Source of the DNA: Alphaproteobacteria bacterium
GTDB taxonomy: Bacteria; Pseudomonadota; Alphaproteobacteria; CADEGL01
Direction: 5' to 3'
Length of the DNA stretch: 64,000 bases
NCBI GenBank assembly: GCA_026400755.1
Contig: JAPLOM010000026.1
Location: 928-64,927, forward strand
Made by a program: the position numbers and the translations under genes. This document shows positions 1 through 64,000 of this stretch, in pieces. Within the stretch, counting starts at the first letter, position 1. Every line of letters begins with the position of its first letter. The notes below the pieces were generated by a model that did no database searches, was not told where the DNA came from, and saw only the letters and a list, made by a program, of their open reading frames with translations.

Positions 1-2
1 TG

Positions 3-203
3 ACGCCCTATCAGCTCGGCCAGCGTGACGGCTGCGACACGGGCTATTCCGATGCCGGCCGCCCTGGTTACGAGGCCGTGTTCGCGCGCAACGAGTCGCT
101 GTTCAGCAGCAATGAAGACTACAAGCGCGGCTGGATCGAGGGCGAAAAGGCCTGCTACGCGACCGAGATGAACTTCCCGACCATGACGAACGTGGTGCGC
201 TGA
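3..203 (+). CDS. 3' end of a CDS running off the window start (unknown function)
   Basis: Open frame from window edge to TGA 201-203 (...EKACYATEMNFPTMTNVVR*); GC3-rich codon usage. Confidence 0.3.
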   Translation, partial: TPYQLGQRDGCDTGYSDAGRPGYEAVFARNESLFSSNEDYKRGWIEGEKACYATEMNFPTMTNVVR

Positions 204-271
204 CCCCGCGTTAACGGAACCCCCGGCCGCCGCGCGCGTTTGACTCGCGACCCCCTAGACAGGAGTACGCG

Positions 272-541
272 ATGCCCACGAAGCCAGCGAACGAGACAAC
301 GCGTCAGCCCGTACCGGGTTATCCGTCCAAGGACGCCAACAATCCCGGTCGCATCGCCGGCCATGGCGGCGACAATCTGGCGCCCGTCCAGCCCGGCAAG
401 CGCGGCCACGATCTCGATGCGGACCTTAGCACCGAAAAGCGCGGCAACGCCGTGGTCAAGGACGCCGAGGAAGACGAAGAGAATTCCGCCCATGACCGCG
501 CCGAGCGGGTCGAGGGCAACGACGAGGATCAGCGTCACTGA
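272..541 (+). CDS. small acidic hydrophilic hypothetical protein (89 aa)
   Basis: ATG preceded by AGGAG (gacAGGAGtacgcgATG); GC3-biased codons; D/E-rich product, no recognisable domain. Confidence 0.4.
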   Translation: MPTKPANETTRQPVPGYPSKDANNPGRIAGHGGDNLAPVQPGKRGHDLDADLSTEKRGNAVVKDAEEDEENSAHDRAERVEGNDEDQRH

Positions 542-812
542 CGTGAACAAAGCCTCACCCTCTCGCCCTACGGGGTGGGGATCGTGGGGGTAAGTGGGAA
601 ACTGGTGCGCCCTCAAGCCGTTAGAGCCGTTCCTCCCTGTGAAAACATAACAAGAACAATTGCTTGACTCCCCCCGACTGCCGCCTAAACTCGGTTCGGC
701 GCGTCCGCTTGAAAAGTATGATTCGCACATTAAATCATGGACTTGGGTGATAGCCGCGCGGCGCGGTCCTGCGCCGCCGGGCCATCATCCACCGAAAAAA
801 CGGAAGTCTCTC

Positions 813-3125
813 ATGCCGCGCGTCGCCAGCATTTCGCAACAGATCTGGGACATGAAATACCGCCTGAAAGGGGCGGACGGCGCGCCTGTGGACAAAACCA
901 TTGAGGAATCCTGGCGCCGCGTCGCCGACGCCCTGGCCGCGCCGGAGGCAGATGCCGCCGCCTGGTCGGATCGTTTCTACACCGCGCTCGACGATTTCCG
1001 CTTCCTGCCCGCGGGCCGCATCCTGGCCGGCAGTGGCACCAAACGGCAGGTCACGCTGTTCAACTGCTTCGTCATGGGCCAGATCCCCGACCACATGGAA
1101 GGGATCTTCGAGAATTTGAAGGAAGCCGCCCTGACCATGCAGCAGGGCGGCGGCATCGGTTACGACTTCTCGACGCTGCGCCCCAAGGGCGCGCCGGTGA
1201 AAGGCGTGGGCGCCGACGCCTCGGGCCCACTGTCTTTCATGGATGTGTGGGATTCCATGTGCCGCACGATCATGAGCGCGGGCTATCGCCGCGGCGCCAT
1301 GATGGCGACCTTGCGCTGCGATCATCCGGACATCGAGGCCTTCATCGACGCCAAGCGCGAGCCCGGCCGCCTGCGCATGTTCAATCTGTCCGTCCTGATC
1401 ACCGACCCGTTCATGCAGGCGGTGAAGGAGGACGCGCCGTGGGAGCTGAGCTTCAGCGGGACGTGCTTCAAGGTCCTGCGCGCGCGCGAGTTGTGGGACA
1501 AGATCATGCGCGCGACCTATGCCTATGCCGAGCCGGGCGTGATCTTCATCGACCGCATCAACCGGCGGAACAACCTCCATTATTGCGAGACCATCCACGC
1601 CACCAACCCATGCGGCGAGCAGCCCTTGCCGCCGTATGGCGCGTGCCTCTTGGGCTCGATCAATCTCGCGCGCCTGGTGAAGGACCCGTTCGGCGACACG
1701 GCCGCGCTCGACATGGACGAGCTACAGCGCCTGGTGCCGCTGGCCGTGCGGATGATGGACAACACCATCGACGTCTCGAACTTCCCCCTGCCCCAGCAGG
1801 CGCACGAGGCGCGCGCCAAGCGCCGCATCGGCCTGGGTGTCACGGGCTTGGCCGATGCGCTGATCATGTGCCGCGCGCGCTATGGCAGCGAAAGCGCCGT
1901 GCGCCTGACGCACACCTGGATGGCCGCCTTCCGCCGCGCGGCCTATCTGGCGTCGGTCGAACTGGCCAAGGAAAAGGGCGCATTTCCCCTGTTCGAGCGC
2001 GACAAGTATCTGGCGGGCGAGACGATCGAGGAGATCGACCTGGACGTGCGCGAAGCCATCGCCGCGCACGGCATCCGCAACGCCCTCGTCACGTCCATCG
2101 CGCCGACCGGCACCATCTCGCTGTTCGCCGACAACGTCTCCTCGGGCATCGAGCCCGTGTTCAGCTATGCCTACACGCGCAACGTTCTGATGCCCGATGG
2201 CACGCGGCGCGAGGAAGAGGTCAGCGACTTCACCTATCGCCTCTACCGGCGCATGCATGGCGAGGCAGCCCCCCTGCCCGACTATTTCGTCGACGCCCAG
2301 ACGCTGGCGCCCCAGGACCATGTCGTCATGCAGGCGGCCGTGCAGGGCTATATCGACAGCTCGATCTCGAAGACCATTAACTGCCCGGCGGACATCACCT
2401 TCGAGCAATTCAAGGACGTCTATCTCTCGGCCTATGACCTGGGCTGCAAGGGCTGCACGACCTATCGGCCCAACGACGTCACGGGCGCCGTGCTGGAGGT
2501 GAAGAAACCGGCCGAACCCGCGCGGGAGCCGGAGCTGCCGTTGGAAAAGCCGGTCGCGCGCCCGGCGGACATCTACGAAGCCGGCGGCATCGTCTATATG
2601 ACGCGCCCCTTGGACCGGCCCGAGGCGCTGCCCGGAAACACCTACAAGATCCGCTGGACGGACACGGATCACGCCATCTACATCACGCTGAACGACATCG
2701 TGCAGGATGGCCGCCGGCGTCCCTTCGAGGTCTTCATCAACTCGAAGAGCATGGAGCACTATGCCTGGACGGTCGCGCTCACGCGTATGATCAGCGCGGT
2801 GTTCCGGCGCGGCGGCGACGTCTCCTTCGTGGTCGACGAGCTGAAGGCCGTGTTCGATCCGCGCGGCGGCCAATGGTCCGACGGCCGCTACATTCCCTCG
2901 CTCCTGGCCGCGATCGGCGGGGTGATCGAGAAGCACATGATCGAGATCGGCTTCCTGCCGCGTACGGGCGATCCGGATGCGTCGATCACCGACCGCAAGG
3001 TCGTAGGCCTGGAAGATGGCGCGCGCCACCAGTTGCGTCAGTGCCCGCGCTGCAGCCAGCCCAGCATGATCCGTCAGGAAAATTGCGACGTCTGTACGTC
3101 CTGCGGCCACTCCAAATGCGCGTGA
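813..3125 (+). CDS. nrdJ: adenosylcobalamin-dependent ribonucleoside-diphosphate reductase (class II RNR)
   Basis: 770-aa product with class II RNR hallmarks (SISQQIWDMKYRLK N-terminus, NPCGEQPLP catalytic region, C-terminal CxxC...C tail); start chosen at MPRVASISQQ with GGAAG upstream. The ORF track opens earlier at 660. Confidence 0.9.
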   Translation: MPRVASISQQIWDMKYRLKGADGAPVDKTIEESWRRVADALAAPEADAAAWSDRFYTALDDFRFLPAGRILAGSGTKRQVTLFNCFVMGQIPDHMEGIFENLKEAALTMQQGGGIGYDFSTLRPKGAPVKGVGADASGPLSFMDVWDSMCRTIMSAGYRRGAMMATLRCDHPDIEAFIDAKREPGRLRMFNLSVLITDPFMQAVKEDAPWELSFSGTCFKVLRARELWDKIMRATYAYAEPGVIFIDRINRRNNLHYCETIHATNPCGEQPLPPYGACLLGSINLARLVKDPFGDTAALDMDELQRLVPLAVRMMDNTIDVSNFPLPQQAHEARAKRRIGLGVTGLADALIMCRARYGSESAVRLTHTWMAAFRRAAYLASVELAKEKGAFPLFERDKYLAGETIEEIDLDVREAIAAHGIRNALVTSIAPTGTISLFADNVSSGIEPVFSYAYTRNVLMPDGTRREEEVSDFTYRLYRRMHGEAAPLPDYFVDAQTLAPQDHVVMQAAVQGYIDSSISKTINCPADITFEQFKDVYLSAYDLGCKGCTTYRPNDVTGAVLEVKKPAEPAREPELPLEKPVARPADIYEAGGIVYMTRPLDRPEALPGNTYKIRWTDTDHAIYITLNDIVQDGRRRPFEVFINSKSMEHYAWTVALTRMISAVFRRGGDVSFVVDELKAVFDPRGGQWSDGRYIPSLLAAIGGVIEKHMIEIGFLPRTGDPDASITDRKVVGLEDGARHQLRQCPRCSQPSMIRQENCDVCTSCGHSKCA

Positions 3126-3137
3126 GCGCGCGGCCGA

Positions 3138-3686
3138 TCAGCCGTTAAAGCCCTCGGCGGCCAGGCGGCGGACGATCTCGCACAGGAGTTTCAGGCTGGG
3201 CTCGTCGACGCCCAACTCCTCCAGGTGCTTCACCGTGTTCTCCAGGTAATCCCGGTTGGGCCCACGCTGGCCCAAACCGCGGCAGATCAACGCCGCCGTT
3301 TCTTCCGGCGTCAACTCGCCCGCGTATTCGGGATGGGTCGAATCGGCGACATAAGTCTGCGCCTCGACATACTGCGAGCCGACCTTCACCCGCAGCTTCT
3401 TCGGCGTATAGACATAGGTGGTCATCTCGCGATCGGTCAGATAGTCAAGCGCGGCTGGCACATCGCCCGCCGCGACGCGAAATGCCATGCCAAGGCAGTG
3501 TCCACCGGGTCGCAGCCCCAGCACAAGCCCGGGCTTCTCCTTGGTGCCGCGATACTGGTGGGAAAAGATGCAGAAAGCGCGGTGATAGCCTTCGAGCAGG
3601 GCGGGCACGGCCTCCTCGTGGCGGAAGCTCGGATCCCACATCAGGGAGCCGTAGCCGAAGACCCAGATATCGCCATTCGTGGTCAT
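3138..3686 (-). CDS. chaC: ChaC-family gamma-glutamylcyclotransferase
   Basis: FGYGSLMW motif and overall ChaC/GGCT fold signature in 182-aa product. Confidence 0.85.
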   Translation of the reverse strand: MTTNGDIWVFGYGSLMWDPSFRHEEAVPALLEGYHRAFCIFSHQYRGTKEKPGLVLGLRPGGHCLGMAFRVAAGDVPAALDYLTDREMTTYVYTPKKLRVKVGSQYVEAQTYVADSTHPEYAGELTPEETAALICRGLGQRGPNRDYLENTVKHLEELGVDEPSLKLLCEIVRRLAAEGFNG

Positions 3687-3729
3687 GGAGATTGGGTAGC
3701 GAAATCCGGCGGCTCTGCCAAGCCGGACG

Positions 3730-4977
3730 CTAAGATTTGGCCGGGCCGCCGTCGAGGCGGTCCAGTTTGCGCAAGGCAGGGGAACCGAAGCACCAGAAGC
3801 CCACGATCAGGAGGGTGGCCGTCCCGCCCAGCACGACCGACCCCACGGGCCCAAACCAGGCGGCCGTGATGCCCGATTCGAACTCTCCGAGCTGGTTCGA
3901 GGTGCCGATGAACAGCGAGTTCACCGCGCTGACGCGGCCGCGAATGGCATCGGGTGTCCAGATCTGCACAAGCGTGGAGCGAATCACCACACTCACCATG
4001 TCGGCCGCGCCGGCGACCGCGAGCGCGGCGAAGGAGATCGGCGCGGAAGCCGAAAGGCCGAAGGCGATTGTGGCCGCGCCGAACACCGCCACCGCCGCCA
4101 GCATAGTGACGCCGACATGCCGGCGCGGCGGACGGCGCGTCAGCACCAGGCCTATGGCCAAGCCGCCCACGGCCGGCGCGCTGCGCAGAAGTCCCATACC
4201 GAGCGGACCGATGGACAGAATATCGCGGGCAAAAATCGGCAGCAGCGCCACCGCACCGCCGAACAGGACGCCGAACATGTCGAGCGAAATCGCACCCAAC
4301 ACCACCTTGTTGCGCAAAATGAACTCAAGGCCGCTCAGGACCCCGCGCAGGGTCACGGGCTCGCGCGAGGCCGGACGCCGGGACGCCGGCAGGAAAAGCA
4401 CCAAGGACACTGCCATGGTCAGCAACGCCACGGCGACCGCGAAAGGCACGGTCGCGCCGAATACGTAAAGCAGCCCGCCCAGAGCGGGCGCGATCACGAA
4501 GGCCGATTGGTTGGACATGGAGGACCAGGCGGCGGCGCGCGGAAACTCCGCCGCCGGCACCAGGCCGGGCAAAAGCGAACTGAAGGCAGGATACTCGAAG
4601 GCGCGCGCCGCGCCGTAACACGCCACGATCGCGAAGACGGCGATCACCGGAACATGGTCCATGGTCGAAAGGGCCGCCAGCGCCAACGCGCAAAGCCCCT
4701 CCACACCCATCGCCGCCATGAGGACATAGCGGCGCGGATAGCGGTCGATGATCTGACCGGCAGGCAACGCGAGGCCCACGGTTGGCAGGAATTGCGCCAG
4801 GCCGATCAAGCCCAGATCGATCGCGCTGCCGGTCAAGGCATAGACATACCATCCGACGGCGACCGCCAGCACTTGCGCCGCGGAAATGGCGCTGAACCGC
4901 GCGGCCATGAACAGCGCGAGCACGCGTGGGGAGAAGGCCGCACCGAACGCGCCATCGTCCGAGGTGGAAGAATTCAT
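3730..4977 (-). CDS. MFS transporter
   Basis: 415-aa, ~12 predicted TM segments, MFS-type sequence (EntS/ENTS-like). Confidence 0.85.
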   Translation of the reverse strand: MNSSTSDDGAFGAAFSPRVLALFMAARFSAISAAQVLAVAVGWYVYALTGSAIDLGLIGLAQFLPTVGLALPAGQIIDRYPRRYVLMAAMGVEGLCALALAALSTMDHVPVIAVFAIVACYGAARAFEYPAFSSLLPGLVPAAEFPRAAAWSSMSNQSAFVIAPALGGLLYVFGATVPFAVAVALLTMAVSLVLFLPASRRPASREPVTLRGVLSGLEFILRNKVVLGAISLDMFGVLFGGAVALLPIFARDILSIGPLGMGLLRSAPAVGGLAIGLVLTRRPPRRHVGVTMLAAVAVFGAATIAFGLSASAPISFAALAVAGAADMVSVVIRSTLVQIWTPDAIRGRVSAVNSLFIGTSNQLGEFESGITAAWFGPVGSVVLGGTATLLIVGFWCFGSPALRKLDRLDGGPAKS

Positions 4978-5112
4978 GCGTCTCCCTTACGGTCCTCTCT
5001 GCCGTTCGTCGAGAACCTTACCCATGCCACAGGCGAATGGCAGCCTGCATGACGAAGCTTTCTCGCGACCGCCGTCTAAAACACTATGGGCCGATTGCCC
5101 GCCGGAGAGCCC

Positions 5113-6135
5113 ATGTCCCTGCGCCGCCTGTTCGTGATCGCCGCCGCCTTGGCCCTGCTGATAGGGCTTTGGTGCGCCGGCTGGTTCTATGCCGCCGATC
5201 AGGCGCGCAAGCGGATGGCGGCGTGGACCGCCGCGCAGCAGGCGGCCGGAAACGTCGTGGCCTACGACACGCTAGCGGTCGGTGGCTTTCCCTTCCGCAT
5301 CGTCGTCGCGATCGAAGGGCCGGCCTACGGCACGCCGATTTACCGCTGGCAGGCCATCTCCCTCGCCCTGGCCTTCCAGCCTTGGAACCTGCACCGCTTC
5401 GGCTTTCGCACGGCGGGCGCGCAACGGCTGGACATCGCGACGGGCAACAAGATCGAAACCATCCACTTGAAAATGGATCAGGCGGACGGCACCGGTTCGT
5501 TCGACGCGGTCGGCAACATGTCCGCGTTTGAAAGCGAGTTCCGCACTCTATCGATCGCCATCGAGCAAGGACCGGTCTACGGCTTTAACACCCTGCGCAT
5601 CGAAGGGCGCGTACCGGCCAATCCCATCCCCAAGCCCGACGGGACATCGCTGGAACTAGCCTTTGCCGCCGACCAGATCGCGTTGCCCGCCGATCAGGCG
5701 ATCCTGGCGCCGCAGATCGAGCGCGCTGCCGGCACCATCGCCTTCAACGGCCGGCTACCGGCGCAGCCGCTGATCCCCGCACTCATCGCATGGCGCGACG
5801 CGGGCGGCGCGATCGACTTCGCGCGTGTGTCGTTGCGGTGGGGGGCCTTGTCGGTCGAAGGCGACGGCACGGTCGCGCTCGATAACGCGCTTCAGCCGCT
5901 GGCAGCCTCGTCTTTACAAATTTCAGGCTTCAACGAAACGCTGGACCGCCTGGCCGCAGCCGGCGCGATCCGGCCCGATGTGGCGGGAGCCACGAAATTC
6001 GCCCTGGGACTTATCGCGAAGAAGCCCGACGGCGGCGGGCCGCCGGTCGCTTCCGTGCCGGTTTCGATCCAGAGCCAGCAGGTTTTCGTGGGGCCGATCG
6101 TGGTTTCGCACCTGCAGCCGATCCGTTGGGAGTAG
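5113..6135 (+). CDS. membrane-anchored hypothetical protein (DUF2125-like)
   Basis: N-terminal TM helix (LFVIAAALALLIGLWCAGWFY) followed by soluble domain; GGAGAG RBS before ATG at 5113. Confidence 0.6.
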   Translation: MSLRRLFVIAAALALLIGLWCAGWFYAADQARKRMAAWTAAQQAAGNVVAYDTLAVGGFPFRIVVAIEGPAYGTPIYRWQAISLALAFQPWNLHRFGFRTAGAQRLDIATGNKIETIHLKMDQADGTGSFDAVGNMSAFESEFRTLSIAIEQGPVYGFNTLRIEGRVPANPIPKPDGTSLELAFAADQIALPADQAILAPQIERAAGTIAFNGRLPAQPLIPALIAWRDAGGAIDFARVSLRWGALSVEGDGTVALDNALQPLAASSLQISGFNETLDRLAAAGAIRPDVAGATKFALGLIAKKPDGGGPPVASVPVSIQSQQVFVGPIVVSHLQPIRWE

Positions 6136-7027
6136 CGTCGGAGGCCTGCCCGGCCTCGACGATGCCGCGACGGATCGCGCGCGTGCGCGTGAACAGGTCC
6201 TGAAGCGTATCGCCTTCGCCCCACCGGATCGCGCGCTGCAGCGCCGTCATGTCCTCGGTGAAGCGCTGGAGCATCTCCAGAACCGGCTCGCGGTTGTTCA
6301 GGAAGATGTCGCGCCACATCACGGGATCGGAGGCGGCGATGCGCGTGAAATCGCGAAAACCGCCGGCGGAATACTTGAACACTTCGCCCTGCATGTCTTC
6401 GCTCAGACGCGTCGCCGTGCCCACGATCGTGTAGGCGATGACATGGGGCACGTGCGAGGTGATGGCCAAGATGAAATCGTGGTGCTGCGCGTCCATGGAC
6501 GTGACGCGCATGCCCGCGCCCTTCCAAAGGGCCTCGACCTTCTCCACCGCCTTTTTCGGCACGTCGGCCGTGGGCGTCAGAAGACACCAGCGGTTCTCGA
6601 ACAGCTCGGCGAAGCCGGCTTCCGGCCCCGAATGCTCGGTACCCGCGATGGGATGGCCGGGCACCAGATGGACGCCATCCGGCAGATGCGGGCCGACGTC
6701 GCGGATGACGCACTGCTTGGCCGAGCCCACGTCGCTGACGATCGCGCCGCGCCTCAAGGCAGGCGCGATCCGCTGGGCGATGTCGGCATAGGTGCCGAGC
6801 GGTGAACACAACATGACCAGATCGGCGCCGCGCACGGCCTCGGCCGGATCTTCGTACATGCGTTCGACCAGCCCCAGTTCCAGCGCCTTGGAGCGCGTAG
6901 CCTCGGAGCGGGCGCAGCCGACCAGACTGCGCGCCAGCCCGTGCTTCTTGCAGGCACGGGCCAGCGACGAGCCGATCAGGCCGATGCCGATGAAGGCGAT
7001 GCGATCGAACAGGAATTTCTTGGCCAT
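6011..7027 (-). CDS. tyrC: cyclohexadienyl/prephenate dehydrogenase
   Basis: NAD-binding GIGLIGSS motif, TyrA-family core. The Arg/Pro-rich C-terminal tail overlaps the convergent upstream CDS by ~125 bp, so the true stop is uncertain. Confidence 0.85.
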   Translation of the reverse strand: MAKKFLFDRIAFIGIGLIGSSLARACKKHGLARSLVGCARSEATRSKALELGLVERMYEDPAEAVRGADLVMLCSPLGTYADIAQRIAPALRRGAIVSDVGSAKQCVIRDVGPHLPDGVHLVPGHPIAGTEHSGPEAGFAELFENRWCLLTPTADVPKKAVEKVEALWKGAGMRVTSMDAQHHDFILAITSHVPHVIAYTIVGTATRLSEDMQGEVFKYSAGGFRDFTRIAASDPVMWRDIFLNNREPVLEMLQRFTEDMTALQRAIRWGEGDTLQDLFTRTRAIRRGIVEAGQASDATPNGSAAGAKPRSAPRKPAGSGSKPARKRPAARRRRASSR

Positions 7028-7038
7028 GACGGCGCGTC

Positions 7039-8127
7039 CTAACGCATGAAAGCGGCAAGTGAGTCGCGCGTCGCGCGCAACTCGGCTTCGGTGCCGATGG
7101 TGATTCGCAAGCCGTCGGGCAGTCCGTAAGCGCCCACCTTGCGCACGATGATGCCGTCCTTGTTCAGATGGGCGTTGGCGGCGTCGGCATTGCGTTTCGG
7201 GTCATTCGGAAACCGCGCCAGGATGAAATTGGCCTGGCTGTCCGGCACGTCGAGGCCCATGCCACGCAACTCGTCGCTGAACCAGGGCAGCCAACGGTCG
7301 TTGTGCGCCTTGCACGCGGCCGCGAACTCCAAATCCTCCAGCGCCGCGACCGCCGCGGCCTGGGCTGGAAGCGCGACATTGAACGGCCCGCGGATGCGGT
7401 TGACCACGTCGGCGATCGCGGGCGGGCAGTAGGCCCAGCCCAGGCGCAGGCCCGCCAGGCCGAAGAACTTGGAGAAGGTGCGCGACATCACGCTGTTCTC
7501 GCCGCCATCGACCAGCTCCTGGCCGGCCGAGCAATCGGCCGCGCGCGCAAACTCGGTATAAGCTGCATCGACGATCAGCAAAACATCGCCGGGCAGGCCG
7601 TCACGCAGACACCGCAACTCCGACTTCGGCAGATAAGTGCCCGTCGGATTGTTGGGATTGGCCAGGAAGACCAAGCGCGTCCTGGGGGTGACCGCCGCCA
7701 GGATCGCATCGACCGAAGCGGTCAGGTTCTTCTCAGGCACGCGCACCGGCACGGCACCGGCCGCCCGTGCGGCGATGGGATAGAGCAGAAAGCCATGGGC
7801 GCTGTAGACAATCTCCTCGCCTGGCACCGCATAGGCTTGCGCGAGGAGAAGCAAAAGATCGCCCGAGCCGCGCCCGCAGACGATGCGCGCTGGGTCCAGG
7901 TTGAAGCGCTTGCCCAGCGCCAGGCGAAGCTGGATCGAATCGCCGTCCGGATAACGCCACAGGTCGTCGGCCGCCGCGCGATAGGCTTCGATGGCCTTGG
8001 GGCTGGAGCCCAACGCATTTTCGTTGGATGACAGTTTGATGACCTTGCTCTTGCCCGCAAGGGACGAGAGGCCCGGAACATAGGCCGCGATCTCCTGGAT
8101 CGCGGCGCGCGGTTTGGGAGCGGACAT
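7039..8127 (-). CDS. hisC: histidinol-phosphate / aromatic aminotransferase
   Basis: Class-II PLP aminotransferase signature (SRTFSKFFGLAGLRLGW); 12 bp upstream of tyrC as in the alphaproteobacterial hisC-tyrC operon. Confidence 0.85.
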   Translation of the reverse strand: MSAPKPRAAIQEIAAYVPGLSSLAGKSKVIKLSSNENALGSSPKAIEAYRAAADDLWRYPDGDSIQLRLALGKRFNLDPARIVCGRGSGDLLLLLAQAYAVPGEEIVYSAHGFLLYPIAARAAGAVPVRVPEKNLTASVDAILAAVTPRTRLVFLANPNNPTGTYLPKSELRCLRDGLPGDVLLIVDAAYTEFARAADCSAGQELVDGGENSVMSRTFSKFFGLAGLRLGWAYCPPAIADVVNRIRGPFNVALPAQAAAVAALEDLEFAAACKAHNDRWLPWFSDELRGMGLDVPDSQANFILARFPNDPKRNADAANAHLNKDGIIVRKVGAYGLPDGLRITIGTEAELRATRDSLAAFMR

Positions 8128-8136
8128 GGACGTTTC

Positions 8137-8967
8137 CTAGCCGCGCGGCTCCGCGCCCATCAGCGCGGGAGAGACGGGAACGGCATAGCCGCCGACATGG
8201 CGGGCCAAACGGGCCAGACGCGCATCGTCCGGCGCCACATAGCCGTCGATCTCGACCAGGTGCAGCCACATCTGGCGGCCGGCGTCCTGCCACGAGGCCG
8301 CGAAGCTGACGGGCAGGTCCGTCTTGGTGAAGGCGTCCTTAAGACCCGAGCGGCTGACCGCATCCGTGGTCTCAAGCGCGAGGAAGGAACGATCGTCGCC
8401 GGTTTCAGCCTGCTCGACCCGCGCCACGACCAAGGCTTCGGCCGCCGGCTGTCCCGGCACGGCGAACGGCAGGCGCGCCGCGATGAAGGGACGCGCCTCG
8501 TCGTTACCGAACAGCATGGGCCACCAGGGACGCTCCTCGCCCTCCCGCGGCAGGGGCAGAACGGCCAGGCTCGCGTTTCCCTCGCGCAACGCACCCAACG
8601 CCTGACACGCCGTGCGGAACGCCGCGATGGAGGTGGATGAACCATACTCCTCGCGCACGAGTGGCAGCATGTCCGGCCCGTCGCTCGCGACCGCGATCGA
8701 GAAAGAGCCCTGCATGCGGAGAAATGCGCTGATGATCTCGCGCCAAAGACGCACCAAAACTTCGCGCGGGAACTTCCCACTGTGACGCTTTAACAGGCGG
8801 CGCAGGATGGCGGCCTCGCGTCCAGGCCGGAAGGTCGGCCCCCCCGTCTTGGCGGCCCCAATGGCGGCAACAAGCTCCGTCCGCCGCATGATCAGGTCAT
8901 GCAGCGAATCGTCGATCCCGTCGATCTCTCGACGCAATTCGTCGAGCGTTTTCGAAGTCCGCGACAT
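8137..8967 (-). CDS. chorismate mutase family protein (CM_2 N-domain + uncharacterised C-domain)
   Basis: N-terminal AroQ chorismate mutase motif (LDELRREIDGIDDSLHDLIMRRTELV); start trimmed to MSRTSK. Forms an operon with hisC/tyrC. Confidence 0.75.
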   Translation of the reverse strand: MSRTSKTLDELRREIDGIDDSLHDLIMRRTELVAAIGAAKTGGPTFRPGREAAILRRLLKRHSGKFPREVLVRLWREIISAFLRMQGSFSIAVASDGPDMLPLVREEYGSSTSIAAFRTACQALGALREGNASLAVLPLPREGEERPWWPMLFGNDEARPFIAARLPFAVPGQPAAEALVVARVEQAETGDDRSFLALETTDAVSRSGLKDAFTKTDLPVSFAASWQDAGRQMWLHLVEIDGYVAPDDARLARLARHVGGYAVPVSPALMGAEPRG

Positions 8968-9109
8968 AGGGGCCAGCCAGTCCAATGAAGGGCGGCAGTA
9001 GTAGCTGTTTTTCCCTGAAAATTCAAAGAAGACATTGACTTCCCAGCCGCTTGGAAACATCTATGCCAACGCCGACGCAACGGCTTTTCGAGGGGTTCTA
9101 CCCACGCCG

Positions 9110-10285
9110 ATGAGCGCCGTTTCGACCGACGCGCCCAAGATCACCTGGCCCGCCGAGCTGCCGGGCCACCGCCTGACCTTCGACGCAAGCCAGCCTATGC
9201 GGCTGGATAGCGGGGCGGAGGTGGGCCCCTTCACCATCGCCTATCAGACCCATGGCACGCTCAACGCCGAGCGATCGAACGCCATTCTGATCTGCCATGC
9301 CCTGACCGGCGACCAGTACGTGATCGGGCAGCATCCCGTGACGGGCAAGCCGGGCTGGTGGCAGTTCATGGTCGGGCCGGGCAAGCCGATCGACACCGAC
9401 CGCTATTTCGTCATCAGCAGTAACGTGCTGGGCGGCTGTCTCGGCACGACCGGACCCAAGGACGTCAACCCGGCGACGGGTTGTCCCTATGGCACCAGCT
9501 TTCCGGTCATCACCATCGCCGACATGGTGCGGGCGCAGAAGCTGTTGATCGACCACCTAGGCATCGAAAAGCTGTTCTGCGTCACGGGCGGTTCGATGGG
9601 CGCCATGCAGGCCTTGCAATGGGCGGCCAGCTATCCCGAGCGGGTCTTCGCCGCCGTGCCCATCGCGGGCGCGGCGCGCCACTCGGCCCAGAACATCGCG
9701 TTCCACGAGGTCGGCCGTCAGGCCATCATGGCCGACCCCGACTGGTGCGAAGGCGATTACTTGATCGAAGGTAAGAACCCGCGCCGCGGTCTAGCCGTGG
9801 CGCGCATGGCCGCGCACATCACCTATCTTTCGGAAACCGCTCTGCACCGCAAGTTCGGCCGCAATCTTCAGGATCGGCAGAAGGTGACCTACGGGTTCGA
9901 CGCGGATTTCGAGGTCGAGAGTTATCTGCGGCACCAGGGCAGCACCTTCGTCGAACGCTTCGACGCCAACTCCTATCTCTACATCACTCGCGCGATGGAC
10001 TATTTCGACCTGGCCGTGGAGTTCGGCGGCGCCCTGCCCAATGCCTTTCGCGGCAGCAAGGTGCGCTATTGCCTGATCTCCTTCACCGGCGACTGGCTGT
10101 TCCCGACCTCGGAGAGCCGCGCCATCGTGCAAGCGCTCAACGCCGTCGCGGCCAATGTCAGCTTCGTCGAGATCAAGAGTGACAAGGGCCACGACGCGTT
10201 CCTGCTGGACGAGCCGGAGTTCGCCAAGACACTGAACGGCTTCCTGAACGGTTGCGCCGAGCATCGCGGACTCGCGCGCCGATGA
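9110..10285 (+). CDS. metX: homoserine O-acetyltransferase
   Basis: alpha/beta-hydrolase MetX signature ([13 protein letters not shown] nucleophile elbow, conserved spacing); alternative start at 9035. Confidence 0.85.
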
Positions 10286-11031
10286 ACCGTATGTCCACAC
10301 GTCGCCCGTCCACGCCGATCCGCATCGACCTTCAGATCATCGCCGACATGGTGAAGCCGGGCAGCCGCGTGCTCGACATCGGCTGCGGCGACGGCGCACT
10401 GCTGGACCACCTGGTCCACGAAAAGCAGGTCGACGGGCGCGGCATCGAGATCAAGCAGGAAGGCGTCAACGCCTGCGTCACCCACGGATTATCGGTCATC
10501 CATGGTGATGCCGACGAGGATCTGGACGATTATCCGTCCGACGCCTTCGACTACGTGATCCTGTCGCGTACCCTGCAGAACACGCGCGACCCGCGCTGGG
10601 TGCTCGGCGAGCTGGTGCGCATCTCCCAGCACGCCATCGTCTCATTCCCCAATTTCGGCTATTGGCGCGTTCGCTGGCAGTTGCTGCTGCGCGGACGTAT
10701 GCCCGTGACGGCATTGTTCGACGATCCGTGGCACACGAGCCCGAACATCCATCCCTGCACGATTCTGGATTTCGCCGTCCTGTGCCGTGACATGGGCATC
10801 AAGATCACCCGCCAGATCTCGCTGACCAAGACGGGGCAGAAGATCGGGCCCTGGATGCCACAGGCTCTCTCGAATTTGATGGCCGAACAGGCCGTGTTCC
10901 TGCTCAGCCGGGGGAATCGACCCCGGTTCGTGTCAGGCCGCCTGGCACGGGCGCATAGACGCGCCGGCCGCTCTTTTCCCGGCTTCGCGTGGCGCCTGCG
11001 GCGTAGATTTGCTTGCCGGCCTCGACAATGA
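10282..11031 (+). CDS. metW: methionine biosynthesis protein MetW
   Basis: MetW motif ([13 protein letters not shown]...[15 protein letters not shown]); ATGA overlap with metX stop. The last ~40 codons are Arg-rich and overlap the convergent gene, so the true C-terminus may be earlier. Confidence 0.8.
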
Positions 11032-11653
11032 CCACACCCGAGAAACGCTCCAACCACGGGTCGCCCAGGCGCTCCCACGCGCGCGCGGTGGCCTGGAGCA
11101 TGCGCGAACGCACAGGCGGAACGTAGAGCGCGCCGGTCGATCGCAGCGGCGTGAACATGTTCTCGCGCAACAACAACGAAAGCTGGCGTTGGGTATAGGT
11201 ATGGCCTTGGCCGAACGGCGTGCGCTCCAAAAGAGCCCAGATGCCGCGGCGATTCGGCGCCACCACCAGCAACCGTCCGCGGTCGGACAGGACGCGCCAT
11301 ACCTCGCGCAGCAAGGGACGAAGCTGCTCGCTGAACTCGATGCCGTGGACCATGATGATGCGGTCAACCGACAAATCGGGCAGCGGCAACTCGGCCTCCT
11401 CGGCCAGCCCAACCAGGCCACGCTCGCCCACTGGCCAATGCACGACACCCTGTGCGGCGGGCATCAGCGCGATGACGCGGCTGGCCTCGCCGCGAAAGAG
11501 CGGCAGATAGGGCGTGGCGTAGCCGAGCCCCAAAACCCCATCGCCGCGCACGTCCGGCCACAGCGCGCGCAAGCGCGCGCGAACGATACGGGTCGCCAGC
11601 GCACCCAGCGTGCTGTCGTAAAAATCGCGTAGATCGACCACGTCGGGCGCCAT
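10904..11653 (-). CDS. class I SAM-dependent methyltransferase
   Basis: Methyltransf_11-like glycine-rich motif (VLGLGYATP), 249 aa. Confidence 0.7.
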   Translation of the reverse strand: MAPDVVDLRDFYDSTLGALATRIVRARLRALWPDVRGDGVLGLGYATPYLPLFRGEASRVIALMPAAQGVVHWPVGERGLVGLAEEAELPLPDLSVDRIIMVHGIEFSEQLRPLLREVWRVLSDRGRLLVVAPNRRGIWALLERTPFGQGHTYTQRQLSLLLRENMFTPLRSTGALYVPPVRSRMLQATARAWERLGDPWLERFSGVVIVEAGKQIYAAGATRSREKSGRRVYAPVPGGLTRTGVDSPG

Positions 11654-11743
11654 GGGTGCAGTCTAGCAGCGCGCTCCGGGCAGCGATATTCTTGGCGCCT
11701 CTCGGAGCCACCCGGCTCCCATCCCACTGCACGGAGCCCTGCG

Positions 11744-12343
11744 ATGAAGCTGCGCTATTCGCCCACGTCGCCCTATGCCCGCAAAGTCTTGATCGTCGCG
11801 AAGGAAACCGGTCTCGACGGCAAGATCCAGATCGTGGAAACCAAGCTAGGGCCCGATTCCGATATTCATCAGCAGAATCCGTTGGGCAAGGTGCCCACCA
11901 TGGTCCTGGACGACGGCACGGCGATCTTCGATTCGCCGGTGATCTGCGAATATATCGACAGCCAGTCCACGGGCGCCAAGATGTTTCCGCCCGCGGGCCC
12001 GGCGCGCTGGAAGGCGCTAGTGATGCAAGGCCTTGCCGACGGGTTGATGGACGCATCACTGGCCCGCCGCGGCGAAGTAATGCGGCCTGCCGACAAGCAA
12101 AGCCCCGATGCGCTCAACAAGCAGACTGGTGTCATGGCGCGCGTGCTGGACACGCTGGAAAAGCGCGTCGCCGAGTTGGACGGGCCGGTCACCATCGGCC
12201 AGGTCACCGTCGGCTGCGCGCTCGGTTATCTCGACCTGCGGTTCGCCGACGACCAGTGGCGCAAGACGCGCCCAAAGCTGGCCGCCTGGTTCGAGATCTT
12301 CTCCAAGCGCCCGTCGATGGCCTCCACGGTTCCGCCCACCTGA
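11744..12343 (+). CDS. glutathione S-transferase
   Basis: GST N- and C-terminal domain signatures (YSPTSPYARKV...LGKVPTMVLDDG). Confidence 0.85.
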   Translation: MKLRYSPTSPYARKVLIVAKETGLDGKIQIVETKLGPDSDIHQQNPLGKVPTMVLDDGTAIFDSPVICEYIDSQSTGAKMFPPAGPARWKALVMQGLADGLMDASLARRGEVMRPADKQSPDALNKQTGVMARVLDTLEKRVAELDGPVTIGQVTVGCALGYLDLRFADDQWRKTRPKLAAWFEIFSKRPSMASTVPPT

Positions 12344-12344
12344 G

Positions 12345-12782
12345 ATGGCTTTGTCCGCGCGGATGACCGCCGAGGAGGTCGTGCGCCTCCTCGGCCTCGT
12401 CCGACATCCGGAAGGCGGCTATTTCAAGGAAACCTACCGGCATGCGCCACCCGGTGGCGGGCGGGGCGCCATGACGGCCATCTATTTTCTGCTGCCGAAG
12501 GGCGAGCGCTCGGCGTGGCACCGGGTCGATGCCGACGAGATGTGGCACCATTACGCGGGGGCCGCCCTGCGCCTCGATATTGCCATCGACGGCGAGCCGG
12601 CCGAATCGGTGCAGCTTGGCCCGGACCTCGCGGCCGGCCAGCGGCCGCAAGCATTGGTTCCCGCCCACGCATGGCAAGCCGCCGAAAGCGAAGGCGATTG
12701 GACGCTGGTCGGCTGTACCGTGGCGCCGGCCTTCGAATTCGCGGGTTTCGAGATGGCGCCCTCAGGCTGGACGCCACGCTAA
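12345..12782 (+). CDS. cupin-fold protein (DUF985-like)
   Basis: 146-aa product with cupin motif (WHRVDADEMWHHYAG); ATG 1 nt after GST stop. Confidence 0.7.
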   Translation: MALSARMTAEEVVRLLGLVRHPEGGYFKETYRHAPPGGGRGAMTAIYFLLPKGERSAWHRVDADEMWHHYAGAALRLDIAIDGEPAESVQLGPDLAAGQRPQALVPAHAWQAAESEGDWTLVGCTVAPAFEFAGFEMAPSGWTPR

Positions 12783-12786
12783 ATCG

Positions 12787-13689
12787 TCAGGCCGCGCGGC
12801 GGCGCCAAAGATCGCGCGAGGCCAGCACCGCACCGCCCGCGATCAGAATGCACGCCACGGCGATCGACACGCTGGGCTCGGCAAAACCGAAGATGACAAG
12901 CAACACCGTGGACAGGAGCGGCACGCCGTAGGACAGGCCGCCGAGCGAGCGGATATCGCCGCGCTTCACGGCATAGTCCCACGCGAAGAACGCCCCGCCG
13001 GCCGGTCCCAGACCGAGCGCCAGGATCGCGATCCATTCGCCGGGTGTCGGCCAGACCCATGTCTCGACCGCCAGATGGCAGACCAACGCCAGCACCGCGG
13101 TCCCCAAGCAAAACCCGCCCACGGCGTCCGTCGGCACGTGGCTCAGATAGCGGCGGCTGGCCAGGGAATAGAGCCCCCACGTGAGCGCGCCTGCAAAGGC
13201 CATCCCATAGCCCCAAGCTTGTCCGGCCTCGATCGACGCGCTGCCGTCGCCTCGCACCAGAATCGCCGCGCCGATCAGGCCTAAGACCGAACCCGCGACA
13301 TGCCACCAGCGCAATCGCTCGCCGGGCAAAAGCGCCGACAACATCACGACGAACAACGGCCACAGATAATTCAGCAGATTGACGTGGACGGGCGGCGCCA
13401 TGCGCAGGGCGAAGAAGTAAAGCAGGTGATAGCCGAACAACCCCCCGATGCCGATCAGCCACGCGCGCCGCGGTAGGCGCAAATGCGAGATGACTGATTC
13501 GCCGCGCACGAGCCATCGGCCGAGGGCCAAGAGAAACGCGATCGAAAAACACAAGGTGACGAGCTGGAACGACGGAATCCCACGCGCACCCGTGGCGAAC
13601 AAGGCAAGCGCGGACCACATGGCCAGCGCCGAAGCGCCGACCATGGTCGCGCGCAACACGCCGCGGTCGGCGCGGTCTGATGTCGTCAT
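12787..13689 (-). CDS. EamA/DMT-family transporter
   Basis: 10-TM profile with duplicated EamA domains. Confidence 0.8.
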   Translation of the reverse strand: MTTSDRADRGVLRATMVGASALAMWSALALFATGARGIPSFQLVTLCFSIAFLLALGRWLVRGESVISHLRLPRRAWLIGIGGLFGYHLLYFFALRMAPPVHVNLLNYLWPLFVVMLSALLPGERLRWWHVAGSVLGLIGAAILVRGDGSASIEAGQAWGYGMAFAGALTWGLYSLASRRYLSHVPTDAVGGFCLGTAVLALVCHLAVETWVWPTPGEWIAILALGLGPAGGAFFAWDYAVKRGDIRSLGGLSYGVPLLSTVLLVIFGFAEPSVSIAVACILIAGGAVLASRDLWRRRAA

Positions 13690-13719
13690 GGACGGAATCC
13701 AGCGCGGCGCGGGGCCGGC

Positions 13720-14442
13720 TCAGTACATATGCTGGCCGCCGTTGATCGACATGGTCGAGCCGGTGATGAAGCCGGCGTCGTCGGCGACCAGGAACAGGAC
13801 ACCCCGCGCGATGTCCTCGGCCTTACCCAGGCGGCCGACAGGGATGCGCGCCACGATCTTCTCCAGCACGTTCGGCGGCACCGCGCGCACCATGTCGGTG
13901 TCGACATAGCCCGGCGCGATGGCATTGACCGTGATGTTCTGCGCCGCACCTTCCTGCGCCAGCGCCTTGGTGAAGCCGTGGATGCCGGACTTGGCGGCGG
14001 CGTAGTTCACCTGGCCGTACTGGCCGGCCTGACCGTTGATCGAGCCGATGTTGACGATGCGGCCGAACTTGCGCTCGCGCATCGATTCGATGACGCAGCG
14101 GCACATGTTGAAGCAGGAACCGATATTGGTGTCGATGACGCTCTGCCAGGATTCGGCGGACATCCGGTGGAGCGTGCCGTCGCGCGTGATGCCAGCGTTG
14201 TTCACCAGCACGTCGACCGGGCCTAGGTCGGACGCGATCTTCGCGATTGAGGCCTGGCAAGCCTTGAAGTCCGAAACGTCGAACTTGTAGACCGGGATGC
14301 TAGTCTCCTTGCGGAAGGCATCCGCTGCCGCATCGCTGCTCGCATAGTTGGCGGCCACGATATAGCCCTTGTCCTTCAAGGCGATGCTGATCGCCCTCCC
14401 GATACCGCGCGTGCCGCCGGTCACAACCGCCACCCGAGCCAT
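13720..14442 (-). CDS. phaB: acetoacetyl-CoA reductase
   Basis: SDR with VTGGTRGIG and NYAAAK motifs; high similarity to PhaB; GGGAGG RBS before ATG 14442. Confidence 0.9.
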   Translation of the reverse strand: MARVAVVTGGTRGIGRAISIALKDKGYIVAANYASSDAAADAFRKETSIPVYKFDVSDFKACQASIAKIASDLGPVDVLVNNAGITRDGTLHRMSAESWQSVIDTNIGSCFNMCRCVIESMRERKFGRIVNIGSINGQAGQYGQVNYAAAKSGIHGFTKALAQEGAAQNITVNAIAPGYVDTDMVRAVPPNVLEKIVARIPVGRLGKAEDIARGVLFLVADDAGFITGSTMSINGGQHMY

Positions 14443-14581
14443 ACGAACCTCCCTGCCGCGGGCCATACGGCCGCGATCCCGTGGATTATGGAATCAATTT
14501 ATACCGTCGCGGGGGGAGGTGTCCGGGGCGATTTCGAAAGGCTGGAATGCGCCCCGGACAGACCGGCGTCTTGAAACGTTC

Positions 14582-15937
<1,356 letters not shown>

Positions 15938-17170
15938 TCAGGCCTTCTGGCGCGCCTTGCGGCCAGGAATGGAAGCCAGCCATGTGGCCAGCGGCGTCCA
16001 CACTTCAGCGGGCGCGCGGGCGCCGACGATCATGCCGATATGACCAAGTCCGGTCGTCACCAGCTTGGCCCCGGGAATGGCATGGGCCAGCGCGAGAGCA
16101 GACTTGGGCGGCACGATGCGGTCGCGTTCCGGCACGATCACCAGGGCAGGCGAGGCGACGGCGGCGGGATCGACCGCGCGGCCGGCAACGCGCCATTCGC
16201 CGTGCGCCGTATCGTTGCGCCCGTACCAGCCGGTCATGCAGGCATGGGCGACGGGGGCCGCCAGCGGCACGCCGTCGTTCGCCCAATCCTCCAGCGCCAC
16301 GAACGCCTCGGCATCCGCCGAGGACGGTTCGAGCGCGGCGAAGCCCTGAAACTTCCGAAGCGAGAGATAGGGGTCGAGGCCGGCGAAGAGAATTTGCAGA
16401 AGATCGACCGGCATCTCGCCCGCCTGATCGATGAACGGCCACAGCGGCGCCATCAGCGCGGCCAACGCGCGCGCCTGCTCGGGCCGCTCGGCGTGGAAGT
16501 CCCAGGGCGTGGCCAAAAGCGCCAGCGCGGCCACGTCGCGCGGACGCCGCGTCGACAACGCCAGCGCCAGATCGCCGCCCATGCAGTAGCCCAGCACCAA
16601 GGGTGCTTCGTGCGTGATCTCCAAGGCCGCGTCGAGCGCGCGTTCGAGGCGGCCCGCGATATAGGCGTCGAGATCGAATCCGCGCTCCACGTCGCCAGGT
16701 TTCCCCCAGTCGACCAGCAGCGGACGAAAGCCCCGCACCGAGAGGTGACGCAGCAGGCTCCGCCCCTCGACCAGGTCGAGCACGTAGGCGCGGTTAATCA
16801 ACGAGGGCGCCACGAGGACGGGCCGTCCTTCGGGCGGACCATAGTCGAGCAGGCGCGTCGTGCCCTCTGCCCACACGGCGGGCGGATCGGTCAACGCGCG
16901 GCGATAGGGATGGCCGCGATAGGCTTCGATACCGGAGAGGAAACGATCGGTCCGCGCGCGGACCTCGCGCTCAAGCGCGGCGGCGAGCTTTTTTGGATCG
17001 GCTACCTGGACGTCCCTTGCCAGTTCCGCCGCGCGGGCTTCGAGCGCCGGCTTCCAAGGCAGCGAGCCGTTTCTCAACAGCGGCAAGGCGCCGAGCGAGC
17101 CCAGATACGTCGCCAGCGCCGTTCCCAGGTGATACCCCAGCGGTCGCGGGCCGCTTCGCGCGGCCTTCAA
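15938..17170 (-). CDS. phaC: short PHA-synthase-like alpha/beta hydrolase (Cys lipase box)
   Basis: alpha/beta-hydrolase with G-Y-C-M-G-G box (Cys nucleophile as in PHA synthases); immediately upstream of phaA-phaB and divergent from phaR. Confidence 0.7.
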   Translation of the reverse strand: MKAARSGPRPLGYHLGTALATYLGSLGALPLLRNGSLPWKPALEARAAELARDVQVADPKKLAAALEREVRARTDRFLSGIEAYRGHPYRRALTDPPAVWAEGTTRLLDYGPPEGRPVLVAPSLINRAYVLDLVEGRSLLRHLSVRGFRPLLVDWGKPGDVERGFDLDAYIAGRLERALDAALEITHEAPLVLGYCMGGDLALALSTRRPRDVAALALLATPWDFHAERPEQARALAALMAPLWPFIDQAGEMPVDLLQILFAGLDPYLSLRKFQGFAALEPSSADAEAFVALEDWANDGVPLAAPVAHACMTGWYGRNDTAHGEWRVAGRAVDPAAVASPALVIVPERDRIVPPKSALALAHAIPGAKLVTTGLGHIGMIVGARAPAEVWTPLATWLASIPGRKARQKA

Positions 17171-17351
17171 CGTTGCCGCCCGGTATAGAGGCGAGCGTGG
17201 CGGCCAATGCCGCGGCCCCTCCGCCCATCGTCTCGAGCCATCGGGTCAACGCCTCGCTCAGTTCGGGATCGGATGCCGCGGCGCCCAGTTGCGCCTGCCA
17301 CAAATCGAGCACGCGGCGGGCCAGCTCATCGAAATCAGGCGGCTCGGTCAT
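16971..17351 (-). CDS. hypothetical protein upstream of phaC-like gene; possible PHA synthase accessory subunit or N-terminal part of phaC separated by a frame change
   Basis: 127-aa ORF from ATG 17351 (MTEPPDFDELARRVLDLWQ...) with coiled-coil-like C-terminus; overlaps phaC-like ORF by 200 bp in another frame. Confidence 0.3.
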   Translation of the reverse strand: MTEPPDFDELARRVLDLWQAQLGAAASDPELSEALTRWLETMGGGAAALAATLASIPGGNVEGRAKRPATAGVSPGNGAGDVSGLARRLAAVEKRLAALEAGARSPRGGTGKGRPGSRSKKARRRA

Positions 17352-17414
17352 GGGGCGAGTATAGCGGGCACGGCGTGACGCCGCCATGACACGAAGCGGC
17401 AAAGAGCACGTAAC

Positions 17415-17472
17415 ATATTGAAAATATTCAAAATGCTGCGCAGCAAATTTGCTTGCGCGGCGCAATATTTGC
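17415..17472. promoter_or_regulatory. cluster of palindromes (candidate PhaR operator sites) in phaR / phaC divergent intergenic region
   Basis: GCTGCGCAGC (17434-17443), GCAAATTTGC (17442-17451), GCAATATTTGC (17461-17471), TTGAAAATATTCAA (17417-17430). Confidence 0.4.
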
Positions 17473-17526
17473 CCTCACTTTGGATTATTGCGGGTGGTGC
17501 AAGCCCGCGTTTCCGAAAGCGCGGTA

Positions 17527-18138
17527 ATGGCAGAGCAAGGCGAAGACAAGAAGACGTCGGTCACGATCAAGAAATACGCCAACCGTCGCCTCTACAATAC
17601 GGCCACGTCGAGCTACGTCACGCTCGATGATCTGTGCCAGATGGTGAAGCAGGGCATCGTGTTCACCGTGTTCGACGCGAAGAGCGGCGACGACATCACC
17701 CGCTCGGTCCTGACCCAGATCATCGTCGAGGAAGAGGGCAAGGGCGGCCAGAACCTTCTGCCCATCGGCTTCCTGCGCCAGCTTATCGGCTTCTACGGCG
17801 ACAGCCTGCAGGGCCTCGTGCCGCGCTATCTCGAGCAGAGCATGATGTCGTTCATCCAGAACCAGGAGCATATGCGCGACTATATGCGCAACGCGCTGGG
17901 CGGCCTGTTCCCGTTCAATCAGTTCGAGGAGATGGGCAAGCAGAACATGGCCATGATGGAAAAGGCCATGAAGATGTTCGCCCCGTTCGCGCGCGAGGGC
18001 CAAGCTAAGGCCGACGCGGAAGCGGCCCCGTCCGGCAGCGACGGCGGCGGCGGCGGCGACAAGCTGGGCGAGCTACAGAAGCAGATCGACGCCCTGCAGA
18101 AGCAGGTTCAGGATTTAGGCCGCAACCGGCGCGAATAG
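17527..18138 (+). CDS. phaR: polyhydroxyalkanoate synthesis repressor PhaR
   Basis: PhaR N-terminus (IKKYANRRLYNTATSSYVTLDDL) and C-terminal PHB-binding repeats. Confidence 0.85.
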   Translation: MAEQGEDKKTSVTIKKYANRRLYNTATSSYVTLDDLCQMVKQGIVFTVFDAKSGDDITRSVLTQIIVEEEGKGGQNLLPIGFLRQLIGFYGDSLQGLVPRYLEQSMMSFIQNQEHMRDYMRNALGGLFPFNQFEEMGKQNMAMMEKAMKMFAPFAREGQAKADAEAAPSGSDGGGGGDKLGELQKQIDALQKQVQDLGRNRRE

Positions 18139-18144
18139 CGCGGC

Positions 18145-18516
18145 CTATTTCGGCTGCTTCGCCAGCCACGCGCGCAGGAACTCGATCTCCTTCGTCTGCG
18201 CCACAATCACCTCTTCCGCCAGCTGCTTGATCTCGGGGTCCTTGCCCTTCGCCAGCACGTCCTTGGCCATCGCCACGGCCATCTCGTGATGGGCGATCAT
18301 TTCCTGCGCGAAATCCTTGTCGGCATCGCCGGTCAGCGCGGTGCCCATCGGCCCTGTGCCCGGCGTCTGGCCATGGCCCGCATGACCCGCGGGCGCCTCC
18401 GTGACGGGCGCGGGCTCAGGCACGGGGCGATGCACGAAGGTGCCCAGCAGGAACCAGGCGATCACCGCCGCGACCACGCCGACCAGGGCCGACTGCGCCA
18501 GTTGCTTCGTTCTCAT
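18145..18516 (-). CDS. DUF305-family protein (copper-resistance associated)
   Basis: Signal/TM N-terminus plus DUF305 motif (MIAHHEMAVAMA...VIVAQTKEIEFL); adjacent to copA. Confidence 0.7.
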   Translation of the reverse strand: MRTKQLAQSALVGVVAAVIAWFLLGTFVHRPVPEPAPVTEAPAGHAGHGQTPGTGPMGTALTGDADKDFAQEMIAHHEMAVAMAKDVLAKGKDPEIKQLAEEVIVAQTKEIEFLRAWLAKQPK

Positions 18517-18529
18517 GGATTGTCCCTCT

Positions 18530-20800
18530 TTATAATCTCGCGTGCTTGAGTCGCATGGCGTTGGCGATGACGGAAACCGAACTGAGCGCCATGGCGGCGG
18601 CTGCCACCATCGGATTCAAGAGAACCCCAAAGACGGGGAAGAGAATACCTGCCGCCACAGGCACACCCGCCGCGTTGTAAGCAAAGGCGAAGAACAAATT
18701 TTGCCGGATGTTGCGCATCGTCACCACCGACAACGCACGCGCGCGAACCAGTCCTGCCAGATCGCCCTTCACCAGTGTGACGCCCGCGCTTTGGATCGCG
18801 ACGTCCGTGCCTGTTCCCATGGCGACGCCGACATCCGCCGCGGCCAGGGCTGGTGCGTCGTTGACGCCGTCGCCGGCCATCGCGACCACCCGTCCTTCGG
18901 CGCGCAAGCGGCGGACAATATCGCCTTTCCGTTCGGGCAGAACGTCGGCCTCGACTTCTTCGATATCCAGCGACTTGGCGACCGCCTCGGCCGTGATCCT
19001 ATTGTCCCCCGTCAGCATCACGATACGCAGGCCCGCGCGCCGCAACGCGTCCAGGGCCGCCGGCGTCGAGGCCTTGATCGGGTCCGCGATGGCGATCAGG
19101 CCGACCGGCCGCGCACCTTCGGCCAGAAGCACGACCGTCGCGCCGTCATGGCGCAGCACGTCGGCGCGCGCGGACAGGGCCGCATCATCCACGCCCAGGT
19201 CAGCCATCAGCGCGGCGTTGCCCAAGGCCACGCGCACGCCGGAAATCGTTCCCGTCACGCCCTTGCCCACGACAGCCTCGAACGCCTGCACGGCCGGTAT
19301 GTCGAGCTTGCTTTCGCCCGCGGCGGCGAGGATCGCGGAGGCTAGCGGATGCTCGCTTCCCTTCTCCAGCGCGGCGGCCAGGCGCAGCACATCCGTCTCG
19401 TCGCGGCCGTGCGCCGGCACGACTTCCGTCACGCGCGGCTTCCCTTCCGTCAGCGTGCCGGTCTTGTCGATGACGACGGTGTCGACCTTCTCGAACCGCT
19501 CCAGCGCTTCCGCGTCGCGAATTAGGATGCCGAGGGACGCGCCGCGACCGACGCCAACCATGATCGACATGGGCGTAGCCAAGCCGAGCGCGCACGGACA
19601 AGCGATGATCAGCACCGACACCGCGGCGGCCAGGCCGTAGGCCAGGCTGGGGCTCGGCCCGAACGCCGCCCAAACGACAAAGGCCACGACCGCCACGGCG
19701 ATGACGGCGGGCACGAACCAGGACGAGACGCGATCGGCCAGGCGCTGGATCGGCGCGCGGCTGCGTTGGGCGTCGGCCACCATCTGGACGATGCGCGCCA
19801 ACATCGTCTCGGCGCCCACCTTCTGCGCCCGTATGACCAGTGTGCCGCGCCCGTTGAGCGTGCCGCCGATCACGGTGTCCCCGACGCCCTTCTCGACAGG
19901 CATGGCCTCGCCGGTGACCATCGATTCATCGACGCCGCTGCGCCCTTCGATCACGACGCCATCGACCGGCACGCGCTCGCCGGGACGGATGCGCAGGATA
20001 TCGCCTAGCTGCACCTCATCGAGCGGCACGTCATCGTCGCCATGGGCGCCGACGCGCCGGGCGGTCTTGGGTGCCAGGTCGAGCAGCGCGCGGATCGCAT
20101 CGCCCGTGCGTGCGCGCGCACGCAGCTCCAGCACCTGGCCCAACAGGACCAGAACGACGATCACGGACGCGGCCTCGAAATAGACGGCAACGCTTCCGTC
20201 CGCGGCGCGAAACCCGGCCGGAAACAGGCCAGGCGCCAGGACGGCCGCCGCGCTGTACAGAAAGGCCGCGCCCGTGCCGATGGCGATCAAGGTGAACATG
20301 TTGAGGTTGCCCGTGCGCAGCGAGGCCCATCCGCGCGCGAAGAACGGAAAGCCAGCCCAAAGCACGACGGGAATGGCGAAGACGAACTGGAGCCACACCG
20401 ACAGAACGTGCGGCACGAGATCGTGCAGGCCCAGCGCCGGAATGTGCCCGCCCATCTCCAGCACGACGACCGGCAGCGCCAATGCGCCGCCGATCCAGAA
20501 GCGCCGCGTCATGTCGGCCAGCTCAGGATTGGGCGCTTCGTCGCGCGAAGGTGCTGCGGGCTCGAGCGCCATGCCGCAGATCGGACACGCCCCAGGCCCT
20601 TTCTGCCGAACCTCCGGATGCATAGGGCAAGTGTAGATTGCATCGGCCGCGCCCGTAGGCAGCGGTGCGAGCGGCTTCAGATACTTCGCGGGGTCGACCG
20701 TCATGCCGCACACCGGATCTTTAACGGCCGCGCCATGCCCGCAATAGGACCCGTGCGTGGAACCGTCGTGGGAATGCCCGTGATGGGAATGATCCGTCAT
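18530..20800 (-). CDS. copA: copper-translocating P1B-type ATPase
   Basis: CPC transmembrane motif ([13 protein letters not shown]), DKTGTLT phosphorylation site, GDGVNDAP hinge; His-rich N-terminus with two CGM (TRASH/YHS-like) metal-binding motifs. Confidence 0.9.
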
Positions 20801-20812
20801 GCTGATTGACTA

Positions 20813-20831
20813 TATACCCTACCAGGGTATA
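20813..20831. promoter_or_regulatory. candidate CsoR operator in copA / csoR divergent intergenic region
   Basis: Perfect inverted repeat TATACCCT-acc-AGGGTATA, resembling the GC-core TACCC...GGGTA operators bound by CsoR. Confidence 0.5.
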
Positions 20832-20841
20832 GTATTCAACC

Positions 20842-21117
20842 ATGACGCCGATAACCAAAAAATCCTGCGCGGATCGCCTGAAGCGCATCGAAGGCCAGAT
20901 CCGCGGCATCGCCCGCATGATCGAGGACGACCGCTACTGCATCGACGTTCTGACCCAGGTGCAGGCCGTGCGCGCCGCGCTGAAGCGCGTCGAAGACGTG
21001 GTCCTGAAAGACCATGTCGAGCATTGCGTCGAACACGCGATCAAGAGCGGCAACGCCGCCGATCAGCGCCGCAAGGTGTCGGAGCTGCTGCAGGTCCTGA
21101 GCAAGGTCCCCGGCTGA
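20842..21117 (+). CDS. csoR: CsoR/RcnR-family metal-sensing transcriptional repressor
   Basis: 91-aa product with W-X-Y-Z fingerprint residues (RYCIDVL...HCVEHA); divergent from copA. Confidence 0.8.
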   Translation: MTPITKKSCADRLKRIEGQIRGIARMIEDDRYCIDVLTQVQAVRAALKRVEDVVLKDHVEHCVEHAIKSGNAADQRRKVSELLQVLSKVPG

Positions 21118-21186
21118 CACCCAAACGAAAAAGCCCGCCGAGGTTTCCCTGCGGCGGGCTTTGTCATTCCAACGTGCGGAAGCGGC

Positions 21187-22506
21187 TTAGGCGGCTTCCT
21201 TGATCGATTCCTCGACGGTGCCGACAATCTGGTCGATCTGCTGCTTCGAGACGATGAGCGGCGGCGAGGTCGCGATCGTGTCGCCCGAGTAGCGCACCAA
21301 CACGCCCTTCTTGAACGCGCGGGTGAAGACGTCGTAGCCGCGCGTCGTGGGCTTGCCCGGCACCGGATCGAGCTCGACGCAGCCCATCAGGCCCAGGTTG
21401 CGGATGTCGATGACGTTTTTGAGGCCCTTGAGCGAATGCCAGGCATTCTCCCAATAAGGCGCCAGTTCCGCCGCGCGCTCGAACAGCCCTTCTTCCTGAT
21501 AGACATCGAGGGTGGCGAGACCCGCCGCCATCGCCACCGGATGGCCGGAGTAGGTGTAGCCGTGGAACAGCTCGATGATCTCCTCGGGCCCGTTCATGAA
21601 CGCGTCGTAGATGCCCTTGCGCGCGAACACGGCACCCGCGGGCACCGTGGCGTTGGTCAGGCCCTTGGCGACGGTCATGAGGTCAGGCACGACGCCGAAA
21701 TAGTCGGCGGCGAAACCGCGCCCCAAGCGGCCGAAACCCGTGATGACCTCGTCGAAGATCAAAAGGATGCCGTACTTGTCGCAAATCTGGCGCAGCCGCT
21801 CGAGATAGCCCTTGGGCGGCACGATGACGCCGGCCGAACCGGCAACCGGCTCGACGATGACGGCCGCGATGGTCGACGCATCGTGGAGCTGCACGATGTC
21901 CTCGAGCGCGTCGGCCAGATGCGTGCCCCATGTCGGCTGGCCGCGCGTGAAGGCGGCCTCCTGGATGTTCAGCGTGTGCGGCAGATGGTCCACGCCCGGC
22001 ATGTAGGCGCCGTAGAATTTGCGGTTGTTCACCATGCCGCCCACGGCGATGCCGCCGAAGCCGACGCCGTGATAGCCCTTCGAGCGGCCGATCAGGCGTG
22101 TGCGCGAGCCCTCGCCCTTGGCGCGGTGATAGGCCAGCGCGATCTTGAGCGCGGTGTCGACCGATTCGGAGCCGGAATTGGTGAAGAACGCATGGTTTAA
22201 ATCGCCGGGCAGCAGGCTGACCAGACGCGCGGCGAATTCAAACGCGCTGGGATGGCCCATCTGAAAACTGGGCGCGTATTCCATCTCCGCGACCTGGGCC
22301 TGCACGGCCTTCACGATCTTCTCGCGGCAATGGCCCGCGTTGACGGCCCACAGGCCGGCCGTACCGTCCAGAATCTGGCGCCCGCCCTGGGACGTGTAGT
22401 GCATGTCCTTGGCGCCGACGAGAATGCGCGGGTTGGCCTTGAACTGCCGGTTCGCCGTGAACGGCATCCAGTAGGCATCGAGATTGTTGGGCAGGGTTTG
22501 GGCCAT
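21187..22506 (-). CDS. class III (omega) aminotransferase
   Basis: PLP class-III fold, lysine in ...LMTVAKGLTN..., beta-alanine/omega-amino acid:pyruvate transaminase-like. Confidence 0.85.
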   Translation of the reverse strand: MAQTLPNNLDAYWMPFTANRQFKANPRILVGAKDMHYTSQGGRQILDGTAGLWAVNAGHCREKIVKAVQAQVAEMEYAPSFQMGHPSAFEFAARLVSLLPGDLNHAFFTNSGSESVDTALKIALAYHRAKGEGSRTRLIGRSKGYHGVGFGGIAVGGMVNNRKFYGAYMPGVDHLPHTLNIQEAAFTRGQPTWGTHLADALEDIVQLHDASTIAAVIVEPVAGSAGVIVPPKGYLERLRQICDKYGILLIFDEVITGFGRLGRGFAADYFGVVPDLMTVAKGLTNATVPAGAVFARKGIYDAFMNGPEEIIELFHGYTYSGHPVAMAAGLATLDVYQEEGLFERAAELAPYWENAWHSLKGLKNVIDIRNLGLMGCVELDPVPGKPTTRGYDVFTRAFKKGVLVRYSGDTIATSPPLIVSKQQIDQIVGTVEESIKEAA

Positions 22507-22728
22507 GGCATCCTCCGCGGCGCGAATTTCCAATTGGGGCGCAGATTACTCGCGGGTCCAGAGGCCCGCAATCCGCTGCCGCTCACAAGAAAGAATCGCG
22601 GACAACGCAAAGCCCGGCGGGAGTTTTTGCGCTTCGTCCCCCGCCCCGCGGCGGGAACGCCTGCGCTGGCTTCGCCCGCCTCCAATGGCTAAGGTTCGGC
22701 GCGTTTTTCAATCCATGGAACCGCCCCT

Positions 22729-24246
22729 ATGGCCCAGACTATCCACGAGCTTCTGAAGGCTGGCCGCGATGACGCGCCCGCCCTCTCCGCCCCCGAACGC
22801 CCGTCCCTCGACTATGCCGGCTTGCGCCGCCATGTGGCCGCGACCGTCGAGCGGCTGAATGCGCTCGGCATCGGCCGCAACGACCGGGTGGCGATCGTGC
22901 TGGCCAACGGGCCCGAGATGGCGTCCGCGTTCCTGGCCATCGGCGCGGGTGCCACGACAGCGCCGCTGAACCCGGCCTACCGGGCGGAAGAGTTCGAGTT
23001 CTATCTGTCCGACCTCAACGCCAAGGCGTTGGTGATCGAGGACGGCGCCGAATCTCCGGCGTTGGCCGTGGCCAGAAAGCTGAACGTGCCGGTGATCCGC
23101 CTGAAGGCCGATCCGAAAGGCCCCGCCGGGCTGTTCACCTTGGACGGCGCGGCCGGCGGCAAGCCTGCCAAGAGCGGCTTCGCCGAGGCGGGCGACATCG
23201 CGCTCGTGCTGCACACCTCGGGCACCACCTCGCGCCCGAAGATCGTGCCCTTGTCGCAAGCCAACGTGACGGCGTCGGCCAGCAATATCGGCAAGACGCT
23301 GGCGCTGACCGCCGAAGACCGCTGTCTCAACATCATGCCCCTGTTCCACATCCACGGGCTGATGGCCGCAACCTTGTCCAGCATGGCGGCGGGCGCGTCG
23401 GTCTATTGCTCGCCCGGCTTCAACGCCCTCAAGGTCTTCTCGTGGCTCGATGAGGCCAAGCCCACCTGGTACACGGCGGTGCCGACGATGCACCAGGCCA
23501 TCGTGGCGCGTGCCGAGCGCAATCCCGAATCCGTCAAGCGCGCGAAGCTGCGCTTCATCCGCTCGTCCTCCTCCTCCCTGCCACCGCAGGTGATGGCGGA
23601 GGTGGAGCGCGTCTTCAACGCGCCCGTGATCGAGTCCTACGGCATGACCGAAGCGTCGCACCAGATGGCGTCGAACCCGCTGCCGCCCAAGGCGCGCAAG
23701 CCGGGCAGCGTGGGCATCGCTGCCGGCCCCGAAGTCGCCATCATGGACGATGCCGGCAACCTGTTGCCGCAAGGCGGGATCGGCGAGATCGTCATCAAGG
23801 GCAAGAACGTCACCGCCGGCTATGAGAACAATCCGAAGGCCAACGAAGGCGCCTTCACCAACGGCTGGTTCCGCACCGGCGATCAGGGCAGCTTCGACGC
23901 CGAAGGCTATCTCAGCCTCACCGGCCGCCTGAAGGAGATCATCAACCGCGGCGGCGAGAAGATTTCGCCGCGCGAGGTCGACGAGGTGCTGCTCGACCAT
24001 CCCGCCGTGGCGCAGGCCATCACCTTCGCCATGCCCCACGCCAAGCTGGGCGAGGAAGTGGCCGCGGCGCTGGTGCTGAAGGAAGGTGCCAACGCGACCG
24101 AGAACGACATCCGCGCGTTCGTCGCAACGCGCTTGGCCGACTTCAAGGTGCCGCGCAAGGTCGTATTCCTGGCCGAGATCCCGAAGGGCGCCACCGGCAA
24201 GGCGCAGCGCATCGGCTTGGCCGAGAAGCTGGGGCTCGGCGCGTGA
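22729..24246 (+). CDS. AMP-dependent acyl-CoA synthetase/ligase
   Basis: AMP-binding signature (LHTSGTTSRPKIV), 505 aa. Confidence 0.85.
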   Translation: MAQTIHELLKAGRDDAPALSAPERPSLDYAGLRRHVAATVERLNALGIGRNDRVAIVLANGPEMASAFLAIGAGATTAPLNPAYRAEEFEFYLSDLNAKALVIEDGAESPALAVARKLNVPVIRLKADPKGPAGLFTLDGAAGGKPAKSGFAEAGDIALVLHTSGTTSRPKIVPLSQANVTASASNIGKTLALTAEDRCLNIMPLFHIHGLMAATLSSMAAGASVYCSPGFNALKVFSWLDEAKPTWYTAVPTMHQAIVARAERNPESVKRAKLRFIRSSSSSLPPQVMAEVERVFNAPVIESYGMTEASHQMASNPLPPKARKPGSVGIAAGPEVAIMDDAGNLLPQGGIGEIVIKGKNVTAGYENNPKANEGAFTNGWFRTGDQGSFDAEGYLSLTGRLKEIINRGGEKISPREVDEVLLDHPAVAQAITFAMPHAKLGEEVAAALVLKEGANATENDIRAFVATRLADFKVPRKVVFLAEIPKGATGKAQRIGLAEKLGLGA

Positions 24247-25223
24247 AGATCTGCATCTATGGCGCGGGTGCGATCGGCGGCTACATGGCCGCCGAGCTGG
24301 CCTTCGCGGGCTATGACGTCTCACTGGTCGCGCGCGGGCCGCATCTGGCCGCGATCAAGGAAAAGGGCCTGACCCTCATAAAGGACGGCGAGACGCGCAC
24401 GACCAAGATCAAGGCCACCGACAAACCGTCCGAGTTGGGCCCGCAGGACTATGTCGTCATCACGCTGAAGGCCCATTCGGTGCCGCCGGTGGTGGACGCG
24501 ATGAAGCCGCTGCTCGGCCCCGACACCGCCGTCGTGCCCGCCGTGAACGGCATGCCCTGGTGGTATTTCTACAAGCTGCCGGGCGCGTGGGAGAATCATC
24601 GCCTGAAGAGCGTCGATCCCGGCGATGCGCAGTGGAACGGCATCGGGCCCGAACGCGCGATCGGCTGCGTCGTTTATCCGGCCTGCGAGGTGCCCGAGCC
24701 CGGCGTGATCCAGCATTACGACGGCGATCGCTTCGCGTTGGGCGAGCCCGACGGCGCCAAGACCGAGCGCATCCAGAAACTGTCCGAGGCGCTGATCAAG
24801 GCCAAGATGAAGGCGCCGATCCGCCCGCGCATCCGTGACGATATCTGGGTCAAGCTGTGGGGGAACATGACGTTCAACCCGCTCAGCATCCTGACCCTCG
24901 CGACGCTCGACGTCGTCACCAGCGATCCCGGCACGCGGGCGCTGGTGCGCGCGATGATGACCGAGGGCAAGGAGATCGGCGAGAAGCTGGGCGTCAAGTT
25001 CGCCATCGATGTCGAGAAGCGCATCGACGGGGCGAACGCGGTCGGCGCGCACAAGACCTCGATGCTGCAGGATCTGGAGCGCGGTCGGCCGGTCGAGCTG
25101 GATGCGCTTCTGACCGCGGTGATCGAGCTGGGCCAACTGGTCGGCGTGAAGACGCCCTATTGCGACACGATCTTCGCGCTCGCGCGCCAGCGCGCGCAGG
25201 TTGCCGGCTGCTATCCGAAATAA
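24243..25223 (+). CDS. 2-dehydropantoate 2-reductase family (PanE/ApbA-like)
   Basis: N-terminal Rossmann GAGAIGG and ApbA C-domain; GTG start overlaps ligase stop (GTGA), suggesting translational coupling. Confidence 0.8.
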   Translation: MKICIYGAGAIGGYMAAELAFAGYDVSLVARGPHLAAIKEKGLTLIKDGETRTTKIKATDKPSELGPQDYVVITLKAHSVPPVVDAMKPLLGPDTAVVPAVNGMPWWYFYKLPGAWENHRLKSVDPGDAQWNGIGPERAIGCVVYPACEVPEPGVIQHYDGDRFALGEPDGAKTERIQKLSEALIKAKMKAPIRPRIRDDIWVKLWGNMTFNPLSILTLATLDVVTSDPGTRALVRAMMTEGKEIGEKLGVKFAIDVEKRIDGANAVGAHKTSMLQDLERGRPVELDALLTAVIELGQLVGVKTPYCDTIFALARQRAQVAGCYPK

Positions 25224-25227
25224 GCCG

Positions 25228-25578
25228 ATGGCCACTTACGACGTCGTCCGCTGTCCGGCTTGCGCCAAGCTGACCCTGCCCCAACAGGGACGCTGCCAGC
25301 ATTGCAACGCGGATGTGTCCGCGAAACCAAGGGGTTCGGCGTCCCCCACCTATCAGCCGCGCAAGCGGCGAATCTCCACGGTGAAGTCGCCCTGCATCGG
25401 CACCTGCATGCTGTTTCCCGGCACGCAGATGTGCTCCGGCTGCTTCCGCACGGTGGACGAGGTGCGCGACTGGATCGAGATGACGGACAAAGAGCGGTTG
25501 GCCGTCATCGCGGAGCTGGACGAACGCTGCAAAATCCACGGCCCGCCGCGCCTGCCGCCCGATCCGGCCAAGCGCTGA
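25228..25578 (+). CDS. DUF1289-family Cys-rich protein
   Basis: N-terminal CxxC..CxxC ribbon and DUF1289 motif (SPCIGTCML...CSGCFRTVDEVRDW). Confidence 0.6.
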   Translation: MATYDVVRCPACAKLTLPQQGRCQHCNADVSAKPRGSASPTYQPRKRRISTVKSPCIGTCMLFPGTQMCSGCFRTVDEVRDWIEMTDKERLAVIAELDERCKIHGPPRLPPDPAKR

Positions 25579-25624
25579 CCTCCGTCACCGCCTGAAATTT
25601 CCCAGAAAGTCCCGCAACGGCCGG

Positions 25625-26623
25625 TTAGTCCGCCGGAGCCCGGACCTTGGCCTTGCGCAGACGCCGCTTCATGGCCTCGTGCGCGTGCCGCGAGCCGTCA
25701 TGCCCTGTGCCGCGCCACCAGTCGATCGGTGTCATGCTGTCGCCGTAGTTCACCTCGAAATAGCGGTGATGCAGATAGTGCATGTAGGAGGCCGCGGCGA
25801 TGCGCGGCTTGCCGCCGACGAGCACGGTCGCGAAGCCGCAATGGTCGCGCGCGGGACCGAAGGCCGCGGCGATCAGGTGATAGACGACGATCACAGGATC
25901 GGACGGCACCACCAGGTGGATCAGGACGCTCGAGAAATAGAGCAGATGCTCAACCGGATGCATGGCCAGGCCGGACCAGGGACCGGGGTTCGCATTCTTG
26001 TGATGCAGATGGTGGACCCAGCGGTAGAGCGGCGGCCAGTGGATGAGGCGATGGATGCAATAGAAATGCACATCGCGGAACCACTGCACGCCCAGCATCA
26101 CGAGCGCGAGATAAATGGGACGCTCGGCCCACGACACGGTCGGCACAGCACCGCTGGCCATCGCCCAGAGAACGAGCGCCATGAAGCAAGTCATCACCGG
26201 CACCGCGCTCAGCATCGTCCAGATGCGGTTGTCGATATGCTGGTTGCCGAACAGGAAGGTGGCGCCGGGCTTCGGCCAGCTTTCGTCGTACTTGAACGAA
26301 AACGCCTGCGCGCGCCGTGCGTAGAGCCGCCAGTGCCAGGCTTCCGTGAAGACGAAGACCAAGCCCGCGTTGACGGCCAGAAGCTGCGCGATCCAGCCGA
26401 ACAAGAGTGTCCGCATCGCTGAAAGATCGGGCATGAGAGACAGCCACGCGACCAGCGCGGTGCCGACATAGAAGACGTTCCAGGGAAACAGATAGCCCGG
26501 CAGGCCGAAGAACCATTTCAGCGCGGCCAAGGGCTTCGGCGGCCAGGCGAACAGCGGCACCAACGCCACCCCGCCTGGGGGCGCCCATCCGCCCGTGTTC
26601 ACCAAGTCGGTCCGATCGGTCAT
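25625..26623 (-). CDS. fatty-acid hydroxylase / sterol desaturase superfamily membrane protein
   Basis: His boxes (HRLIHWP, HHLHHK, HHRYF) with TM segments; start trimmed to MTDRTDL. Confidence 0.75.
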   Translation of the reverse strand: MTDRTDLVNTGGWAPPGGVALVPLFAWPPKPLAALKWFFGLPGYLFPWNVFYVGTALVAWLSLMPDLSAMRTLLFGWIAQLLAVNAGLVFVFTEAWHWRLYARRAQAFSFKYDESWPKPGATFLFGNQHIDNRIWTMLSAVPVMTCFMALVLWAMASGAVPTVSWAERPIYLALVMLGVQWFRDVHFYCIHRLIHWPPLYRWVHHLHHKNANPGPWSGLAMHPVEHLLYFSSVLIHLVVPSDPVIVVYHLIAAAFGPARDHCGFATVLVGGKPRIAAASYMHYLHHRYFEVNYGDSMTPIDWWRGTGHDGSRHAHEAMKRRLRKAKVRAPAD

Positions 26624-26694
26624 CCGCACCGCCGCCTGATCGCCGAGACGGAAACGGTATGCCCCTTGCCGCGCGCCCGCAAGGACGCGGGAAC

Positions 26695-28113
26695 TCAATG
26701 CGCGCCGGCGCTGGCGTCGGGCGGCGGCGTGTCGGCGTCGACGGCGGCGGCCAAGGCGCCGATGGTGACCGGCTTGTAGGGCGCGCGCGGCCGATAGGGC
26801 GGTACGGAGGCTTCCGGCATCTTGCGCTCGTCGGCGACCAGGGCCGCGACCGTCGGGCCGCACATGCGCCCCTGACACGGACCCATGCCGCAGCGCGTGT
26901 AGGTCTTGGCCTGCGTCAGGCCGATGGCGCCGATGCGCGCCACCTCGCGCAGTGTGCCGGCGGTGACCTCCTCGCAGCGGCAGACGATGACGTCGTCGGG
27001 CGGCAGGCGCTGTCCCGGCGCCGGCTTATAGAGAAGGTCGAGGAATTGCCGCGCGCCGCGCAAACGCGCCAGCGACGCGCGCGCATGGGACGCCGCGCGG
27101 TCGCGCGCTTCTTCCGAAATCTTGCCGAGACGCTGCGCCGCGCCCAGTGCTGCAATGCGGCCCGTATGCTCGGCGGCTTCGGCGCCCCAGATGCCGCCGC
27201 CGTCACCCGCGACGGAAACGCCGTCGACGCTGGTGGCCCCCCACGCATCCAGGCGCGGCCGCCAGCAGAGCTGCGTCGCGTCCCAGTCATGGCCGCCATT
27301 GATCGCCATGGTGACATGCACGTTGGGGATGACGCCTTCGTGCAGCAGCACCAGCTCGGTCTCGATGCGCTCGCGCTTGCCGTTCACCGCGAACGTCAGC
27401 GCGGTGCAGGCATCGTTGCCCTCGACGGCCAGGCTGCTTGCGCCCTGCCAGCGTTTCACCCCGTGCTTGCGCAAGTCGCGCAGCATGGCGGCGCCCTTGA
27501 GCAACAGCTTCCGCTGCCACAGCGCGGGCAACAGATACGGCGCGGCGGCGCGGTAGTTCGCGCCCGGCTGCGTCTCGACCAGCGCACGCACCTCGACACC
27601 CGCGGCCAGATACTGCGCGGCCAGGAGATACAGAAGCGGCCCGCTGCCCGCGAGCACGGCGGGTTTGTCAGGCACGGCCCCCGTGGTCTTGAGCAGGATC
27701 TGCGCGGCGCCGACACTCATCGCGCCCGGCAAGATCCAGCCGCGCACCGGCACCGGCCGTTCCATGGCGCCCGTGGCCAGGATCACATGGGCCGCGTCGA
27801 TCTCGCCGGCCCGATTGTCGCGCAGGACGGACAGGCGAAGCTCGGGCGACAGGTCCCACAGGGTCGTGTTGGGGCGATAGGCCACGCCCCCGGCCAAAAA
27901 CTTTTCCGTCAGCGCCATGCCGTGCGCGTATTCCGCGCCCAGCGCCGCCTCCAGCCTGGCGTCGCGCGCCTCGGCGCGGCGATAGATCTGCCCGCCCGGA
28001 CGCGGCTGCTCGTCCAGCACCACGGCCGAGAGGCCGCGCGCCTTAGCCTCCAGCGCGGCAGCCATGCCGGCCGGCCCCGCGCCCACGATGGCCAGTTCGA
28101 AGCGTTCGGTCAT
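26695..28113 (-). CDS. FAD/NAD(P) oxidoreductase large subunit with BFD-like [2Fe-2S] domain (HcnB / opine oxidase A-like)
   Basis: Pyridine nucleotide-disulfide oxidoreductase fold (AIVGAGPAGMAAA) plus CRCEEV...CGMGPCQGRMC BFD-like cluster. Confidence 0.8.
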   Translation of the reverse strand: MTERFELAIVGAGPAGMAAALEAKARGLSAVVLDEQPRPGGQIYRRAEARDARLEAALGAEYAHGMALTEKFLAGGVAYRPNTTLWDLSPELRLSVLRDNRAGEIDAAHVILATGAMERPVPVRGWILPGAMSVGAAQILLKTTGAVPDKPAVLAGSGPLLYLLAAQYLAAGVEVRALVETQPGANYRAAAPYLLPALWQRKLLLKGAAMLRDLRKHGVKRWQGASSLAVEGNDACTALTFAVNGKRERIETELVLLHEGVIPNVHVTMAINGGHDWDATQLCWRPRLDAWGATSVDGVSVAGDGGGIWGAEAAEHTGRIAALGAAQRLGKISEEARDRAASHARASLARLRGARQFLDLLYKPAPGQRLPPDDVIVCRCEEVTAGTLREVARIGAIGLTQAKTYTRCGMGPCQGRMCGPTVAALVADERKMPEASVPPYRPRAPYKPVTIGALAAAVDADTPPPDASAGAH

Positions 28114-28125
28114 GGGGCGAACATC

Positions 28126-28262
28126 GCGAATTCGGGCGATGCCGAAGCCCACCTCACCCCAACCCTCTCCCCCCTAAAGGGCGGAGAGGGAGGGTAAATC
28201 CAAACCTTCTCCGCCCCGCCGGGGGGGAGAAGGTGCGAGCGTAGCGAGCGGATGAGGTGGGG
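28126..28262. repeat. REP-like GC-rich palindromic repeat element (copy A)
   Basis: CCTCTCCCCCCT...AGGGCGGAGAGGGAGGG imperfect palindromes; shares GGTGCGAGCG-AGCGA--GGTGGGG block, in inverted orientation, with the element at ~34435-34560. Confidence 0.5.
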
Positions 28263-28300
28263 ACCGCCGCATTGGGGCATTGTCATCACTCTCCCGACGC

Positions 28301-28612
28301 TCACGACTCCGCCTTCCCGCCCAACGCGCGGGCGCCCATCTGGCGCGTCACCACCATGCCCTCGCGCGCCTCGATCATGCAGGCCTGGCGGTTGCCCTCG
28401 CCGTCGATCTGGACCAGGCAGTCGAAGCAGACGCCCATCATGCAATAAGGCCCGCGCGGCGTGCCGGAGACGGGCGTGGTGCGCCCGGCCTTGGACCCTG
28501 CGAGGAACAACGCGGCCGCAACGGTCTCGCCCGCGCGCAATTCCACCGCGACGCCGTCGATCGTCAGGCGCAGCCGCGCGCCCGCGTCCGCGCTAGGCAG
28601 CCTTCGGAACAT
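28301..28612 (-). CDS. (2Fe-2S)-binding small subunit (HcnA / opine oxidase C-like)
   Basis: ~100 aa, Cys motif YCMMGVCFDCLV...ACM. Confidence 0.65.
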   Translation of the reverse strand: MFRRLPSADAGARLRLTIDGVAVELRAGETVAAALFLAGSKAGRTTPVSGTPRGPYCMMGVCFDCLVQIDGEGNRQACMIEAREGMVVTRQMGARALGGKAES

Positions 28613-29714
28613 CGAATCGCTCGGGCACGAGTTTCAAGGTGGGCTCCGGCCGCGCGCCGCCTGCGATCCAGCCCGCGATCTCGCGCGCGTGCGCGGCGCA
28701 GAGCGTCACGCCGCTGTGGCAGGTGGCGGCGAAGGCGCCCGGCATGGTCTTGGATTCGGCATAGATGGGCAGGCCGTCCGGCGACATCACGCGCAACGCC
28801 CCCCAGGCGCGCACGATCTGCGCCTTTTCCAGCACGGGGAAACAGGTCATGGCGCGCGCCGCGATGTTGGAGATCACGGGCACGGTGGTTCGGTTGTCGA
28901 GGCCGACGTCCTCTTGCGAATCGCCGATGATGACGCTGCCTTCCACCATCTGGCGCGCGTTGGTGAAGGTGACGCCGCCGCCCATGACACCCGGCGCCAA
29001 CCGCTCGGTCACCAGCACCTGGCCGCGCTGCGGGTTGACCGGCACGCGGATGCCGACCAGTTCGGCCAGCCGGCGCGTGCCCAGGCCGGCCGCGATCAAC
29101 AGCTTGGGCGCGTGGAAGCTGCCCTTGTCGGTGCGCACGACGAAGACGCCGGCCTCCTTATCGATCAGCGAGACGGTGTGGCCGGGCGAATACTGCGCGC
29201 CGCGCGCGGCCAGGGAAGTGTGCAGGGCGCGGATGGTGTAAAGCGGGTTGGCCACGCCGTCATAGGGCGTGAAGGATGCGCCCAAGACGCGCGGCCCCAC
29301 GTTGGGCAACAGGCTTCGCACGCCCGCCGCGTCCAGCATCTCGTAATCATAGCCGTCGTTGCCGGCCTCGCGGCGCAGCTGCTCCATCATCGCGGCGCGC
29401 GCGGCCACTTCCTGCTCGGTCAGCAGCAGATGCACGCCGCCCGTGCGCTTGTGATGCGTATCGACGCCGGTCGCGTCCTTCAGCTCGGCCGCGAAATCGG
29501 CCCATAGGTCGGCCGAGCGCTTGCTCCAACGCGCGTAATGCGGCGCGCCGAATCCCTTGCTCTGCACCCAGACCAGGCCGAAATTCCCGCGCGTGGCGCG
29601 AAAGGCGCGGTCGCCCTCGTCGAGGACCAGAACGCGCGCGTTCTTCGACAGGCCGTAGGCGATGGCCGAGCCCACCAGCCCGCCACCGATGACGATCACG
29701 TCCGGCTTATTCAT
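28593..29714 (-). CDS. FAD-dependent oxidoreductase beta subunit (HcnC / OoxB / DAO-like)
   Basis: DAO-family N-terminus (DVIVIGGGLVGSAIAYGL); first gene of a three-gene operon. Confidence 0.8.
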   Translation of the reverse strand: MNKPDVIVIGGGLVGSAIAYGLSKNARVLVLDEGDRAFRATRGNFGLVWVQSKGFGAPHYARWSKRSADLWADFAAELKDATGVDTHHKRTGGVHLLLTEQEVAARAAMMEQLRREAGNDGYDYEMLDAAGVRSLLPNVGPRVLGASFTPYDGVANPLYTIRALHTSLAARGAQYSPGHTVSLIDKEAGVFVVRTDKGSFHAPKLLIAAGLGTRRLAELVGIRVPVNPQRGQVLVTERLAPGVMGGGVTFTNARQMVEGSVIIGDSQEDVGLDNRTTVPVISNIAARAMTCFPVLEKAQIVRAWGALRVMSPDGLPIYAESKTMPGAFAATCHSGVTLCAAHAREIAGWIAGGARPEPTLKLVPERFDVPKAA

Positions 29715-29894
29715 GCCTGTCCGTCCCGTATGCGAAGCCATGTCCCGTAAGGCCGGGCGCGGAGGATAGCGGCGGGGAACCAAGCGCGCCAGCAGGCGTT
29801 ATGTCCGTTGAAATTGGGTGACTCGCAGTCGGCTGACGTGACGACGCCGTCCCCGCACGGCGATCCCGGATTCACATTCATTGGGGAGTTCGAC

Positions 29895-30074
29895 ATGGCT
29901 GAAACCACGAATACGAGCGGCGGAAGCAACAACGTTCTCTATTTCATCGTCGGCGCCATGCTCGTGGCGATCGTCGTACTTGGGTTCATGTTCTTCAACG
30001 GAAATCTGGGCGGCAACCGCGACAAAGTGGACATCACCATCCAGACACCGAAGATCGAAGCGCCGAAGCAGTAG
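29895..30074 (+). CDS. small membrane protein (59 aa)
   Basis: GGGGAG RBS, single TM helix (VLYFIVGAMLVAIVVLGFMFF), followed by a strong intrinsic terminator. Confidence 0.4.
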   Translation: MAETTNTSGGSNNVLYFIVGAMLVAIVVLGFMFFNGNLGGNRDKVDITIQTPKIEAPKQ

Positions 30075-30112
30075 CGACCTGCGCGAGCGGAAACGCTCGC
30101 TCCATGATTTAG

Positions 30113-30152
30113 AGAAATCCCCTCCGCGCTCACGCGCGGGGGGATTTTTTTT
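30113..30152 (+). terminator. rho-independent terminator
   Basis: CCCCTCCGCGC-tcac-GCGCGGGGGG stem followed by T8. Confidence 0.7.
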
Positions 30153-30240
30153 AAGCGTGAACGCGCGCGTTCTTCGCCAAGCCGTAAGCGATGGCCGGGC
30201 CCACGAGCCCGCCGCCGATGACGATCACGTCCGGTTTCAT
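30151..30240 (-). pseudogene. duplicated 5' fragment of the OoxB/HcnC-like gene (29 codons, MKPDVIVIGGGLVGPAIAYGLAKNARVHA*)
   Basis: ~150 bp at 30155-30300 is ~85-90% identical to 29612-29790 (start codon plus 5' leader of the gene at 28593..29714). Confidence 0.6.
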
Positions 30241-30629
30241 GCCTGCCAGTCCCATAAGCGAAGAACAGGGCGCGGAGGATAGCGGCGGGGGTGATGCTTA
30301 GGCGGAGACCTGGTCAGAAACGTCTATGGCGGGCAACTGCGCGGTATCGTGCTAATCGAACTTGGTACTAAAATGACGCTCTGAGCGACGGTAACGTCAC
30401 TGGACCTTCGTCCTAGAAGTTACCCTTGAAACAGCCTGACTAAGCTTTCAGTAAAATTTTCTAGTTACTTTGGATATTACAGAATGCCGCCGCTGCCCCT
30501 TTACCCGTCTATTGAAAACACGGATGCCGCGAACACCGCTGGCGTAAAGCCATTTTTGAGGTGGGCCGGAAGTAAACGCAAACAACTATCCAGACTTCGC
30601 CGTTTCGTCTGAGAATCTCAGGAACATTC

Positions 30630-32252
30630 ATGAATCGCTACGACTACATCATCGTCGGCGCAGGCACGGCGGGGTGCGTGATCGCGTCGCGTCTGTCGGA
30701 GGACCCGAAGCTGCGCGTGCTGCTGATCGAGGCGGGGCAGCGGGACACGCATTGGTCGATCCGCATCCCCTCGGCGATCGGGCGCAATTATAAGAGCGGC
30801 CCGTTCAACTGGGGGTTCTGGAGCACGCCGCAGAAGCACCTGAACGACCGCGTCATCGTGCAGGCGCGCGGGCGCGTGTTGGGCGGCTCGTCCTCGGTCA
30901 ACGGCATGGTTTACCTGCGCGCCCACGCGCTGGATTTCGAACGCTGGGTCGAGGAAGGCGCCGCGGGCTGGTCGTATGCCGACGTGCTGCCCTATTTCCG
31001 GCACATGGAGCGGTTCACGGGCGGCGCCAGCGAATACCGCGGCGACAGCGGCCCAGTCACGGTGCGCAAGGGCGTGCCCAGCCATCCCGTCAACCAGGCC
31101 TTCCTGCGCGCGGGCGAACAGGCGGGATACGGCTTGACCGACGACGTGAACGGCTTCCGCCGCGACGGGTTCGGAAGCTGGGACATGAACATCGACCAGG
31201 GCGTGCGCGCCAGCTCGGCCTATTCCTATTTGCGCCATGTGCAGCGCGACAATTTGACGGTCCTGACCGAAGCCTTCGCGACACGCATCCTGTTCGACGG
31301 CGACCGCGCCGTGGCGGTGGAATGCCGGCACGGCGGCCAGGTGCATCGCATCGAGGCCGAGCGCGAAATCGTGCTGAGCGCGGGCAGCATCAAGTCGCCG
31401 CATCTGTTGATGCTGTCGGGCATCGGGCCGGCCGACCACCTGCGCGGCCACGGCATCGGCGTGCAGGTGGATGCGCCGGACGTGGGGCAGAATTTGCAGG
31501 ATCACGTCTACCTGTTCCTGCAATACGAATCGAAGCAGGCCATCTGCCTCAACCCCCACGCGCATGGCTGGCGCATGGCGGTGGCGGGCGCGCGCTGGTT
31601 CGCGAACCGCACGGGCCCGGCCGCGAGCAACAATATCGAGGTGGGCGCCTTCTATCGCAGCCGGGCGGATGTGACGCATCCGGACGCGCAGCTTCATTTC
31701 CGGCCGATCCTCTTGGACCCCGACACGTGGGCGCCGTCGCGAAGCCACGGCTATAATTTCAGCCTGGGGCCGAAGCGCCTGACCAGCCGGGGCACGCTGT
31801 CGCTGGCCAGCGCCGATCCCGAAGCCTCTCCGGTCATCGACCCCAACCATCTGGCGACCGAGCAGGATCGCGCGGATTTCCGCCTGCAGTTCCGCCAGAC
31901 GCGCGAGATCGGGATGCAGAAGGCCTTCGATCCCTTCCGCGGGCGCGAGGTGGGGCCGGGCGCCACGGCGCAAACGGACGCCGAGATCGACGCCTATGTG
32001 CGCGCCTACGGCCATAGCTCGTGGCACAACACCAGTTCTTGCCGCATGGGCAGCGACGCGCGCGCGGTGGTGTCGCCGGACCTGAAGGTGCGCGGCGTGC
32101 GCGGGCTTCGCGTGGCCGACACCTCCGTCATGCCCAGCATGATCAGCGCCAACACCAACTGCACCGCCTTCATGCTGGGCGAAAAGGCCGCCGACCATAT
32201 TCGCGGCGGCCCGATGCTGGCGCCGATGAATTTGCCGTTTTGGCGGGGGTGA
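30630..32252 (+). CDS. GMC-family FAD oxidoreductase (choline dehydrogenase-like), copy 1
   Basis: YDYIIVGAGTAGCV FAD motif, GMC signatures, 540 aa. Confidence 0.9.
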   Translation: MNRYDYIIVGAGTAGCVIASRLSEDPKLRVLLIEAGQRDTHWSIRIPSAIGRNYKSGPFNWGFWSTPQKHLNDRVIVQARGRVLGGSSSVNGMVYLRAHALDFERWVEEGAAGWSYADVLPYFRHMERFTGGASEYRGDSGPVTVRKGVPSHPVNQAFLRAGEQAGYGLTDDVNGFRRDGFGSWDMNIDQGVRASSAYSYLRHVQRDNLTVLTEAFATRILFDGDRAVAVECRHGGQVHRIEAEREIVLSAGSIKSPHLLMLSGIGPADHLRGHGIGVQVDAPDVGQNLQDHVYLFLQYESKQAICLNPHAHGWRMAVAGARWFANRTGPAASNNIEVGAFYRSRADVTHPDAQLHFRPILLDPDTWAPSRSHGYNFSLGPKRLTSRGTLSLASADPEASPVIDPNHLATEQDRADFRLQFRQTREIGMQKAFDPFRGREVGPGATAQTDAEIDAYVRAYGHSSWHNTSSCRMGSDARAVVSPDLKVRGVRGLRVADTSVMPSMISANTNCTAFMLGEKAADHIRGGPMLAPMNLPFWRG

Positions 32253-32257
32253 CAACG

Positions 32258-32815
32258 ATGCAGGGCAGCACAGTTATCGAGTGGGTGCTGGTCGGATTGC
32301 TCGGCTACTGGCTGGCCAGGCGGAATTTCAAAAAATACCGCGCGAGCTCAACCCGCACTGATGGGACGTTGAAGGAATTGGTCCGATGGTATTTCTGGCC
32401 CGACATCCGAAACGAAACCGAGGCGCGTAAAGAGTTTGAATCCGTTCGCTCAATTTCGGGCGTCTTCGCGATCATTATGCTGTTGGCCCCAGTCATTATC
32501 CTTGGCTTGAAAGAAGGGTTCTCGCCCAGAGTGCTCGATTCGCATTCGATTTTTTCGCGGTTTGGGGAGTTCTTCTTGGTGTCCTTGGCATTCGCGACGA
32601 TCTGGTATTTCGCGAGACGCGGACGTCAGTGGGTACTTTTCGCGAGCGCTTTGGGTCTCGCCGGTTTCTCAGTGTTTGTCCTCTTGTTTAGTGCCCTCTA
32701 TGAGGGCCACATCGCTCCTTTGGCACCCCTCATTTTCTCTCGATTCTCACTGCGGGGGTTTACAAGTTTCGAGCCTGGATGTGGTTTCGCGATCACCCCG
32801 AAAGCACCCTCGTAA
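32258..32815 (+). CDS. hypothetical membrane protein in low-GC segment
   Basis: 185-aa ORF with 4-5 hydrophobic helices; ~52% GC versus ~68% background; starts 5 nt after GMC stop. Confidence 0.45.
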   Translation: MQGSTVIEWVLVGLLGYWLARRNFKKYRASSTRTDGTLKELVRWYFWPDIRNETEARKEFESVRSISGVFAIIMLLAPVIILGLKEGFSPRVLDSHSIFSRFGEFFLVSLAFATIWYFARRGRQWVLFASALGLAGFSVFVLLFSALYEGHIAPLAPLIFSRFSLRGFTSFEPGCGFAITPKAPS

Positions 32816-32860
32816 CCGATCGCTCCCCGTAAAACGGGTGACGCATACTCCGCTTCGCCC

Positions 32861-33172
32861 TCAGAGCACCCAGAAATCCGCGAACGTCTCCCGCCCGTGC
32901 GCGTGCGGCCTTGGGTCGGCGGCCCGCGCGCGCCGCGCCATCTCCCGCGCGTGGAACAGGACCTTGCGCGCTTCCTTCAGCGCCTCGCGGCCGGCTTTCG
33001 TCAGCGTCACGGTCCGGCCCTTGCGGTCGAACAGCTCGACCCCCAGGCGCGTTTCCAGCTTGCGGATCGAAACGGACAAGGGCGGCTGGGCCATATTGAG
33101 TTTTTCGGCGGCCCGCCGGAAATGCAGGATTTCGGCCAGGGTCACGAATTGTTCAAGCTGCCGGAGATACAT
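32861..33172 (-). pseudogene. truncated LysR-family regulator (HTH domain only)
   Basis: 103 aa with intact LysR HTH (FRRAAEKLNMAQPPLSVSIRKLE) but no substrate-binding domain; divergent from the luciferase-like gene. Confidence 0.55.
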
Positions 33173-33336
33173 TGATACTCACCAGGTATCGGGCCATAGC
33201 CATTTAATATTAGAAGCCGCCCGGCCCGTCCATTAGCGTATCGCCGCCTTGATCCCCCCTTTAACGTCCGGACTTGGCTGCGGGGCCGCTTTCGAGCCCC
33301 GGCCTTCGGACCCTTTTGCGCCTGGAGCACCCCCCG

Positions 33337-34428
33337 ATGCATTTCGGCTATTTCAATCTGATGCAGACCCGCGACCCCGCCAAGCCGCCCAAGGCCGCGT
33401 TCCAGGAGACGTTGGCCCAGGTGAAGCAGGCCGAGGAGATCGGCTTCGAAATGGCGTGGTTCGCCGAGCATCATTTCTCGACCTACAGCGTCTGCGCCTC
33501 GCCCATGGTGGCGGCGGCCTGGATCGCGGGCCAGACCAAGAAGATCAAGCTGGCGCCCGGCGTGCTGCTCCTCCCCCTCTACGATCCCGTCCGGCTGATC
33601 CAGGAGATCGGCATGGTCGACCTGATGAGCGACGGGCGCTTCGTGCTGGGCATCGGCACGGGCTACCAGCCCTACGAGTTCGAACGCTTCAACGTGAACC
33701 TGAAGGAAGGCGGCGACCGCTTCGTCGAGTTCCTCGACATGATGGAACACGCCCTGACCGAAGGGCACTTCAGCTATAAGGGCAAGTACTACACCTATCC
33801 CGACACGCGCATCGCGACCTTGCCCGAGCGGCGCCTGCCCGAGGTGTATGTGGCCGGCGTCTTGAACCACCCCGTCATCCGCAAGCACATCGCCGAGCGC
33901 GGCTATGTGCCGCTGTTGGCCCCGGCCTGGAACCCGATCGGTTTGGTCGAGAAGCAGCTGGAGGGCTATCACGAGGTGGCGCGCGGCGTGGGCGTTTCTC
34001 CGGACAAGTTCCCCTTTTCGGTGATGCGCTTCATCCATGTGACCGACAGCCGCCAGGACGCGCTGGCCGCGGCGGAGAATTTCCGCTTCTCCACCCGCGC
34101 CGCCGTGGCCCTGCGCAACAACTACGGCGAGTTCGACGGCGTCACGCCGCGCGATATCGCGGCCAAGGACGAACCGGCCCTGGAGCAGATCGTCGACAAC
34201 TGCATCATCGGCGATCCGCATCTGTGCGCGGAGAAGATCGTGGCCGAGGCCAAGAAGCTGAACCCGATCCATTTCGCGTGCTTCATGCAGGCCGGCTTCA
34301 CCACCCACGCGCAGGCAAGCCGCAGCCTGGAACGCTTCGGCGCCGAGGTGCTGCCGCTGGTGAAGAAGGCCCTGCCCAACCTGGACAAGATCGGCGCGCC
34401 GCCGGGCCCGCTGCGCGCCGGGTCATAA
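33337..34428 (+). CDS. LLM-class (luciferase-like) flavin-dependent monooxygenase/oxidoreductase
   Basis: Bac_luciferase TIM-barrel signature (MAWFAEHHFSTYSVCASP...GIGTGYQPYEFERF). Confidence 0.85.
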   Translation: MHFGYFNLMQTRDPAKPPKAAFQETLAQVKQAEEIGFEMAWFAEHHFSTYSVCASPMVAAAWIAGQTKKIKLAPGVLLLPLYDPVRLIQEIGMVDLMSDGRFVLGIGTGYQPYEFERFNVNLKEGGDRFVEFLDMMEHALTEGHFSYKGKYYTYPDTRIATLPERRLPEVYVAGVLNHPVIRKHIAERGYVPLLAPAWNPIGLVEKQLEGYHEVARGVGVSPDKFPFSVMRFIHVTDSRQDALAAAENFRFSTRAAVALRNNYGEFDGVTPRDIAAKDEPALEQIVDNCIIGDPHLCAEKIVAEAKKLNPIHFACFMQAGFTTHAQASRSLERFGAEVLPLVKKALPNLDKIGAPPGPLRAGS

Positions 34429-34434
34429 GGCGTG

Positions 34435-34560
34435 TAGGTCTCCCCTCCCCAACGAGGGAGGGGCAAGGGGGAGGGGGTTAACGAGAGTCTTCTCCCCCCC
34501 ACCCAATCGCTCCGCTCGCACCCTCTCCCTCGCTGGGGAGAGGGTCGTTAAGGTGCTCTC
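34435..34560. repeat. REP-like GC-rich palindromic repeat element (copy B)
   Basis: TCTCCCCTCCCC...GGGGAGAGGG imperfect palindromes; related to 28126-28262. Confidence 0.5.
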
Positions 34561-34588
34561 CACTTCGCGCGCACGTCCCGGGGGAATC

Positions 34589-36214
34589 ATGAATCGCTAC
34601 GACTATGTCATCGTCGGCGCCGGCACGGCGGGCTGCGTCATCGCCGCGCGGCTGTCGGAAGATCCCACGCTGCGCGTGCTTCTGATCGAGGCGGGTCAGC
34701 GGGACACGCACTGGTCGATCCGCATCCCGTCCGCCATCGGCCGCAACTATCAGAGCGGGCCGTTCAACTGGGGCTTCCTGTCGACGCCGCAGAAGCACCT
34801 GAACAACCGCGTGGTGGTGCAGGCGCGCGGCAAGGTGCTGGGCGGCTCGTCCTCGGTCAACGGCATGGTTTACTTGCGCGGCCATGCGCTCGATTTCGAA
34901 CGCTGGGTGCAAGAGGGCGCCGCGGGTTGGTCATACGCCGAGGTGCTGCCCTATTTCCGGCGCATGGAACGGTTCACGGGCGGCACAAGCGAGTATCGCG
35001 GCGACACGGGCCCGGTCGTCGTGCGCAAGGGCACGACCGATCATCCGATCAACGAAGCCTTTGTCCGCGCGGGCGACCAGGCCGGTCACGGGCTGACCGA
35101 CGACGTCAACGGCTTCCGCCAGGACGGCTTCGGAAGCTGGAACATGAACATCGACCAGGGCATGCGCGCGAGTTCGGCTCGCGCCTATCTGCGCGGCGCG
35201 GCCGAGCGCAGCAACTTGACCGTGCTGACCGAGGCCTTCGCGACGCAAGTTTTGTTCGACGGCGACCGGGCCACCTCCGTCGAATACCGGCATGGCGGCG
35301 CCCTCCATCGCGCGGAGGCCGAGCGCGAGATCGTGCTGAGCGCGGGCGGCATCAAATCGCCGCATCTTCTGATGCTGTCGGGCATCGGTCCGGCCGATCA
35401 TCTGCGCGAACACGGCATTGGCGTGCGCGTCGATGCGCCCGATGTGGGCCGGAACGTGCAGGATCACATGTACCTGATGCTGCAATACGAATCGAAGGAG
35501 AACATCTGCCTCAACCCACACGCGCGGGGCTGGCGCATGGTGATGGCGGGCGCGCGCTGGTTCGCGACGCGCTCGGGCCCCGCCGCCAGCAACCATATCG
35601 AGGTGGGCGCCTTCTTCCGCAGCAACGGGCAGGTGAGCCATCCCGACTCTCAGATTCATTTTCGGCCACTTCTGCTCGACCCCGTGACGTGGCTGCCGTC
35701 CAAGGTGCATGGCTACAATTTTGGCGTCGGCCCTCTGCGCCCCACCAGCATGGGCTCGGTCACCCTGGCCAGCGCCGATCCCTACGCCGACCCGATCGTC
35801 GATCCCAACCATCTCGGGACCGAGAAGGACCGCGCGGATTTCCGCACCCAGTTCAAGATGACACGCGAGGTGGGACAGCAGGCCGCGTTCGACCGCTTCC
35901 GCAAGCGCGAGGTGGGGCCCAGCACCGCGGCCCAGACGGATGCCGAGATCGACGCCTTCATCCGCGCCTATGCCCACAGCGCCTGGCACAATGTCGGCGC
36001 CTGCCGGATGGGCAGCGACGCACGCGCGGTGGTGTCGCCGGATTTGAAGGTGAACGGCGTGCGCGGTTTGCGCGTGGCCGACACCTCAGCCATGCCAAGC
36101 ATGATCAGCGCCAACACCAACTGCACCACGTTCATGCTGGGCGAGCGCGCCACCGACATCATCCGCGGCGGCCCCATGCTGGCGCCGTTGAACTTGCCGT
36201 TCTATCGGGGGTGA
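34589..36214 (+). CDS. GMC-family FAD oxidoreductase, copy 2 (paralog of 30630..32252)
   Basis: ~88% nucleotide identity over the 5' 400 bp to copy 1, estimated by eye; same motifs. Confidence 0.9.
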   Translation: MNRYDYVIVGAGTAGCVIAARLSEDPTLRVLLIEAGQRDTHWSIRIPSAIGRNYQSGPFNWGFLSTPQKHLNNRVVVQARGKVLGGSSSVNGMVYLRGHALDFERWVQEGAAGWSYAEVLPYFRRMERFTGGTSEYRGDTGPVVVRKGTTDHPINEAFVRAGDQAGHGLTDDVNGFRQDGFGSWNMNIDQGMRASSARAYLRGAAERSNLTVLTEAFATQVLFDGDRATSVEYRHGGALHRAEAEREIVLSAGGIKSPHLLMLSGIGPADHLREHGIGVRVDAPDVGRNVQDHMYLMLQYESKENICLNPHARGWRMVMAGARWFATRSGPAASNHIEVGAFFRSNGQVSHPDSQIHFRPLLLDPVTWLPSKVHGYNFGVGPLRPTSMGSVTLASADPYADPIVDPNHLGTEKDRADFRTQFKMTREVGQQAAFDRFRKREVGPSTAAQTDAEIDAFIRAYAHSAWHNVGACRMGSDARAVVSPDLKVNGVRGLRVADTSAMPSMISANTNCTTFMLGERATDIIRGGPMLAPLNLPFYRG

Positions 36215-36433
36215 AATCGAATATCGGCGCGCCCGCAAAGACTTACGGAACGATGTTCAAAACCTGCTGAAAATCTGGGTTTTTCGAAAAGGAAAACGTT
36301 CCGCCTCGCCTACGACTTTTTGCCCCCGTTTCGCCATCGTCCGGTCCTTCCTCCGCCCCCGTTGTTTGGGAACCTTCACAGGTACTGAGCCGTTTCTTCT
36401 CCGGGTAACACACGGCTCACAGGGAGAACCCAC

Positions 36434-36661
36434 ATGAACACACTCACCAAGTCTTTGCTGTTCGGAGCCAGCTTGCTCACCGTTTCCGGCGCGGCGTTCG
36501 CGGCCGACCAGAAGCCGCAGCGCACCTGGGTGCAGCCGCCGGCGTGGGTCATGCTGCTGGACCGCGGCGACCAGACGACCACCATCAGCCTCGACCGCAT
36601 GGCCTATGTGGAACAGGCGATCAATCCCGACCGCGAAGCCAACGTCGCGGAAGCGAAGTAG
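36434..36661 (+). CDS. small secreted protein (signal peptide, 75 aa)
   Basis: GGGAGA RBS; N-terminal signal peptide LLFGASLLTVSGAAFAADQ. Confidence 0.45.
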   Translation: MNTLTKSLLFGASLLTVSGAAFAADQKPQRTWVQPPAWVMLLDRGDQTTTISLDRMAYVEQAINPDREANVAEAK

Positions 36662-36681
36662 CGCGGTCATATCCACACCCG

Positions 36682-38103
36682 CTAGGTCCGCTTTTTCACG
36701 AATTCTTCCAGGATCGCCTTCCGGTCCGCGTCCAGATCGGGCGCGGGCCGGACTGTTTTCGGCTACGCCAAACCCACCACCTTGATCGGATTGCCCGCCA
36801 CCGGAATCGAGCCCGCCATGGGATCGTCCACGGTCACGATCATGTTCCGTGCGGCGACTTGCGGCTCCTTCATCATCGCGGCCACGTCGTTGACCGGCCC
36901 GCACGGCACCCCCGCCTCGGTCAGCACGGCAATCCAGTGCGCGGCCGTGGCGTCCGCCACCGCGGATTCTATCTCGGCCTCCAGCGCGTCCACGTTCCGG
37001 TGGCGCAGGGCGTTGGTGAGAAAGCGCGGATCCTGGGCCCACTCCGGACGGCCCAGCGCCTGGGCCATGCGCGCGAACAGCCGGTCATTGGCCGCGGCGA
37101 TCACCATCGGGCGGTCGGACGCCCGATAGGTCTGGAACGGCGCGATCGAGCCGTGGCGCGTGCCGTGGGGAACGGGCGCGTGGCCCGATTGGTGGCAGCG
37201 CACGATGGCATCTTCCAGAAGTGCCACCTGGCAATCCAGCATGGCGATGTCGAGCTTGCAGCCCTGGCCCGATTTTTCGCGGCGGTAAAGCGCCGCGTTC
37301 AGGCCGACGGCCAGATACAGGCCCGCGGCCAGGTCGCCGATCGACGCGCCGACGCGCACGGGCGGGCCGCCCTCGGGGCCGGTCAGGCTCATGATCCCGC
37401 CCATGCCCTGCACCACCATGTCGTAGGCCGCGCGCGCGTGGAACGAGGCCGGCGCGATGTCGCCATAGCCCGTCGTGGTCAGGGTGGTGAAGCTGAAATA
37501 AACGAATTCGTAATAGTGACCCTTGCGCTCGCCCACGATCGCGACGAAAGCGTCAGGCGTCGTCACGTCGATGAAGGCGTAGAACGCCGCCCATAGGATG
37601 CCGATCAGAAGATAGCCGCACACGGCGGCCGCGATCCGGTCCTCCGTCACGGGCCCGCGATGCAGCACATAGGCCAGCACGTTGCCGACCGTGAACACCA
37701 GCGCCAGCAGCACGCCGCACCCGGAGAGATAAAACAGCGATTCGTCACCCGAGGCAAAATAGAGGATCAGCAGCAGATAGGCCGGCGCCGCGAGCGCCAC
37801 GGCGATAACGCGCAGGAGCTTGGTGCGCGTCGCCGAGAAGACGCCCAGGACCAGGACCGCCAGGATGAAGCCGCTGAGCGCTTCCCGGCCGATGGCGGAG
37901 CCGACGAAGAAGGGGTAGCCCAGCAGGAATGCGACCAGCAGAATCAGAAGATAGTGATAGGGCGTGTGCGTGATATGGCTTTTGTGAAGCGCGCGAAGCC
38001 GTTTCATGGCCAGTGCCCCTTCGTCCCTGCCCCCAGCGACGCCTAACACGGTACGGCGCGCGCCCGCGGTCAGTTTAACGCGGAAACCGGACCGCGAGGC
38101 CAT
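36682..38103 (-). pseudogene. chimeric/disrupted ORF: K+-channel pore domain (truncated after TTGYGD) fused to the C-terminal half of a family-III CoA-transferase (CaiB/BaiF), which also carries an in-frame TAG
   Basis: Residues ~35-230 are 5 TM helices plus pore helix and selectivity filter (FSFTTLTTTGYGDIAP) with no inner helix after the filter. Residues ~235-446 match the CoA-transferase III C-terminal half (GIMSLTGPEGGPPVRVGASIGDLAAGLY...) with the N-terminal Rossmann half absent. TAG at 36763-36765 is followed in-frame by the conserved family tail (PKTVRPAPDLDADRKAILEEF) up to a second TAG at 36682. Confidence 0.55.
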
Positions 38104-38192
38104 GCCCGTCCTGTTCGGTATGCGATAGGGCGGCCTGGACCGGTCCGAGGGGCTTGGCTAGAACGGACGGGACCGTGGGGAGGGATGCCGCG

Positions 38193-39353
38193 ATGGGCCT
38201 GCCAACCGATCTGTTCGAGCCGAAATACTACGCCAATGTGCGGCGCCCCGTGGAGGACGCGGAGACGCTGCCGCCCTGGAGCTATGCGGGCAAGGAATTC
38301 TACGCCCGCGAGGTCGAGCGCATCTTCAACAAGACCTGGAATTTCGTCGGCCACGCCGGGCGTATCCCGAACGTGGGCGACTACGACGTGATCGACTATG
38401 CCGGCGCGTCCCTCATCCTGGTGCGCGACCGCGAGGGCCGCCCGCGCGCCTACGCCAATTCCTGCCGCCACCGCGGCGCCGCGATCGCCGAGGGCAGCGG
38501 CAATTGCCGCGCCTTCAAGTGCCCGTACCACCATTGGATTTACGGTCTGGACGGCACGCTGACCGGCGCGCCCGAGATGGAGCACACGCCGGGCTTCAAG
38601 AAATCCGACTACGGGCTGATCGAGGTGAAGCTGGAGCTTTTCGGGCAGCTGATGTTCGTCAACTTCGACCCCAACAGCATCCCGCTGGCCGAATATCTGG
38701 GCGACTTGCCGCAGTTGCTGGCGCCCTACGCGCTCGACCAGTTGAAGCTCGTGCGCCGCACGGAATACGACGTGGCCTGCAACTGGAAGGTCTATGTCGA
38801 GAACTTCATGGACTACTACCACACGCCAACGGTGCACCAGAAATCGCTCGCGTCGGGCAGCCTGTCCGTCTACCACCGCAACCCGCCGACGGCCGAGCGC
38901 GGCAAGGGCGAATACATGGCGCTCTACGCCAAGCACGAGGGCAGCGCCGCGTTGCTGCCGGGCGCCGAGGGTTTCCCGTCCATGCCGACGCTCACCGGCC
39001 GCGCCAAGGACGGCTCGACCTATGCCTGCGTCTTCCCCTGCACGCTCATGGCCCAGACCAAGGATTGCGTCTGGCATGTCGAAATCCATCCCTTAGGACC
39101 GGACAAGATCAGGCTGGCGATCGGCGCCTGCTTCCACCCCGAGACGATCGCGCGGCCCGATTTCGCCGAGACGCTGGAGAACTATTACAAACGCTGGGAC
39201 GTGAGCGTGATCGAAGACAACGAGATCAACGAAATCCAGCAGAAGGGCGTCACCTCCCCCTTGGCCAAGGCCGGCCGGGTTTCGAACTTCGAGGCCCTTT
39301 CCCACATCCACCGCAACTGGGTGCTGGACCGGGTGCTCGGCAACGCGGGCTGA
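38193..39353 (+). CDS. Rieske [2Fe-2S] non-heme iron oxygenase alpha subunit (CntA/GbcA-like)
   Basis: CRHRG-x17-CPYHHW Rieske motif and DYYH...H mononuclear Fe site. Confidence 0.85.
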   Translation: MGLPTDLFEPKYYANVRRPVEDAETLPPWSYAGKEFYAREVERIFNKTWNFVGHAGRIPNVGDYDVIDYAGASLILVRDREGRPRAYANSCRHRGAAIAEGSGNCRAFKCPYHHWIYGLDGTLTGAPEMEHTPGFKKSDYGLIEVKLELFGQLMFVNFDPNSIPLAEYLGDLPQLLAPYALDQLKLVRRTEYDVACNWKVYVENFMDYYHTPTVHQKSLASGSLSVYHRNPPTAERGKGEYMALYAKHEGSAALLPGAEGFPSMPTLTGRAKDGSTYACVFPCTLMAQTKDCVWHVEIHPLGPDKIRLAIGACFHPETIARPDFAETLENYYKRWDVSVIEDNEINEIQQKGVTSPLAKAGRVSNFEALSHIHRNWVLDRVLGNAG

Positions 39354-39466
39354 GGCCCCGGCCCATCCGGGCATGGCTGACATGAAATTCTTGCGTCAAC
39401 CGGCCCTTGGGCTGAGGCCTCCGGCGAACTAGTATTCTCGTAACCTGCAACGGACGAGGACGAGCC

Positions 39467-40252
39467 ATGGCCGCCGCACGCAAGACCAAGGGTAAGACGA
39501 ACGGCAAGAAGCCGAAGATGAGCCCGGAAGAGTGGCAGACGCGGGTCAATCTGGCCGCCTGCTATCGCCTGGTCGCGCTGAACGGCATGACCGACCTGGA
39601 CGCGACCCACATCTCGGCGCGCGCGCCCCACAACCCGGAGCATTTCTTCCTCAATCCCTTCGGCATGCTGTTCCATGAGATCACGGCGTCCTCGCTGGTG
39701 AAGCTCGATCTCGACGGCAACATCGTCGAGGAGAACGAGTACGGCCTGAACCCGGCGGGTGTGGTGATCCACAGCGCCGTCCTGCGTGGCCGGCCGGACG
39801 TGGCCAGCGTGGTGCACACCCACACGCGCGCGGGCATGGCCGTCTCGGCGCAGAAGGACGGGCTTCTGCCGCTGACGCAAACCTCGCTGCGCTTCTACGG
39901 CAAGCTGGCCTATCACGACTACGAGGGCATCGCGGAGCCCGGCGAGGAAGAGCGCCTGGTCGAGCATCTGAGCGACAAGCCCGCCATGATCCTGCGCAAT
40001 CACGGGCTCTTAGCCACCGGCCGTACGGTGCCCGAGGCATATCTGAACATCCACGAGCTGGAGCATGCCTGCCAGGCGCAGATCGACGCGCAGAGCGGCG
40101 GCAACGCGAATCTGCTGATCGTGCCCAAGGACGTGTGCGAGAGCACGGCCCAGCAATACATCCGCTTCACCGGCAACAAGATCCCCGGCGAGCGTGCCTG
40201 GCCCGCCCATCTGCGCACCCTCGACCGCGCCGATTCGTCCTACAAGACCTGA
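39467..40252 (+). CDS. class II aldolase/adducin-family protein, copy 1
   Basis: Aldolase_II fold with conserved His cluster (VVHTHT). Confidence 0.85.
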   Translation: MAAARKTKGKTNGKKPKMSPEEWQTRVNLAACYRLVALNGMTDLDATHISARAPHNPEHFFLNPFGMLFHEITASSLVKLDLDGNIVEENEYGLNPAGVVIHSAVLRGRPDVASVVHTHTRAGMAVSAQKDGLLPLTQTSLRFYGKLAYHDYEGIAEPGEEERLVEHLSDKPAMILRNHGLLATGRTVPEAYLNIHELEHACQAQIDAQSGGNANLLIVPKDVCESTAQQYIRFTGNKIPGERAWPAHLRTLDRADSSYKT

Positions 40253-40284
40253 GCGGCGGGAAACCCACCAACTCCGAGGCAATA

Positions 40285-41076
40285 ATGACGGCCAATCCCG
40301 CGAGCGTGAGCCGCAGCATGAAGCTGCGCGACAAGGTGAGCCCGGAAGAGTGGCAGGTGCGCGTGGATTTGGCGGCCTGCTATCGGCTGGTCGCCTATTA
40401 CGACATGACGGACCTGACCTTCACCCACATCTCGGCGCGCATCCCGGGCCAGCCGAACCATTTCCTGCTGAATCCATTCGGCATGATGTTCGAAGAGATC
40501 ACGGCCTCGTCCTTGGTGAAGACCCACATGGACGGCACCGTCGACAAGGAAAGCCCCTACGAGTACATCCCCGCCGGCTATACGATCCACAGCGCGGTGC
40601 TGGACGCGCGGCCGGACGTGCAATGCGTGCTGCACACCCACACGAGCGCGGGCATGGCCGTGTCGTCGCTGGAATGCGGCCTGATGCCGATGACGCAGAC
40701 CTCGCTGCGCTTTTACAACAACATCGCCTATCACGATTATGAGGGCGTGGCGCTGGACCATGATGAGCGCACGCGCCTGTCGCGCGACCTGGGCAAGCAG
40801 CAATCCATGATCCTGAAGAACCATGGCCTGCTCACCACTGGCCGCTCGATCGCCGAGGCCTTCGTGCTGATGCACCGGCTGGAGAAGGCTTGCAAAGCCC
40901 AGATCGAGGCGCTGTCCACCGGGCAGAAGCCGATCCAGCTGTCCGAAGACGTGAAAGAACACACGGCCAAGCAGTTCAACGGCATGGCCTTTTCCAACGG
41001 CCCGATCTACGGCGACCGCGAGTGGCCCTCCCTCTGCCGCATGATGGACCGCGTCGACCCCAGCTATAAGATGTGA
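40285..41076 (+). CDS. class II aldolase/adducin-family protein, copy 2
   Basis: ~55% identical to the upstream paralog (estimated by eye); VLHTHT motif. Confidence 0.85.
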   Translation: MTANPASVSRSMKLRDKVSPEEWQVRVDLAACYRLVAYYDMTDLTFTHISARIPGQPNHFLLNPFGMMFEEITASSLVKTHMDGTVDKESPYEYIPAGYTIHSAVLDARPDVQCVLHTHTSAGMAVSSLECGLMPMTQTSLRFYNNIAYHDYEGVALDHDERTRLSRDLGKQQSMILKNHGLLTTGRSIAEAFVLMHRLEKACKAQIEALSTGQKPIQLSEDVKEHTAKQFNGMAFSNGPIYGDREWPSLCRMMDRVDPSYKM

Positions 41077-41128
41077 CGCGTCCGCCCGCGCGGCGGTGCC
41101 TCAACTCGTCCTTCAAAGGATCAATGCC

Positions 41129-42139
41129 ATGGATTACCGCCGCCTGGGCCAAAGCGGCCTGACCGTTTCGCCCATTTGCCTCGGCACCATGATGTTCGGC
41201 CTGCGCACGGAGGAGGCCGCGGCCAAGCGCATCATGGCGGACGCGAAAGCGCGCGGAATCAACTTCATCGACACGGCCGACCAGTACGCCCACGGCAAGT
41301 CGGAAGAGATCATCGGCCGCGCCATCGCCAAGGACCGGCACGACTGGATCCTGGCGACGAAGGTGGGCACCGAGTGGGAGAAGACGCCGAACCGCTCGGG
41401 CACCGGGCGCAAATGGGTGATGGAGGAACTGGACAAGAGCCTCAAGCGCCTCAAGACCGACTTCATCGACGTCTATTATTTCCACAAGGACGATTACGAC
41501 ACGCCCATCGCCGAATCGGCCCACGCCATGGGCGACGCGATCCGCCAGGGCAAGATCCGTTATTTCGGCGTCAGCAACTTCCGCGGCTGGCGCATCGCGG
41601 AGCTGGCCAGCTTCTGCGACGCCAACTCCATTCCCCGGCCAGTGGTCTGCCAGCCCTACTACAACGCCATGAACCGCATGCCCGAAGACGAAGTCCTGCC
41701 GGCCTGCGAACGCTATGGTCTGGGCGTGGTGCCTTATAGCCCGCTCGCGCGCGGCGTCCTGACCGGCAAGTACCAGTGGAACAAGCCCGCGCCCAAAGGC
41801 ACGCGCGTGGCCATCAGCGACAAGCGCATCATGGATACCGAATGGCGCAAGGAATCGGTCGAGATCGCGGCCACCATCAAGCGCCATGCCGAGAAGCGCG
41901 GCATCACGGCCGGCCAGTTCGCCACCGCCTGGGTGCTGAACAACAAGCTGATCTCCTCCGTCATCGCGGGGCCGCGCACGATGGAGCAGTGGACGGAATA
42001 CGCGGGCGCGTTGGACTACAAATTCACCAAGGAAGACGAAGCGCTGGTGGACAAGCTGGTGAAGCCCGGCCATCCCTCCACGCCCGGCTATACCGACCCC
42101 AACTATCCGCCGCGCGGCCGCGTGGCGCGGAGCGGCTGA
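41129..42139 (+). CDS. aldo/keto reductase
   Basis: AKR signatures (YRRLGQSGLTVS...IDTADQYAHG). Confidence 0.85.
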   Translation: MDYRRLGQSGLTVSPICLGTMMFGLRTEEAAAKRIMADAKARGINFIDTADQYAHGKSEEIIGRAIAKDRHDWILATKVGTEWEKTPNRSGTGRKWVMEELDKSLKRLKTDFIDVYYFHKDDYDTPIAESAHAMGDAIRQGKIRYFGVSNFRGWRIAELASFCDANSIPRPVVCQPYYNAMNRMPEDEVLPACERYGLGVVPYSPLARGVLTGKYQWNKPAPKGTRVAISDKRIMDTEWRKESVEIAATIKRHAEKRGITAGQFATAWVLNNKLISSVIAGPRTMEQWTEYAGALDYKFTKEDEALVDKLVKPGHPSTPGYTDPNYPPRGRVARSG

Positions 42140-42161
42140 GACACCGCACCGCGGCGTACCC

Positions 42162-43448
42162 ATGCTGACGGACGACTTCAAGCCGACACCCTATTGGTGG
42201 GAAGGACTGCCACCGCCTTCTGCGGAACCGGCCGAGCCGCCCGCGCGCGCCGACGTGGCCGTGATCGGCGGCGGTTTCACGGGCCTGTCGGCCGCCTTAA
42301 CCCTCGCGCGCGCCGGACGACAGACAGTGGTCTTCGACGCCGATGCCATCGGCCATGGCGCCAGCTCGCGCAACGCGGGCGCCGTCACGCGTATGCTGCA
42401 CACCGGCTTTGCCCATATGGCCGAGCGCATGAGCCGCGCCCAATTCGGTGCGCTGACGAAAGAAGCCGCCGATGCGTTCGAGACCGTGCGCGATCTGATC
42501 GAGCGCGAGAGGATTCCGTGCGACTGGCGCATGAGCGGCCGCTTCCTGGCCGCGGCCTCGCGGGCCCACGCGCACAATCTGCGCGTCGAGATGGACTTCA
42601 TGCAGAACTTCTCGGGCGTGCAATGCCGCTGGCTGGACGCGGCCGACCAAGGACAGGAATACGGCACGCGCAACGGCGCGGGCGGCGTGGTGGTGGACGG
42701 CACGGCCGTTCTTCACCCCGGCAAGCTGGTGCACAACATGGCGGCGCGGGTGGTGATGGCGGATGCGGTGCTGGCGCCAAGCTGCCGCGTCCTATCCGTC
42801 GCGCGAGAACGCGATGGCTTCAAGCTGACCCATGCGCTGGGCAAAACCAAAGTGCGCGACGTGGTGGTCGCCACCAACGGCTATGCCGACGGGCTGGTGC
42901 CCCATTTCCGCCGCCGCGTTCTGCCCGTGCAGGCCACCATGATGGCGACCGAGCCGGTTTCGCCCGAGTTGCTGAAGCGCGCGATTCCCAACGGGCGCAT
43001 GGTGATCGATTCACGCCGCGCCTGGCGCTATCTGCGCCCCTCGCCCGACGGAACGCGTTTGTTGTTCGGCAGCCTGTCCGGCTATCGCGACAACGACATG
43101 CCGCGCATGGCGCGGCGCCTGCACGCCGAGATGGCGGATTCCCTGCCCGATTTCGCGGGCGTGAAAATCTCGCATTGCTGGGGCGGCATGCTGGGCCTCA
43201 GCTTCGACCGCATCCCGCATGTGGGCGTCCATGACGGCATGCACTATGCCCTGGCCATGAACGGCACCGGCGTGCCGGTGGGCACCCATCTCGGCCGCAA
43301 AATCGCGCTGCGCCTGTTGGGCTCGCCCGAAGGCCGCACGGCCTATGACGACCTGCCCTTCCCCACCCGTCCGACCTACAACGGCAATCCCTGGTTCGTG
43401 CCCTGGATCGCGCGCTGGTGGCGCTTCCGCGACCGCTTCGATCCTTAA
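42162..43448 (+). CDS. FAD-dependent oxidoreductase (DAO family, gamma-glutamylputrescine oxidase-like)
   Basis: DVAVIGGGFTGLSAA dinucleotide-binding motif, 428 aa. Confidence 0.8.
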   Translation: MLTDDFKPTPYWWEGLPPPSAEPAEPPARADVAVIGGGFTGLSAALTLARAGRQTVVFDADAIGHGASSRNAGAVTRMLHTGFAHMAERMSRAQFGALTKEAADAFETVRDLIERERIPCDWRMSGRFLAAASRAHAHNLRVEMDFMQNFSGVQCRWLDAADQGQEYGTRNGAGGVVVDGTAVLHPGKLVHNMAARVVMADAVLAPSCRVLSVARERDGFKLTHALGKTKVRDVVVATNGYADGLVPHFRRRVLPVQATMMATEPVSPELLKRAIPNGRMVIDSRRAWRYLRPSPDGTRLLFGSLSGYRDNDMPRMARRLHAEMADSLPDFAGVKISHCWGGMLGLSFDRIPHVGVHDGMHYALAMNGTGVPVGTHLGRKIALRLLGSPEGRTAYDDLPFPTRPTYNGNPWFVPWIARWWRFRDRFDP

Positions 43449-43454
43449 AAGTAG

Positions 43455-43490
43455 AAGGGCCCGGCCGCAAGAATGCAGCCGGGCCCTTCC
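43455..43490. terminator. bidirectional hairpin terminator between convergent genes
   Basis: GAAGGGCCCGGC-cgcaagaatgca-GCCGGGCCCTTC perfect 12-bp stem. Confidence 0.5.
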
Positions 43491-43503
43491 ACTTTGAAAG
43501 TAA

Positions 43504-43755
43504 TCAGGCCTTTTTTTCTTCTTCTTCCATCGTCACGGCGACGTCGCCGTTCGCGGACAAGCGGACCTTACTGCCCTCGACATCGGCAACCAGGCCGAGG
43601 CTGATGAAATGATGGTGGCCTTTGTGCTGCCCCCCGCCCGCGTCGGGCTTGGTCAGCTTGATGCGCTGGTCTTCGATCCGGTCGACGGTGCCGACGTGAA
43701 CGCCGTCCGCGCCGATGACTTCCATGTGCTCTTTGATGTGGTTGGCGTCGATCAT
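43504..43755 (-). CDS. DUF2171-family small protein
   Basis: HIKEHMEVIGADGVHVGTVDRIE motif typical of DUF2171. Confidence 0.5.
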   Translation of the reverse strand: MIDANHIKEHMEVIGADGVHVGTVDRIEDQRIKLTKPDAGGGQHKGHHHFISLGLVADVEGSKVRLSANGDVAVTMEEEEKKA

Positions 43756-44105
43756 GTGACTGTCCTCATGGTGGTTGACCGACCAACGCATCCCACAGGA
43801 TTAGGTTCAATCCGGCGCCTGGGAAAGGGGTTTTGACGGTTTGATATCCACAAACGAAGTCGGATCGCTGGCCGGAAACGACTCCTCGAGCGCCGCATCG
43901 ACGCGGCGTTCCCGCCGCTCGATGACGAGACGCTCTCGTTCAACCGCCTCCGCTCGGTGCGTTTGCTCGCTGCCCATGGAACGTGAACCAGCCCCGGCAG
44001 CGATAGTTCCATCGGCCGCGGGCCTCCGATTCTTAACGGGGCGACTTCTCAAACGAAAAGGGCCCGCCGGTGAGGCGGGCCCTTCAAACGTTCAGGCGTT
44101 ACGGG

Positions 44106-45182
44106 TCAAAAAGCGTAACGGACCGTCGCCGAGCCCGTGTAGGAGATGTAGTCCACCTTGCCCACCTCCGCGCCGAACTGCGCACCGCCCGAGAAGCGCG
44201 GCGAGAGGTAGAACAGAAGCCCGCCGCCGACCAGCGCCGAATTCTTGTAAGCGGTGGGCTGCACTTGGCCGGGCCCGACCGTCGGCAGGTCGTATTTATA
44301 ATCGTACTGGTATTGGGCCATCAGGAAGGGCTGGACGCTCTCGAAGTTGTAACCCACCTGGCCGCCGGCGATGAACCGGCCGAAATGGACCGTGGTGTCG
44401 TCCACGTTCTGGCCGCCCGTGCCGCTTTCCTGATAGCCGGAAATGCCCTGATACATCCACATGGCGCCCATGGTGGGGCGCACGCTGACGTTCCCGTAAT
44501 CGAGGGTGGCGGTCAGGTTACTGGACATGAAGAAGCGCGTGCCGGTGGTGTCGGCGTTGATCGAGCCGTTGCTGCGGCTCAAATCGATGCTCTGGCCGAC
44601 ATAGCCCACGCTGGCGTCGAGATAGAGCTGGTTCGGAATCAACTGCACTAGGACATAGGGCGACACGACCGCGCCGTTCGAATCCCAGGTGCCCTGATTG
44701 AAGCTGGTGTTGATGTTCTGGCGTTCATACCCGGCCGACAGGCCCGCCATCACCCAGTCGTTGATCCGGTAGTCGCCGCCCACGGCGAAGGTATAGATCT
44801 GGCCGCTGGATTCGATGGCCGACTGGCTTTCGCTGAAGCCCGTGCCGGAGAAGTTGGACCAGACGCCGAAGCGGTTCTCGCCGTCGCCCGCCGCGGCGCC
44901 GGTTCCGCTGTCCGCGAAGCCGCCACCCATCCGTCGCCCGCTTGGAGCCTCGCCGGACTGGATGTTCTGGACTTTAATCCGGCTCGGGCTGATGTTGAGC
45001 GCGTTTGCTATGTCCGCTTTAAAGCCATTGGTGAACGTCGAAGCCGTCGAAGGGCCGGAGACCGACAACACCATGCTGGTCGAAACCGGCGCCGACGAGG
45101 TCTGGTAGGCAGCAAAGGCAGTGCTCGCGCTCAGCACCATGGTGGCCATGAATACGGCGGCACCTAAAATCCGATTGGTCAT
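44106..45182 (-). CDS. small autotransporter-type outer-membrane beta-barrel protein
   Basis: Signal peptide (ILGAAVFMATMVLSASTAFA), short passenger, C-terminal beta-barrel with alternating aromatic pattern ending ...RYAF. This is the 3' part of a 1108-aa ORF, the rest of which is antisense to katE and rejected. Confidence 0.7.
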   Translation of the reverse strand: MTNRILGAAVFMATMVLSASTAFAAYQTSSAPVSTSMVLSVSGPSTASTFTNGFKADIANALNISPSRIKVQNIQSGEAPSGRRMGGGFADSGTGAAAGDGENRFGVWSNFSGTGFSESQSAIESSGQIYTFAVGGDYRINDWVMAGLSAGYERQNINTSFNQGTWDSNGAVVSPYVLVQLIPNQLYLDASVGYVGQSIDLSRSNGSINADTTGTRFFMSSNLTATLDYGNVSVRPTMGAMWMYQGISGYQESGTGGQNVDDTTVHFGRFIAGGQVGYNFESVQPFLMAQYQYDYKYDLPTVGPGQVQPTAYKNSALVGGGLLFYLSPRFSGGAQFGAEVGKVDYISYTGSATVRYAF

Positions 45183-45377
45183 TGAGCCCCCGAAGATCGG
45201 AAAACCGTAAAGCTTCCCGGATTCTAAGGGGCGCATGATTCCCGTGTCGAGGTTTAATAGCCCCGCCCGCCCGATTAGAACGCGGAACCACCGGAACCCT
45301 TTCCCGCCCATCGGGTTCTTTTCCTGCGAGAGATCGCGTCCGCAACGGGCGCGAATGGATGCGCGCGGGAGATCAGC

Positions 45378-47507
45378 ATGGCGAAAAACAGAACGAACAC
45401 TCCGAAGACCGTCAAAGGCCGGGGCGGCGAAACGCATCAGCAGGCCTCCAGCGCGAACGGCATGGACATGCTGACCACCAACCAGGGCACGGTCGTCTCG
45501 GACAACCAGAACTCGCTGCGCGGCGGCACGCGCGGCCCGACGTTGCTCGAAGATTTCGTGATGCGCGAGAAGATCACGCATTTCGACCATGAGCGGATTC
45601 CGGAGCGCATCGTCCATGCGCGCGGCTCGGCGGCGCACGGATATTTCCAGGTCTACAAGCCGCTTGCACACCTGACCAAGGCCGCGTTCCTGAACGACAC
45701 CAAGGCCAAGACGCGCGTCTTCACCCGCTTTTCGACGGTCGCCGGCGGCGCGGGCTCGCCCGACACGGTGCGCGACGTGCGCGGCTTCGCGGTCAAGTTC
45801 TATACCTCCGAGGGCAACTTCGATCTGGTGGGCAACAACATCCCCGTGTTCTTCATCCAGGACGCGATCAAGTTCCCCGACCTGATCCATTCGGTGAAGA
45901 TGGAGCCCGACCGCGGCTTCCCCCAGGCGGCCTCGGCCCACGACACGTTCTGGGACTTCGCGACCTTGATGCCCGAAAGCATGCATATGCTGATGTGGGC
46001 CATGTCGGACCGCGGCATCCCGCGCTCCTACCGCATGATGGAAGGCTTCGGCATCCACACCTTCCGGCTGGTCAACGAACAGGGAAAATCGACCTTCGTG
46101 AAGTTCCACTGGCGCCCCACCATCGGCGCCGTCTCGCTGGTGTGGGACGAGGCAGTCAAGCTGATCGGCGCGGATTTCGATTTCCACCGGCGCGATCTGT
46201 GGAACGCGATCGAGACGGGCGGCTTCCCCGAATACGAACTGTGCCTTCAGACCTTCGATCAGAAGAAGGCCGACACGTTCGGCTTCGACATCCTGGACCC
46301 GACCAAGCTGATTCCCGAGGAGGTCGTGCCGATCGAGCCCGTGGGCAAGATGGTCTTGAACCGCAACCCGGACAATTTCTTCGCCGAGACCGAGCAGGTC
46401 GCCTTCCATCCCGGGCACGTCGTGCCGGGCATCGACTTCTCGAACGACCCGCTGCTGCAGGGGCGCCTCCACTCCTATCTCGACACGCAGCTGAGCCGCT
46501 TGGGCGGACCCAACTTCCACGAGATCGAGATCAACAAGCCGGTCTGTCCCATGCGCAATTTCCAGCGTGACGGCATTTCGCGCATGCAGGTGCCCAAGGG
46601 TCGCGTGGCCTATGAGCCCAACAGCCTGGACAATGGCGGCCCGCGCGGCTGCCCCGTGCACGGTTTCACCAGCTTCCCGGAACCGATGCGGGGCGAGAAG
46701 GTGCGCGAGCGTTCGCCGACCTTCGCCGACCACTACACCCAGGCGCGCCTGTTCTGGAATTCCATGACTGAGCCGGAGAAGCGCCATATCGCCAGCGCCT
46801 TCGCGTTCGAGCTGGCCAAGGTGGAGACGATCGCCATCCGCACACGCATGTTGGGCCACCTGGTCAACATCGACACCGACCTGCACGCGCGGGTCGAAAC
46901 GACCCTGGGCATGGAAGGCCAAGCGGACAAGATCCAGCCTGCGGCCCAGCCCAAGACCATGAAGCCGTCGCCCGCGCTGAGCCTGATCGCCAAGGCACCC
47001 GCAACGATCAAGGGCCGTACGGTCGGCATCCTGATCACCGACGGCACGGACGCGAAGTTGCTGGCGGCGTTGCGCAAGGCCGTCGAGGCCGAAGGCGCCG
47101 CCGTGCAGATCGTGGCGCCCAAGGTGGGCGGCGCGAAACTGAGCGACGGCAAGCGTATCCCCGCCGATCACGCGCTGGCGGGCGGCCCGTCGGTGTTGTT
47201 CGACGCGGTCGCGTTGCTGCCGTCCGACGAGGGCACGGATGCACTGCTGTCCGAAGCCGCGGCTATCGACTGGCTGCGCGACGCGTTCGGACATTTGAAG
47301 GCGATCGGCCATGTGCCGGCCGCCGACGCGCTGTTCGACAAGGCCGGCGTCGCAACCGAGGCCGACGACGGCACCGTCTCGCTGGCCGGAAGCGGCGGCA
47401 TCAAGGCGTTCGTCGCAGCGGCCAAGAAGCACCGCATCTGGGACCGCGAACCCGGCCTGCGCGCGGCGGGCGTACCCAAACCCGAAAAGGCCCGCAAGCG
47501 GGCCTAG
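45378..47507 (+). CDS. katE: large-subunit (HPII-type) monofunctional catalase
   Basis: Catalase core (RERIPERVVHARG...FDHERIPE) plus C-terminal DJ-1/PfpI-like domain, 709 aa. Confidence 0.9.
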
Positions 47508-47522
47508 CGAACGCGAGAAAGA

Positions 47523-47557
47523 AAAAGCCCCCGCGGGATTTTCGCCCGCGGGGGCTT
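47523..47557 (+). terminator. rho-independent terminator after katE
   Basis: GCCCCCGCGGG-attttc-GCCCGCGGGGGC stem plus TTTGTTTT. Confidence 0.7.
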
Positions 47558-47617
47558 TGTTTTACGTGTCGAGGTGAGGCGACCTAAGACCCTGCCAATA
47601 GCCGGGTCATTTCGGCG

Positions 47618-48526
47618 TCAGGTCGCTTCCTTCCGGAAGAAATTTCGCGCGAAGGCCAGGAAGGCCTGGGCGATGGGGCGCGGCTTGTGCTCGGCCAGAT
47701 GCACGGCGGCGACGCGCACGGGTTGAATCGAATCGCGCAGGCGCACGGCGCCGATGCGTTTGCCGTCATAGCTGGCCGAAACTTTCAGCGGCAAGGTCAG
47801 AATGGAATAGGCCAAGCCGTTGCCGACCAGGCTGCGCACCGTTTCCATCGAGCCGGTGCGGTAGCGCACGTTCGCCGCAAGCCCGAGCGAGGCGAAGACC
47901 GAGCCGAAATAATCCTGGCTGATCGGCAGATCGAGCAGCGCGCAAGGCTCGTCCGCGATCTCGCGCAGATGAATCGCGCCGCGCTTGGCCAGCCTGTGCC
48001 GCGCGGGCAGCAGGATGTAGGGCGGCAGGTCCAGCAACGGCTCGACCGCGAAGGCGCGCGGCAGCATCAGGTCATAGGTCAGCGCCACCTCCAGCTCGCC
48101 GTTGACCATGCCGCGGATGAGATCGGGCTGGTCACCGTCGCGGAAGGTCACATCGGTCTGCGGATACTGCGCCAGGAACCCGCCAAGGACGCCGGCCAAG
48201 TAACGCGGCGCCAGATAGCCGAGGCAGCCGATAGCCAGGCTGCCGCGGGTCTCCTCGGCCACGCCCGAGACGCCGTCGGCGAAATCGCCGACATGGGCCA
48301 GAAGCTTGCGCGCCTCGCGCAGCACCGTGGTGCCCGCGGGCGTCAGCGCCACGCCGCGCGAATGCTGACGCACGAACAACTGGGTCTTGGCTGCCTCCTC
48401 AAGCTGGGCGATGGCCAGCGACACCGAGGGCTGCGACACCTTCAGCGCCCGCGCGGCCGCGGTCACGTTGCCGTGATCGGCGGCGGCGACGAAGTAACGC
48501 AGCACGCGCAGGGATACGTCGATCAA
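47618..48526 (-). CDS. LysR-family transcriptional regulator
   Basis: HTH (LRYFVAAADHGNVTAAARALKVSQPSVSLAIAQLE) plus substrate-binding domain; divergent from 48633. Confidence 0.85.
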   Translation of the reverse strand: MIDVSLRVLRYFVAAADHGNVTAAARALKVSQPSVSLAIAQLEEAAKTQLFVRQHSRGVALTPAGTTVLREARKLLAHVGDFADGVSGVAEETRGSLAIGCLGYLAPRYLAGVLGGFLAQYPQTDVTFRDGDQPDLIRGMVNGELEVALTYDLMLPRAFAVEPLLDLPPYILLPARHRLAKRGAIHLREIADEPCALLDLPISQDYFGSVFASLGLAANVRYRTGSMETVRSLVGNGLAYSILTLPLKVSASYDGKRIGAVRLRDSIQPVRVAAVHLAEHKPRPIAQAFLAFARNFFRKEAT

Positions 48527-48632
48527 GTTTCCTGATCCCGATGATCGAGAAACTATATTTCTCTATCGATCCCGGGTTTGCAACGCTTGAGCCCGTGGCC
48601 CGTTCCGGGCCCGCAAAGGGGGAGGACCTGCC

Positions 48633-49553
48633 GTGATCCGCAACCAGATTCCGTGGCCCGACGGCGCGCGCTGCGCCGTGGCCTTCACCTTCGACATGGA
48701 CGCCGACAGCATCCTGCATCTGGCCCATCACGCCTCGGCCGACACCCGCGTGGCGGCGATGTCGGGCCTGCGTTACGGGCCCGAGGTCGCGGTGCCGCGC
48801 CTGGTCGACATGTACCGGCGGCACGGCATCAAGCAGACCTTCTTCCTGCCGGCCTGGTGCATCGAGCGCTATCCGGCCGCGGTCGAGACCATCCTGAAGG
48901 ACGGCCACGAGATCGCGCACCACAGCTATCTGCACGAACACCCGAACGAGCTAGAGCCCGACGAGGAGCGCTATTGGTTCGAGCGTTCAATGGACGTGAT
49001 CGTCAGGGCCACCGGGCGCAAGCCGCGCGGCTACCGGGCCGCGACCTATAAATTCTCGCGCAACACGCTCGACGTACTGCTGGAGAACGGGATCGAGTAC
49101 GACGCCTCACTGTTCGGCGACGACATCCCTTACATCCTGAGCAACAAGAAGGGCTCGGTGGTCGAGTTGCCCTCGCACTACGGCCTCGACGACTGGCCGC
49201 ATTACCAGGTCAGCCGCGACTTCAACTACATCATGGCCGTGAAGGCGCCGAGCCAGGCCTATCAGGTCTTCGTCGATGAGTTCGATGCCGCGTGGGAATA
49301 CGGCGGCCTGTGGATCAGCGTCTGGCACCCGTTCCTGTCGGGCCGCCTGGCGCGCGCCATGTGGATCGACAAGCTGATCCAGTACATGGCGCGCAAGGGC
49401 AAGGTGTGGTTCGCGCCCTTGGAAGAGATCGCGGCCCACGCCCGCAAGATGGCGGCGGAAGGCCGCTGGCAACCGCGGGTCGACCAGTTGCCTTACTACA
49501 CCGGCCCGATCCCCGAACTCGGCGATGTGAAGCCCGACAAGGTGCGGCCGTGA
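48633..49553 (+). CDS. polysaccharide deacetylase-family protein (PuuE/allantoinase-like)
   Basis: NodB-homology motifs (FTFDMDADS...HHSYLHE). Confidence 0.8.
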   Translation: MIRNQIPWPDGARCAVAFTFDMDADSILHLAHHASADTRVAAMSGLRYGPEVAVPRLVDMYRRHGIKQTFFLPAWCIERYPAAVETILKDGHEIAHHSYLHEHPNELEPDEERYWFERSMDVIVRATGRKPRGYRAATYKFSRNTLDVLLENGIEYDASLFGDDIPYILSNKKGSVVELPSHYGLDDWPHYQVSRDFNYIMAVKAPSQAYQVFVDEFDAAWEYGGLWISVWHPFLSGRLARAMWIDKLIQYMARKGKVWFAPLEEIAAHARKMAAEGRWQPRVDQLPYYTGPIPELGDVKPDKVRP

Positions 49554-51043
49554 ATAAGCTTGTCCCGCCCGCCACGGGCGAATGGCTGGTGGGACGCGCG
49601 GTCGAACGTACCGACCCGTGCCTGAGGACCGGAGCGCAGTATGTCGAAAGCCTGCGTGACGGGCGCTCGGTCATCCTGGGCGGGCGCGACGTGAAGGACG
49701 TGACCGAGGAGCCGCAACTGCGCCGCGGCATCGACACCTTAGCCGGGCTGTTCGACGCGCAGTTCGACCCCGAGACGCGCGAGGAGGTCACCTCGATCGA
49801 ACCCAAGAGCGGCAACCGCATCGCCACCGGCTGGCTGGTGCCGCACAGCAAGGAGGATCTGAAGCGGCATCTGGCCACGATCCGCTTCTCGACCTTGCAC
49901 ACCTTCGGCGTCTTCGGCCGGCCGCCGGATTACGGCCCAGTGAAAGCCATCGGCTTCATGGCCTTCAACCATCTGGTGAAGAAAGAAGAACCTCACGCGA
50001 TCGAGAAGATCGAGCGCTTCGTCGAGATCGGCCAGCGCCACAACCTGGTCAGCGCCGACATCATCATCGACGTCCAGACCAGCCGGAAGCTGCCCATGCC
50101 CGAGCAGGAAGGACGCCTTCAGGTGGTAGAGCAGCGGAAGGACGGCGTGATCGTCTCCGGCATCAAGGCCGGCAACTCGGTCATGGCCCAAGGCAATATC
50201 GGCACCATCTCGATGCCACCGCCCAACCCGACCATGCCCGAGGCGTGCATGCTGTGGTCGGTCGTGCCCTCCCACCTGCCGGGCATCAAGAACATCCTGC
50301 GCGAGCCCGCGACCACGGGCCTGGAGCACCCGGAGGACCATCCGCTCGATTCCGCGGGCGAGGAAGGCGACGGGATGCTCCTGTTCGACCGGGTCTTCAT
50401 CCCGGACGAGTACGTCTTCAGCTTCAAGAACAAGGCGACCTCCGGCGCCTATTACACCCTCGGCCGCTTCGCCCAGTTCAAGATCGCGGCCCGCCTGTCC
50501 TACCGGGCGGAGATTTTCGCGGGCGCCGCCCAGGCCATCGTCGATGCGCTCGGCACCGACCACATCCCCGGCGTGCGGGCGCTGGTGGCCGACGTCTGCG
50601 CCTATGCCGCCACCCTGCGCGCCTTCATGGTGGCCGCCGTGGAACGCGCGCAAGCAACCGAGAGCGGCGTGGTCCTGCCCGACCCGGTCATGGTCACGGC
50701 CTGCCGCCTCCACTCCGTGGTAGGTCTGCCGGGCATCATGCAGCACTTACGCGAGCTGTCCGGCCAGGGCCTCATCAGCCGGGTGCCGCGCGCGACCTGG
50801 GAGCGGCAGGATATTGGTCCCCTGCTCGACCGCTATCTGCCCGGCTACAAGATTTCGGCCCGGCAGAAGAACCGCCTGTTCAATCTGATCTGGGACATGT
50901 CTTCGAGCGGTGCCGCGCTGCGCATCGCCCTGTTCGAGAACCTCAACGCGACCCCGGCGGCCCCCCTGCGCGAGGAGCTGTACCGCACCTACGACCGCAG
51001 CGAGGGGTTGGCCATCATCCGAAAAAAGGCGGGACTGGATTGA
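49550..51043 (+). CDS. HpaB-family flavin-dependent monooxygenase oxygenase component
   Basis: 4-hydroxyphenylacetate 3-hydroxylase family fold, 497 aa; GTG start overlaps upstream stop (GTGA). Confidence 0.8.
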   Translation: MNKLVPPATGEWLVGRAVERTDPCLRTGAQYVESLRDGRSVILGGRDVKDVTEEPQLRRGIDTLAGLFDAQFDPETREEVTSIEPKSGNRIATGWLVPHSKEDLKRHLATIRFSTLHTFGVFGRPPDYGPVKAIGFMAFNHLVKKEEPHAIEKIERFVEIGQRHNLVSADIIIDVQTSRKLPMPEQEGRLQVVEQRKDGVIVSGIKAGNSVMAQGNIGTISMPPPNPTMPEACMLWSVVPSHLPGIKNILREPATTGLEHPEDHPLDSAGEEGDGMLLFDRVFIPDEYVFSFKNKATSGAYYTLGRFAQFKIAARLSYRAEIFAGAAQAIVDALGTDHIPGVRALVADVCAYAATLRAFMVAAVERAQATESGVVLPDPVMVTACRLHSVVGLPGIMQHLRELSGQGLISRVPRATWERQDIGPLLDRYLPGYKISARQKNRLFNLIWDMSSSGAALRIALFENLNATPAAPLREELYRTYDRSEGLAIIRKKAGLD

Positions 51044-51155
51044 CGGCGCGCGTGAAGAGCCGTTCGAATAAGGCTGAAAAATAAGGATTAAAAATATAGT
51101 AGGTAACAATATTATATATCTACTATTTTCGCTGGCAGCGAAATAAAATGGCTAA

Positions 51156-51797
51156 ATGGCCGAGCGAACGATCGAAATTGCAAGGACCGCGCTCGAGGCC
51201 GCCTGGGCGCGGGCGCGGGACAATCCCTCCGCCGAAACCGGGGTGGCCTATGCCGATGCCCATGCCGCCTGGACCGACCTTGCCCGCCGCCGCGTGGGCC
51301 GCCCGGCCAGCAGCGACGGGGCGGCGCTGACCGGGCCGGAGCGGGCCCAGGCCCTGCGCGGACGCCAACAGGATTCGGCCGGCAAATGGACAAGGGTGGC
51401 GCCTGTCATCCAGAGCCTGCGCGGCGCGGTTCGGGCCGGCGATCTGAACGCCGTCTCCGCCGCCGTCCGCGCCTTGGTCAACGAGACTTCCGTGACCCTA
51501 GACCGGATCACCGTGATCCACGCCCACCCCAGCTCCGACCAGACCGTCCTGGAGGGGTGGGACGGCGATCGGCCCGTCCTGGGGTTTGTCGCGCTCGCGA
51601 CGCTGGCCGGCTATTTCGGACGCGCGGACCTCACCCCAGCCCAAGCCAACCTGCTTGTCGGCCAAGACTTGGCGCCCTTCGCGCGGGCGATGGAGGCAAG
51701 GCTGGAGCGAGGGGATTATCGCCCCTATGCCCGGGGCGGCGTCACCGTGCCGTGCATAGACATCCTGCTCAGTGATTTCGACAGAGGACCGCGCTAA
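51156..51797 (+). CDS. hypothetical protein (213 aa), no recognisable domain
   Basis: GC3-rich ORF immediately after an AT-rich hairpin-containing segment; lies between that segment and the Rep-like gene. Confidence 0.45.
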   Translation: MAERTIEIARTALEAAWARARDNPSAETGVAYADAHAAWTDLARRRVGRPASSDGAALTGPERAQALRGRQQDSAGKWTRVAPVIQSLRGAVRAGDLNAVSAAVRALVNETSVTLDRITVIHAHPSSDQTVLEGWDGDRPVLGFVALATLAGYFGRADLTPAQANLLVGQDLAPFARAMEARLERGDYRPYARGGVTVPCIDILLSDFDRGPR

Positions 51798-52441
51798 GTC
51801 CGCAGACTGGTATGAGTTGGATTTGGAAAAGCCCGGAATTTTCTCGGCGTAGATTGAATTTTTCCTTCGTCCTGAAGGCGTCGGCGAACGCTTGGCCCAA
51901 GCGATTTGCTTGTACCCGCGCGCTTCCCGAGAACAATTCCTTGCGGCTCATGCCGAATGCGGAAAAATCGCGCGTATACCGGATCAATTCCCTTGATCAA
52001 GTATTTGGCTAGGCCCTGCGGCCTGGGCACGTCCCGAACATGAACTGCGCTGTTGCAAGTGACCGTAGGCACAACCGCGGCCAGCCATTTCGGAAGAAGC
52101 GCTCGAAACGAAGCGATACGTTCATCCGGAATATGAACAACCCAGTGGACATGAGGGTACTCACCTCGGCTCTCAATGCTCCACACGTAGGCAGGTGGGG
52201 TACGGAGGCCAGTGGCTTTGCGTCGTAGCCACGGGACAAAGTGATTGTCGCGGAGGAGTTCAAACTGCTCACTGACGAGGCCCGATGGGCACGTCGTATG
52301 GCCAAAGTTCAAAGTGACGAATTGATTCAGAGGAAGCCCAATTGCGTCGGCCACGCTGACGGCCCTGACTATATTGGAGGCCGGCTTGCGGTTGATGAAG
52401 CTGCTGCGACGCCTACTAGATCGTGTTTCTGTATCGACCAT
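51794..52441 (-). CDS. rolling-circle replication initiator-like protein (HUH endonuclease motifs)
   Basis: Motif I FVTLNF, motif II HVHWVVH (HUH), motif III AKYLIKG (YxxK) in canonical order and spacing; gene GC ~52% versus ~68% background. Confidence 0.5.
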   Translation of the reverse strand: MVDTETRSSRRRSSFINRKPASNIVRAVSVADAIGLPLNQFVTLNFGHTTCPSGLVSEQFELLRDNHFVPWLRRKATGLRTPPAYVWSIESRGEYPHVHWVVHIPDERIASFRALLPKWLAAVVPTVTCNSAVHVRDVPRPQGLAKYLIKGIDPVYARFFRIRHEPQGIVLGKRAGTSKSLGPSVRRRLQDEGKIQSTPRKFRAFPNPTHTSLRT

Positions 52442-52526
52442 CTATACTCTTAGGGTGTCTGACCCCTCCTCCGCCGCGCTTCCCCCCCCCCGTGATTTTC
52501 TGATCGCCGACGCGGTTGGCCCCGCT

Positions 52527-53378
52527 TCACGCACCCAGCGGTCTTGAGCCCTTGATCGTGACCCGCATCATCTGGCGGTCCTGCACGCCATAGTCGTTAG
52601 CTGCGTAGTGAATCGTGCAGCGATTGTCCCAGAAGGCCACATCGCCCTCGGTCCAGCGCCAGCGGACCTGGAAATTCGCCTGCTCGCAGTGGTCGCACAG
52701 CATGTTGATCAGGTGCCGGCTCTCGATCTCCGATACACCGAGGACGCGCGCCGCGTAGGCGCGGCTGACGAACAACGCGCGCCGGCCGGTCTCCGGATGG
52801 CGGATGACCATCGGATGCACGCAGCCCGGCTTCTCGACCTTCATTTTCTTGAGACGTTCCGGCCCGTCCTTCGTGGCCGGATCCAGAAGGAAGGGCGTGA
52901 AGGTGGGCACGCCGTCGTGCAGCACCTGAAGCCCTTCGATCATCGCCTTCATGCGCTCGGATAGGCTTTCGTAAGCCGCGTACATGGAAACCCAGAGCGT
53001 GTCGCCGCCGATCTGCGGCAGCATCATCGGGTGAAGCAAGGAACCCAGCGGCGGCGTCTCATCGAACGAAACGTCCGAGTGCCAGATTTCGTTTTAGTTT
53101 TTGCCACCCTTGCTCGCGCGCGCAGTGACCAGCATCACCTTCGTGTTGTCGGGGTGCTTATCAAGGCCGCTGTGGGGCGAATCGATCTCGCCGAACTTCT
53201 CCGCCAAGGCAGCGAAGGCGTCCGCGCTCAGCTTCTGCCCGGGGAAGAAGACGACCTGGTGCTCCAGGAACGCCTTGCGGATGGACGTCACCTCGAACGG
53301 GCTGACGTTGTTCAGGTTGATGCCGGAGATTTCAGCGCCCAGATAGCCGGTCAATCGCCGAACCGTCATCGCGTTCAT
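52527..53378 (-). pseudogene. TauD/TfdA-family alpha-ketoglutarate-dependent dioxygenase interrupted by an in-frame TAA
   Basis: Two collinear in-frame ORFs (53378..53097 and 53039..52527) separated by TAA at 53094-53096. Read-through gives a contiguous TauD-like sequence (...SKGGKN*NEIWHSDVSFDETPPLGSLLHP...). Confidence 0.65.
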
Positions 53379-53404
53379 GGCGTCACCTCCATCGTTCTAC
53401 GAGA

Positions 53405-54860
53405 TTAGGCGTCGGGCTTGACCCCGTGCAGCCGGTCGATGTGGGCCAGGTAATCGCGCACTTCCTTGTCCTGGCGCGTCTGGTCCCAGCCCAGGATCGG
53501 CGCCACCTCTTGCGCCGCGCGGCGGGCGACTTCGCGGCCCATGGTCTGCGTCCAGCCCGCACCGACCCGGCGGAACATCAGATCCACGAGCGTCATGGGC
53601 TGCTCGTTCTCCGCCGCCCTGTGCAGGTGGGAGATGCGCGCGTCCGGCCAGTGGTTGAGGAGGGCCGGCGAATCGTCCTTCGGATACGGCTTGGCCGCGT
53701 AGGAGATCTGCTGCGGCGCGCCGGACGGCTTGAACTTCTTCTGCACGGCGGTCGCCAGCTGCACGCCCGCCAAACGATGCGACTGGATGGGCGAGGAGGT
53801 CATGGCATACATGCCGGGCAGGCCGTCGGCCTCCAGATCGTGCAGCGTGTGGCCGCGCTTGCCCATGGGCAGGTCGGGGTCGTAGGTCAGTGGGCGCACG
53901 CCGGCCCAGGAGAACAGCACGTCCTTGCGCGTGAGGCCGAGGCCGGGAAGCAGCGCATTGGTTTCGTGGATCAGGTGCTCCTTCTCCTCCTCCGTCGCGC
54001 TGATGTCGTCGATATCGCCCTCGTACTTCGTGTCCGTGGGGCCCGTGTAGTGCATGCCGCGCCAGGGGATGACGTAGTGCGGCTCGCGGTCGGACGTGTG
54101 GGCGATGACGCCCATGTTTTCGCACTCGGGCGGCAGGCGGAACATGATGTGGGACGTTGGGATCGAAGGCGTCGGCCAGATCGATGCGCCAATCGTCGCC
54201 CTCGCGGACCATTTTGGTCGCGGGCGTGTAGTTGCGCGCGACCGCCCCCATGCGCTCGGCGTCGAGCAGCGTGTCCATGGCGATACGCTCGGGCCACTCG
54301 TAGCGATACTCCCGGTAGCTGAACACGGACGTCAGCTTCTCCGGATCGCGCAGCCATTTGAGCAACGGCATCTGCAGCGCTTCCTTGGCGGGGATGCGCT
54401 TGGGATCGAGCGGCACGTCGCCGGGGCCCAGCGCCGCCAGAAGCTTCATGCCCAAAGTGACCTGCCAGGGCTTGTAGATGCTGTCGGTATAGACCGGGAA
54501 GCAGAAGGAAAAGGCGCGCACCCGCTCGGGCATCGTGGTGCTGATCTGACTGCGCACGTTCATGGCGTCGCGCGCGCGGCCCAGGTTGCGGATCGTGTCC
54601 TTGGGCTTGGTGAAATAGTCGAACATGCTGGGCTTGCGGTAGCCCAGGCCCTCGCCCGGCTCGATGAAGCGCAGGCCGCAATGAAGCAGGCGGCTGGAAC
54701 GGCTGGACGAACCGGCGGCGAAGTCGCCCTTGTCCACCACCAGCACCTTGTAGCCCGCGGCGGCCAGATGATGCGCGCCGCTGGACCCGTTCACGCCCGC
54801 GCCCACGACGATCGCGTCGAACTTGCGCCCGTCGAGTTCCTTCAGAGCCATCCGTTTCAT
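53405..54860 (-). pseudogene. GlpD-like FAD-dependent oxidoreductase, disrupted paralog (internal ~130-bp deletion plus frameshift)
   Basis: N-terminal 270 aa and C-terminal 245 aa are each collinear with the intact paralog at 55928..57499 but lie in different frames. The ~45 residues KAKIVLNMAGTWIDRVNKLAGEGAKRKICGTKGVHFAVK of the paralog are missing at the junction near 54140-54150. Confidence 0.6.
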
Positions 54861-54982
54861 CGATTTTCCCCCAACCCCTGTCTTTCGGCGAGAACAACCT
54901 TCTCGCCATTCTATTTGACGGACCATCTAAACGGCCCACATTCTGGCCGTCCAATAATCTAACAAATGCGAGTCATAACCAA

Positions 54983-55921
54983 ATGGGTATGGCCAGCCTG
55001 CGCCGGCGCCATATGCTGGTTTTCCAGACCGTGATGCGGTCCCGGTCGGTCACCGAGGCCGCGCAGCAATTGGGCATTTCCCAACCCGCCACGTCCCGCG
55101 CGCTGTTCGAGCTGGAGGAGCAGGTCGGCTTTCCCCTCTTCAACCGCTCCAGCGGACGTACCACCCCGACCGTCGAGGCGCAGAACCTTCTGCCGGAGAT
55201 CGACGAGCTGCTTCTCCACCAGGACCTGGTCGAGGGGCGTATCAAGGCCGTCCGCGCGCGCAACGAAGGAACCCTGACCATCGCGGCACCGCCGGGCCTG
55301 GTGACGTCTTTTCTGTCCCGCGCCGTGGCGCGCTAAGCGCAACGAAAGCCGAAAGTGAGCATCCGGCTCGAGTCGCACTCCATTACCCGGATCGCCGAAT
55401 CGGTCATCCGCCACGAGGTGGATTTCGGATTCGTCTATTCGCCCACCGATCTTTCGAAGGTCCGCTCGATTCCCATCTGCCGTTCGGAGATCGTCTGCGT
55501 GTTCCCGCCAGATCACCGGCTTGCGCAGAAACGCGTCGTCACGGCGGATGACTTGGTCGGCGAGCGGATTGTAACGCTCACTGTCAACGCGATGACGGGC
55601 ATGCTGATCCGCGAAGCCCTGCGCCCCGAGCAGATGGACGCCATCATCGAATCCAACCTGTCGCTGACGGCGCTGACCATGGTGTCCGAAGGCGGAGTCG
55701 TAGGGTTGGTGGATTCGGCATCTCTCGAAGGCCCATTCAGCGGGCTGGAGATACGGCGCTTCAAACCCAGCATCGACTTCCGCATCTTCGCGATCGGCTC
55801 GCGCTACCGCCCCCCGTCGCGAACGGCCAATGACTTCTTCACCGACCTGAACAAAGTCTTGAAGGAGCTGGCGCGCGCCGTGCCGTCGGTCCATCTGACG
55901 GGAGCGGCCCTGCGGTTCTAG
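54983..55921 (+). pseudogene. LysR-family regulator interrupted by an in-frame TAA
   Basis: HTH half (54983..55333) and substrate-binding half (55355..55921) are in the same frame, separated by TAA at 55334-55336 (...SRAVAR*AQRKPKVSIRLESH...); divergent from the disrupted oxidoreductase. Confidence 0.6.
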
Positions 55922-55927
55922 AGCGCG

Positions 55928-57499
55928 TTACTGCTTCGCGTCCGAATGGATCAGCCCATCTGGCCCGCGCAGATGCTGGTGCGCGATATAGGCCACGTAA
56001 TCCTTGGCTTCCTTGTCGGCCCGCGCCTCGTCCCAACCCATCTCGGGCGCGATCGCACGCGCGGCTTTCAGCGCCGCTTCGCCCGCCATCGTCTTGGTCC
56101 AATGCGCGCCCACGCGGCGGATCGCATCGACCAGCGTCGCCGGATACTCGGTTGCGGCGACATGCTTCAGGTCCGCAACCTTGGCGTCGGTCCAATGGTC
56201 GAGCAGCGGCGGCGAGTTCTGGTTCTCCGGAAACTTGCGCGCGGAATAGTCGATCTTCTGCGCCGAACCCGACGGCTGGATTTTCCCTTGCACAGCCGCG
56301 CACATCTCTTGGCCCGCCGAACGGTGAGTCATGATCGGCCCCGCCGTCATGGCCAGAACACCGGGCATGCCTTCGGACGCCAAATCGTGCACCAGGCGGT
56401 CGCGCGAGCCCTTCGGATAGCGCGAGTCGTAAGTCAAAGGCCGCACGCCGGCCCATGAAAACAGAATGTCCGAGCGCTTCAGGTTGATCGAGGGGAACAG
56501 GTGGTTGGCCTCGGCCAACAGCCAGTCGATCTCGTTGTCCGTCGCGCGGATGTCGTCGATGTCGCCTTCGAACAACGTCTCGGTCGGGCCGAAGTAGTGC
56601 AGGTCGCGCCAAGGGAAACAGTAGAGATGCTCGCCCTCGCGGTGATGGCCCATGACGCCGCGATACTGGCATTCGGGCGGCAGCTTGACGGCGAAGTGAA
56701 CGCCCTTGGTGCCGCAGATCTTCCGCTTGGCTCCTTCGCCGGCCAGCTTGTTGACGCGGTCGATCCAGGTACCCGCCATGTTGAGCACGATTTTGGCTTT
56801 CACCGTCGCTTCTGCGCCCGGCTGCAGCGAATCGCGCATGGTGACCTGCCAGCCATCGCCGTCGCGGCGCATGCCGGCGACCGGCGTGTAGTTGCGCACG
56901 ACAGCGCCCATGCGCTCGGCGTCCAGCACCGTGTCCATGGCCACGCGCTCGGGCCAATCAAAGTGGTATTCGCGGAACGTGGCCGCGCCCAGCATCTTGT
57001 CCTGGTCGCGCATCCAGGACAGGAGCGGCATCGTCTTGATCTCGCTCGGGCGAGCGATCTTGAAATCGATCGGCACGTCGCCCGGCCCCAGGAGCTCCAG
57101 CGTCTTGAACGCCAGCTTCACCTGCCAGGGCTTGTAGTAGTCGGTGTTGTAGATCGGGAAGGCGAAGTGGAGTTGGCGCAGATGCTCGGACGTCGTGTTG
57201 ATGAACTGGCTGCGCGTCTTCATGGCCTGGCGCGCCATCTTGAGCGAGGCGAACAAGAGATCGGGCTTGGCCATGAACTGCCACATGGACATGCCGCGAT
57301 CGAGATAGCGGATGCCGCAGGAAAGCATGCGGCTGGAGCGGCTGGAGGCGCCGGTGCAGAAATCATTCTTCTCGACCAAAAGAACGGAGTAGCCGGCCGC
57401 GGCCAGATGCTGGGCCGACGAAATGCCGTTGAGACCAGCGCCGACGACAGCCACGTCGAACTGCTTGCCGTCGAGCGCCCCGAGCGATTGGCGTGCCAT
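55928..57499 (-). CDS. GlpD-like FAD-dependent oxidoreductase (intact paralog)
   Basis: DVAVVGAGLNGISSAQHLAAAGYSVLLVEK FAD motif; 523 aa from ATG 57499 with GGAGGG RBS. The ORF track opens far upstream within antisense Arg/Pro-rich junk. Confidence 0.8.
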   Translation of the reverse strand: MARQSLGALDGKQFDVAVVGAGLNGISSAQHLAAAGYSVLLVEKNDFCTGASSRSSRMLSCGIRYLDRGMSMWQFMAKPDLLFASLKMARQAMKTRSQFINTTSEHLRQLHFAFPIYNTDYYKPWQVKLAFKTLELLGPGDVPIDFKIARPSEIKTMPLLSWMRDQDKMLGAATFREYHFDWPERVAMDTVLDAERMGAVVRNYTPVAGMRRDGDGWQVTMRDSLQPGAEATVKAKIVLNMAGTWIDRVNKLAGEGAKRKICGTKGVHFAVKLPPECQYRGVMGHHREGEHLYCFPWRDLHYFGPTETLFEGDIDDIRATDNEIDWLLAEANHLFPSINLKRSDILFSWAGVRPLTYDSRYPKGSRDRLVHDLASEGMPGVLAMTAGPIMTHRSAGQEMCAAVQGKIQPSGSAQKIDYSARKFPENQNSPPLLDHWTDAKVADLKHVAATEYPATLVDAIRRVGAHWTKTMAGEAALKAARAIAPEMGWDEARADKEAKDYVAYIAHQHLRGPDGLIHSDAKQ

Positions 57500-57636
57500 G
57501 AAACCCTCCCCCGTGCTTGGCAAAGTCCGAAGAGCATATCGGCCGCGCATCCGGGATGCCATGCGCGGGCCTGAATAGCGATTGCTCTGCGATAGCCAGG
57601 GACGGCATCCTCCCCGGCCGGAGCGAAGGAGAGGCG

Positions 57637-58761
57637 ATGGACGGGGAGGATTCCACGATCCCACGGGACGTGGACGTGGCCGTGGTCGGCGGCGGGGTGG
57701 TCGGCATGTCGGCCGCGCTGTTCCTGGCCCGGGCGGGGCGCTCGGTCGCCGTCTTCGACCGCACCGAACCGTGGAGCGATGCCTCGGGCTCGAACGCCGG
57801 CACCCTGTCGATCCAGGCCATGCGCGTCGAGGTGCTGGCCATGGCGCGGCTGGGCATCGCGCTGTGGCGCCGGTTCCAGGAAGAAGACGGCATGGATGTC
57901 GGCTTCGCGCGGCTGGGCGGCTTCCTGGTCGCGACCGGCGACACCCATATCGCCCATCTGCGCGATTATGCCGCCCAGCAGGCGCTGTCGGGACTGGAAC
58001 TGGAGTGGCTCGAAGCCAACCGGATGCGCGACCGCGCGCCATGGCTGGGACGCGCGGTGCGCGCCGCCACCTTCTGCGAGGAGGATTCTCACGCCAGCCC
58101 CCTGCTGGCTGGCAACGCCGTGATCGCCGCTGCGCGGCGCGCGGGCGCCCATGTGCTGTCACAGACGCCGGTCGAATCCATCGCGCGCGAGGGCGCGGGC
58201 TATGCGGTGACCACGCGCTTCGGCGTCACGCGCTGCCGCGCCGTGGTGGTGACAGCGGGGCCATGGTCAGGTGAGATCGCGCGCATGCTGGGCGTCGCTT
58301 TACCGCTTTACGTCGACACCAACATGCTGACCATCACCGAGCCGGGACCGAAGGTGTTCGACCGCGTGGTCAGCCACGTGGCCGGCATTCTGACCCTCAA
58401 GCAATACGAGAACGGCACCTGCATGATCGGCGGCGGCTGGCAGGGGCGCGGCGTGTTCACAACCGGCCAGCGCAAGACCGATTACGACCGGCTGCGGCAG
58501 AACTGGGCGACCGCCACGTCCGTGGTGCCGGGCTTGGCGAATTTGCGCGCGGTGCGAAGCTGGGCCGGGTTCCAGGCCGTGACGCCGGACGCCCTGCCCG
58601 TGATCGGCCGCCTGCCCGGCCACGAGCAGGCCTATATCGCGGCGGGCGCGCGCGGCGGCTTCCACATGGGGCCGGCGCAAGCCCTGGCCCTGTCCGAGAT
58701 GATCCAGGGCCGCGCGCCACCTTTGGACCTGACGCGCTTCGATCCTGGCCGCTTCGCATGA
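57637..58761 (+). CDS. FAD-dependent oxidoreductase (DAO / sarcosine oxidase beta-like)
   Basis: DVAVVGGGVVGMSAALFLARAG motif; GGAGAGG RBS before ATG 57637. Confidence 0.8.
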   Translation: MDGEDSTIPRDVDVAVVGGGVVGMSAALFLARAGRSVAVFDRTEPWSDASGSNAGTLSIQAMRVEVLAMARLGIALWRRFQEEDGMDVGFARLGGFLVATGDTHIAHLRDYAAQQALSGLELEWLEANRMRDRAPWLGRAVRAATFCEEDSHASPLLAGNAVIAAARRAGAHVLSQTPVESIAREGAGYAVTTRFGVTRCRAVVVTAGPWSGEIARMLGVALPLYVDTNMLTITEPGPKVFDRVVSHVAGILTLKQYENGTCMIGGGWQGRGVFTTGQRKTDYDRLRQNWATATSVVPGLANLRAVRSWAGFQAVTPDALPVIGRLPGHEQAYIAAGARGGFHMGPAQALALSEMIQGRAPPLDLTRFDPGRFA

Positions 58762-58815
58762 GGCTCGACCGCGCCGCCTGGTTCCGCTTCACTGGCGGCA
58801 TCGACGGGGGACGGA

Positions 58816-59229
58816 ATGAACGATGAAGATCAGATTCTGCAAGCCAACGAGGCGTTCTACCGGGCGTTCTCGGCACGCGACATGACGGCCATGGACGCGG
58901 TGTGGGCCAAGCGCGCGCCCGTGGCCTGCATCCATCCGGGCTGGGGTGCCTTGGTCACGCGCGAATCCGTGATGACCAGCTGGCAGGGCATCCTGTCCAG
59001 CCAGAACGCGCCGAACGTGACCTGCCGGGGGCCGCGCGCCTTCGTCTCGGGCGACGCGGCCTTCGTGATCTGCTTCGAGATGGTCGAGGGCGGCTATCTG
59101 ATCGCGACCAATATCTTCACGCGCGAGGACGGTGCCTGGCGCATGACCCACCACCAGGCCGGCCCCACCAACGACGCGCCGCCGGAAGAAAAACCGGCGC
59201 CCGCCAAAACTTCTAAGACGATCCACTGA
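58816..59229 (+). CDS. SnoaL-like / NTF2-fold protein (DUF4440-like)
   Basis: 137 aa, NTF2-like motif (ANEAFYRAFSARDMTAMDAVWA). Confidence 0.65.
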   Translation: MNDEDQILQANEAFYRAFSARDMTAMDAVWAKRAPVACIHPGWGALVTRESVMTSWQGILSSQNAPNVTCRGPRAFVSGDAAFVICFEMVEGGYLIATNIFTREDGAWRMTHHQAGPTNDAPPEEKPAPAKTSKTIH

Positions 59230-59240
59230 CGGAGAGCACG

Positions 59241-60185
59241 ATGATCGAGCGGCGGAAGATCAAGCGCATCGCGCTGGTCGGCACGGGCACCATCGGCGGG
59301 TCGTTCTGCGCGCATTTCCTCGCGCATGGCTATCAGGTGACGGCGACCGACCCCGCGCCGGACGGCGAGGCCAAACTGCGCGCCTTCGTTGCGCGCGTCT
59401 GGCCGCAACTGCGCGAGATCGGTGCGACCAAACTGGACGCGCCACCGCCCTTCGATTTCGCGCGCGATGTGGGGAGTTGCGTGAAAGATGCAGACTTCGT
59501 GCAGGAGAACGCGCCCGAGATCGAGGCGCTGAAGATCAAGGTGCTAGCCGAGATCGACGCCGCGTTCCCCAAGGAGCGGGTGATCGCCTCCAGCACCTCG
59601 GCATTGGTGATGACGCGGCTGGCCGTCGAATGCGCGCATCCTGAACGGTGCATCCTAGCGCACCCATTCAACCCTCCGCATCTGGTGCCGCTGATGGAAC
59701 TGGCCGGCGGCGAGCGCACCGACCCCGCGGCGATCGACTTGGCCCATGATTTCTATTTGGAAGCCGGGCTGAAGCCGGTGCGGATGAAGCGCGAGATCTA
59801 CGGCCACATCGCCAACCGCCTGCAATACGTGATCTGGAACGAGGCCGTGCAGATGGTGCTGCAGGGCTATTGCACCGCCGCCGACGTGGACGCCGCCATC
59901 ACGGAAGGGCCAGGACGGCGCTGGGCCTTCATCGGGCCGTTCCTGTCCTACATGCTGGCGGGCGGCGAAGGCGGGCTGAAGCGCACCTTCGAAATCTTCG
60001 GCCCGCGCGACACGATGGCGGTCGACCGCGCCTCGCGCATCCGCCTGACGCCAGAGCAGCAGAAAATCCTGATCGATCAGGTCGAGGAAATGCTGAATGG
60101 CCGCACGCCCGCCGACATGGCCCGTGCGCGCGACGCGCGGTTGGTCGAGCTGGCCAAAATCAAGAACGCGTTCGAGAAAGGCTGA
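59241..60185 (+). CDS. 3-hydroxyacyl-CoA dehydrogenase-family NAD-dependent dehydrogenase (L-carnitine dehydrogenase-like)
   Basis: N-terminal GTGTIGGSF Rossmann motif, HPFNPPHLVPLMELAGG; ~315 aa, the length typical of carnitine dehydrogenases without the thioesterase extension. Confidence 0.75.
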   Translation: MIERRKIKRIALVGTGTIGGSFCAHFLAHGYQVTATDPAPDGEAKLRAFVARVWPQLREIGATKLDAPPPFDFARDVGSCVKDADFVQENAPEIEALKIKVLAEIDAAFPKERVIASSTSALVMTRLAVECAHPERCILAHPFNPPHLVPLMELAGGERTDPAAIDLAHDFYLEAGLKPVRMKREIYGHIANRLQYVIWNEAVQMVLQGYCTAADVDAAITEGPGRRWAFIGPFLSYMLAGGEGGLKRTFEIFGPRDTMAVDRASRIRLTPEQQKILIDQVEEMLNGRTPADMARARDARLVELAKIKNAFEKG

Positions 60186-60344
60186 GACGGTGGGTTGGCT
60201 TGCTGGCTGGCTTACGAAAGCTGACTTGCTGGCTGACCCGATTCCGTGTGCGCAGGCGGTACCAGTCCCTGCCCTTCCTTACCTTTCACAAGGCGTGCCA
60301 GACGGAGGCGCCTTTATGTAAATCCGGCAGAAACTCGCGGGTAT

Positions 60345-61340
60345 TTATTCCCCCTTACCCGGCCCCACCTGTAAAGCGCGCGCGAAAATAGCCGGATCGA
60401 CGTTGCCGCCCGAACAGATCACCGCCACGGTCTTGCCGCGCACGTCGAGCTTGCCTGCCAGCAACGCAGCCAGAGCCGCCGCGCCGCCCGGTTCGACGAC
60501 CAGTTTCAAATCCAGGAAAGCGCGCTTCATCGCGGCCAGAACGTCCGGGTCGGAGACGGTAAGCATGCCGTCGACCAGCTTGCGGTTGATCGCGAACGTC
60601 ATGGCAGCGGGGGTGGACACCGTCAGCGCATCGCAGATCGTGGCCGCATCCGCGCCGTTAACGACACGCTGCCCTGCGGAGATGGAGCGCGCGGTGTCGT
60701 CGAAGCCCGCGGGCTCCACGCCATAGACGGCGACCTTCGGCAACAGCGCCTTCGCCGCCATCGCGCAACCGGCGGTCAATCCCCCGCCGCCGCACGGCAC
60801 GACGAGGATATCGGGCACCGCGCCCATGTCCCGGGCCTGCGCGGCCAGCTCCAGCGCCACGGTTCCCTGGCCCGCGATCACATGCGCGTCGTCGCAGGGC
60901 GTCACCGGCGTCAGTCCGCGCTCGGCCGCGAGGCGTGCCGTCACCTCTTCCCAATTTTCGTTCCGGCGGTCGCAGAACAGGACCTCGCCACCCAGCACCC
61001 CGGTGTTGGCGACCTTGATGGCGGCGGCATCCGAATACATGACGATGAGCGATTTCGTACCGACCAGGGTTGCCGCCGCAGCCACGCCTTGCGCATGGTT
61101 GCCCGACGAATAGGCGACAACGCCGCGCGCCCGCTCCTCCGCACTCAACCGTCCGATGCGGTTATAGGCGCCGCGAAACTTGAACGACCCCGTTCGCTGC
61201 AGCACCTCGGCCTTCACGAGCAAGCGGCAGCCGAGCGCTGCACCCATGGCGTGGGCTTCGAGAAGCGGCGTATGGACCGCAACGCCTTTCAAGTATCGGG
61301 CCGCGTCCTGGATGTCGGCAAAGCCCGGCGCGCTGGTCAC
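60345..61340 (-). CDS. PLP-dependent threonine/serine dehydratase-family enzyme
   Basis: SFKFRGA PLP-lysine motif, GGGGL glycine loop. Confidence 0.8.
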   Translation of the reverse strand: MTSAPGFADIQDAARYLKGVAVHTPLLEAHAMGAALGCRLLVKAEVLQRTGSFKFRGAYNRIGRLSAEERARGVVAYSSGNHAQGVAAAATLVGTKSLIVMYSDAAAIKVANTGVLGGEVLFCDRRNENWEEVTARLAAERGLTPVTPCDDAHVIAGQGTVALELAAQARDMGAVPDILVVPCGGGGLTAGCAMAAKALLPKVAVYGVEPAGFDDTARSISAGQRVVNGADAATICDALTVSTPAAMTFAINRKLVDGMLTVSDPDVLAAMKRAFLDLKLVVEPGGAAALAALLAGKLDVRGKTVAVICSGGNVDPAIFARALQVGPGKGE

Positions 61341-61386
61341 GGGGATTTCCTCGAATAGGGTATGTCGCCGAAGACGGCTCCGGGTC

Positions 61387-62367
61387 TCAGCCCCAGAGCG
61401 CCGGTTCGGCCGGATGAACCGTACTGCCCTCGTAGCGCAGACCCGCAGCGCGGTCGCGCGCGAGGAGAAGCGGCCCGTCGAGATCGATCACCGCAACGCC
61501 CTGCGCCACCAACACGGCGGGCGCCATCGACAGCGAGGTCGCGATCATGCAGCCGACCATGACGCCGAAACCCTTTTCCTCGGCCACGCGGCGCAGCTTC
61601 AGCGCCTCAGTCAGGCCGCCGGTCTTGTCCAACTTGATGTTGATCATGTCGTAGCGGCCGACCAGTTGGGCGATCGTCGCAGCATCGTGGCAGGATTCGT
61701 CGGCGCAGACGGGAATCGGCCGCTTGAGCGAGGCCAGCGGCGCGTCCGCCTTGGCCGGCAGCGGCTGCTCGATCATGACGACGCCAAGCTCCGCCAGCGC
61801 AGGCGCGAACCGCTCGAACTGTTCGGCCGTCCAAGCCTCGTTGGCATCGACCACGAGGCGCGACTTCGGCGCGTTGGCACGCACGGCGCGCACGCGGTCC
61901 AGATCGCCCTCGCCCGTCACCTTGAGTTTGAGCAGCGGCCGGTGCGCATTCTCCGCCGCCGCGCGACCCATGGCTTCGGGCGCATCAAGCGACAGGGTAT
62001 AGGCCGTGGTGAGCGGTTTTGGCGCGGAAAGGCCCGCAAGTTCGAACACGCGTTTTCCGGCGCGCTTGGCCTCAAGATCCCAGAAGGCGCAATCGACCGC
62101 GTTGCGCGCGGCGCCGGCCGGCAGCGCCGCCTGCAGAGCCTCGCGGTCGAGCCCACCCGCCAGGCGTGCGCGCAGCGATTCGATGTCGGCGATCACACCT
62201 TCGACCGTCTCGCCATAGCGCGGATAGGGCACGCATTCGCCTCGCCCCACATGGCCGTCGCGCGTCAGCTCGACCACCACCACCTCGGTTGCCGTGCGGC
62301 TGCCGCGCGAAATGGCGAAAGTGCCGCGGATCGGCCAGGATTCGCGGCGGACGTCGAGCCCGGTCAT
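61387..62367 (-). CDS. enolase-superfamily dipeptide epimerase / N-acyl-amino-acid racemase (DgcA-like)
   Basis: MR/MLE family motifs (KLKVTGEGDLDRVRAVR...VDANEAW...IEQP); paired with the DUF1611 gene. Confidence 0.8.
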   Translation of the reverse strand: MTGLDVRRESWPIRGTFAISRGSRTATEVVVVELTRDGHVGRGECVPYPRYGETVEGVIADIESLRARLAGGLDREALQAALPAGAARNAVDCAFWDLEAKRAGKRVFELAGLSAPKPLTTAYTLSLDAPEAMGRAAAENAHRPLLKLKVTGEGDLDRVRAVRANAPKSRLVVDANEAWTAEQFERFAPALAELGVVMIEQPLPAKADAPLASLKRPIPVCADESCHDAATIAQLVGRYDMINIKLDKTGGLTEALKLRRVAEEKGFGVMVGCMIATSLSMAPAVLVAQGVAVIDLDGPLLLARDRAAGLRYEGSTVHPAEPALWG

Positions 62368-62371
62368 GCGC

Positions 62372-63370
62372 CTACCAGAGACGGTCGGCGAGCTTGGCGA
62401 CGCCCTGGCGCACCGGATCGACCGTGGGCAGTCCATGGGCTGCCTCGGTCTTCGCGATCTCCTTGAGCGCGTCGGCCTCGGACATCTGCGAGGTGTTGAG
62501 CGCGATGCCGACGAACTTGGCCGCGGGATTGGTCAGGCGCGCGGCGGCCAGATTGGCCTCCATGCATTCCTTGATGCCAGGCAGCTTGAAGTGCGGCAGG
62601 CCGCGCACATGCTGGCGCGTCGGCTCATGGCACATGACCAGCGCGTCCGGCTGCGAGCCATGGATGAGGCCGAGCGTGACTCCCGCATAGGAGGCATGGA
62701 ACAACGAGCCCTGCCCCTCCACCAAATCCCAATGGTCAGGATCGTTAGCCGGCGACAAGCCTTCGACCGCCCCGGATACGAAGTCCGACACGACGGCGTC
62801 GATCGACACACCGCTGCCGGCGATGAAGATGCCGGTCTGGCCGGTCGCGCGGAAATCGGCCTTGCGGCCGCGCTTCTTCAATTCCTTCTCGAGCGCGAGC
62901 GTGGTGTACATCTTGCCCGATGAGACATCGGTGCCGACAGCCAACAGGCGCAGCCCCGCGCGCTTCGCGCCGGTGCCGAGGGGGAAGGGCCGCGTCGGAT
63001 GGCGCACGTCGAAAAGCTGGCGGCCCAGTCGCGCGGCCGTCTCGCGCAGCTTGGGCACCTCGGACAGTTTGTTGTGCAGTCCCGCGGCCAGATCCATGCC
63101 GCGCTCCAGCGCCTCGTTCAAGACCGCGATCCAGGCGTCGGAGATGATGCCACCACGATTGGCCACACCAACGATCAGCGTCTTGACCCCAGCCTTGGCC
63201 GCCTCGGCGACCGTAAGCTCCTTAAGGTCTAGATTCGCGTTGCAGTCGGGCAGCCGCAGCTGACCCACGCACCATTCAGGGCGCCAATAGGCTATGCCCT
63301 GGGCGGTCTTGGCGGCAAGCTGGTCGCGCGCGTCGCCCAGGAACAAAAGATACGGCGTCTGGATTTGCAT
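62372..63370 (-). CDS. DUF1611-family protein (DgcN-like N-acetyltransferase partner of the epimerase)
   Basis: DUF1611 Rossmann-like domain; 4-nt gap to the epimerase gene. Confidence 0.7.
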   Translation of the reverse strand: MQIQTPYLLFLGDARDQLAAKTAQGIAYWRPEWCVGQLRLPDCNANLDLKELTVAEAAKAGVKTLIVGVANRGGIISDAWIAVLNEALERGMDLAAGLHNKLSEVPKLRETAARLGRQLFDVRHPTRPFPLGTGAKRAGLRLLAVGTDVSSGKMYTTLALEKELKKRGRKADFRATGQTGIFIAGSGVSIDAVVSDFVSGAVEGLSPANDPDHWDLVEGQGSLFHASYAGVTLGLIHGSQPDALVMCHEPTRQHVRGLPHFKLPGIKECMEANLAAARLTNPAAKFVGIALNTSQMSEADALKEIAKTEAAHGLPTVDPVRQGVAKLADRLW

Positions 63371-63528
63371 GGCGGGTCCCCTCGGTTGGCCGCCCATGTT
63401 TCCAACAGCGGCCCCGAACCTTCAAGGCCCGGCGCGCGGAATCTCGCGAAAAAACACATTCTTTGCGCGATTGACGCCCGCCATCCGGTGGGTTCTTTAT
63501 CAATCCGTTTGTTGGGAGTTCTCCGTCC

Positions 63529-64000
63529 ATGCGCCCGCGCCACGAACGCATCTCCGTGCTGCTGCGCCGCATCGCGGACGAAGGCCATCCGGAGGATCGG
63601 CTGTCCTTCGCCGACCTGGCGGAAGAGTTGGGCCGCCGGGGCTTTGGCGTCATCCTGTTCATCTGGGTGCTGCCCAACATGATCCCCCTGCCCGGCATCT
63701 CGTCCCTGTTCGGCATGCTGATCGTGATCACGGCCGGTCAGATGATACTGGGCCACAAGCGCCCATGGCTGCCCAAGAAGCTGCTCGCGCGCGGTGTGCG
63801 GCGCGCCGACTTCAAGCGCATGACCGATCGGGTGCTGCCCTCGATTGAACGCTTCGAGCGCTACTGCAAGCCGCGCCTGACCGTGACACCGCAGGGCTTG
63901 GCCGAGCGATTGCTCGGCCTTCTGCTGGTCGTGCTGGGCCTCGTGCTGCTGCTGCCGCTGGTCGGCGCGAACCTGTTGCCCGCCATCGGCGTCGCCATCG
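63529..64000 (+). CDS. ExoD-family exopolysaccharide synthesis membrane protein (5' partial, runs off window)
   Basis: Open frame from ATG 63529 to window end; ExoD motif (FGVILFIWVLPNMIPLPGISSLFGMLIV). Confidence 0.6.
   Translation, partial: MRPRHERISVLLRRIADEGHPEDRLSFADLAEELGRRGFGVILFIWVLPNMIPLPGISSLFGMLIVITAGQMILGHKRPWLPKKLLARGVRRADFKRMTDRVLPSIERFERYCKPRLTVTPQGLAERLLGLLLVVLGLVLLLPLVGANLLPAIGVAI

What the first reader, a model, noticed from the sequence alone, without database searches (positions are those of the whole stretch)
29600..30630. Imperfect ~150-bp direct duplication of a gene 5' end bracketing a small ORF and terminator, followed by low-GC DNA
The start codon, first 29 codons and 5' leader of the HcnC/OoxB-like gene (29612-29790) recur at 30155-30300 with ~85-90% identity by eye and two small indels. 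Between the copies sit only a 59-codon membrane-protein ORF with a strong RBS and a textbook terminator. Immediately beyond the second copy the GC content drops (30300-30630) and a GMC oxidoreductase cassette begins. This looks like the scar of an insertion or recombination event that duplicated its target, marking the boundary between the housekeeping backbone and the accessory island.
Basis: seen in the sequence. Interest (0 to 1): 0.6.

Follow-up and report, generated by a model that had tools for sequence, protein, structure and literature searches.

The report
Dead duplicate gene start at hotspot
A 130-150 bp second copy of an oxidoreductase gene's promoter region and first 27 codons is a real but non-functional recombination scar, sitting in a short stretch between two conserved genes where related bacteria keep swapping small pieces of DNA; it is ordinary genome archaeology, not a new kind of element.

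Summary
The repeat is real. Window 29630-29777 holds the leader, start codon and first 27 codons of a DAO-family oxidoreductase gene on the minus strand. It recurs at 30159-30290, with 120 of 132 aligned bases identical, 3-bp and 13-bp indels, and self-BLAST E 8e-34.

Copy B is a dead gene start. It has 27 shared codons, two new codons and a stop, and it abuts the terminator of a conserved 59-aa membrane ORF.

In about a dozen related MAG and metagenome loci, the oxidoreductase operon and the GMC gene are always neighbours. Only the 0.5-7 kb spacer between them varies. It holds an EamA transporter, HigBA, restriction-modification genes, unknown ORFs, or the small ORF. This is a small gene-turnover hotspot, not the edge of an accessory island.

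Copy B occurs in one other lineage, with the same junction. There it is decaying: the start codon is lost and pN/pS is about 0.7. It is absent from a contig that is 100% identical to the window for 589 nt up to position 30066. So it travels as part of an exchangeable allele.

Best reading: it is a relic of one illegitimate recombination event, either one-ended or single-crossover, later spread by homologous recombination. A tandem duplication that was later trimmed cannot be excluded. Interest is low to moderate.

The parts
26695..28152 (-). OoxA/SoxA-alpha-like flavoprotein subunit, last gene of the operon whose start is duplicated
   Evidence: Pfam Pyr_redox_2, SO_alpha_A3 and Fer2_BFD. NCBIfam soxA subfamily hit below cutoff.
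28301..28612 (-). 2Fe-2S ferredoxin-like subunit (Fer2_4)
   Evidence: Pfam Fer2_4 8.6e-28.
28593..29714 (-). Intact DAO-family FAD oxidoreductase gene (HcnC/OoxB-like, 373 aa), first gene of the operon
   Evidence: Pfam DAO 7.9e-56. No NCBIfam model reaches its cutoff. Orthologues share 84-96% aa identity in relatives.
29630..29777 (-). Copy A: first 27 codons (29714 down to 29634), start codon and about 65 nt of conserved leader of the intact gene. It carries a 13-nt leader insert (29738-29750), also present in L033 and partly mirrored in L009 and L029.
29629..29644 (.). 16-nt perfect palindrome AGAACGCGCGCGTTCT at the left edge of the repeat. Its 14-nt core GAACGCGCGCGTTC occurs only at the two copies.
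   Evidence: Inverted repeat I14; 3 matches at 2 mismatches or fewer, and the two exact ones are the copies.
29778..29894 (+). Upstream region and RBS of the small ORF ('Y flank'), conserved with L008, L009 and L010
   Evidence: Local alignment z = 25.5 (L008) and 9.2 (L009) against shuffles.
29895..30074 (+). Small ORF, 59 aa, single predicted transmembrane helix, function unknown, a real gene
   Evidence: pN/pS 0.20-0.29 between lineages. Only 6 homologues among 5.8 billion proteins, two of them (55-57% identity) in another context. No Pfam, NCBIfam or PADLOC family.
30067..30119 (.). Recombination breakpoint zone. The window and L033 are identical over 29478-30066, then show 21 differences or indels in these 53 nt.
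30111..30152 (.). Intrinsic terminator of the small ORF: A-rich tract, G+C-rich hairpin, then T8. It folds on both strands and so looks bidirectional. A second small hairpin lies at 30083-30100.
   Evidence: z = -6.85 on the plus strand and -4.41 on the minus strand.
30153..30158 (.). Six bases AAGCGT (GAGCGT in L008) between the T-run and copy B. This is the illegitimate junction or filler, with no counterpart in the intact gene or in L033.
   Evidence: Alignments.
30159..30290 (-). Copy B: displaced, truncated gene start. It holds the leader, the ATG at 30240, 27 codons, then His-Ala-stop (TAA 30153-30151). It is of the 372-aa 'MKPD' allele type.
   Evidence: L006's gene caller even calls it as a 29-aa gene.
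30291..30629 (.). Low-GC (49%) spacer found only in this organism. It contains a 42-codon ORF (30484-30612, +) whose residues 21-32, VKPFLRWAGSKR, resemble the N-terminus of Dam/D12 DNA adenine methylases. It is probably a relic of earlier cargo.
   Evidence: No match in any relative. GC content. Pairwise E 5e-5 to the D12 methylase at the same hotspot in L034. All 10 listed weak tblastn hits but one lie on annotated Dam-family or DNA adenine methylase genes, with E about 0.6. No Pfam hit.
30630..32252 (+). GMC oxidoreductase 1 (choline-dehydrogenase subfamily), the conserved right-hand border of the variable spacer
   Evidence: Pfam GMC_oxred_N and GMC_oxred_C. NCBIfam PRK02106 scores 667.7 bits against a cutoff of 605. 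It is 91-93% nt identical in L001, L009, L030 and L031.

Best explanation
Copy B is a non-functional relic: a displaced copy of the promoter/leader and first 27 codons of the DAO-family oxidoreductase gene. It lies at the left edge of a short gene-turnover hotspot between two conserved neighbours, the oxidoreductase operon and a GMC oxidoreductase gene.

It was created once, in some ancestor, by a single illegitimate join. That join links the end of the small ORF's terminator, plus 6 filler bases, to codon 28 of the oxidoreductase gene, at the edge of a GC-rich palindrome.

The most likely route is recombination of a DNA segment that carried a copy of the gene start, with homology on one side only. 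This could be homology-facilitated illegitimate recombination, or its topological equivalent, single-crossover integration of a small circle. The operon kept an intact start and the other start was pushed outward.

The composite (gene start, small ORF, terminator, dead gene start) has since been passed between lineages, and partly overwritten, by ordinary homologous recombination. That is why copies A and B in this genome belong to different allele types.

Shown: the relic status, the hotspot, the shared junction, and the exchange by recombination. Inferred: the one-ended or single-crossover mechanism of the founding event.
For: (1) Hotspot. In 9 lineages with usable sequence, the spacer between the two conserved genes is 527-7158 nt and has different content in each. 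L001 and L030 have EamA. L008 has HigBA plus the small ORF plus three unknown ORFs. L031 has DUF6210, TPR, HTH_3, Vsr, a C5 methylase and RHH. L034 has a D12 methylase. L028 has a GMC-type N-terminal fragment. L036 and L009 have unknown ORFs. Spacer GC is 55-67% against 68-69% in the flanks. No integrase or transposase lies within about 10 kb on either side.

(2) Copy A plus the small ORF is a contiguous native arrangement in relatives that lack B (L009, L010, L033). Leader followed by variable DNA, as seen to the right of B, is the arrangement in all single-copy relatives.

(3) Single illegitimate junction. W and L008 share the sequence T-run, RAGCGT, GAACGCGC.

(4) Relic status. In L008 the copy has ATG changed to ACG, a 2-bp loss, a 6-nt leader insertion, and pN/pS about 0.74 against its functional copy (4.8/21 synonymous, 10.2/60 non-synonymous). 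W_B carries S15P in the dinucleotide-binding motif region and S22A. Extra copies exist only in W/L006 and L008 among 13 loci. There is no Rfam hit and the leader is unstructured.

(5) Exchange by homologous recombination. W and L033 show 0 differences in 589 nt, then 21 in 53 nt, then no homology after the terminator. The 3'UTR relationships are mosaic.

(6) Different allele types. W_B is 95.3% identical to L008's functional start, 93.2% to L034, 91.5% to L031 and 90.0% to L030. It is only 81% (with gaps) to W_A. It shares the one-codon-shorter MKPD start and GCCAGTCCC with the 372-aa alleles.

(7) A second event of the same kind. In L008 the HigBA module is bracketed by a 28-nt perfect repeat of the leader, and the two copies continue into two different leader types.

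(8) Precedent. HFIR is proposed for sequential displacement arrays (PMC5361080). Single crossover with a truncated homologous fragment gave 109-950 bp duplications in E. coli (PMC3240628). Hotspots without mobile-element genes but with recombining flanks are known (PMC5635113).
Against: The founding event itself is not observed, and no donor carrying 'terminator-AAGCGT-other DNA' was found.

The flank right of W_B resembles the single-copy relatives only over GATGC(T)TAGGCGG, a weak match: 37 of 500 shuffles do as well.

The flank right of L008_B weakly resembles the small ORF's upstream region, with p about 0.05-0.09. That would fit a tandem duplication better.

Codon 24 differs between the two B copies: AAC in W, GAT in L008, each matching a different set of functional alleles. 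A single origin therefore requires later gene conversion to within about 12 nt of the junction, or else the junction arose twice.

All relatives are MAG or metagenome contigs. L033 is a 721-nt k-mer assembly and could itself be a strain chimera.

Sliding-window identity across the gene shows no clean breakpoint.
Confidence: 0.55

Rival explanations
1. In-situ tandem duplication of the block (codon 28 to gene start, leader, small ORF, terminator) in a genome that already had the small ORF. The second small ORF and terminator were later deleted, leaving only the second gene start.
For: It produces the same topology with the same single novel junction. The junction lies between two hairpin-forming sequences, the terminator and the 16-nt palindrome, which are typical sites of replication template switching (own knowledge). 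The DNA right of L008_B shows marginal similarity, in the right order, to the small ORF's upstream region. The motifs are GGTGCCAG and CGCTGTCGGCTGCCG, with p about 0.05-0.09. In L008, copies A and B are both of the MKPD type.
Against: No trace of a second small ORF or terminator exists in W or L008. The W_B flank shows no similarity to the small ORF's upstream region: 720 of 1000 shuffles do as well. No intermediate with two small ORFs was found in any sampled lineage. The model needs an extra deletion step.
Confidence: 0.25
2. One reading: a recent insertion into this genome duplicated its target, and the repeat marks the border between the housekeeping backbone and a large accessory island that starts with the GMC cassette.
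For: There are direct repeats bracketing a small gene with lower GC (57%), followed by 49% GC DNA.
Against: The GMC1, monooxygenase and GMC2 block is collinear and 81-91% identical in L030. GMC is the neighbour in all relatives. The junction is shared with the roughly 10% diverged L008. L033, identical to the window up to 30066, lacks B. The small ORF is present in single-copy lineages. The copies are 9-19% diverged and of different allele types.
Confidence: 0.07
3. The repeats are attL and attR of a site-specific integrative element, or a transposon's target-site duplication. The element carried a replacement gene start and has since been reduced to the small ORF.
For: Integrative elements that target gene ends carry a substitute end and leave the displaced fragment as a direct repeat (own knowledge). 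The repeat contains a 23-nt identical block and starts at a palindrome. The same junction in two lineages could reflect site specificity.
Against: No recombinase or transposase lies between the copies or within about 10 kb, nor on L008. Only 381 bp lie between the copies. The repeat is about 130-150 bp and imperfect, far longer than any target-site duplication. The identical 23-nt block is simply the most conserved part of the leader in all relatives. The palindrome is not a dispersed site. The other cargo at this hotspot is not bounded by such repeats.
Confidence: 0.04
4. Copy B is a maintained functional element. It could be a second promoter producing an antisense or convergent transcript against the small ORF, a regulator-titrating decoy of the conserved leader box, or a 29-aa micropeptide gene.
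For: In W the start codon, reading frame and the 23-nt leader box are intact. The terminator looks bidirectional. A gene caller annotates the 29-aa ORF.
Against: It is absent from 10 of 12 related lineages, including a near-identical one. In L008 the start codon is lost, the leader box is degraded and substitutions are near-neutral. The peptide is only the first beta-alpha unit of a Rossmann fold and carries an S15P change. There is no Rfam match and no stable leader fold.
Confidence: 0.05
5. Assembly artefact: chimeric joining of strain variants in a MAG.
For: The source is evidently a MAG. Co-occurring strain variants exist in the same study (L033 against L006).
Against: Three independent assemblies carry the two-copy arrangement: the window itself, ENA contig L006 (99.87% identical, not the same sequence), and Logan contig L008 from another run and lineage.
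Confidence: 0.01

Closest known systems
Homology-facilitated illegitimate recombination (HFIR) products, described for Acinetobacter, Streptococcus pneumoniae, Pseudomonas stutzeri and E. coli conjugation (as summarised in PMC5361080 and PMC3240628; the original 2002 papers were not readable here)
   Same: There is one end in homology (the oxidoreductase gene or its leader). There is one end joined without homology, with a few filler bases. New DNA is trapped next to a conserved anchor, and no recombinase gene is needed.
   Different: The process is inferred from comparative sequence only and was not observed. Classical HFIR usually gives insertion with deletion, whereas here the anchor-proximal segment ended up duplicated. 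The organism's competence or GTA status is unknown.
Single-crossover (Campbell-type) integration of a circular molecule carrying a truncated homologous fragment; 109-950 bp lacZ duplications in PMC3240628
   Same: Direct repeats of about 130-150 bp of the homologous segment bracket the inserted DNA. One repeat end is the arbitrary end of the carried fragment. The product can revert by recombination between the repeats.
   Different: No plasmid or circle is known here. The postulated circle would be only about 530 bp. The copies are now 9-19% diverged and of different allele types, because of later exchange.
Sequential displacement arrays: Rhs/CDI 'orphan' C-terminal tips and V. cholerae T6SS effector-immunity arrays (PMC5361080; Jackson et al. 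2009 and Koskiniemi et al. 2014 as cited there)
   Same: A fragment of the conserved part of a gene is left behind next to older cargo each time a new module arrives. L008 has three partial copies of the gene start separating HigBA, the small ORF and further cargo. The composite arrays then move between strains by homologous recombination.
   Different: Here the 5' end plus promoter is displaced, not the 3' end. The gene is a metabolic oxidoreductase, not a polymorphic toxin. The cargo is heterogeneous. The array is at most 2-3 units long and is rare.
Horizontal-transfer hotspots between core genes that lack mobile-element genes (Oliveira et al. 2017, PMC5635113; defence-island hotspots, PMC10121019)
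   Same: It is a fixed interval between two conserved genes with rapid turnover of unrelated cargo, including TA and restriction-modification genes. It has lower GC, no integrase, and recombination in the flanks.
   Different: It is very small (0.5-7 kb) and was sampled in only about 10 uncultured lineages. No PADLOC defence model matched the unknown cargo.
attL/attR duplication of a gene end by integrative elements (phages or ICEs inserting in tRNA or protein-gene ends; own knowledge)
   Same: The target gene stays intact because a substitute end is supplied. The displaced end persists as a direct repeat.
   Different: There is no recombinase and no element-sized insert. The repeat is imperfect throughout rather than having an exact core flanked by unrelated arms.

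Membership tests
Transposon target-site duplication | Short (about 2-14 bp), identical direct repeats immediately flanking an element with terminal inverted repeats and a transposase | tested here: not met
   The repeat is about 130-150 bp and 81-91% identical, with indels. Only a 59-aa ORF and a terminator lie between the copies. No inverted repeat bounds the segment between the copies.
Integrase-mediated island (attL/attR in a gene end) | A tyrosine or serine recombinase gene inside the element next to one att site | tested here: not met
   No such gene lies between the copies or in 21.5-43.4 kb of the window. None of the called genes on L008 has an integrase domain.
Integrase-mediated island (attL/attR in a gene end) | The target gene is reconstituted by element-borne sequence, and the displaced fragment sits at the far end | tested here: met
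   The intact 373-aa gene is next to copy A, and the truncated 27-codon fragment is at copy B.
Integrase-mediated island (attL/attR in a gene end) | An identical core sequence in both att sites that marks the crossover point | tested here: inconclusive
   A 23-nt identical block exists. It coincides with the leader box that is invariant in nearly all relatives, so it does not identify a crossover site.
HFIR / one-ended or single-crossover recombination product | One junction without homology (possibly with filler or microhomology) and one side in continuous homology with the recipient | tested here: met
   The junction reads T8-AAGCGT|GAACGCGCG, and the filler has no similarity to the gene. 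The left side runs uninterrupted into the intact gene.
HFIR / one-ended or single-crossover recombination product | The two joined parts each correspond to a contiguous arrangement found separately in other genomes | tested here: met
   Copy A plus the small ORF is contiguous in L009, L010 and L033. Gene start plus leader plus unrelated cargo is contiguous in L001, L030, L031, L034 and L036.
HFIR / one-ended or single-crossover recombination product | Demonstrated uptake and integration of linear or circular DNA in the organism (competence, GTA or conjugation) | not testable with these tools
Tandem duplication | The second copy continues into a second copy of the sequence that follows the first (leader, small-ORF upstream region, small ORF) | tested here: inconclusive
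   W_B flank against the small-ORF upstream region shows no similarity: 720 of 1000 shuffles do as well. L008_B flank is marginal at 52-92 of 1000. No second small ORF is present.
Sequential displacement array (Rhs/CDI/T6SS-like) | Repeated fragments of the conserved gene part, each followed by different cargo, stacked in one orientation | tested here: met
   W has 2 copies and L008 has 3 copies, at 1358-1466, 2235-2262 and 2662-2770. These separate HigBA, the small ORF and further ORFs.
Sequential displacement array (Rhs/CDI/T6SS-like) | Cargo consists of polymorphic toxin tips with cognate immunity genes, and it is the 3' end of the gene that is displaced | tested here: not met
   The displaced part is the 5' end with its leader. 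The gene belongs to the DAO family. The cargo is a small membrane ORF, HigBA and similar genes.
Conserved cis-regulatory RNA or known small RNA | A match to a curated covariance model, or a stable conserved fold | tested here: not met
   The Rfam E-value search of 29400-30800 returned only sub-threshold terminator-like hits. The leaders fold no better than shuffles, z = +1.1 and +1.6.
Core-gene-flanked HGT hotspot | The same two conserved flanking genes with different intervening gene content among related genomes | tested here: met
   There are 9 lineages with a spacer of 527-7158 nt and at least 7 different contents.

The most novel reading that the evidence does not exclude
The locus may work as a recombinase-free '5'-end displacement' hotspot. 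Cargo would arrive physically linked to a copy of the neighbouring operon's promoter and first codons. That copy serves as the homology anchor, so each arrival keeps the operon intact and pushes the previous gene start outward.

This would stack dead starts: two in this genome and three in L008. The stacked starts then serve as extra landing pads and as excision repeats for the small-ORF cassette. The scheme is a mirror image, at a metabolic operon, of the C-terminal displacement known for Rhs/CDI/T6SS toxin loci.
Probability: 0.25. Interest if true: 0.45.

Novelty: new member of a known kind. Interest (0 to 1): 0.25.

Why it matters
The finding gives a clean, sequence-resolved example of how a small gene-turnover hotspot without any mobile-element genes evolves in an uncultured alphaproteobacterial lineage. 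One illegitimate join left a dead gene start, and homologous recombination then shuffled the resulting alleles. The breakpoint is visible to within a few bases at about 30067.

For annotation, the 29-codon 'gene' that pipelines call at 30151-30240 should be marked as a pseudogene fragment. The GMC block should not be labelled an accessory island.

If the displacement pattern (2-3 stacked gene starts) proved general, it would extend the displacement-array idea from toxin 3' ends to operon 5' ends. The present evidence, from two lineages, is too thin to claim that.

Tried and rejected
(1) Wrong frame. The correct coordinates are 29895-30074. The Pfam and NCBIfam scans were redone with the protein sequence and found no family. 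PADLOC was not redone in the correct frame.

(2) Genome-collection scan with the oxidoreductase protein. It gave only one close relative, L001. The metagenome scan with a 4-sequence alignment gave only one truncated close relative, L012. Most useful relatives came from exact-protein look-ups, and all 12 of those are now used.

(3) Sliding-window identity across the oxidoreductase gene, to find a donor/recipient breakpoint. All lineages are 88-92% identical to each other with a patchy mosaic, and there is no clean breakpoint.

(4) Tests for homology beyond the repeat, to decide between tandem duplication and import. Results were only marginal (p 0.04-0.09) or null, so this is not decisive.

(5) Rfam and leader folding found no RNA element.

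(6) Sigma-70 promoter scan found no match. A hand reading of CTAGCG-N17-CTATCC in the conserved leader as an alphaproteobacterial-type promoter is only my conjecture.

(7) PADLOC on unknown cargo ORFs of L008, L009 and L031 gave no hits, so 'defence hotspot' is not claimed. Only HigBA, Vsr with a C5 methylase, and a D12 methylase are recognisable.

(9) The original HFIR papers (PMC122324 and PMC122325) are not held. They are cited only through PMC5361080.

(10) The palindrome as a dispersed recombination site was rejected, because it occurs only at the two copies.

Full report
OBSERVATION

The reported repeat exists. The repeat finder and a pairwise alignment show that window 29630-29777 recurs at 30159-30290 in the same orientation. 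There are three blocks: 79 nt at 91%, 28 nt at 86%, and 23 nt at 100%. They are separated by a 3-bp and a 13-bp indel. BLASTN of the window against itself scores the pair at E = 7.6e-34, with 120 matches, 12 mismatches and 16 gap columns.

Copy A is the real 5' end of a DAO-family FAD oxidoreductase gene on the minus strand (28593-29714, ATG at 29714; Pfam DAO 7.9e-56). This gene heads an operon with a Fer2_4 ferredoxin (28301-28612) and an OoxA/SoxA-like subunit (26695-28152).

Copy B reads MKPDVIVIGGGLVGPAIAYGLAKNARV, then His-Ala-stop. It therefore shares 27 codons with the gene, not 29.

Between the copies lie the upstream region of a small ORF and the ORF itself. The ORF is 29895-30074, 59 aa, with one hydrophobic helix and a GGGGAG box 6 nt before the ATG. 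After it come a small hairpin and a strong terminator (30111-30152). The 86-nt region folds at -48.4 kcal/mol, z = -6.9, and the opposite strand also folds well at z = -4.4. With an A-rich tract before the hairpin and a T-run after it, the terminator looks bidirectional. Six bases (AAGCGT, 30153-30158) separate the T-run from copy B.

Beyond copy B, GC falls to 47.5-49.5% until the GMC oxidoreductase gene starts at 30630.

WHAT THE RELATIVES SHOW

The lineage is rare and uncultured; source records call it only 'Alphaproteobacteria bacterium'. I assembled 13 related loci from one genome-collection scan, one metagenome scan and twelve exact-protein look-ups. Their oxidoreductase genes are 84-96% identical in protein and about 82-94% in DNA. 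The lineages are roughly equidistant from one another and visibly mosaic.

In every locus that reaches far enough, the oxidoreductase operon and a GMC oxidoreductase gene are neighbours. L030 (GCA_050180485.1) is collinear with the window from 25526 to 36324. That span covers both GMC paralogues and the luciferase-like monooxygenase between them. The 'GMC cassette' is therefore backbone, not an accessory island.

Only the spacer between the two conserved genes varies. It is 527-7158 nt long with 55-67% GC, against 68-69% in the flanks. Its content by locus:
- L001 and L030: an EamA transporter.
- L031 and L032: DUF6210, a TPR protein, HTH_3, Vsr, a C5 DNA methylase and an RHH protein.
- L034: a D12 (Dam-type) methylase plus a 468-aa ORF.
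- L036: three unknown ORFs.
- L028: a 103-aa N-terminal fragment of a different GMC enzyme.
- L009 and L010: the small ORF plus a low-GC 181-aa membrane ORF.
- L008: HigBA, the small ORF, a second gene-start fragment and three unknown ORFs.
- The window: the small ORF, copy B, and 339 nt of DNA found in no relative.

No integrase or transposase lies within about 10 kb in the window. This matches the known category of horizontal-transfer hotspots that are flanked by core genes, lack mobile-element genes and have recombining flanks (Oliveira et al. 2017, PMC5635113). PADLOC recognised none of the unknown cargo, so I do not call it a defence hotspot.

THE SMALL ORF

It is a genuine gene. pN/pS is 0.20-0.29 between lineages. 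Two homologues at 55-57% identity exist in a different context. It has only six homologues among 5.8 billion proteins and matches no family.

It is not the 'insert' that goes with the duplication. L009, L010 and L033 have it next to the oxidoreductase gene with only one gene start. L001, L028, L029, L030, L031, L034 and L036 have neither the small ORF nor a second gene start.

COPY B IS A RELIC THAT TRAVELS WITH AN ALLELE

Extra copies of the gene start exist only in the window (and its near-identical twin L006) and in L008.

L008 has the same junction, T-run then GAGCGT then GAACGCGC. This points to a single founding event older than the roughly 10% divergence of these lineages. In L008 the fragment is decaying:
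- The start codon is ACG.
- A CG dinucleotide has been lost.
- There is a 6-nt insertion in the leader box.
- Against the functional copy there are 4.8/21 synonymous and 10.2/60 non-synonymous differences, giving pN/pS about 0.74.
In the window the fragment is better preserved but carries S15P and S22A.

The two copies in the window belong to different allele types.
- Copy A has the 373-aa MNKPD start, CACCAGCCC, GTCCGTCCC and a 13-nt leader insert. It is shared with L033 and is nearest to L001 and L009.
- Copy B has the 372-aa MKPD start, CACGAGCCC and GCCAGTCCC.
Copy B's identity to other gene starts is 95.3% to L008's functional start, 93.2% to L034, 91.5% to L031, 90.8% to L036 and 90.0% to L030. 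Its identity to copy A is only 81%, counting gaps. The A/B divergence therefore reflects lineage divergence, not the age of a duplication within this genome.

The most direct evidence comes from L033, a 721-nt contig from the same study. It has zero differences from the window over 29478-30066 (589 nt). That span covers the gene's 5' part, copy A with its private insert, and the small ORF to about codon 57. Then there are 21 differences or indels in the next 53 nt. The terminator stem is the same, and after the T-run the sequence is completely unrelated, with no copy B. The 3'UTR relationships are mosaic: L033-L008 79%, W-L033 64%, W-L008 55%.

So the segment carrying copy B is an allele of the variable region, exchanged by homologous recombination with a crossover at about 30067. 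One caveat applies. L033 is a short k-mer assembly and could itself be a strain chimera. Even so, it proves that a haplotype exists in which the terminator is not followed by copy B.

HOW THE RELIC AROSE (INFERENCE)

The structure has one illegitimate junction. The end of the small ORF's terminator plus six filler bases is joined to codon 28 of the gene, one base inside a 16-nt perfect palindrome, AGAACGCGCGCGTTCT. That palindrome is not a dispersed site. Everything else is continuous homology.

Three routes give this topology.
(a) One-ended, homology-facilitated illegitimate recombination of a fragment carrying a gene start.
(b) Single-crossover integration of a small circle (gene start, leader, small ORF, terminator). 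This is the known source of 109-950 bp duplications in E. coli (PMC3240628).
(c) Tandem duplication of that same block, followed by loss of the second small ORF.

Routes (a) and (b) are favoured for three reasons. First, each half of the structure matches an arrangement found separately in other genomes. Second, B's leader continues, weakly, like that of the genomes that lack the small ORF: GATGC(T)TAGGCGG, with 37 of 500 shuffles doing as well. Third, L008 records a second, cleaner event of the same kind. Its HigBA module is bracketed by a 28-nt perfect repeat of the leader, and the two copies then continue into two different leader types. That pattern is what a crossover inside the conserved leader would produce between a resident and an incoming allele.

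Route (c) is not excluded. The DNA right of L008's fragment resembles the small ORF's upstream region at p about 0.05-0.09.

One observation fits none of the routes cleanly. Codon 24, only about 12 nt from the junction, is AAC in the window's fragment and GAT in L008's, and each matches a different group of functional alleles. This needs either gene conversion almost up to the junction or a second origin at the same site.

My estimates are:
- 0.8 that copy B is a non-functional recombination relic in a hotspot.
- 0.55 that its founding event was one-ended or single-crossover import.
- 0.25 for a trimmed tandem duplication.

COMPARISON WITH KNOWN SYSTEMS

The nearest mechanistic analogues are HFIR and Campbell-type products. 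The nearest architectural analogue is the 'sequential displacement' array of Rhs/CDI and V. cholerae T6SS effector-immunity loci. In those loci, fragments of the conserved gene part are left behind as new modules arrive, and the composite arrays spread by homologous recombination (Kirchberger et al. 2017, PMC5361080).

The present case differs in several ways. It displaces a 5' end with its promoter rather than a 3' end. It involves a metabolic operon. It carries heterogeneous cargo. It has only 2-3 units and is seen in only two lineages.

It is not a transposon target duplication, because the repeat is too long and imperfect and there is no element. It is not a recognisable integrase att pair, because there is no recombinase and only 381 bp lie between the copies. 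It is not a known RNA element.

VERDICT

It is a new example of a known kind of genomic scar, of low-to-moderate interest. The most novel reading still open is a general recombinase-free 5'-end displacement mechanism at this hotspot. I give that a probability of about 0.25.

Noticed in passing
window 30484-30612 (+), inside the low-GC spacer 30291-30629: A 42-codon ORF whose residues 21-32 (VKPFLRWAGSKR) look like the N-terminal motif of Dam/D12 DNA adenine methylases. The pairwise match to the D12 methylase at the same hotspot in L034 has E 5e-5. Nine of the 10 listed weak plasmid tblastn hits lie on annotated Dam-family or DNA adenine methylase genes (one lies under no annotated feature), with E about 0.6. 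There is no Pfam hit. It is probably the stump of a lost methylase or R-M cargo.
   Followed up: partly
L008 1445-1472 and 2235-2262: A 28-nt perfect direct repeat of the oxidoreductase leader brackets a HigB/HigA (HTH_3) toxin-antitoxin module. After the 28 nt, the two copies continue into different leader variants. This looks like a second, more recent insertion of the same style as the one that made copy B.
   Followed up: partly
window 30628-32258 vs 34587-36220: Two GMC (choline-dehydrogenase-like) oxidoreductase paralogues are 81.5% identical in DNA, separated by a luciferase-like monooxygenase. The arrangement is conserved in L030. In L028 and L036 the GMC gene next to the hotspot is closer to the second paralogue.
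   Followed up: partly
window 32861-33172 (-): A 103-aa ORF consisting only of a LysR-type HTH domain. It is either a truncated regulator or a stand-alone HTH protein. The DNA is conserved at about 84% in L030.
   Followed up: no
window 32258-32815 (+): A low-GC (52-58%) 185-aa ORF with no Pfam or PADLOC match lies between GMC1 and the LysR fragment. L030 has different genes there (a 174-aa ORF, a cold-shock protein and a 139-aa ORF). This is a second small variable spot about 2 kb from the first.
   Followed up: no
L028 3949-4260: A 103-aa N-terminal fragment of a different GMC-family enzyme (VIYDTIIVGGGAAG...) sits between the oxidoreductase gene and the GMC gene. It is another gene-start stump in the same hotspot.
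   Followed up: partly
L001 241-335 and 1515-1611: The EamA transporter gene in the hotspot of L001 is flanked by direct repeats of a GC-rich palindromic element, spaced 1274 nt apart and 74-88% identical (for example TACTAGACCCCGGCTCGGGGGCCGG). The element looks REP- or MITE-like.
   Followed up: no
window 34439-34545 and 28148-28193: A short dispersed intergenic repeat. The window copy at 34439-34545 matches intergenic DNA inside the oxidoreductase operon region of L001, L009, L028 (second window copy only), L030 and L034 at 77-90%.
   Followed up: no
window 39515-40091 vs 40333-40912; 53437-54836 vs 55984-57475; 43445-43498: Other internal similarities were found by self-BLAST. There are two adjacent class II aldolase paralogues (72%), a pair of paralogous genes (66%), and a 54-nt imperfect palindrome.
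   Followed up: no
window 30067-30074 (end of the small ORF): The window's small ORF ends ...APKQ (59 aa). All relatives end ...APKTQ or ...APKTP (60 aa). The difference starts exactly at the recombination breakpoint with L033.
   Followed up: yes

What the first reader, a model, noticed from the sequence alone, without database searches (positions are those of the whole stretch)
36682..38103. Chimeric ORF joining a K+-channel pore (truncated after TTGYGD) to half a CoA-transferase, with a further in-frame TAG
Seen directly in the sequence: one 446-codon frame encodes ~5 TM helices, a pore helix and a canonical potassium selectivity filter (FSFTTLTTTGYGDIAP). No inner (M2/S6) helix follows the filter, so a conducting channel cannot form. 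The frame then runs straight into the C-terminal ~210 residues of a CaiB/BaiF family-III CoA-transferase (GIMSLTGPEGGPPVRVG...IGDLAAGLY...), whose N-terminal Rossmann half (~180 aa) is absent. The ORF stops at TAG (36763-36765), yet the next 26 in-frame codons (PKTVRPAPDLDADRKAILEEF) still resemble the conserved C-terminus of this family (inference), so that TAG looks like a nonsense mutation. The simplest reading is a deletion that fused two adjacent same-strand genes and left a decaying relic. Less likely, a channel-domain/enzyme fusion is expressed.
Basis: partly seen in the sequence, partly recalled or inferred. Interest (0 to 1): 0.75.

Follow-up and report, generated by a model that had tools for sequence, protein, structure and literature searches.

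The report
Deletion scar fusing two gene fragments
A roughly 16.5-kb deletion removed about 15 genes and joined the front of a potassium-channel gene, in frame, to the back of a CoA-transferase gene, leaving a real but almost certainly dead hybrid gene: an ordinary pseudogene, not a new kind of protein.

Summary
ORF 36763..38103 (-) joins residues 1-193 of a 227-aa six-helix K+ channel to residues 140-364 of a 390-aa family-III CoA-transferase. The channel part has five TM helices, the pore helix and the TTGYGD filter, but no inner helix. A TAG then replaces a conserved Glu codon, and 26 recognisable codons follow before the original stop.

One relative's contig (L087) carries both genes intact on the same strand, about 16 kb apart, with 15 genes between them. 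Its flanks match the window: a Rieske oxygenase on one side, a 75-aa gene and a GMC oxidoreductase on the other. The window lacks that 16.5-kb interval. The two homology blocks abut at 37433-37430 on a 4-5-nt GCGC(G) microhomology.

The junction and the TAG recur in four other assemblies at 99.87-100% identity, so this is not a misassembly. No other lineage has the fusion, in 5.8 billion proteins, 185,579 species genomes or the JGI metagenomes.

dN/dS on the window's branch is not raised for the CoA-transferase part and only mildly for the channel part, so the deletion is recent.

Interest is low.

The parts
36763..38103 (-). Longest open frame of the chimeric gene (446 codons plus TAG)
   Evidence: The identical ORF occurs in four other assemblies.
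38005..38007 (-). Probable true start codon (ATG of MKRLRALHK), giving a 414-aa product
   Evidence: All intact channel orthologues start MKRLR. GenBank protein MCX7354691.1 is 414 aa and starts here.
37434..38007 (-). Channel-derived part: five TM helices, pore helix and selectivity filter; residues 1-192 of a 226-227-aa channel
   Evidence: 87% identical to intact 226-227-aa channels P0121-P0123. blastn homology to L003 ends at window 37430. Hydropathy.
37459..37476 (-). Selectivity filter TTGYGD
   Evidence: Pfam Ion_trans_2.
37429..37433 (-). Deletion junction: GCGC (or GCGCG) microhomology shared by both parent genes. It lies in the Ala codon shared by channel A193 and CoA-transferase A140, so the frame is kept.
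   Evidence: Three-way DNA alignment. The same comparison with further orthologues gives 4 nt against L003 and 5 nt against L091.
36766..37428 (-). CoA-transferase-derived part before the TAG (orthologue residues about 141-364). It includes the conserved VGASIGDLAAG segment at 37321-37353.
   Evidence: 81% identical to intact 390-aa P0002. Pfam CoA_transf_3 profile positions 118-348 of 366. Alignment of the orthologue to E. coli YfdE, 4hl6.
36763..36765 (-). Premature stop TAG replacing a conserved Glu codon
   Evidence: The orthologues have GAA, GAG and GAG in this column. The TAG is present in all assemblies of this lineage.
36682..36762 (-). Cut-off tail: 26 codons still aligned to the family C-terminus, plus the original stop codon (TAG, 36682-36684)
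   Evidence: PKTVRPAPDLDADRKAILEEF aligns with PKTFRPAPALDADRNALLREF in the orthologues.
38154..39353 (+). Flank marker on the channel side: Rieske oxygenase, divergent from the channel gene in every relative
34553..36661 (+). Flank markers on the CoA-transferase side: GMC (choline-dehydrogenase-like) oxidoreductase at 34553-36214 and a 75-aa gene at 36434-36661, convergent with the CoA-transferase in relatives

Best explanation
The ORF is the scar of one illegitimate-recombination deletion of about 16.5 kb. In the ancestor, a 227-aa six-helix K+ channel gene sat next to a divergent Rieske oxygenase gene. A 390-aa family-III CoA-transferase gene sat next to a 75-aa gene and a GMC oxidoreductase. 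The two genes lay on the same strand with about 15 genes between them, mostly amino-acid and amine catabolism genes. A break and rejoin at a 4-5-nt GCGC(G) microhomology removed three things: the last 34 codons of the channel (its inner, pore-lining helix), all the genes in between, and the first 139 codons of the CoA-transferase (its N-terminal CoA-binding part). Both breakpoints fell at the same codon phase by chance, so the frame stays open.

The channel gene's start and upstream region are intact. The hybrid is therefore probably still transcribed and translated into a 414-aa protein. That protein can work neither as a channel nor as an enzyme.

A later or earlier G-to-T change turned a conserved Glu codon into TAG, cutting off the last 26 residues.

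Shown here: the deletion, its ends, its size, the nonsense change, and the restriction to one near-clonal lineage. Inferred: the loss of function of both halves, the expression, the order of the deletion and the TAG, and the mechanism (replication slippage or microhomology-mediated end joining).
For: Both parent genes exist intact in relatives. The channels are 226-228 aa and up to 87-90% identical. The CoA-transferases are 387-390 aa and 74-81% identical.

One contig, L087, carries both on the same strand with 15 genes between them and the same outer flanks as the window. The window matches L087 up to position 3175 on one side and from 19708 on the other. The 16.5 kb between has no counterpart anywhere in the 64-kb window. 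A second relative, L003, overlaps L002 collinearly over 4 kb.

The junction was resolved to 37433-37430 with GCGC shared by both parents.

The same junction and TAG occur in assemblies from SRR20698643, ERZ28613056, ERZ27280213 and ERZ27280329 at 99.87-100% nucleotide identity. These were made by different assemblers.

The inner helix is absent. In the intact channel it aligns with the inner helix region of solved K+ channels: KvLm pore module 4h33, MlotiK1 and KcsA.

The CoA-transferase part scores 203 bits against an NCBIfam equivalog cut-off of 522.

The TAG aligns with GAA/GAG in the orthologues.

Branch dN/dS is 0.21 for the CoA-transferase remnant against 0.25-0.27 in intact orthologues. 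It is 0.28 for the channel remnant against 0.08-0.13. Flanking genes are about 0.10. This fits a recent event.
Against: No read-level or long-read data were available. No complete genome of this lineage was available, so the 16.5-kb block could have moved elsewhere in the genome rather than been lost. It is not in the 64-kb window. The gene content next to the channel differs among relatives, so the exact ancestral interval is uncertain, at about 14-16 genes. The lack of raised dN/dS in the CoA-transferase part would also fit continued constraint. Loss of function is inferred from what is known of the two folds and was not measured.
Confidence: 0.9

Rival explanations
1. The hybrid is a working new protein. 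It could be a membrane-anchored CoA-transferase fragment, or a truncated channel subunit that regulates or poisons channel tetramers, kept by selection.
For: The frame is open over 414-446 codons, and the native start and upstream region are kept. dN/dS on the window's branch is not raised for the CoA-transferase part. The allele is the only one seen for this lineage, in five assemblies. GenBank annotates it as a protein.
Against: Both breakpoints cut inside folded domains, not at domain borders. After the filter the chain is on the outer side of the membrane, and there is no helix to bring the cytoplasmic enzyme fragment back inside (established K+ channel topology). The enzyme part lacks its first 139 residues and, because of the TAG, its last 26. 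No other lineage has this architecture among 5.8 billion proteins, 185,579 species genomes or the JGI metagenomes. The five assemblies are 99.87-100% identical, so their agreement says nothing about selection. The low dN/dS is what a recent event would give.
Confidence: 0.04
2. The junction is an assembly or binning artefact that joined two unrelated contigs.
For: All the sequences come from short-read metagenome assemblies. One unrelated MAG contig (L008) happens to begin 7 nt before the equivalent point.
Against: The identical junction was assembled independently from at least four other runs or samples, by MEGAHIT-style, Logan and scaffold-style pipelines. The overlap is only 4-5 nt, far below any assembler's k-mer. 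Both flanks continue collinearly with the relatives.
Confidence: 0.02
3. The fused state is ancestral, and the relatives gained a 16.5-kb insertion that split one gene into two.
For: None beyond formal possibility.
Against: In the relatives each gene is complete. The extra parts are homologous to the corresponding parts of widespread families. The N-terminal 139 residues of the CoA-transferase align with E. coli YfdE. The channel C-terminus aligns with the inner helix of solved K+ channels. Separate genes are the rule in hundreds of genomes.
Confidence: 0.01

Closest known systems
Chimeric (fusion) pseudogenes left by microhomology-mediated deletions in bacterial genomes
   Same: Both parents are truncated. 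The flanks are collinear with relatives. The intervening genes are missing. The junction microhomology is very short (4-5 nt). There is an additional nonsense mutation.
   Different: Here the frame happens to be preserved, which gives a long ORF with two Pfam domains. An automatic pipeline named it 'CoA transferase'.
E. coli YfdE, acetyl-CoA:oxalate CoA-transferase (PDB 4hl6), and the CaiB/BaiF family III CoA-transferases
   Same: The intact orthologue P0002 aligns end to end with YfdE (E 4e-104). The window keeps the segment equivalent to YfdE residues about 160-380. That segment includes the VRVG.S..DL..G stretch, which by my own knowledge of the family holds the catalytic Asp.
   Different: The first 139 residues are missing and the last 26 are cut off by the TAG. 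The remnant scores 203 bits against the 522-bit cut-off of the CoA:oxalate CoA-transferase equivalog. The substrate of the intact orthologues is unknown.
Prokaryotic six-helix and two-helix K+ channels (KvLm pore module 4h33, MlotiK1 2zd9, KcsA 1k4c); Pfam Ion_trans_2
   Same: The outer helix, pore helix and TTGYGD filter are present. The intact orthologue aligns through the whole pore module of the solved channels.
   Different: The inner (M2/S6) helix is deleted. The parent family itself is an uncharacterised 227-aa group with four extra N-terminal helices and no evident sensor or ligand domain.

Membership tests
Tetrameric K+ channel (Pfam Ion_trans_2) | Outer helix, pore helix and a T-x-G-Y-G-D selectivity filter | tested here: met
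   Ion_trans_2 profile positions 9-63 of 79, E 1.7e-7, 31.5 bits against a 22.5-bit cut-off. TTGYGD at residues 210-215.
Tetrameric K+ channel (Pfam Ion_trans_2) | Inner (M2/S6) helix after the filter, which lines the cavity and returns the chain to the cytoplasm | tested here: not met
   Channel homology ends 9 residues after the filter, at window 37430. The sixth hydrophobic segment (residues 193-218 of the intact P0363) is absent. In the intact protein that segment aligns with the inner helix region of 4h33.
Family III CoA-transferase (Pfam CoA_transf_3, CaiB/BaiF) | N-terminal part of the large domain (profile positions 1-117; orthologue residues 1-139) | tested here: not met
   The Pfam match starts at profile position 118. 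Homology to P0002/L002 starts at codon 140. No match to the missing part anywhere in the window.
Family III CoA-transferase (Pfam CoA_transf_3, CaiB/BaiF) | Conserved Asp-containing active-site segment and small domain | tested here: met
   VGASIGDLAAG at residues 251-261 corresponds to VRVGTSLADLCGG of YfdE, through the alignment of the orthologue. Its role as catalytic Asp is from my own knowledge of the family and was not tested.
Family III CoA-transferase (Pfam CoA_transf_3, CaiB/BaiF) | Complete C-terminal segment, and a full-length score above an NCBIfam equivalog cut-off | tested here: not met
   The TAG removes the last 26 residues. The best NCBIfam score is 202.9 bits against a 522-bit cut-off.
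Deletion-derived fusion pseudogene | Both parents intact and separate in relatives; collinear flanks; intervening DNA absent; a sharp junction | tested here: met
Deletion-derived fusion pseudogene | Signs of lost constraint: premature stop, raised dN/dS | tested here: inconclusive
   One nonsense codon. Branch dN/dS is raised for the channel part (0.28 against about 0.10; 98% of bootstraps above zero) but not for the CoA-transferase part (0.21 against about 0.26). This fits a recent event.
Deletion-derived fusion pseudogene | No functional product | not testable with these tools
   Needs expression and activity data.

The most novel reading that the evidence does not exclude
The in-frame hybrid is expressed from the channel promoter as a stable 414-aa membrane protein with an effect of its own. 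For example, it could act as a dominant-negative subunit that co-assembles with another K+ channel. It could also be a young de novo fusion gene caught at birth and kept because it is useful.
Probability: 0.04. Interest if true: 0.5.

Novelty: new member of a known kind. Interest (0 to 1): 0.2.

Why it matters
There are three modest reasons.

First, annotation. The public record names this protein 'CoA transferase' (MCX7354691.1, 414 aa). Domain-based surveys would count it as a channel-enzyme fusion. It should be flagged as a pseudogene.

Second, it is a clean, fully resolved example of genome reduction in an uncultured freshwater or environmental alphaproteobacterium. Both endpoints are mapped to the base, the microhomology is 4-5 nt, about 15 catabolic genes were lost in one step, and the event is recent enough that the remnants still look like genes.

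Third, it shows that the two-domain architecture is not a biological innovation.

Tried and rejected
- Whole chimeric protein as a query against the GTDB species genomes. CoA-transferase paralogues filled the 80 rows and no channel locus was returned. Its only use was to show that no genome matches the query beyond residues 184-446.
- Direct look-up of the AsnC regulator of L002.
- Look-up of the 414-aa GenBank form. It is not on record.
- AsnC homologue search. It gave no long contigs by itself, but its cluster member P0368, found, gave the decisive single contig.
- Exact and degenerate junction patterns in the JGI metagenomes. No matches.
- Promoter and terminator scan of 36300-38400. No sigma-70-like site. 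One terminator-like hairpin, no more than chance would give.
- tRNA and Rfam scans of the window. Nothing found.
- Repeat search over 34000-41000. No IS element or long repeat at the junction, so recombination between repeats or mobile elements is not the cause.
- TAG recoding was considered. TAG also closes other long frames in the window and is the CoA-transferase gene's own stop, so there is no reason to invoke it.
- Structure prediction was not run, because it would not decide function.

Full report
**Observation**

The minus strand of 36763..38103 holds a 446-codon open frame (sequence). Pfam finds two domains in it:
- Ion_trans_2 at residues 171-237 (E 1.7e-7, above the gathering score).
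- CoA_transf_3 at residues 209-442, covering only profile positions 118-348 of 366 (E 7e-64).

NCBIfam gives CoA:oxalate CoA-transferase as the best model, at 203 bits. This is far below its 522-bit cut-off, as expected for a fragment. The filter motif FSFTTLTTTGYGDIAP is at residues 203-218, window 37450-37497.

**The two parents**

A search of 5.8 billion proteins with the whole ORF returned one cluster that has both domains, which is the ORF itself. After it came hundreds of ordinary 380-400-aa CoA-transferases that match only residues 192-446. The closest of these are 74-81% identical and 387-390 aa long.

A search with the N-terminal 193 residues returned 226-228-aa proteins, up to 87% identical, that carry Ion_trans_2 alone. 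A 90%-identical one, P0363, sits in the same 90% cluster as the ORF. All of them start MKRLR, so the likely start in the window is the ATG at 38005-38007.

After ...GYGDIAPxSFHARA the orthologues continue with LANAEQLIGIFYIALLIARLTGLYQS.... Hydropathy shows this is a sixth transmembrane segment, which the window protein lacks. In the intact protein it aligns with the inner-helix region of solved K+ channels: KvLm 4h33, MlotiK1 and KcsA.

The intact CoA-transferase aligns end to end with E. coli YfdE (4hl6, E 4e-104).

**The junction**

blastn of relatives against the window gives two homology blocks:
- Channel homology (L003) runs down to window 37430.
- CoA-transferase homology (L002) starts at window 37433.

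A three-way alignment shows:
- Channel: ...CACGCGCGCGC|CTTGG.
- CoA-transferase: ...CAATGCGC|GGCCTAC.
- Window: ...CACGCGCGCGCGGCCTAC.

The shared stretch is GCGC, or GCGCG against the closest channel, L091. The junction lies in an Ala codon shared by channel codon 193 and CoA-transferase codon 140, so the frame is preserved. No IS element or long repeat lies nearby.

**What was between the two genes**

L003 shows the order aldolases, Rieske, then the channel, followed by Usp, NhaA, an aminotransferase, a DoeA-like hydrolase, an aldehyde dehydrogenase, methylaspartate ammonia-lyase, GYD, AsnC and ABM. L002 shows aldehyde dehydrogenase through ABM, then OYE, DAO, a 2-hydroxyacid dehydrogenase and a 182-aa gene, and then the CoA-transferase, the 75-aa gene and GMC. 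The two overlap collinearly over 4 kb at 86% identity.

The decisive locus is L087, a single contig of MAG GCA_050180485.1. Its gene order is:
- GMC oxidoreductase, the 75-aa gene, then the CoA-transferase (2421-3593).
- Fifteen genes.
- The channel (19603-20286), then the Rieske oxygenase.

Both genes of interest are on the same strand. The window matches L087 up to position 3175 and again from 19708. The 16.5 kb between has no counterpart in the 64-kb window apart from weak paralogue hits.

NCBIfam names several of the missing genes above their cut-offs: methylaspartate ammonia-lyase, adenosine deaminase, a PRK07482 aminotransferase and a PRK07079 M20 peptidase. The others are a DoeA-like hydrolase, an aldehyde dehydrogenase, an FMN/FAD OYE-type oxidoreductase, a pipecolate-oxidase-like flavoprotein and a 2-hydroxyacid dehydrogenase. 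This is a mixed amine and amino-acid catabolic block.

'Same-strand genes fused by a deletion' is right.

**The TAG**

The orthologues read GL[E/P/A]EPKTFRPAPALDADR...EF. The window reads GLA*PKTVRPAPDLDADRKAILEEF. At the DNA level the window has TAG where the orthologues have GAA, GAG and GAG. This is a single G-to-T nonsense change. The original stop, also TAG, follows 26 codons later at 36682-36684.

**Is it real?**

The window's exact ORF (P0362) occurs on contigs from SRR20698643, ERZ28613056 and ERZ27280213, at 100%, 100% and 99.95% nucleotide identity. A one-residue variant (A70T, P0001) occurs on a 5.5-kb contig from ERZ27280329, at 99.87%. GenBank holds it as MCX7354691.1, 'CoA transferase', 414 aa, on an 88-kb MAG contig.

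Independent assemblies would not create the same 4-5-nt join, so misassembly is excluded. These copies are nearly clonal, however, so their agreement carries no information on selection.

**Is it conserved elsewhere?**

It is not. No other protein has both domains. No species-representative genome matches the query beyond residues 184-446. The junction is absent from 241 million JGI metagenome records, both as exact DNA and as any coding of FHARAAYDMVVQG.

**Age and constraint**

I ran a three-taxon Nei-Gojobori branch decomposition. dN/dS values were:

| Gene | Window branch | Intact orthologues |
|---|---|---|
| CoA-transferase remnant | 0.21 | 0.25-0.27 |
| Channel remnant | 0.28 (98% of bootstraps above the others) | 0.08-0.13 |
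| Flanking Rieske and GMC genes | about 0.10 | about 0.10 |

I infer that the deletion is recent. One stop codon in about 250 codons fits a short neutral period.

**Mechanism and function (inference from established knowledge)**

A K+ channel pore needs the inner helix to line the cavity and to bring the chain back to the cytoplasm. Without it the tetrameric pore cannot form. The attached soluble enzyme fragment would also be left on the wrong side of the membrane.

Family III CoA-transferases are interlocked dimers, and their large domain is built from both the N-terminal and the C-terminal segments. Here the first 139 residues are gone and the last 26 are cut off. No activity is expected, even though the conserved Asp-containing segment is kept.

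The channel's upstream region is intact, so the hybrid is probably still transcribed and translated and then degraded. No consensus promoter was found. This means little in a 65% G+C alphaproteobacterium.

**Verdict**

This is an ordinary, recent, deletion-derived fusion pseudogene. It is well resolved and is misannotated in the public record. The deletion origin has a confidence of about 0.9. A functional fusion has about 0.04.

Noticed in passing
window 30627-32259 and 34553-36214: Two GMC (choline-dehydrogenase-like) oxidoreductase paralogues about 81% identical at the DNA level. Both copies are also present in relative L002, so the duplication is old.
   Followed up: partly
window 39515-39814 and 40333-40632: Tandem class II aldolase paralogues (300-nt core 72% identical). 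The same pair is present in L003.
   Followed up: no
L008 1-20 (MAG contig CAYZFH010000413.1): A 2.1-kb contig of a different species (79% identical to the window) begins only 7 nt upstream of the point equivalent to the window's deletion junction, with the intact CoA-transferase sequence. This is probably coincidence, but a contig break there could reflect a similar structural polymorphism in that sample.
   Followed up: partly
window 36720-36752 (+): A terminator-like hairpin (14 pairs, then CTGTTTTCGG) on the plus strand, inside the cut-off tail of the CoA-transferase and about 60 nt downstream of the convergent 75-aa gene. The count is no higher than in shuffled sequence.
   Followed up: no
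L003 10668-13039; L087 18590-19606; L091 5316-6011; L094 4027-4422; L095 7234-7961: Gene content right next to both parent genes varies among close relatives. Beside the channel there is Usp plus NhaA, or adenosine deaminase, or nothing. Beside the CoA-transferase there is a Csp gene or a HicAB toxin-antitoxin pair. The region seems prone to gene gain and loss.
   Followed up: no
window 36434-36661 (+): The 75-aa gene, which has no family match and a hydrophobic N-terminus that looks like a signal peptide, shows a much longer window branch (dS 0.81, dN 0.10) than its neighbours (dS about 0.2-0.3). It has only 74 codons, so this is noisy.
   Followed up: no
P0142 (865-nt NCBI contig): A 203-aa predicted protein in which the C-terminal ~110 residues of this channel family follow an unrelated N-terminus. 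This is probably a gene-calling or assembly artefact on a tiny contig.
   Followed up: no
GenBank MCX7354691.1 (= window 36763-38007, -): The public annotation calls the hybrid 'CoA transferase' and does not flag it as a pseudogene.
   Followed up: yes

What the first reader, a model, noticed from the sequence alone, without database searches (positions are those of the whole stretch)
51050..52526. Low-GC islet encoding a rolling-circle (HUH) Rep-like protein with an AT-rich hairpin and a C10 tract
A ~1.4 kb segment with sharply lower GC sits between a catabolic operon and a TauD pseudogene. On the minus strand it carries a 215-aa ORF with the three RCR initiator motifs in canonical order (FVTLNF; HVHWVVH = HUH; AKYLIKG = YxxK). 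Upstream lies a very AT-rich stretch (51060-51150) with inverted repeats ATAGTAG/CTACTAT and CGCTGGCAGCG, a plausible double-strand origin or promoter. A 213-aa ORF of unknown function lies in between. A homopolymeric C10 tract (52478-52487) sits just upstream of the rep start and could vary by slippage. The whole looks like an integrated remnant of a small RCR plasmid or ssDNA phage-like element. Its neighbours carry premature stops.
Basis: partly seen in the sequence, partly recalled or inferred. Interest (0 to 1): 0.7.

Follow-up and report, generated by a model that had tools for sequence, protein, structure and literature searches.

The report
Stray plasmid-type HUH nickase gene
One foreign gene for a small Rep-like (HUH) DNA-nicking enzyme, from an unnamed family that normally sits on alphaproteobacterial plasmids behind an SOS-type operator, has been inserted into the tiny gap between two chromosomal genes. 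It is not an integrated plasmid or phage.

Summary
The 215-aa minus-strand ORF (51794-52441) is real and is a Rep-class HUH endonuclease. Motifs I, HUH and YxxK are conserved across a family of about 1,700 protein clusters. The AF2 model best matches AAV Rep, Microvirus Rep and RepB nuclease domains. Some relatives give sub-threshold hits to Pfam REP_ORF2-G2P.

The "1.4-kb islet" is really a gene-sized insert of about 0.71 kb (51798 to about 52506-52516). Its GC is 56% against 66% for the window, and its GC3 is 56% against 82-89% in host genes. It lies in the 12-22-nt spacer between the convergent stops of a native 213-aa ORF and tauD. Three related lineages have the empty site.

The AT-rich hairpin region and the 213-aa ORF are native and conserved in relatives that lack the gene, so no origin was found. 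Relatives sit on small plasmids that carry their own Rep proteins. In 11 of 19 loci the gene has an exact GTTC-N7-GTTC box (the alphaproteobacterial LexA consensus) about 80-90 nt upstream. The window copy lacks the box and any recognisable promoter.

Best reading: a stranded, horizontally acquired accessory nickase gene. It is not a plasmid or phage remnant and not a demonstrable transposon. The C run is at 52482-52491 and its length differs between metagenome contigs.

The parts
51798..52516 (.). Inserted foreign segment of about 709-719 bp. The left junction is directly after the TAA of the 213-aa ORF. The right junction is ambiguous, between 52506 and 52516.
   Evidence: The window matches L007 up to 51764 and again from 52526, so 761 bp replace 56 bp. 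Empty sites in L007 and L032/L034 show a 12-22-nt spacer between the convergent stops, and L035 shows an 18-nt spacer. GC is 0.562 against 0.656 for the window (z = -3.35).
51794..52441 (-). Intact 215-aa gene for a Rep-class, single-tyrosine HUH endonuclease of an unnamed family. Its stop codon overlaps the stop of the 213-aa ORF by 3 nt.
52304..52321 (-). Motif I (FVTLNF, residues 41-46), on beta-strand 40-45.
   Evidence: V42 64/89, T43 66/89, N45 68/89.
52133..52174 (-). Predicted metal-binding region: E90 plus H97-V-H99 (HUH) plus H103, on the beta-hairpin 85-102.
   Evidence: E90 86/89, H97 56/89, H99 73/89, H103 70/89. Strand positions. The E-x6-H-x-H spacing matches what I recall for AAV Rep (my own knowledge, not tested here).
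51989..52009 (-). Motif III (AKYLIKG, residues 145-151). Y147 is the predicted catalytic tyrosine, on helix 141-148.
   Evidence: Y147 89/89, K150 88/89, G151 79/89. The second tyrosine, Y156, is present in only 34/89, so this is a one-tyrosine enzyme.
52438..52449 (-). Conserved DNA motif abutting the start codon (GAGTATAG-ATGG here; TAGTATA(G/T)ATGG in relatives). Its function is unknown.
   Evidence: Found once per locus, exactly at the start codon, in 12 of 13 loci with 43-67% protein identity. No conserved hairpin surrounds it.
52482..52491 (-). G10 tract on the gene's strand (C10 on the + strand), 41-50 nt upstream of the ATG.
   Evidence: It corresponds to GGGAGGGGA or GGGAGGGAA in plasmid relatives. 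Other metagenome contigs encoding the identical protein read G13 (L001) or GGGGGGAGGGG (L002, L006).
52492..52516 (-). Truncated 5' flank and junction. The window allele lacks the GTTC-N7-GTTC box and any sigma-70-like promoter.
   Evidence: No box, even allowing one mismatch, within 220 nt upstream. No promoter-like site upstream of the gene. Contigs L001 and L006 carry about 21 more nt here, including GTTTCCTTTTTGTTC.
51060..51150 (+). Not part of the insert. This is the native AT-rich intergenic promoter or operator region of the 213-aa ORF, with two hairpins.
   Evidence: Conserved in L007, L032 and L035, which lack the HUH gene. Contains sigma-70-like sites. Folding z = -2.2.
51156..51797 (+). 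Not part of the insert. This is a native 213-aa ORF of unknown function downstream of the HpaB-like gene.
   Evidence: GC 0.706 and GC3 0.82. Homologs of 77-79% identity occupy the same position in L007, L032-34 and L035. Only a weak Pfam CATASP match (E = 2e-4, below cut-off).
52527..53378 (-). Flanking tauD pseudogene, co-directional with and upstream of the HUH gene. It is the only evident source of transcription into the gene.
   Evidence: Single TAC->TAA change at codon 95 (53094-53096), otherwise in frame with the intact 283-aa TauD of L007 and L032.

Best explanation
Shown: a gene-sized piece of foreign DNA of about 0.71 kb carries a single intact gene for a small (215 aa) Rep-class HUH endonuclease. 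It sits in the 12-22-nt spacer between the convergent stop codons of a native 213-aa ORF and tauD, and related genomes have the empty site. The protein belongs to an unnamed family found mostly as a solitary gene on small alphaproteobacterial plasmids that carry their own Rep, together with partition, resolvase and restriction-modification genes.

Inferred: the protein is a metal-dependent single-strand DNA nickase. E90, H97 and H99 (possibly H103) would hold the metal. Y147 would attack the phosphodiester bond and stay linked to the 5' end, as in Rep proteins.

Inferred from a conserved GTTC-N7-GTTC box about 76-93 nt upstream in most close relatives: on its plasmids the gene is repressed by LexA and switched on by DNA damage. 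It would then act as an accessory, damage-inducible nicking or initiator module rather than as the plasmid's housekeeping initiator.

The window copy arrived by illegitimate (non-site-specific) recombination. It lost the box and its promoter, has no cognate origin nearby, and can only be transcribed by read-through from the decaying DAO-tauD operon. It is therefore most likely a stranded passenger gene, still intact.
For: Insertion:
- Synteny with L007 breaks only at 51765-52525.
- Empty sites occur in three relatives.
- GC and GC3 are foreign.

HUH identity:
- Motifs are conserved in canonical order: Y147 89/89, K150 88/89, E90 86/89, H99 73/89.
- The AF2 model has pLDDT 88.
- The 28 best Foldseek PDB hits are all AAV Rep origin-binding/nuclease domains, 27 of them at probability 0.87-0.99.
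- 88 BFVD hits reach E<=1e-3, and the few named among the top 50 are mostly Microvirus or ORF2/G2P replication initiators.
- 18 of 89 family members hit Pfam REP_ORF2-G2P below threshold.

Accessory status: the gene is a neighbour of RepA_C, replication initiator protein A, Rep3, RPA or another replication initiation protein on plasmids.

SOS link:
- An exact box is present in 11 of 19 loci (about 8 lineages), against a background of about 0.1 per kb.
- One-mismatch boxes lie at the same position in L006, pRPA and BPP5P1.
- The gene is divergent from an S24-peptidase/Y-family-polymerase operon in Agrobacterium and divergent from an S24 peptidase gene in Neorhizobium.
- GTTCN7GTTC is the published Caulobacter LexA consensus (PMC12700426).

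No own promoter, box or terminal structure in the window copy.
Against: - No biochemical data exist for any family member.
- The GTTC direct repeat could instead be an iteron bound by the HUH protein itself. A near-box also occurs on a Bordetella (betaproteobacterial) plasmid, where, from my own knowledge, LexA recognises a different sequence.
- Two independent chromosomal copies (the window and L016) are both gene-sized, with the 3' boundary at the stop codon. A random fragment capture does not predict this.
- Other contigs encoding the identical protein (L001, L006) show a longer 5' flank, so the exact junction in this population is not settled.
- The gene is intact and identical in six contigs from different samples, so it may be functional rather than merely stranded.
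Confidence: 0.6

Rival explanations
1. One reading: the segment is the remnant of an integrated small rolling-circle plasmid or ssDNA phage. The ORF is its replication initiator and the AT-rich hairpin is its double-strand origin.
For: The protein has the HUH Rep fold and motifs. The DNA is foreign by composition. Relatives are plasmid-borne.
Against: Only one gene is inserted. The AT-rich hairpins and the 213-aa ORF are conserved in relatives without the gene. No conserved hairpin or nick-site structure lies next to the gene in 12 loci. Every plasmid examined has another Rep. In pRm1132f, a known RCR plasmid (PMC10194956), the Rep_1-like 358-aa ORF is the likelier Rep. No phage or viral sequence relatives were found.
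Confidence: 0.08
2. The gene is a minimal self-mobile element. The HUH protein would be a one-tyrosine rolling-circle or 'peel-and-paste' transposase (IS200/IS605-like or ISCR-like) that moves little more than its own gene, with an end at or in the 3' end of the ORF and a loosely defined 5' end.
For: There are two independent gene-sized, low-GC chromosomal insertions between convergent genes, each with 0-3 nt after the stop: the window and L016. Neither shows a target duplication (for the window). The 3' end of the gene is also the synteny breakpoint between L025, L027 and L021. A 142-nt direct repeat flanks the gene in L036. LexA control of HUH ISCR transposases is documented (PMC13393415).
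Against: The gene is single-copy wherever it could be counted (one place in 16 of 18 plasmids; one context in metagenomes). There are no terminal hairpins, inverted repeats or conserved end sequences. There is no Y1_Tnp or Y2_Tnp match. In the L016 lineage the same spacer holds unrelated genes of similar size (DUF559, a PIN toxin pair, SIR2-like, protease-like), so gene-sized insertions there do not need an HUH protein.
Confidence: 0.12
3. The protein is a conflict or defence nuclease. It would be an orphan Rep-like nickase kept because it attacks competing rolling-circle plasmids or ssDNA phages, or acts as a damage-induced suicide or interference factor.
For: In the L016 lineage it occupies a hot spot otherwise filled by defence-type or selfish genes. 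On plasmids it is usually next to restriction-modification genes. It appears to be SOS-controlled. Its closest structural relatives include Microvirus initiators.
Against: There is no match to any PADLOC model. It has no constant partner gene, and there is no experimental evidence. Restriction-modification genes are common cargo on small plasmids anyway.
Confidence: 0.12
4. The ORF is a chance reading frame or a dead pseudogene with coincidental motifs.
For: There are no Pfam, NCBIfam or PDB sequence hits, and no promoter was found.
Against: There are 25 full-length homologs at E of 1e-35 to 1e-142 and 1,677 cluster representatives. All family-wide conserved residues are present in the window copy. 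The fold prediction is confident.
Confidence: 0.02

Closest known systems
Rep-class HUH endonuclease domains (AAV Rep N-terminal domain, Microviridae gpA/VP4, Pfam PF23343 REP_ORF2-G2P)
   Same: Same motif order: motif I, then E...HUH on a beta-hairpin, then YxxK on a helix C-terminal to HUH. These are the best structural matches. Some relatives give sub-threshold PF23343 hits.
   Different: No helicase or other domain is attached, and the protein is only about 200 aa. It carries a family-specific C-terminal motif, QG-x3-G(K/R)R-x-G-x-S-x-(L/I)G. It does not reach any Pfam threshold and is not found in phage or viral collections.
RepB of pMV158 (initiator of small RCR plasmids, about 210 aa)
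   Different: RepB is its plasmid's only initiator and has a defined origin with a hairpin nick site and direct repeats (my own knowledge). Here each plasmid has another Rep, and no conserved hairpin lies near the gene. There is no Rep_2/Rep_OBD Pfam match.
IS200/IS605 TnpA and REP-associated tyrosine transposases (RAYT)
   Different: No Y1_Tnp match. No subterminal hairpins or flanking REP-like repeats. The gene is single-copy.
ISCR (IS91-like) rolling-circle transposases under LexA control
   Same: An HUH-protein gene on mobile DNA with an SOS operator in its promoter (PMC13393415).
   Different: From my own knowledge, ISCR proteins are much larger and have oriIS/terIS ends. No such ends or Y2_Tnp domain are present here.

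Membership tests
HUH endonuclease superfamily, Rep class | Motif order I - HUH - Y, with the catalytic Tyr C-terminal to HUH | tested here: met
   FVTLNF at 41-46, HVH at 97-99, Y147xxK150. The order is conserved in 89 family members.
HUH endonuclease superfamily, Rep class | Two His separated by a hydrophobic residue on a central beta-strand, plus a third acidic or polar metal ligand | tested here: met
   The window protein has H97-V98-H99 on strand 95-102 and E90 on strand 85-92. In the family, E90 is present in 86/89, H99 in 73/89 and H97 in only 56/89 (A or N in many close relatives), so some members have a degenerate first His.
HUH endonuclease superfamily, Rep class | HUH nuclease fold | tested here: met
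HUH endonuclease superfamily, Rep class | Site-specific ssDNA nicking with a covalent 5'-phosphotyrosine intermediate | not testable with these tools
   Requires biochemistry.
Pfam PF23343 REP_ORF2-G2P | Score at or above the gathering threshold (27.8 bits) | tested here: not met
   The window protein gives no hit at E<=1. 18 of 89 relatives hit below threshold. The best E-value was 3.4e-5 and the best score I saw was 22.9 bits.
Integrated rolling-circle plasmid replicon | Double-strand origin (nick site in a hairpin, Rep-binding repeats) next to rep | tested here: not met
   The AT-rich hairpins are native and conserved without the gene. RNAalifold found no conserved structure around the conserved start-codon motif in 12 loci. 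The insert ends do not fold better than shuffles.
Integrated rolling-circle plasmid replicon | The protein is the initiator of the plasmids that carry it | tested here: not met
   Other Rep genes are present on pRPA, pCP157_12, L013, L036 and L037, and there is a Rep_1-like ORF on pRm1132f. This rests on gene content only, with no genetics.
Integrated rolling-circle plasmid replicon | Further plasmid or phage genes or att-type repeats at the borders | tested here: not met
   Synteny with L007 is continuous on both sides. No flanking direct repeats were found.
IS200/IS605 (Y1 transposase elements) | Y1_Tnp domain, subterminal hairpins at both ends, multiple copies | tested here: not met
   No Pfam hit. 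No end hairpins or inverted repeats. One place per record in 16 of 18 plasmids.
IS91/ISCR rolling-circle transposons | Y2_Tnp-type transposase with conserved oriIS/terIS ends | tested here: not met
   No Pfam hit. No conserved sequence at the 3' ends of 17 loci.
Alphaproteobacterial LexA (SOS) regulon | GTTC-N7-GTTC operator in the promoter region | tested here: not met
   The window copy has none, even allowing one mismatch, within 220 nt. Among relatives, an exact box lies mostly at -76 to -93 in 11 of 19 loci, and a one-mismatch box at the same place in 3 more. LexA binding itself cannot be tested here.
BapE (Caulobacter SOS-induced apoptosis endonuclease) | Homology to CCNA_00663 | tested here: inconclusive
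   The BapE sequence could not be obtained. Its gene is 336 bp, or 111 aa (supplement of PMC12907096). That is too short to hold this approximately 200-aa domain, so the lead was dropped.
Known anti-phage defence systems (PADLOC) | Match to a PADLOC model | tested here: not met
   No hit at E<=1 for the window, L016 or pRPA proteins.

The most novel reading that the evidence does not exclude
The family is a previously unrecognised class of damage-inducible, gene-sized HUH modules of alphaproteobacterial plasmids. It would be either the smallest rolling-circle-type transposon, moving just its own gene with no terminal repeats, or an SOS-triggered 'escape' initiator that nicks its plasmid to start rolling-circle copying or transfer when the host is damaged. 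On this reading the window copy is a footprint of such a jump into a chromosome.
Probability: 0.15. Interest if true: 0.75.

Novelty: new member of a known kind. Interest (0 to 1): 0.42.

Why it matters
For this genome the result is modest. A single foreign nuclease gene has landed between two genes of a decaying catabolic cluster, and it does not mark an integrated plasmid or phage.

The family is of more interest. About 1,700 protein clusters of a roughly 200-aa Rep-like nickase have no Pfam or NCBIfam model and no studied member. The gene rides as a solitary gene on plasmids that already have a replication protein. In most close relatives it sits behind a sequence identical to the alphaproteobacterial LexA operator.

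If that operator is real, these plasmids carry a DNA-damage-inducible nicking enzyme of unknown purpose. This is cheap to test, for example with pRPA of Rhodopseudomonas palustris CGA009 or the Agrobacterium and Neorhizobium plasmids. It could bear on how small 'non-mobilizable' plasmids spread or amplify under stress.

Tried and rejected
1. BapE lead. The published bapE promoter has a similar LexA box and an ATG context resembling that of pRPA. However, the bapE gene is only 336 bp, and a 20-mer from its promoter was absent from the metagenome collection. The lead was dropped.

2. Origin hairpin around the conserved TAGTATA(G/T)ATGG motif. RNAalifold found no pairs in 12 loci. The resemblance to the CRESS-virus nonanucleotide TAGTATTAC, and of the complement to the pMV158 nick site TACTACGAC, rests only on memory.

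3. AT-rich hairpin as origin. Rejected, because it is conserved in relatives without the gene.

4. att-like direct repeats or terminal inverted repeats. Only short matches at chance level were found. The insert ends fold no better than shuffles.

5. A conserved 3'-end sequence (oriIS-like). None was found in 17 loci.

6. pRm1132f as proof of an RCR function. That plasmid has a family member but also a Rep_1-like ORF. The original paper (PMC95193) is not held. Nick-site pattern searches were uninformative.

7. The following all gave nothing for the window protein: Pfam, NCBIfam, PHROGs, PADLOC, PDB sequence search, the phage collection and viral contigs. A PDB profile search gave only chance hits.

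8. The afdb50 fold library was unavailable.

9. A genome-collection scan with the full alignment failed for lack of conserved stretches. A narrower alignment found only 3 loci.
Full report
**What is at the coordinates.** The minus-strand ORF 51794-52441 (215 aa) and the plus-strand ORF 51156-51797 (213 aa) both exist. Their stop codons overlap. The three motifs are present at residues 41-46 (FVTLNF), 97-103 (HVHWVVH) and 145-151 (AKYLIKG). The inverted repeats ATAGTAG/CTACTAT and the palindrome CGCTGGCAGCG lie at 51097-51140. The C run is ten bases long but lies at 52482-52491, four bases from the stated position. It is the only homopolymer of nine or more bases in the window.

The composition does not support a 1.4-kb islet:
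- The 213-aa ORF has 70.6% GC and GC3 of 0.82, like host genes (GC3 0.82-0.89).
- Only 51798-52516 is low, at 56.2% GC (z = -3.35 among 700-bp windows). GC3 of the gene is 0.556.
- The 29.7% GC stretch at 51060-51150 is a separate short intergenic region.

**The insert is one gene.** A related genome (L007, GCA_902826885.1) is collinear with the window at about 88-90% identity from 47630 to 60000. The only break is at 51765-52525, where 761 bp in the window replace 56 bp in L007. Two further lineages (L032/L033/L034, and L035) also go from the stop of the 213-aa homolog to the next convergent gene within 12-18 nt.

Aligning the empty sites places the left junction directly after the TAA at 51795-51797. 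The right junction lies between 52506 and 52516. The foreign DNA is therefore about 709-719 bp: the 648-bp ORF plus 65-75 nt of 5' flank and nothing 3' of the stop.

The AT-rich region with its two hairpins is conserved in all three relatives that lack the gene. It holds the only sigma-70-like sites in the area and folds better than shuffles (z = -2.2). It is the native promoter or operator region of the 213-aa ORF. I found no flanking direct repeats, terminal inverted repeats or end hairpins.

**What the protein is.** The window protein has no hit in Pfam, NCBIfam or PADLOC, nothing better than E = 0.13 in PHROGs, and no hit in PDB sequences. It is nevertheless clearly a conserved protein:
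- 25 full-length homologs in the 5.8-billion-sequence set.
- 1,677 cluster representatives at E<=1e-3 with a profile, 140 of them at E<=1e-30, nearly all about 190-225 aa.

In an 89-member alignment, Y147 is invariant. K150 is present in 88/89, E90 in 86/89, G168 in 88/89, R174 in 87/89, H99 in 73/89, H103 in 70/89 and H97 in 56/89. Y156 is not conserved, so this is a one-tyrosine enzyme.

The AF2 model is confident (pLDDT 88, pTM 0.82). It puts E90 and H97/H99 on adjacent strands of a beta-hairpin and Y147 on the following helix. Structural searches agree:
- The 28 best Foldseek PDB hits are all AAV Rep nuclease domains, 27 of them at probability 0.87-0.99.
- In BFVD, 88 hits reach E<=1e-3. 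The few named ones among the top 50 are mostly Microvirus replication initiators or ORF2/G2P-domain proteins.

Scanned one by one, 18 of the 89 relatives hit Pfam REP_ORF2-G2P below threshold. The best E-value was 3.4e-5, and the best score I saw was 22.9 bits against a cut-off of 27.8. These alignments cover motif I through motif III.

I conclude that the protein is a Rep-class, one-tyrosine HUH endonuclease of a family that has no model and, as far as I could find, no studied member. Catalysis itself is inferred.

**Where the family lives.** Close relatives sit on small plasmids or plasmid-like contigs with ParA, RHH antitoxin, MobC/relaxase or MobA, resolvase and restriction-modification genes (L008-L015, L036, L037, L118). 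In PLSDB, 18 plasmids carry a relative, all annotated 'hypothetical protein'. The hosts are mostly Alphaproteobacteria, plus one Bordetella.

Each plasmid that could be read has a different, recognisable replication protein:
- RepA_C on L013.
- Replication initiator protein A on pRPA.
- Another replication initiation protein on pCP157_12.
- Rep3 on L036.
- RPA on L037.

pRm1132f is cited as a rolling-circle plasmid (PMC10194956). It has a 34%-identical family member, but also a 358-aa ORF with a weak Rep_1 match. From memory, the original paper calls it a group III (pC194-type) plasmid, which would fit the 358-aa ORF. I could not read that paper.

The family protein is therefore probably an accessory protein, not the replicon's initiator. 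No relatives were found in IMG/VR or in the phage collection.

**A likely SOS operator.** An exact GTTC-N7-GTTC (or its complement) lies upstream of the start codon in 11 of 19 loci. This represents about eight independent lineages, and the box is mostly 76-93 nt from the start. The loci are L008, L013, L018, L020, L021, L025, L026, L027, L036, L037 and L118. The background is about 0.1 per kb across the loci, and most of that background is these sites themselves.

One-mismatch versions lie at the same position in L006, pRPA and the Bordetella plasmid. GTTCN7GTTC is the published LexA box of Caulobacter (PMC12700426), and the spacers are T-rich like known boxes. In Agrobacterium pAt2 the gene is divergent from an S24-peptidase/Y-family-polymerase operon, and in Neorhizobium from an S24 peptidase gene. 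LexA control of an HUH-protein gene on mobile DNA has a precedent in ISCR elements (PMC13393415).

The alternative reading is that the 11-nt-spaced repeats are iterons for the HUH protein itself. I cannot exclude this.

The window copy has no such box and no promoter-like site. Its homology with plasmid promoters stops just beyond the G tract. That tract corresponds to GGGAGGGGA in relatives.

**Variation at the 5' end.** Six metagenome contigs from other samples encode the identical protein in the same downstream context, and all end within about 110 nt upstream of the gene. Those that cross the tract read G13 (L001) or GGGGGGAGGGG (L002, L006), against G10 in the window. L001 and L006 also carry about 21 more nt (TTTCCTTTTTGTTCTAGTATT), including a one-mismatch box.

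Homopolymer sequencing error and contig-end artefacts cannot be separated from real slippage, and the tract is in the leader, not in the coding sequence.

**How it got there and what it does now.** A second chromosomal copy (L016/L017, 43% identity) is also a gene-sized, low-GC insert between convergent housekeeping genes, with 3 nt after the stop. This parallel suggested a self-mobile unit.

In that lineage, however, the same spacer is empty (42-52 nt) in three relatives. In others it holds unrelated genes of similar size: a DUF559 nuclease, a PIN toxin pair, and SIR2-like and trypsin-like proteins. Gene-sized insertions there therefore do not need an HUH protein. The gene is also single-copy wherever it could be counted and has no conserved ends.

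I therefore favour capture by illegitimate recombination, with trimming, over self-transposition. In the window the gene lies downstream of and co-directional with tauD. tauD carries one nonsense codon, and the DAO-family gene beyond it lacks 113 bp relative to L007. Read-through from this decaying operon is the only visible source of transcription.

**Verdict.** It is of modest interest for this genome. The family as a whole is more interesting because of the apparent SOS control and its accessory status on plasmids.

Noticed in passing
window 53094-53096 and 54154/54155: The two genes on the tauD side of the insert are damaged. tauD has a single TAC->TAA nonsense codon at codon 95 but is otherwise in frame. 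The DAO-family oxidoreductase lacks 113 bp that are present in L007 (12306-12418), which shifts the frame. I could not separate real decay from MAG assembly error.
   Followed up: partly
window 52482-52491; L001 36-48; L002 1-11; L006 58-68: The homopolymer upstream of the gene differs between assemblies that encode the identical protein: G10, G13 and GGGGGGAGGGG. All six other contigs end within about 110 nt upstream of the gene. This suggests assembly trouble or strain heterogeneity at this point.
   Followed up: partly
L001 1-38 and L006 1-56, against window 52492-52530: Other contigs carry about 21 extra nt (TTTCCTTTTTGTTCTAGTATT, containing a one-mismatch GTTC-N7-GTTC) between the G tract and the flank. 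Their outermost bases do not match the window's tauD end. There may be a second allele, or a coexisting plasmid copy.
   Followed up: partly
window 52438-52449; L008 5802-5813, L013 5993-6004, L018, L019, L020, L021, L025, L026, L027, L036, L037, L118: A DNA motif, TAGTATA(G/T)ATGG, abuts the start codon in nearly all relatives down to 44% protein identity. It is better conserved than the adjacent coding sequence, and no Shine-Dalgarno sequence or conserved hairpin is evident. Its function is unknown; it could be a promoter element, a translation signal or the protein's own site.
   Followed up: partly
L016 7897-8663 and the same spacer in L038-L050: In another alphaproteobacterial lineage, the spacer between an enoyl-CoA hydratase gene and an M24 peptidase gene is a hot spot. 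It is empty in three contigs. In others it holds the HUH gene, a DUF559 nuclease, a PIN toxin-antitoxin pair, a SIR2-like protein, a trypsin-like protein or an unknown 241-aa protein.
   Followed up: partly
L036 4720-4861 and 5670-5811: A 142-nt direct repeat (92% identical) flanks the HUH gene on a Rep3 plasmid contig. The repeat covers the last 9 nt of the gene and the 3' end of the neighbouring resolvase gene. This could be a duplication or a recombination scar.
   Followed up: no
L008, L013, L036, L037, L118, L022 (pRPA), L024: On small plasmids the HUH gene is nearly always within one or two genes of a serine resolvase and next to a restriction-modification or methyltransferase module. 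13 of the 18 PLSDB plasmids carrying it are typed 'non-mobilizable'.
   Followed up: partly
window 51156-51797: The native 213-aa ORF has only seven homologs in the large protein set. In every relative whose locus was read (L007, L032-L034) it lies directly after an HpaB-like monooxygenase gene. It gives a weak, sub-threshold match to Pfam CATASP (CATRA-associated small protein).
   Followed up: partly
window 52506-52519 and 52338-52351: The 14 nt at the right junction (GCCGACGCGGTTGG) are a 12/14 inverted copy of a sequence inside the gene. This could be templated filler at an illegitimate junction, or chance.
   Followed up: no
window about 29800-30500 and about 32000-32500: Two more low-GC patches (55-58%) flank a GMC oxidoreductase gene. 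One contains a 133-aa ORF with no Pfam match and a T8 run at 30145-30152.
   Followed up: no
L025 4124-4615, L026 4106-4582, L027 3797-4615: Public annotations of family members use inconsistent start codons (products of 158, 164 and 272 aa). The shorter calls cut off conserved N-terminal residues, and the longest extends well upstream of the conserved start. This may be one reason the family has escaped classification.
   Followed up: no

What the first reader, a model, noticed from the sequence alone, without database searches (positions are those of the whole stretch)
52527..55921. Decaying duplicate of a catabolic module: TauD with in-frame TAA, GlpD-like paralog with deletion and frameshift, LysR with in-frame TAA
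Three adjacent genes are each inactivated in a different way. (1) A TauD/TfdA-like gene reads collinearly through TAA at 53094-53096. (2) A 509-codon FAD oxidoreductase lacks ~130 bp present in its intact paralog 1 kb away (55928..57499) and shifts frame there, so its distal half continues in another frame. (3) A LysR regulator has its HTH and effector domains in one frame separated only by TAA at 55334-55336. Together with the TAG in the CoA-transferase relic (36763-36765), that makes three premature stops and a frameshift in ~20 kb, next to the Rep islet. This is either relaxed selection on a duplicated accessory island or a patch of sequence errors.
Basis: seen in the sequence. Interest (0 to 1): 0.6.

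Follow-up and report, generated by a model that had tools for sequence, protein, structure and literature searches.

The report
Recently broken LysR-controlled catabolic operon
Three neighbouring genes (a regulator and the two enzymes it probably controls) are disrupted in this genome. They are not a decaying duplicate: they belong to a gene cluster conserved in sister species, the regulator's stop codon is present in every assembly of the species found, and the two enzyme lesions occur only in this assembly, so this is ordinary, very recent gene loss.

Summary
TauD (52527..53378, -) has TAA at codon 95. The GlpD-like FAD oxidoreductase DAO2 (53405..54860, -) lacks 113 bp at 54154|54155, not ~130, and shifts frame. 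LysR (54983..55921, +) has TAA at codon 118.

The "duplicate" reading is wrong. DAO2 and its neighbour DAO1 are only ~52% identical. Three sister species (88-90% nt identity) carry both, intact, in the same order: DAO3-DAO1-LysR-DAO2-TauD-HpaB.

The LysR stop (TAC/TAT Tyr to TAA) is real. It is in all eight same-species metagenome contigs that cover it. No intact same-species allele exists in the protein collection.

The TauD stop, a neighbouring D97E change, the 113-bp deletion and a further 74-bp spacer deletion are found only in this window. Contigs that are otherwise 99.8-100% identical carry TAC and the 113 bp.

dN/dS is 0.05-0.12, so there has been no long-term relaxation and all lesions are recent.

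Best reading: the regulator was lost first, then the divergent DAO2-TauD operon began to decay in one strain (about 0.6). An assembly artefact for the private lesions is not excluded (about 0.3). This is ordinary biology of low interest.

The parts
54983..55921 (+). LysR-type regulator pseudogene (HTH_1 + LysR_substrate), split into 117-aa and 188-aa ORFs
   Evidence: The same split is seen in L001 and L012-L017 and in L033.
55334..55336 (+). Premature TAA at codon 118, inside helix alpha-1 of the effector domain. Sister species have TAC or TAT (Tyr).
   Evidence: All 13 full-length cluster members have Y118 and differ from the window at 14 or more other residues.
54861..54982 (.). Divergent LysR/DAO2 control region. 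It is highly conserved across species and contains the hairpin 54887-54907 (GGCGAGAA-N5-TTCTCGCC), which shows compensatory changes in sister species.
53405..54860 (-). DAO2, a GlpD-like FAD oxidoreductase pseudogene (DAO + DAO_C). It is intact at 522 aa in same-species contigs and in sister species.
54154..54155 (.). Junction of the 113-bp deletion. It removes codons ~236-273 and shifts the frame. There is no microhomology at the junction. It is private to the window.
   Evidence: The segment is present in L001, L013 and L018, and partly in L014 and L015.
52527..53378 (-). TauD/TfdA-family Fe(II)/2-oxoglutarate dioxygenase pseudogene. It is intact at 283 aa in L001 and in sister species, and L013 carries TAC at codon 95. 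The HxD...H...R residues are still present.
53094..53096 (-). Premature TAA at codon 95 (TAC Tyr in all relatives). It is private to the window. Logan contig L018 ends exactly one base before it.
53088..53088 (-). Second private G>T change (on the + strand), 6 bp from the first. GAC>GAA, D97E.
52442..52526 (.). Rep215-TauD spacer. It holds a poly-C(10) tract at 52482-52491, a private SNP at 52474, a further difference at 52500 (compared with one contig only), and a private 74-bp deletion at 52506|52507.
   Evidence: The 74 bp is reconstructed from the 18-bp overlap of L024 and L001, both from the same sample. L019 supports the first 23 bp.
55928..57499 (-). DAO1, an intact 523-aa GlpD-like paralog (52% identical to DAO2). 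It is not the source of a recent duplication.
   Evidence: It shows accelerated amino-acid change on this lineage.
51794..52441 (-). Rep215, an HUH-endonuclease-like gene. The islet 51765..52525 is absent from sister species.

Best explanation
The region is a conserved divergent unit. A LysR-type regulator (+ strand) faces a two-gene operon (- strand) that encodes a GlpD-like FAD oxidoreductase (DAO2) and a TauD-family dioxygenase. The unit sits inside a larger conserved catabolic cluster (HpaB-like, DAO1, DAO3 and others).

Step 1 (shown): in the ancestor of this species a Tyr codon (TAC or TAT in sister species) became TAA at codon 118 of LysR. This cuts the protein inside its effector domain. 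Every available assembly of the species carries this allele.

Step 2 (sequence shown, reality inferred): in the strain of this window only, the operon and its downstream spacer acquired four more lesions within 1.7 kb. These are TauD Tyr95>TAA together with D97E (two G>T changes 6 bp apart), a 113-bp deletion without microhomology that frameshifts DAO2, and a 74-bp spacer deletion.

Inferred mechanism: losing a LysR-type activator silences the divergent operon. The operon then becomes selectively invisible, so null mutations and end-joining-type deletions can persist there while the flanking genes stay identical between strains.

The substrate of the module is unknown. The enzymes are family-level TauD and GlpD relatives, not equivalogs.
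For: The gene order DAO3-DAO1-LysR-DAO2-TauD-HpaB is intact in L002, L003 and L004 at 88-90% nt identity.

The LysR TAA is in L001/L011-L017 and L033, which come from several studies. No same-species intact allele is among the 17 cluster members. Sister species have TAC or TAT at that codon.

TauD is TAC and the 113 bp is present in contigs 99.5-99.9% identical to the window (L001, L013, L018). L014 and L015, which are 99.9-100% identical, start inside the segment and carry its last 56-74 bp.

L013 shares the window haplotype at all 13 polymorphic DAO2 sites, yet is intact.

Over 24.2 kb covered by 22 same-species contigs, many of them 100% identical, every window-private change seen at depth >=2 lies in 52474-54155. 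There are no homopolymer indels elsewhere, so the assembly is generally accurate.

L018 ends exactly at 53095, one base before the TauD SNP. That is what a de Bruijn graph branch between two alleles in that sample would produce.

dN/dS is 0.05-0.12, and the TauD metal-binding motif and the control region are conserved, so the lesions are recent.

Other relics in the window show that gene decay does occur in this genome. One of them, the HTH-only LysR at 32864..33178, lies within a 100% identical contig.

Deletional decay by end-joining is the known pattern in bacterial pseudogenes (PMC6054270).
Against: The TauD stop and both deletions have no support outside this window. Two JGI metagenome scans and two exact-protein look-ups found nothing.

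Four or five private events in 1.7 kb, against none in more than 20 kb of an otherwise identical clone, is more clustering than a neutral clock predicts. It is borderline even after allowing for selection filtering the flanks.

The private lesions lie at or near places where short-read assemblies of this species break: the poly-C spacer, position 53095, and inside the 113-bp segment.

Nothing here tests whether this LysR activates the divergent operon. DAO2 polymorphism within the species is 12 of 13 synonymous, which may mean the operon is still under selection despite the LysR stop.
Confidence: 0.6

Rival explanations
1. Only the LysR stop is real. The TauD TAA with D97E, the 113-bp deletion and the 74-bp deletion are local assembly or consensus artefacts of this one assembly, for example mis-joined contig ends or a mixed-strain patch.
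For: All of these lesions are unique to the window, while contigs 99.8-100% identical to it are intact. They cluster in 1.7 kb and coincide with contig break points in other assemblies. The deletions have no microhomology. A scaffold of the same species (L033) shows a clear join artefact at this very locus.
Against: The window has no N and no other private change at depth >=2 in the compared sequence outside 52474-54155. De Bruijn assemblers do not normally delete unique sequence without a repeat. The end of L018 exactly at the SNP suggests that both alleles exist in real reads.
Confidence: 0.3
2. One reading: a duplicated accessory catabolic module whose redundant copy decays under long-standing relaxed selection.
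For: There are two GlpD-like genes 1 kb apart, and several relics elsewhere in the window.
Against: The paralogs are only 52% identical, and both are conserved, intact and syntenic in three sister species. TauD and LysR have no second copy in the unit. dN/dS is 0.05-0.12 with no excess of lineage-specific replacements in TauD, DAO2 or LysR.
Confidence: 0.03
3. The private lesion cluster is not neutral. Either it reflects selection for repeated knock-out of an operon that is misregulated after the LysR loss, or it reflects local break-and-repair mutagenesis linked to the adjacent HUH-Rep islet and its poly-C tract.
For: Lesions are clustered from the islet spacer into the operon. Two G>T changes lie 6 bp apart. 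The deletions are of the end-joining type. Rep215 has an HUH-like fold and motifs.
Against: The same islet sits next to intact TauD and DAO2 in other strains. There is no second independent knock-out allele in any sample. The sample of events is very small.
Confidence: 0.07

Closest known systems
Bacterial non-processed pseudogenes formed by nonsense mutation and small deletion (for example the sets analysed in PMC6054270)
   Same: There are in-frame stops and deletions, one of them frameshifting, in and next to genes whose orthologs are intact and syntenic in close relatives. The deletions lack repeats, as expected for end-joining.
   Different: The scale is very small and the events are very recent. 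There is no dN/dS signal, the catalytic motifs are intact, and two of the three gene lesions are seen in a single assembly only.
LysR-type transcriptional regulators with a divergently transcribed target operon (the classic LTTR arrangement; own knowledge)
   Same: The gene has HTH_1 plus LysR_substrate domains. A 122-bp divergent intergenic region is conserved, with dyad elements.
   Different: The effector, the binding site and whether it activates or represses are all untested. The regulator is truncated at residue 117.
E. coli TauD taurine/2-oxoglutarate dioxygenase (NCBIfam NF007104)
   Same: The PF02668 match is full length. The NF007104 score is 268.7 bits. The HxD...H...R residues are present.
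   Different: The score is below the equivalog cut-off of 313 bits, so the substrate need not be taurine. The gene is partnered with a GlpD-like flavoenzyme, not with tauABC.
GlpD aerobic glycerol-3-phosphate dehydrogenase (NF008899 / NF009906)
   Same: It has DAO plus DAO_C domains, and the best NCBIfam hits are GlpD models.
   Different: The scores are 129-145 bits against cut-offs of 352-360. It is not a GlpD equivalog.

Membership tests
Pseudogene (disrupted ortholog) | The reading frame is interrupted relative to intact orthologs at the syntenic position. | tested here: met
   TauD, DAO2 and LysR are intact in L002-L004. TauD and DAO2 are also intact in same-species contigs.
Pseudogene (disrupted ortholog) | The lesion is reproduced in independent sequence data, so it is not an error. 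| tested here: inconclusive
   Met for LysR, with 8 other contigs. Not met for the TauD TAA or the 113-bp deletion. The end of L018 at 53095 is only indirect support.
Pseudogene (disrupted ortholog) | There is a signature of relaxed constraint: raised dN/dS or further lesions. | tested here: not met
   dN/dS is 0.05-0.12. Lineage-specific nonsynonymous/synonymous counts are 5/18 (TauD), 5/34 (DAO2) and 8/36 (LysR), similar to sister lineages. This means the inactivation is recent. It does not mean the genes are functional.
Recent segmental duplicate | The copies share high nucleotide identity, and the second copy is absent from close relatives. | tested here: not met
   DAO1 and DAO2 share 52% amino-acid and 65-68% nucleotide identity. 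Both are present in L002-L004.
TauD/TfdA family (PF02668) | A full-length domain match and the HxD...H iron-binding triad. | tested here: met
   E 3e-62 over positions 2-267 of 267. WHSD and TIHYA are read.
Taurine dioxygenase equivalog (NF007104) | A score at or above the curated cut-off of 313 bits. | tested here: not met
   268.7 bits.
GlpD equivalog (NF008899/NF009906) | A score at or above the curated cut-off of 352-360 bits. | tested here: not met
   129-145 bits for DAO1 and DAO2.
LysR-type regulator | An N-terminal HTH_1 domain plus a C-terminal LysR_substrate domain. | tested here: met
   E 1.8e-18 and 9.4e-33.
LysR-type regulator | It binds the divergent promoter and controls the neighbouring operon. 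| not testable with these tools
   Only the conserved intergenic region and the hairpin were seen.
HUH rolling-circle Rep (for the neighbouring Rep215) | Three motifs (FxTLx, HUH, YxxK) and the HUH nuclease fold. | tested here: inconclusive
   Conserved FVTLNF, HWxxHxP and YxxKG. The AF2 model has pLDDT 88. The AAV Rep nuclease domain is the top hit, but TM is only 0.36-0.44 and E is 1.6e-3. There is no Pfam, PHROG or NCBIfam hit.

The most novel reading that the evidence does not exclude
A decay sequence caught in progress in wild populations. A regulator null allele is found in every assembly of a freshwater-type alphaproteobacterial species. One clone then shows a tight burst of four or five lesions confined to the orphaned operon and the adjoining Rep-islet spacer. 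The burst would reflect either selection to silence a misregulated operon or localized break-repair mutagenesis next to an HUH-Rep element with a poly-C tract.
Probability: 0.1. Interest if true: 0.4.

Novelty: new member of a known kind. Interest (0 to 1): 0.17.

Why it matters
The main value is for annotation. The three genes should be marked as pseudogenes of a conserved LysR-DAO2-TauD unit, not as a duplicated island. The LysR stop should not be 'corrected', because it is the species' allele.

If the private lesions are real, the locus is a small, well-dated example of regulator-first operon decay. Intact and broken alleles exist in otherwise identical clones, which could be used to measure how fast an orphaned operon degrades.

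If the private lesions are artefacts, the case shows that assemblies can produce pseudogene-like patches at strain-variable sites.

Tried and rejected
- A PLSDB megablast of 51700-58200 found no match.
- Recoding or suppression of TAA was rejected. TAA ends several ordinary genes, no tRNA gene is in the window, and Tyr codons make up ~46% of the one-step precursors of TAA, so two Tyr>TAA events are unremarkable.
- An Rfam scan of the whole window found no family.
- Gene conversion from DAO1 was considered as the source of the SNP cluster around the deletion and rejected. The SNPs are 12 of 13 synonymous, derived states are mixed between the two strains, and L013 carries the window haplotype. 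This is ordinary strain polymorphism or recombination.
It was replaced by ortholog-based dN/dS.
- A hairpin-mediated origin for the 113-bp deletion was tested. No structure brings the ends together.
- P0037/L033 looked like a further LysR lesion but is a scaffold with 10 N and odd repeats.
- The source genome was not found. The exact HpaB look-up was empty, and the species is absent from the GTDB representatives (best hit 94% amino-acid identity).

Full report
**Observation**

The three lesions exist at the stated places.

- **TauD.** Window 52527..53378 (-) translates as one collinear TauD-family protein with a single TAA at 53096..53094. With X at the stop it matches PF02668 over 2-267 of 267 positions, E 3e-62.
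- **LysR.** Window 54983..55921 (+) is one frame with TAA at 55334-55336. HTH_1 lies before the stop and LysR_substrate spans it.
- **GlpD-like gene (DAO2).** It is split between two frames. The long '509-codon' ORF is 22 leader codons, 235 genuine codons and about 250 out-of-frame codons that stay open because of the 65% G+C.
- **CoA-transferase relic.** The TAG at 36763-36765 is also real. That ORF is a chimera of a K+-channel-like N-terminus and the C-terminal half of a family III CoA-transferase.
- **TAA as a stop.** TAA is used as a normal terminator by other genes in the window, and no tRNA gene is present.

**What the locus is**

An exact-protein look-up of the intact paralog returned a 5.7-kb metagenome contig (L001) that is 99.5-99.8% identical to window 52504-58058.

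- In L001, TauD is intact at 283 aa, with TAC where the window has TAA and GAC where the window has GAA two codons later.
- In L001, DAO2 is intact at 522 aa. The window lacks exactly 113 bp between 54154 and 54155, with no microhomology at the junction.
- L001 carries the same LysR TAA as the window.

A scan of one genome per species found three sister species (L002, L003, L004). They are alphaproteobacterial MAGs with 88-90% nucleotide identity to the window. All have the gene order DAO3-DAO1-LysR-DAO2-TauD-HpaB, with every gene intact. L003 also carries orf213 between TauD and HpaB.

DAO1 and DAO2 are only about 52% identical in protein, and both are present in all relatives. They are ancient paralogs within a conserved cluster, so nothing here is a recent duplicate. 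Sister species have Tyr at both stop positions: TAC or TAT in LysR, and TAC or TAT in TauD.

**Which lesions are real**

*LysR.* The truncated 117-aa LysR product is encoded on seven contigs from seven samples. The TAA is also in L033. In the 17-member 90% cluster that holds these fragments, all 13 full-length members have Y118 and differ from the window protein at 14 or more other residues. No intact allele of this species is on record. The LysR stop is therefore a real allele carried by every available assembly of the species.

*TauD and DAO2.* The picture is the opposite.

- The 113-bp segment is present in L001, L013 and L018, and partly in L014 and L015.
- TauD is TAC in L001 and L013.
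- L013 shares the window's haplotype at all 13 polymorphic DAO2 sites and still has both genes intact.

*Clustering of private changes.* I piled up 22 same-species contigs over 24.2 kb of the window. Many are 100% identical, for example 6,510 bp of L031. The only window-private changes at depth >=2 are:

- 52474 (A>C);
- 53088 and 53094 (both G>T);
- the 113-bp deletion;
- a second deletion of 74 bp at 52506|52507 in the Rep215-TauD spacer.

All of these lie within 1.7 kb.

*Searches for the private alleles.* Searches of JGI metagenomes for the deletion junction and for the TauD site in either allele, and exact look-ups of the fragment ORFs, found nothing.

*One indirect clue.* Logan contig L018 stops at 53095, one base before the SNP. 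A graph branch between two alleles in that sample would produce this.

**Timing**

Ortholog-based Nei-Gojobori estimates give dN/dS of 0.07-0.12 for TauD, 0.05-0.06 for DAO2 and 0.05-0.07 for LysR. The counts of lineage-specific replacements are no higher than in sister lineages.

The TauD HxD...H...R residues are intact. The 122-bp divergent control region is almost invariant across species, including a hairpin (54887-54907) with compensatory changes.

All lesions are therefore recent. There has been no long period of relaxed selection.

**Mechanism**

*Shown:* LysR is truncated inside helix alpha-1 of its effector domain. The stop is followed by G, so the tetranucleotide is TAAG, and a GTG restart lies 18 nt downstream. 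A functional two-piece regulator is unlikely.

*Inferred:* LysR controls the divergently transcribed DAO2-TauD operon. Its loss left the operon unexpressed and selectively invisible. In one clone, null mutations and end-joining-type deletions then persisted there and in the adjacent spacer, while the flanking genes remained identical between strains. Deletional decay through end-joining is the known pattern for bacterial pseudogenes (PMC6054270).

*Caveats:*

- Four or five private events in 1.7 kb of an otherwise identical clone is more than a neutral clock predicts.
- The lesions coincide with sites where short-read assemblies of this species break.
- A scaffold of the same species (L033) shows an obvious join artefact at this locus.

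I therefore give about 0.6 to real stepwise decay and about 0.3 to the view that only the LysR stop is real and the rest is local misassembly.

**Comparison with known systems**

The enzymes are family-level relatives only. The TauD-like protein scores 268.7 bits against the taurine dioxygenase model, whose cut-off is 313. DAO1 and DAO2 score 129-145 bits against GlpD models with cut-offs of 352-360. The substrate is unknown.

As a phenomenon, this is a standard set of non-processed bacterial pseudogenes in an LTTR-plus-divergent-operon unit.

**Verdict**

- The 'duplicate' interpretation is rejected.
- The 'sequence error' explanation is rejected for LysR and remains open for TauD and DAO2.
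- Interest is low.

Noticed in passing
window 51794..52441 (-), islet 51765..52525: Rep215 belongs to a 25-member family with no Pfam, PHROG or NCBIfam hit. The family conserves FVTLNF, HWxxHxP and YxxKG motifs. The AF2 model (pLDDT 88) best matches the AAV Rep HUH nuclease domain, but weakly (TM 0.36-0.44). A 29%-identical relative lies between an integrase and a DNA invertase on an IMG/VR contig (L034). The islet is absent from sister species but sits in the same place, next to orf213, in 6 other same-species contigs.
   Followed up: partly
window 52482..52491: A poly-C(10) tract lies 41-50 bp upstream of the Rep215 start codon. Every short-read contig of the species breaks within about 60 bp of it, and the tract reads differently in them (C13, or C4TC6). 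It could be a slippage-prone promoter tract or simply a sequencing problem.
   Followed up: no
window 55928..57499 (-): DAO1, the 'intact paralog', has 27 lineage-specific amino-acid replacements against 3-7 in each sister species. Nineteen of them lie in residues 100-256. dN/dS is 0.11-0.16, against 0.04-0.08 in the sisters. This is unexplained. It could be adaptation, relaxation or imported sequence.
   Followed up: partly
window 54887..54907: A perfect 8-bp-stem hairpin (GGCGAGAA-CAACC-TTCTCGCC) sits in the LysR/DAO2 intergenic region. It is kept by compensatory changes in L002 and by a different stem sequence in L003, and it is followed by a strongly conserved 75-bp block.
   Followed up: partly
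window 36257..38103 (-): A chimeric ORF joins a K+-channel-like N-terminus (TTGYGD filter) to the C-terminal half of a family III CoA-transferase. It carries an in-frame TAG at 36765..36763. This is an older deletion-fusion relic.
   Followed up: partly
window 32864..33178 (-): A second LysR relic has only the HTH and part of the linker, followed by a region of lower G+C. It is identical in same-species contig L031.
   Followed up: no
window 53933..54285 and 57023..57516: There are two tracts of dense, almost entirely synonymous polymorphism between strains: 13 SNPs against L001 and 23 differences against L012. The rest of the locus is identical. These look like short recombination tracts.
   Followed up: partly
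window 60178..61388: A threonine-dehydratase / threo-3-hydroxyaspartate ammonia-lyase-like gene (60345..61340, -) is present here and in same-species contigs. The corresponding sequence (window 60178..61388) has no match in sister species L002 and L003.
   Followed up: no
L033 813..983: The scaffold from ERZ19567434 replaces window 55890-55948 with 171 bp of short repeats plus 10 N. This alters the called C-termini of LysR and DAO1. It is judged to be a scaffolding artefact.
   Followed up: yes
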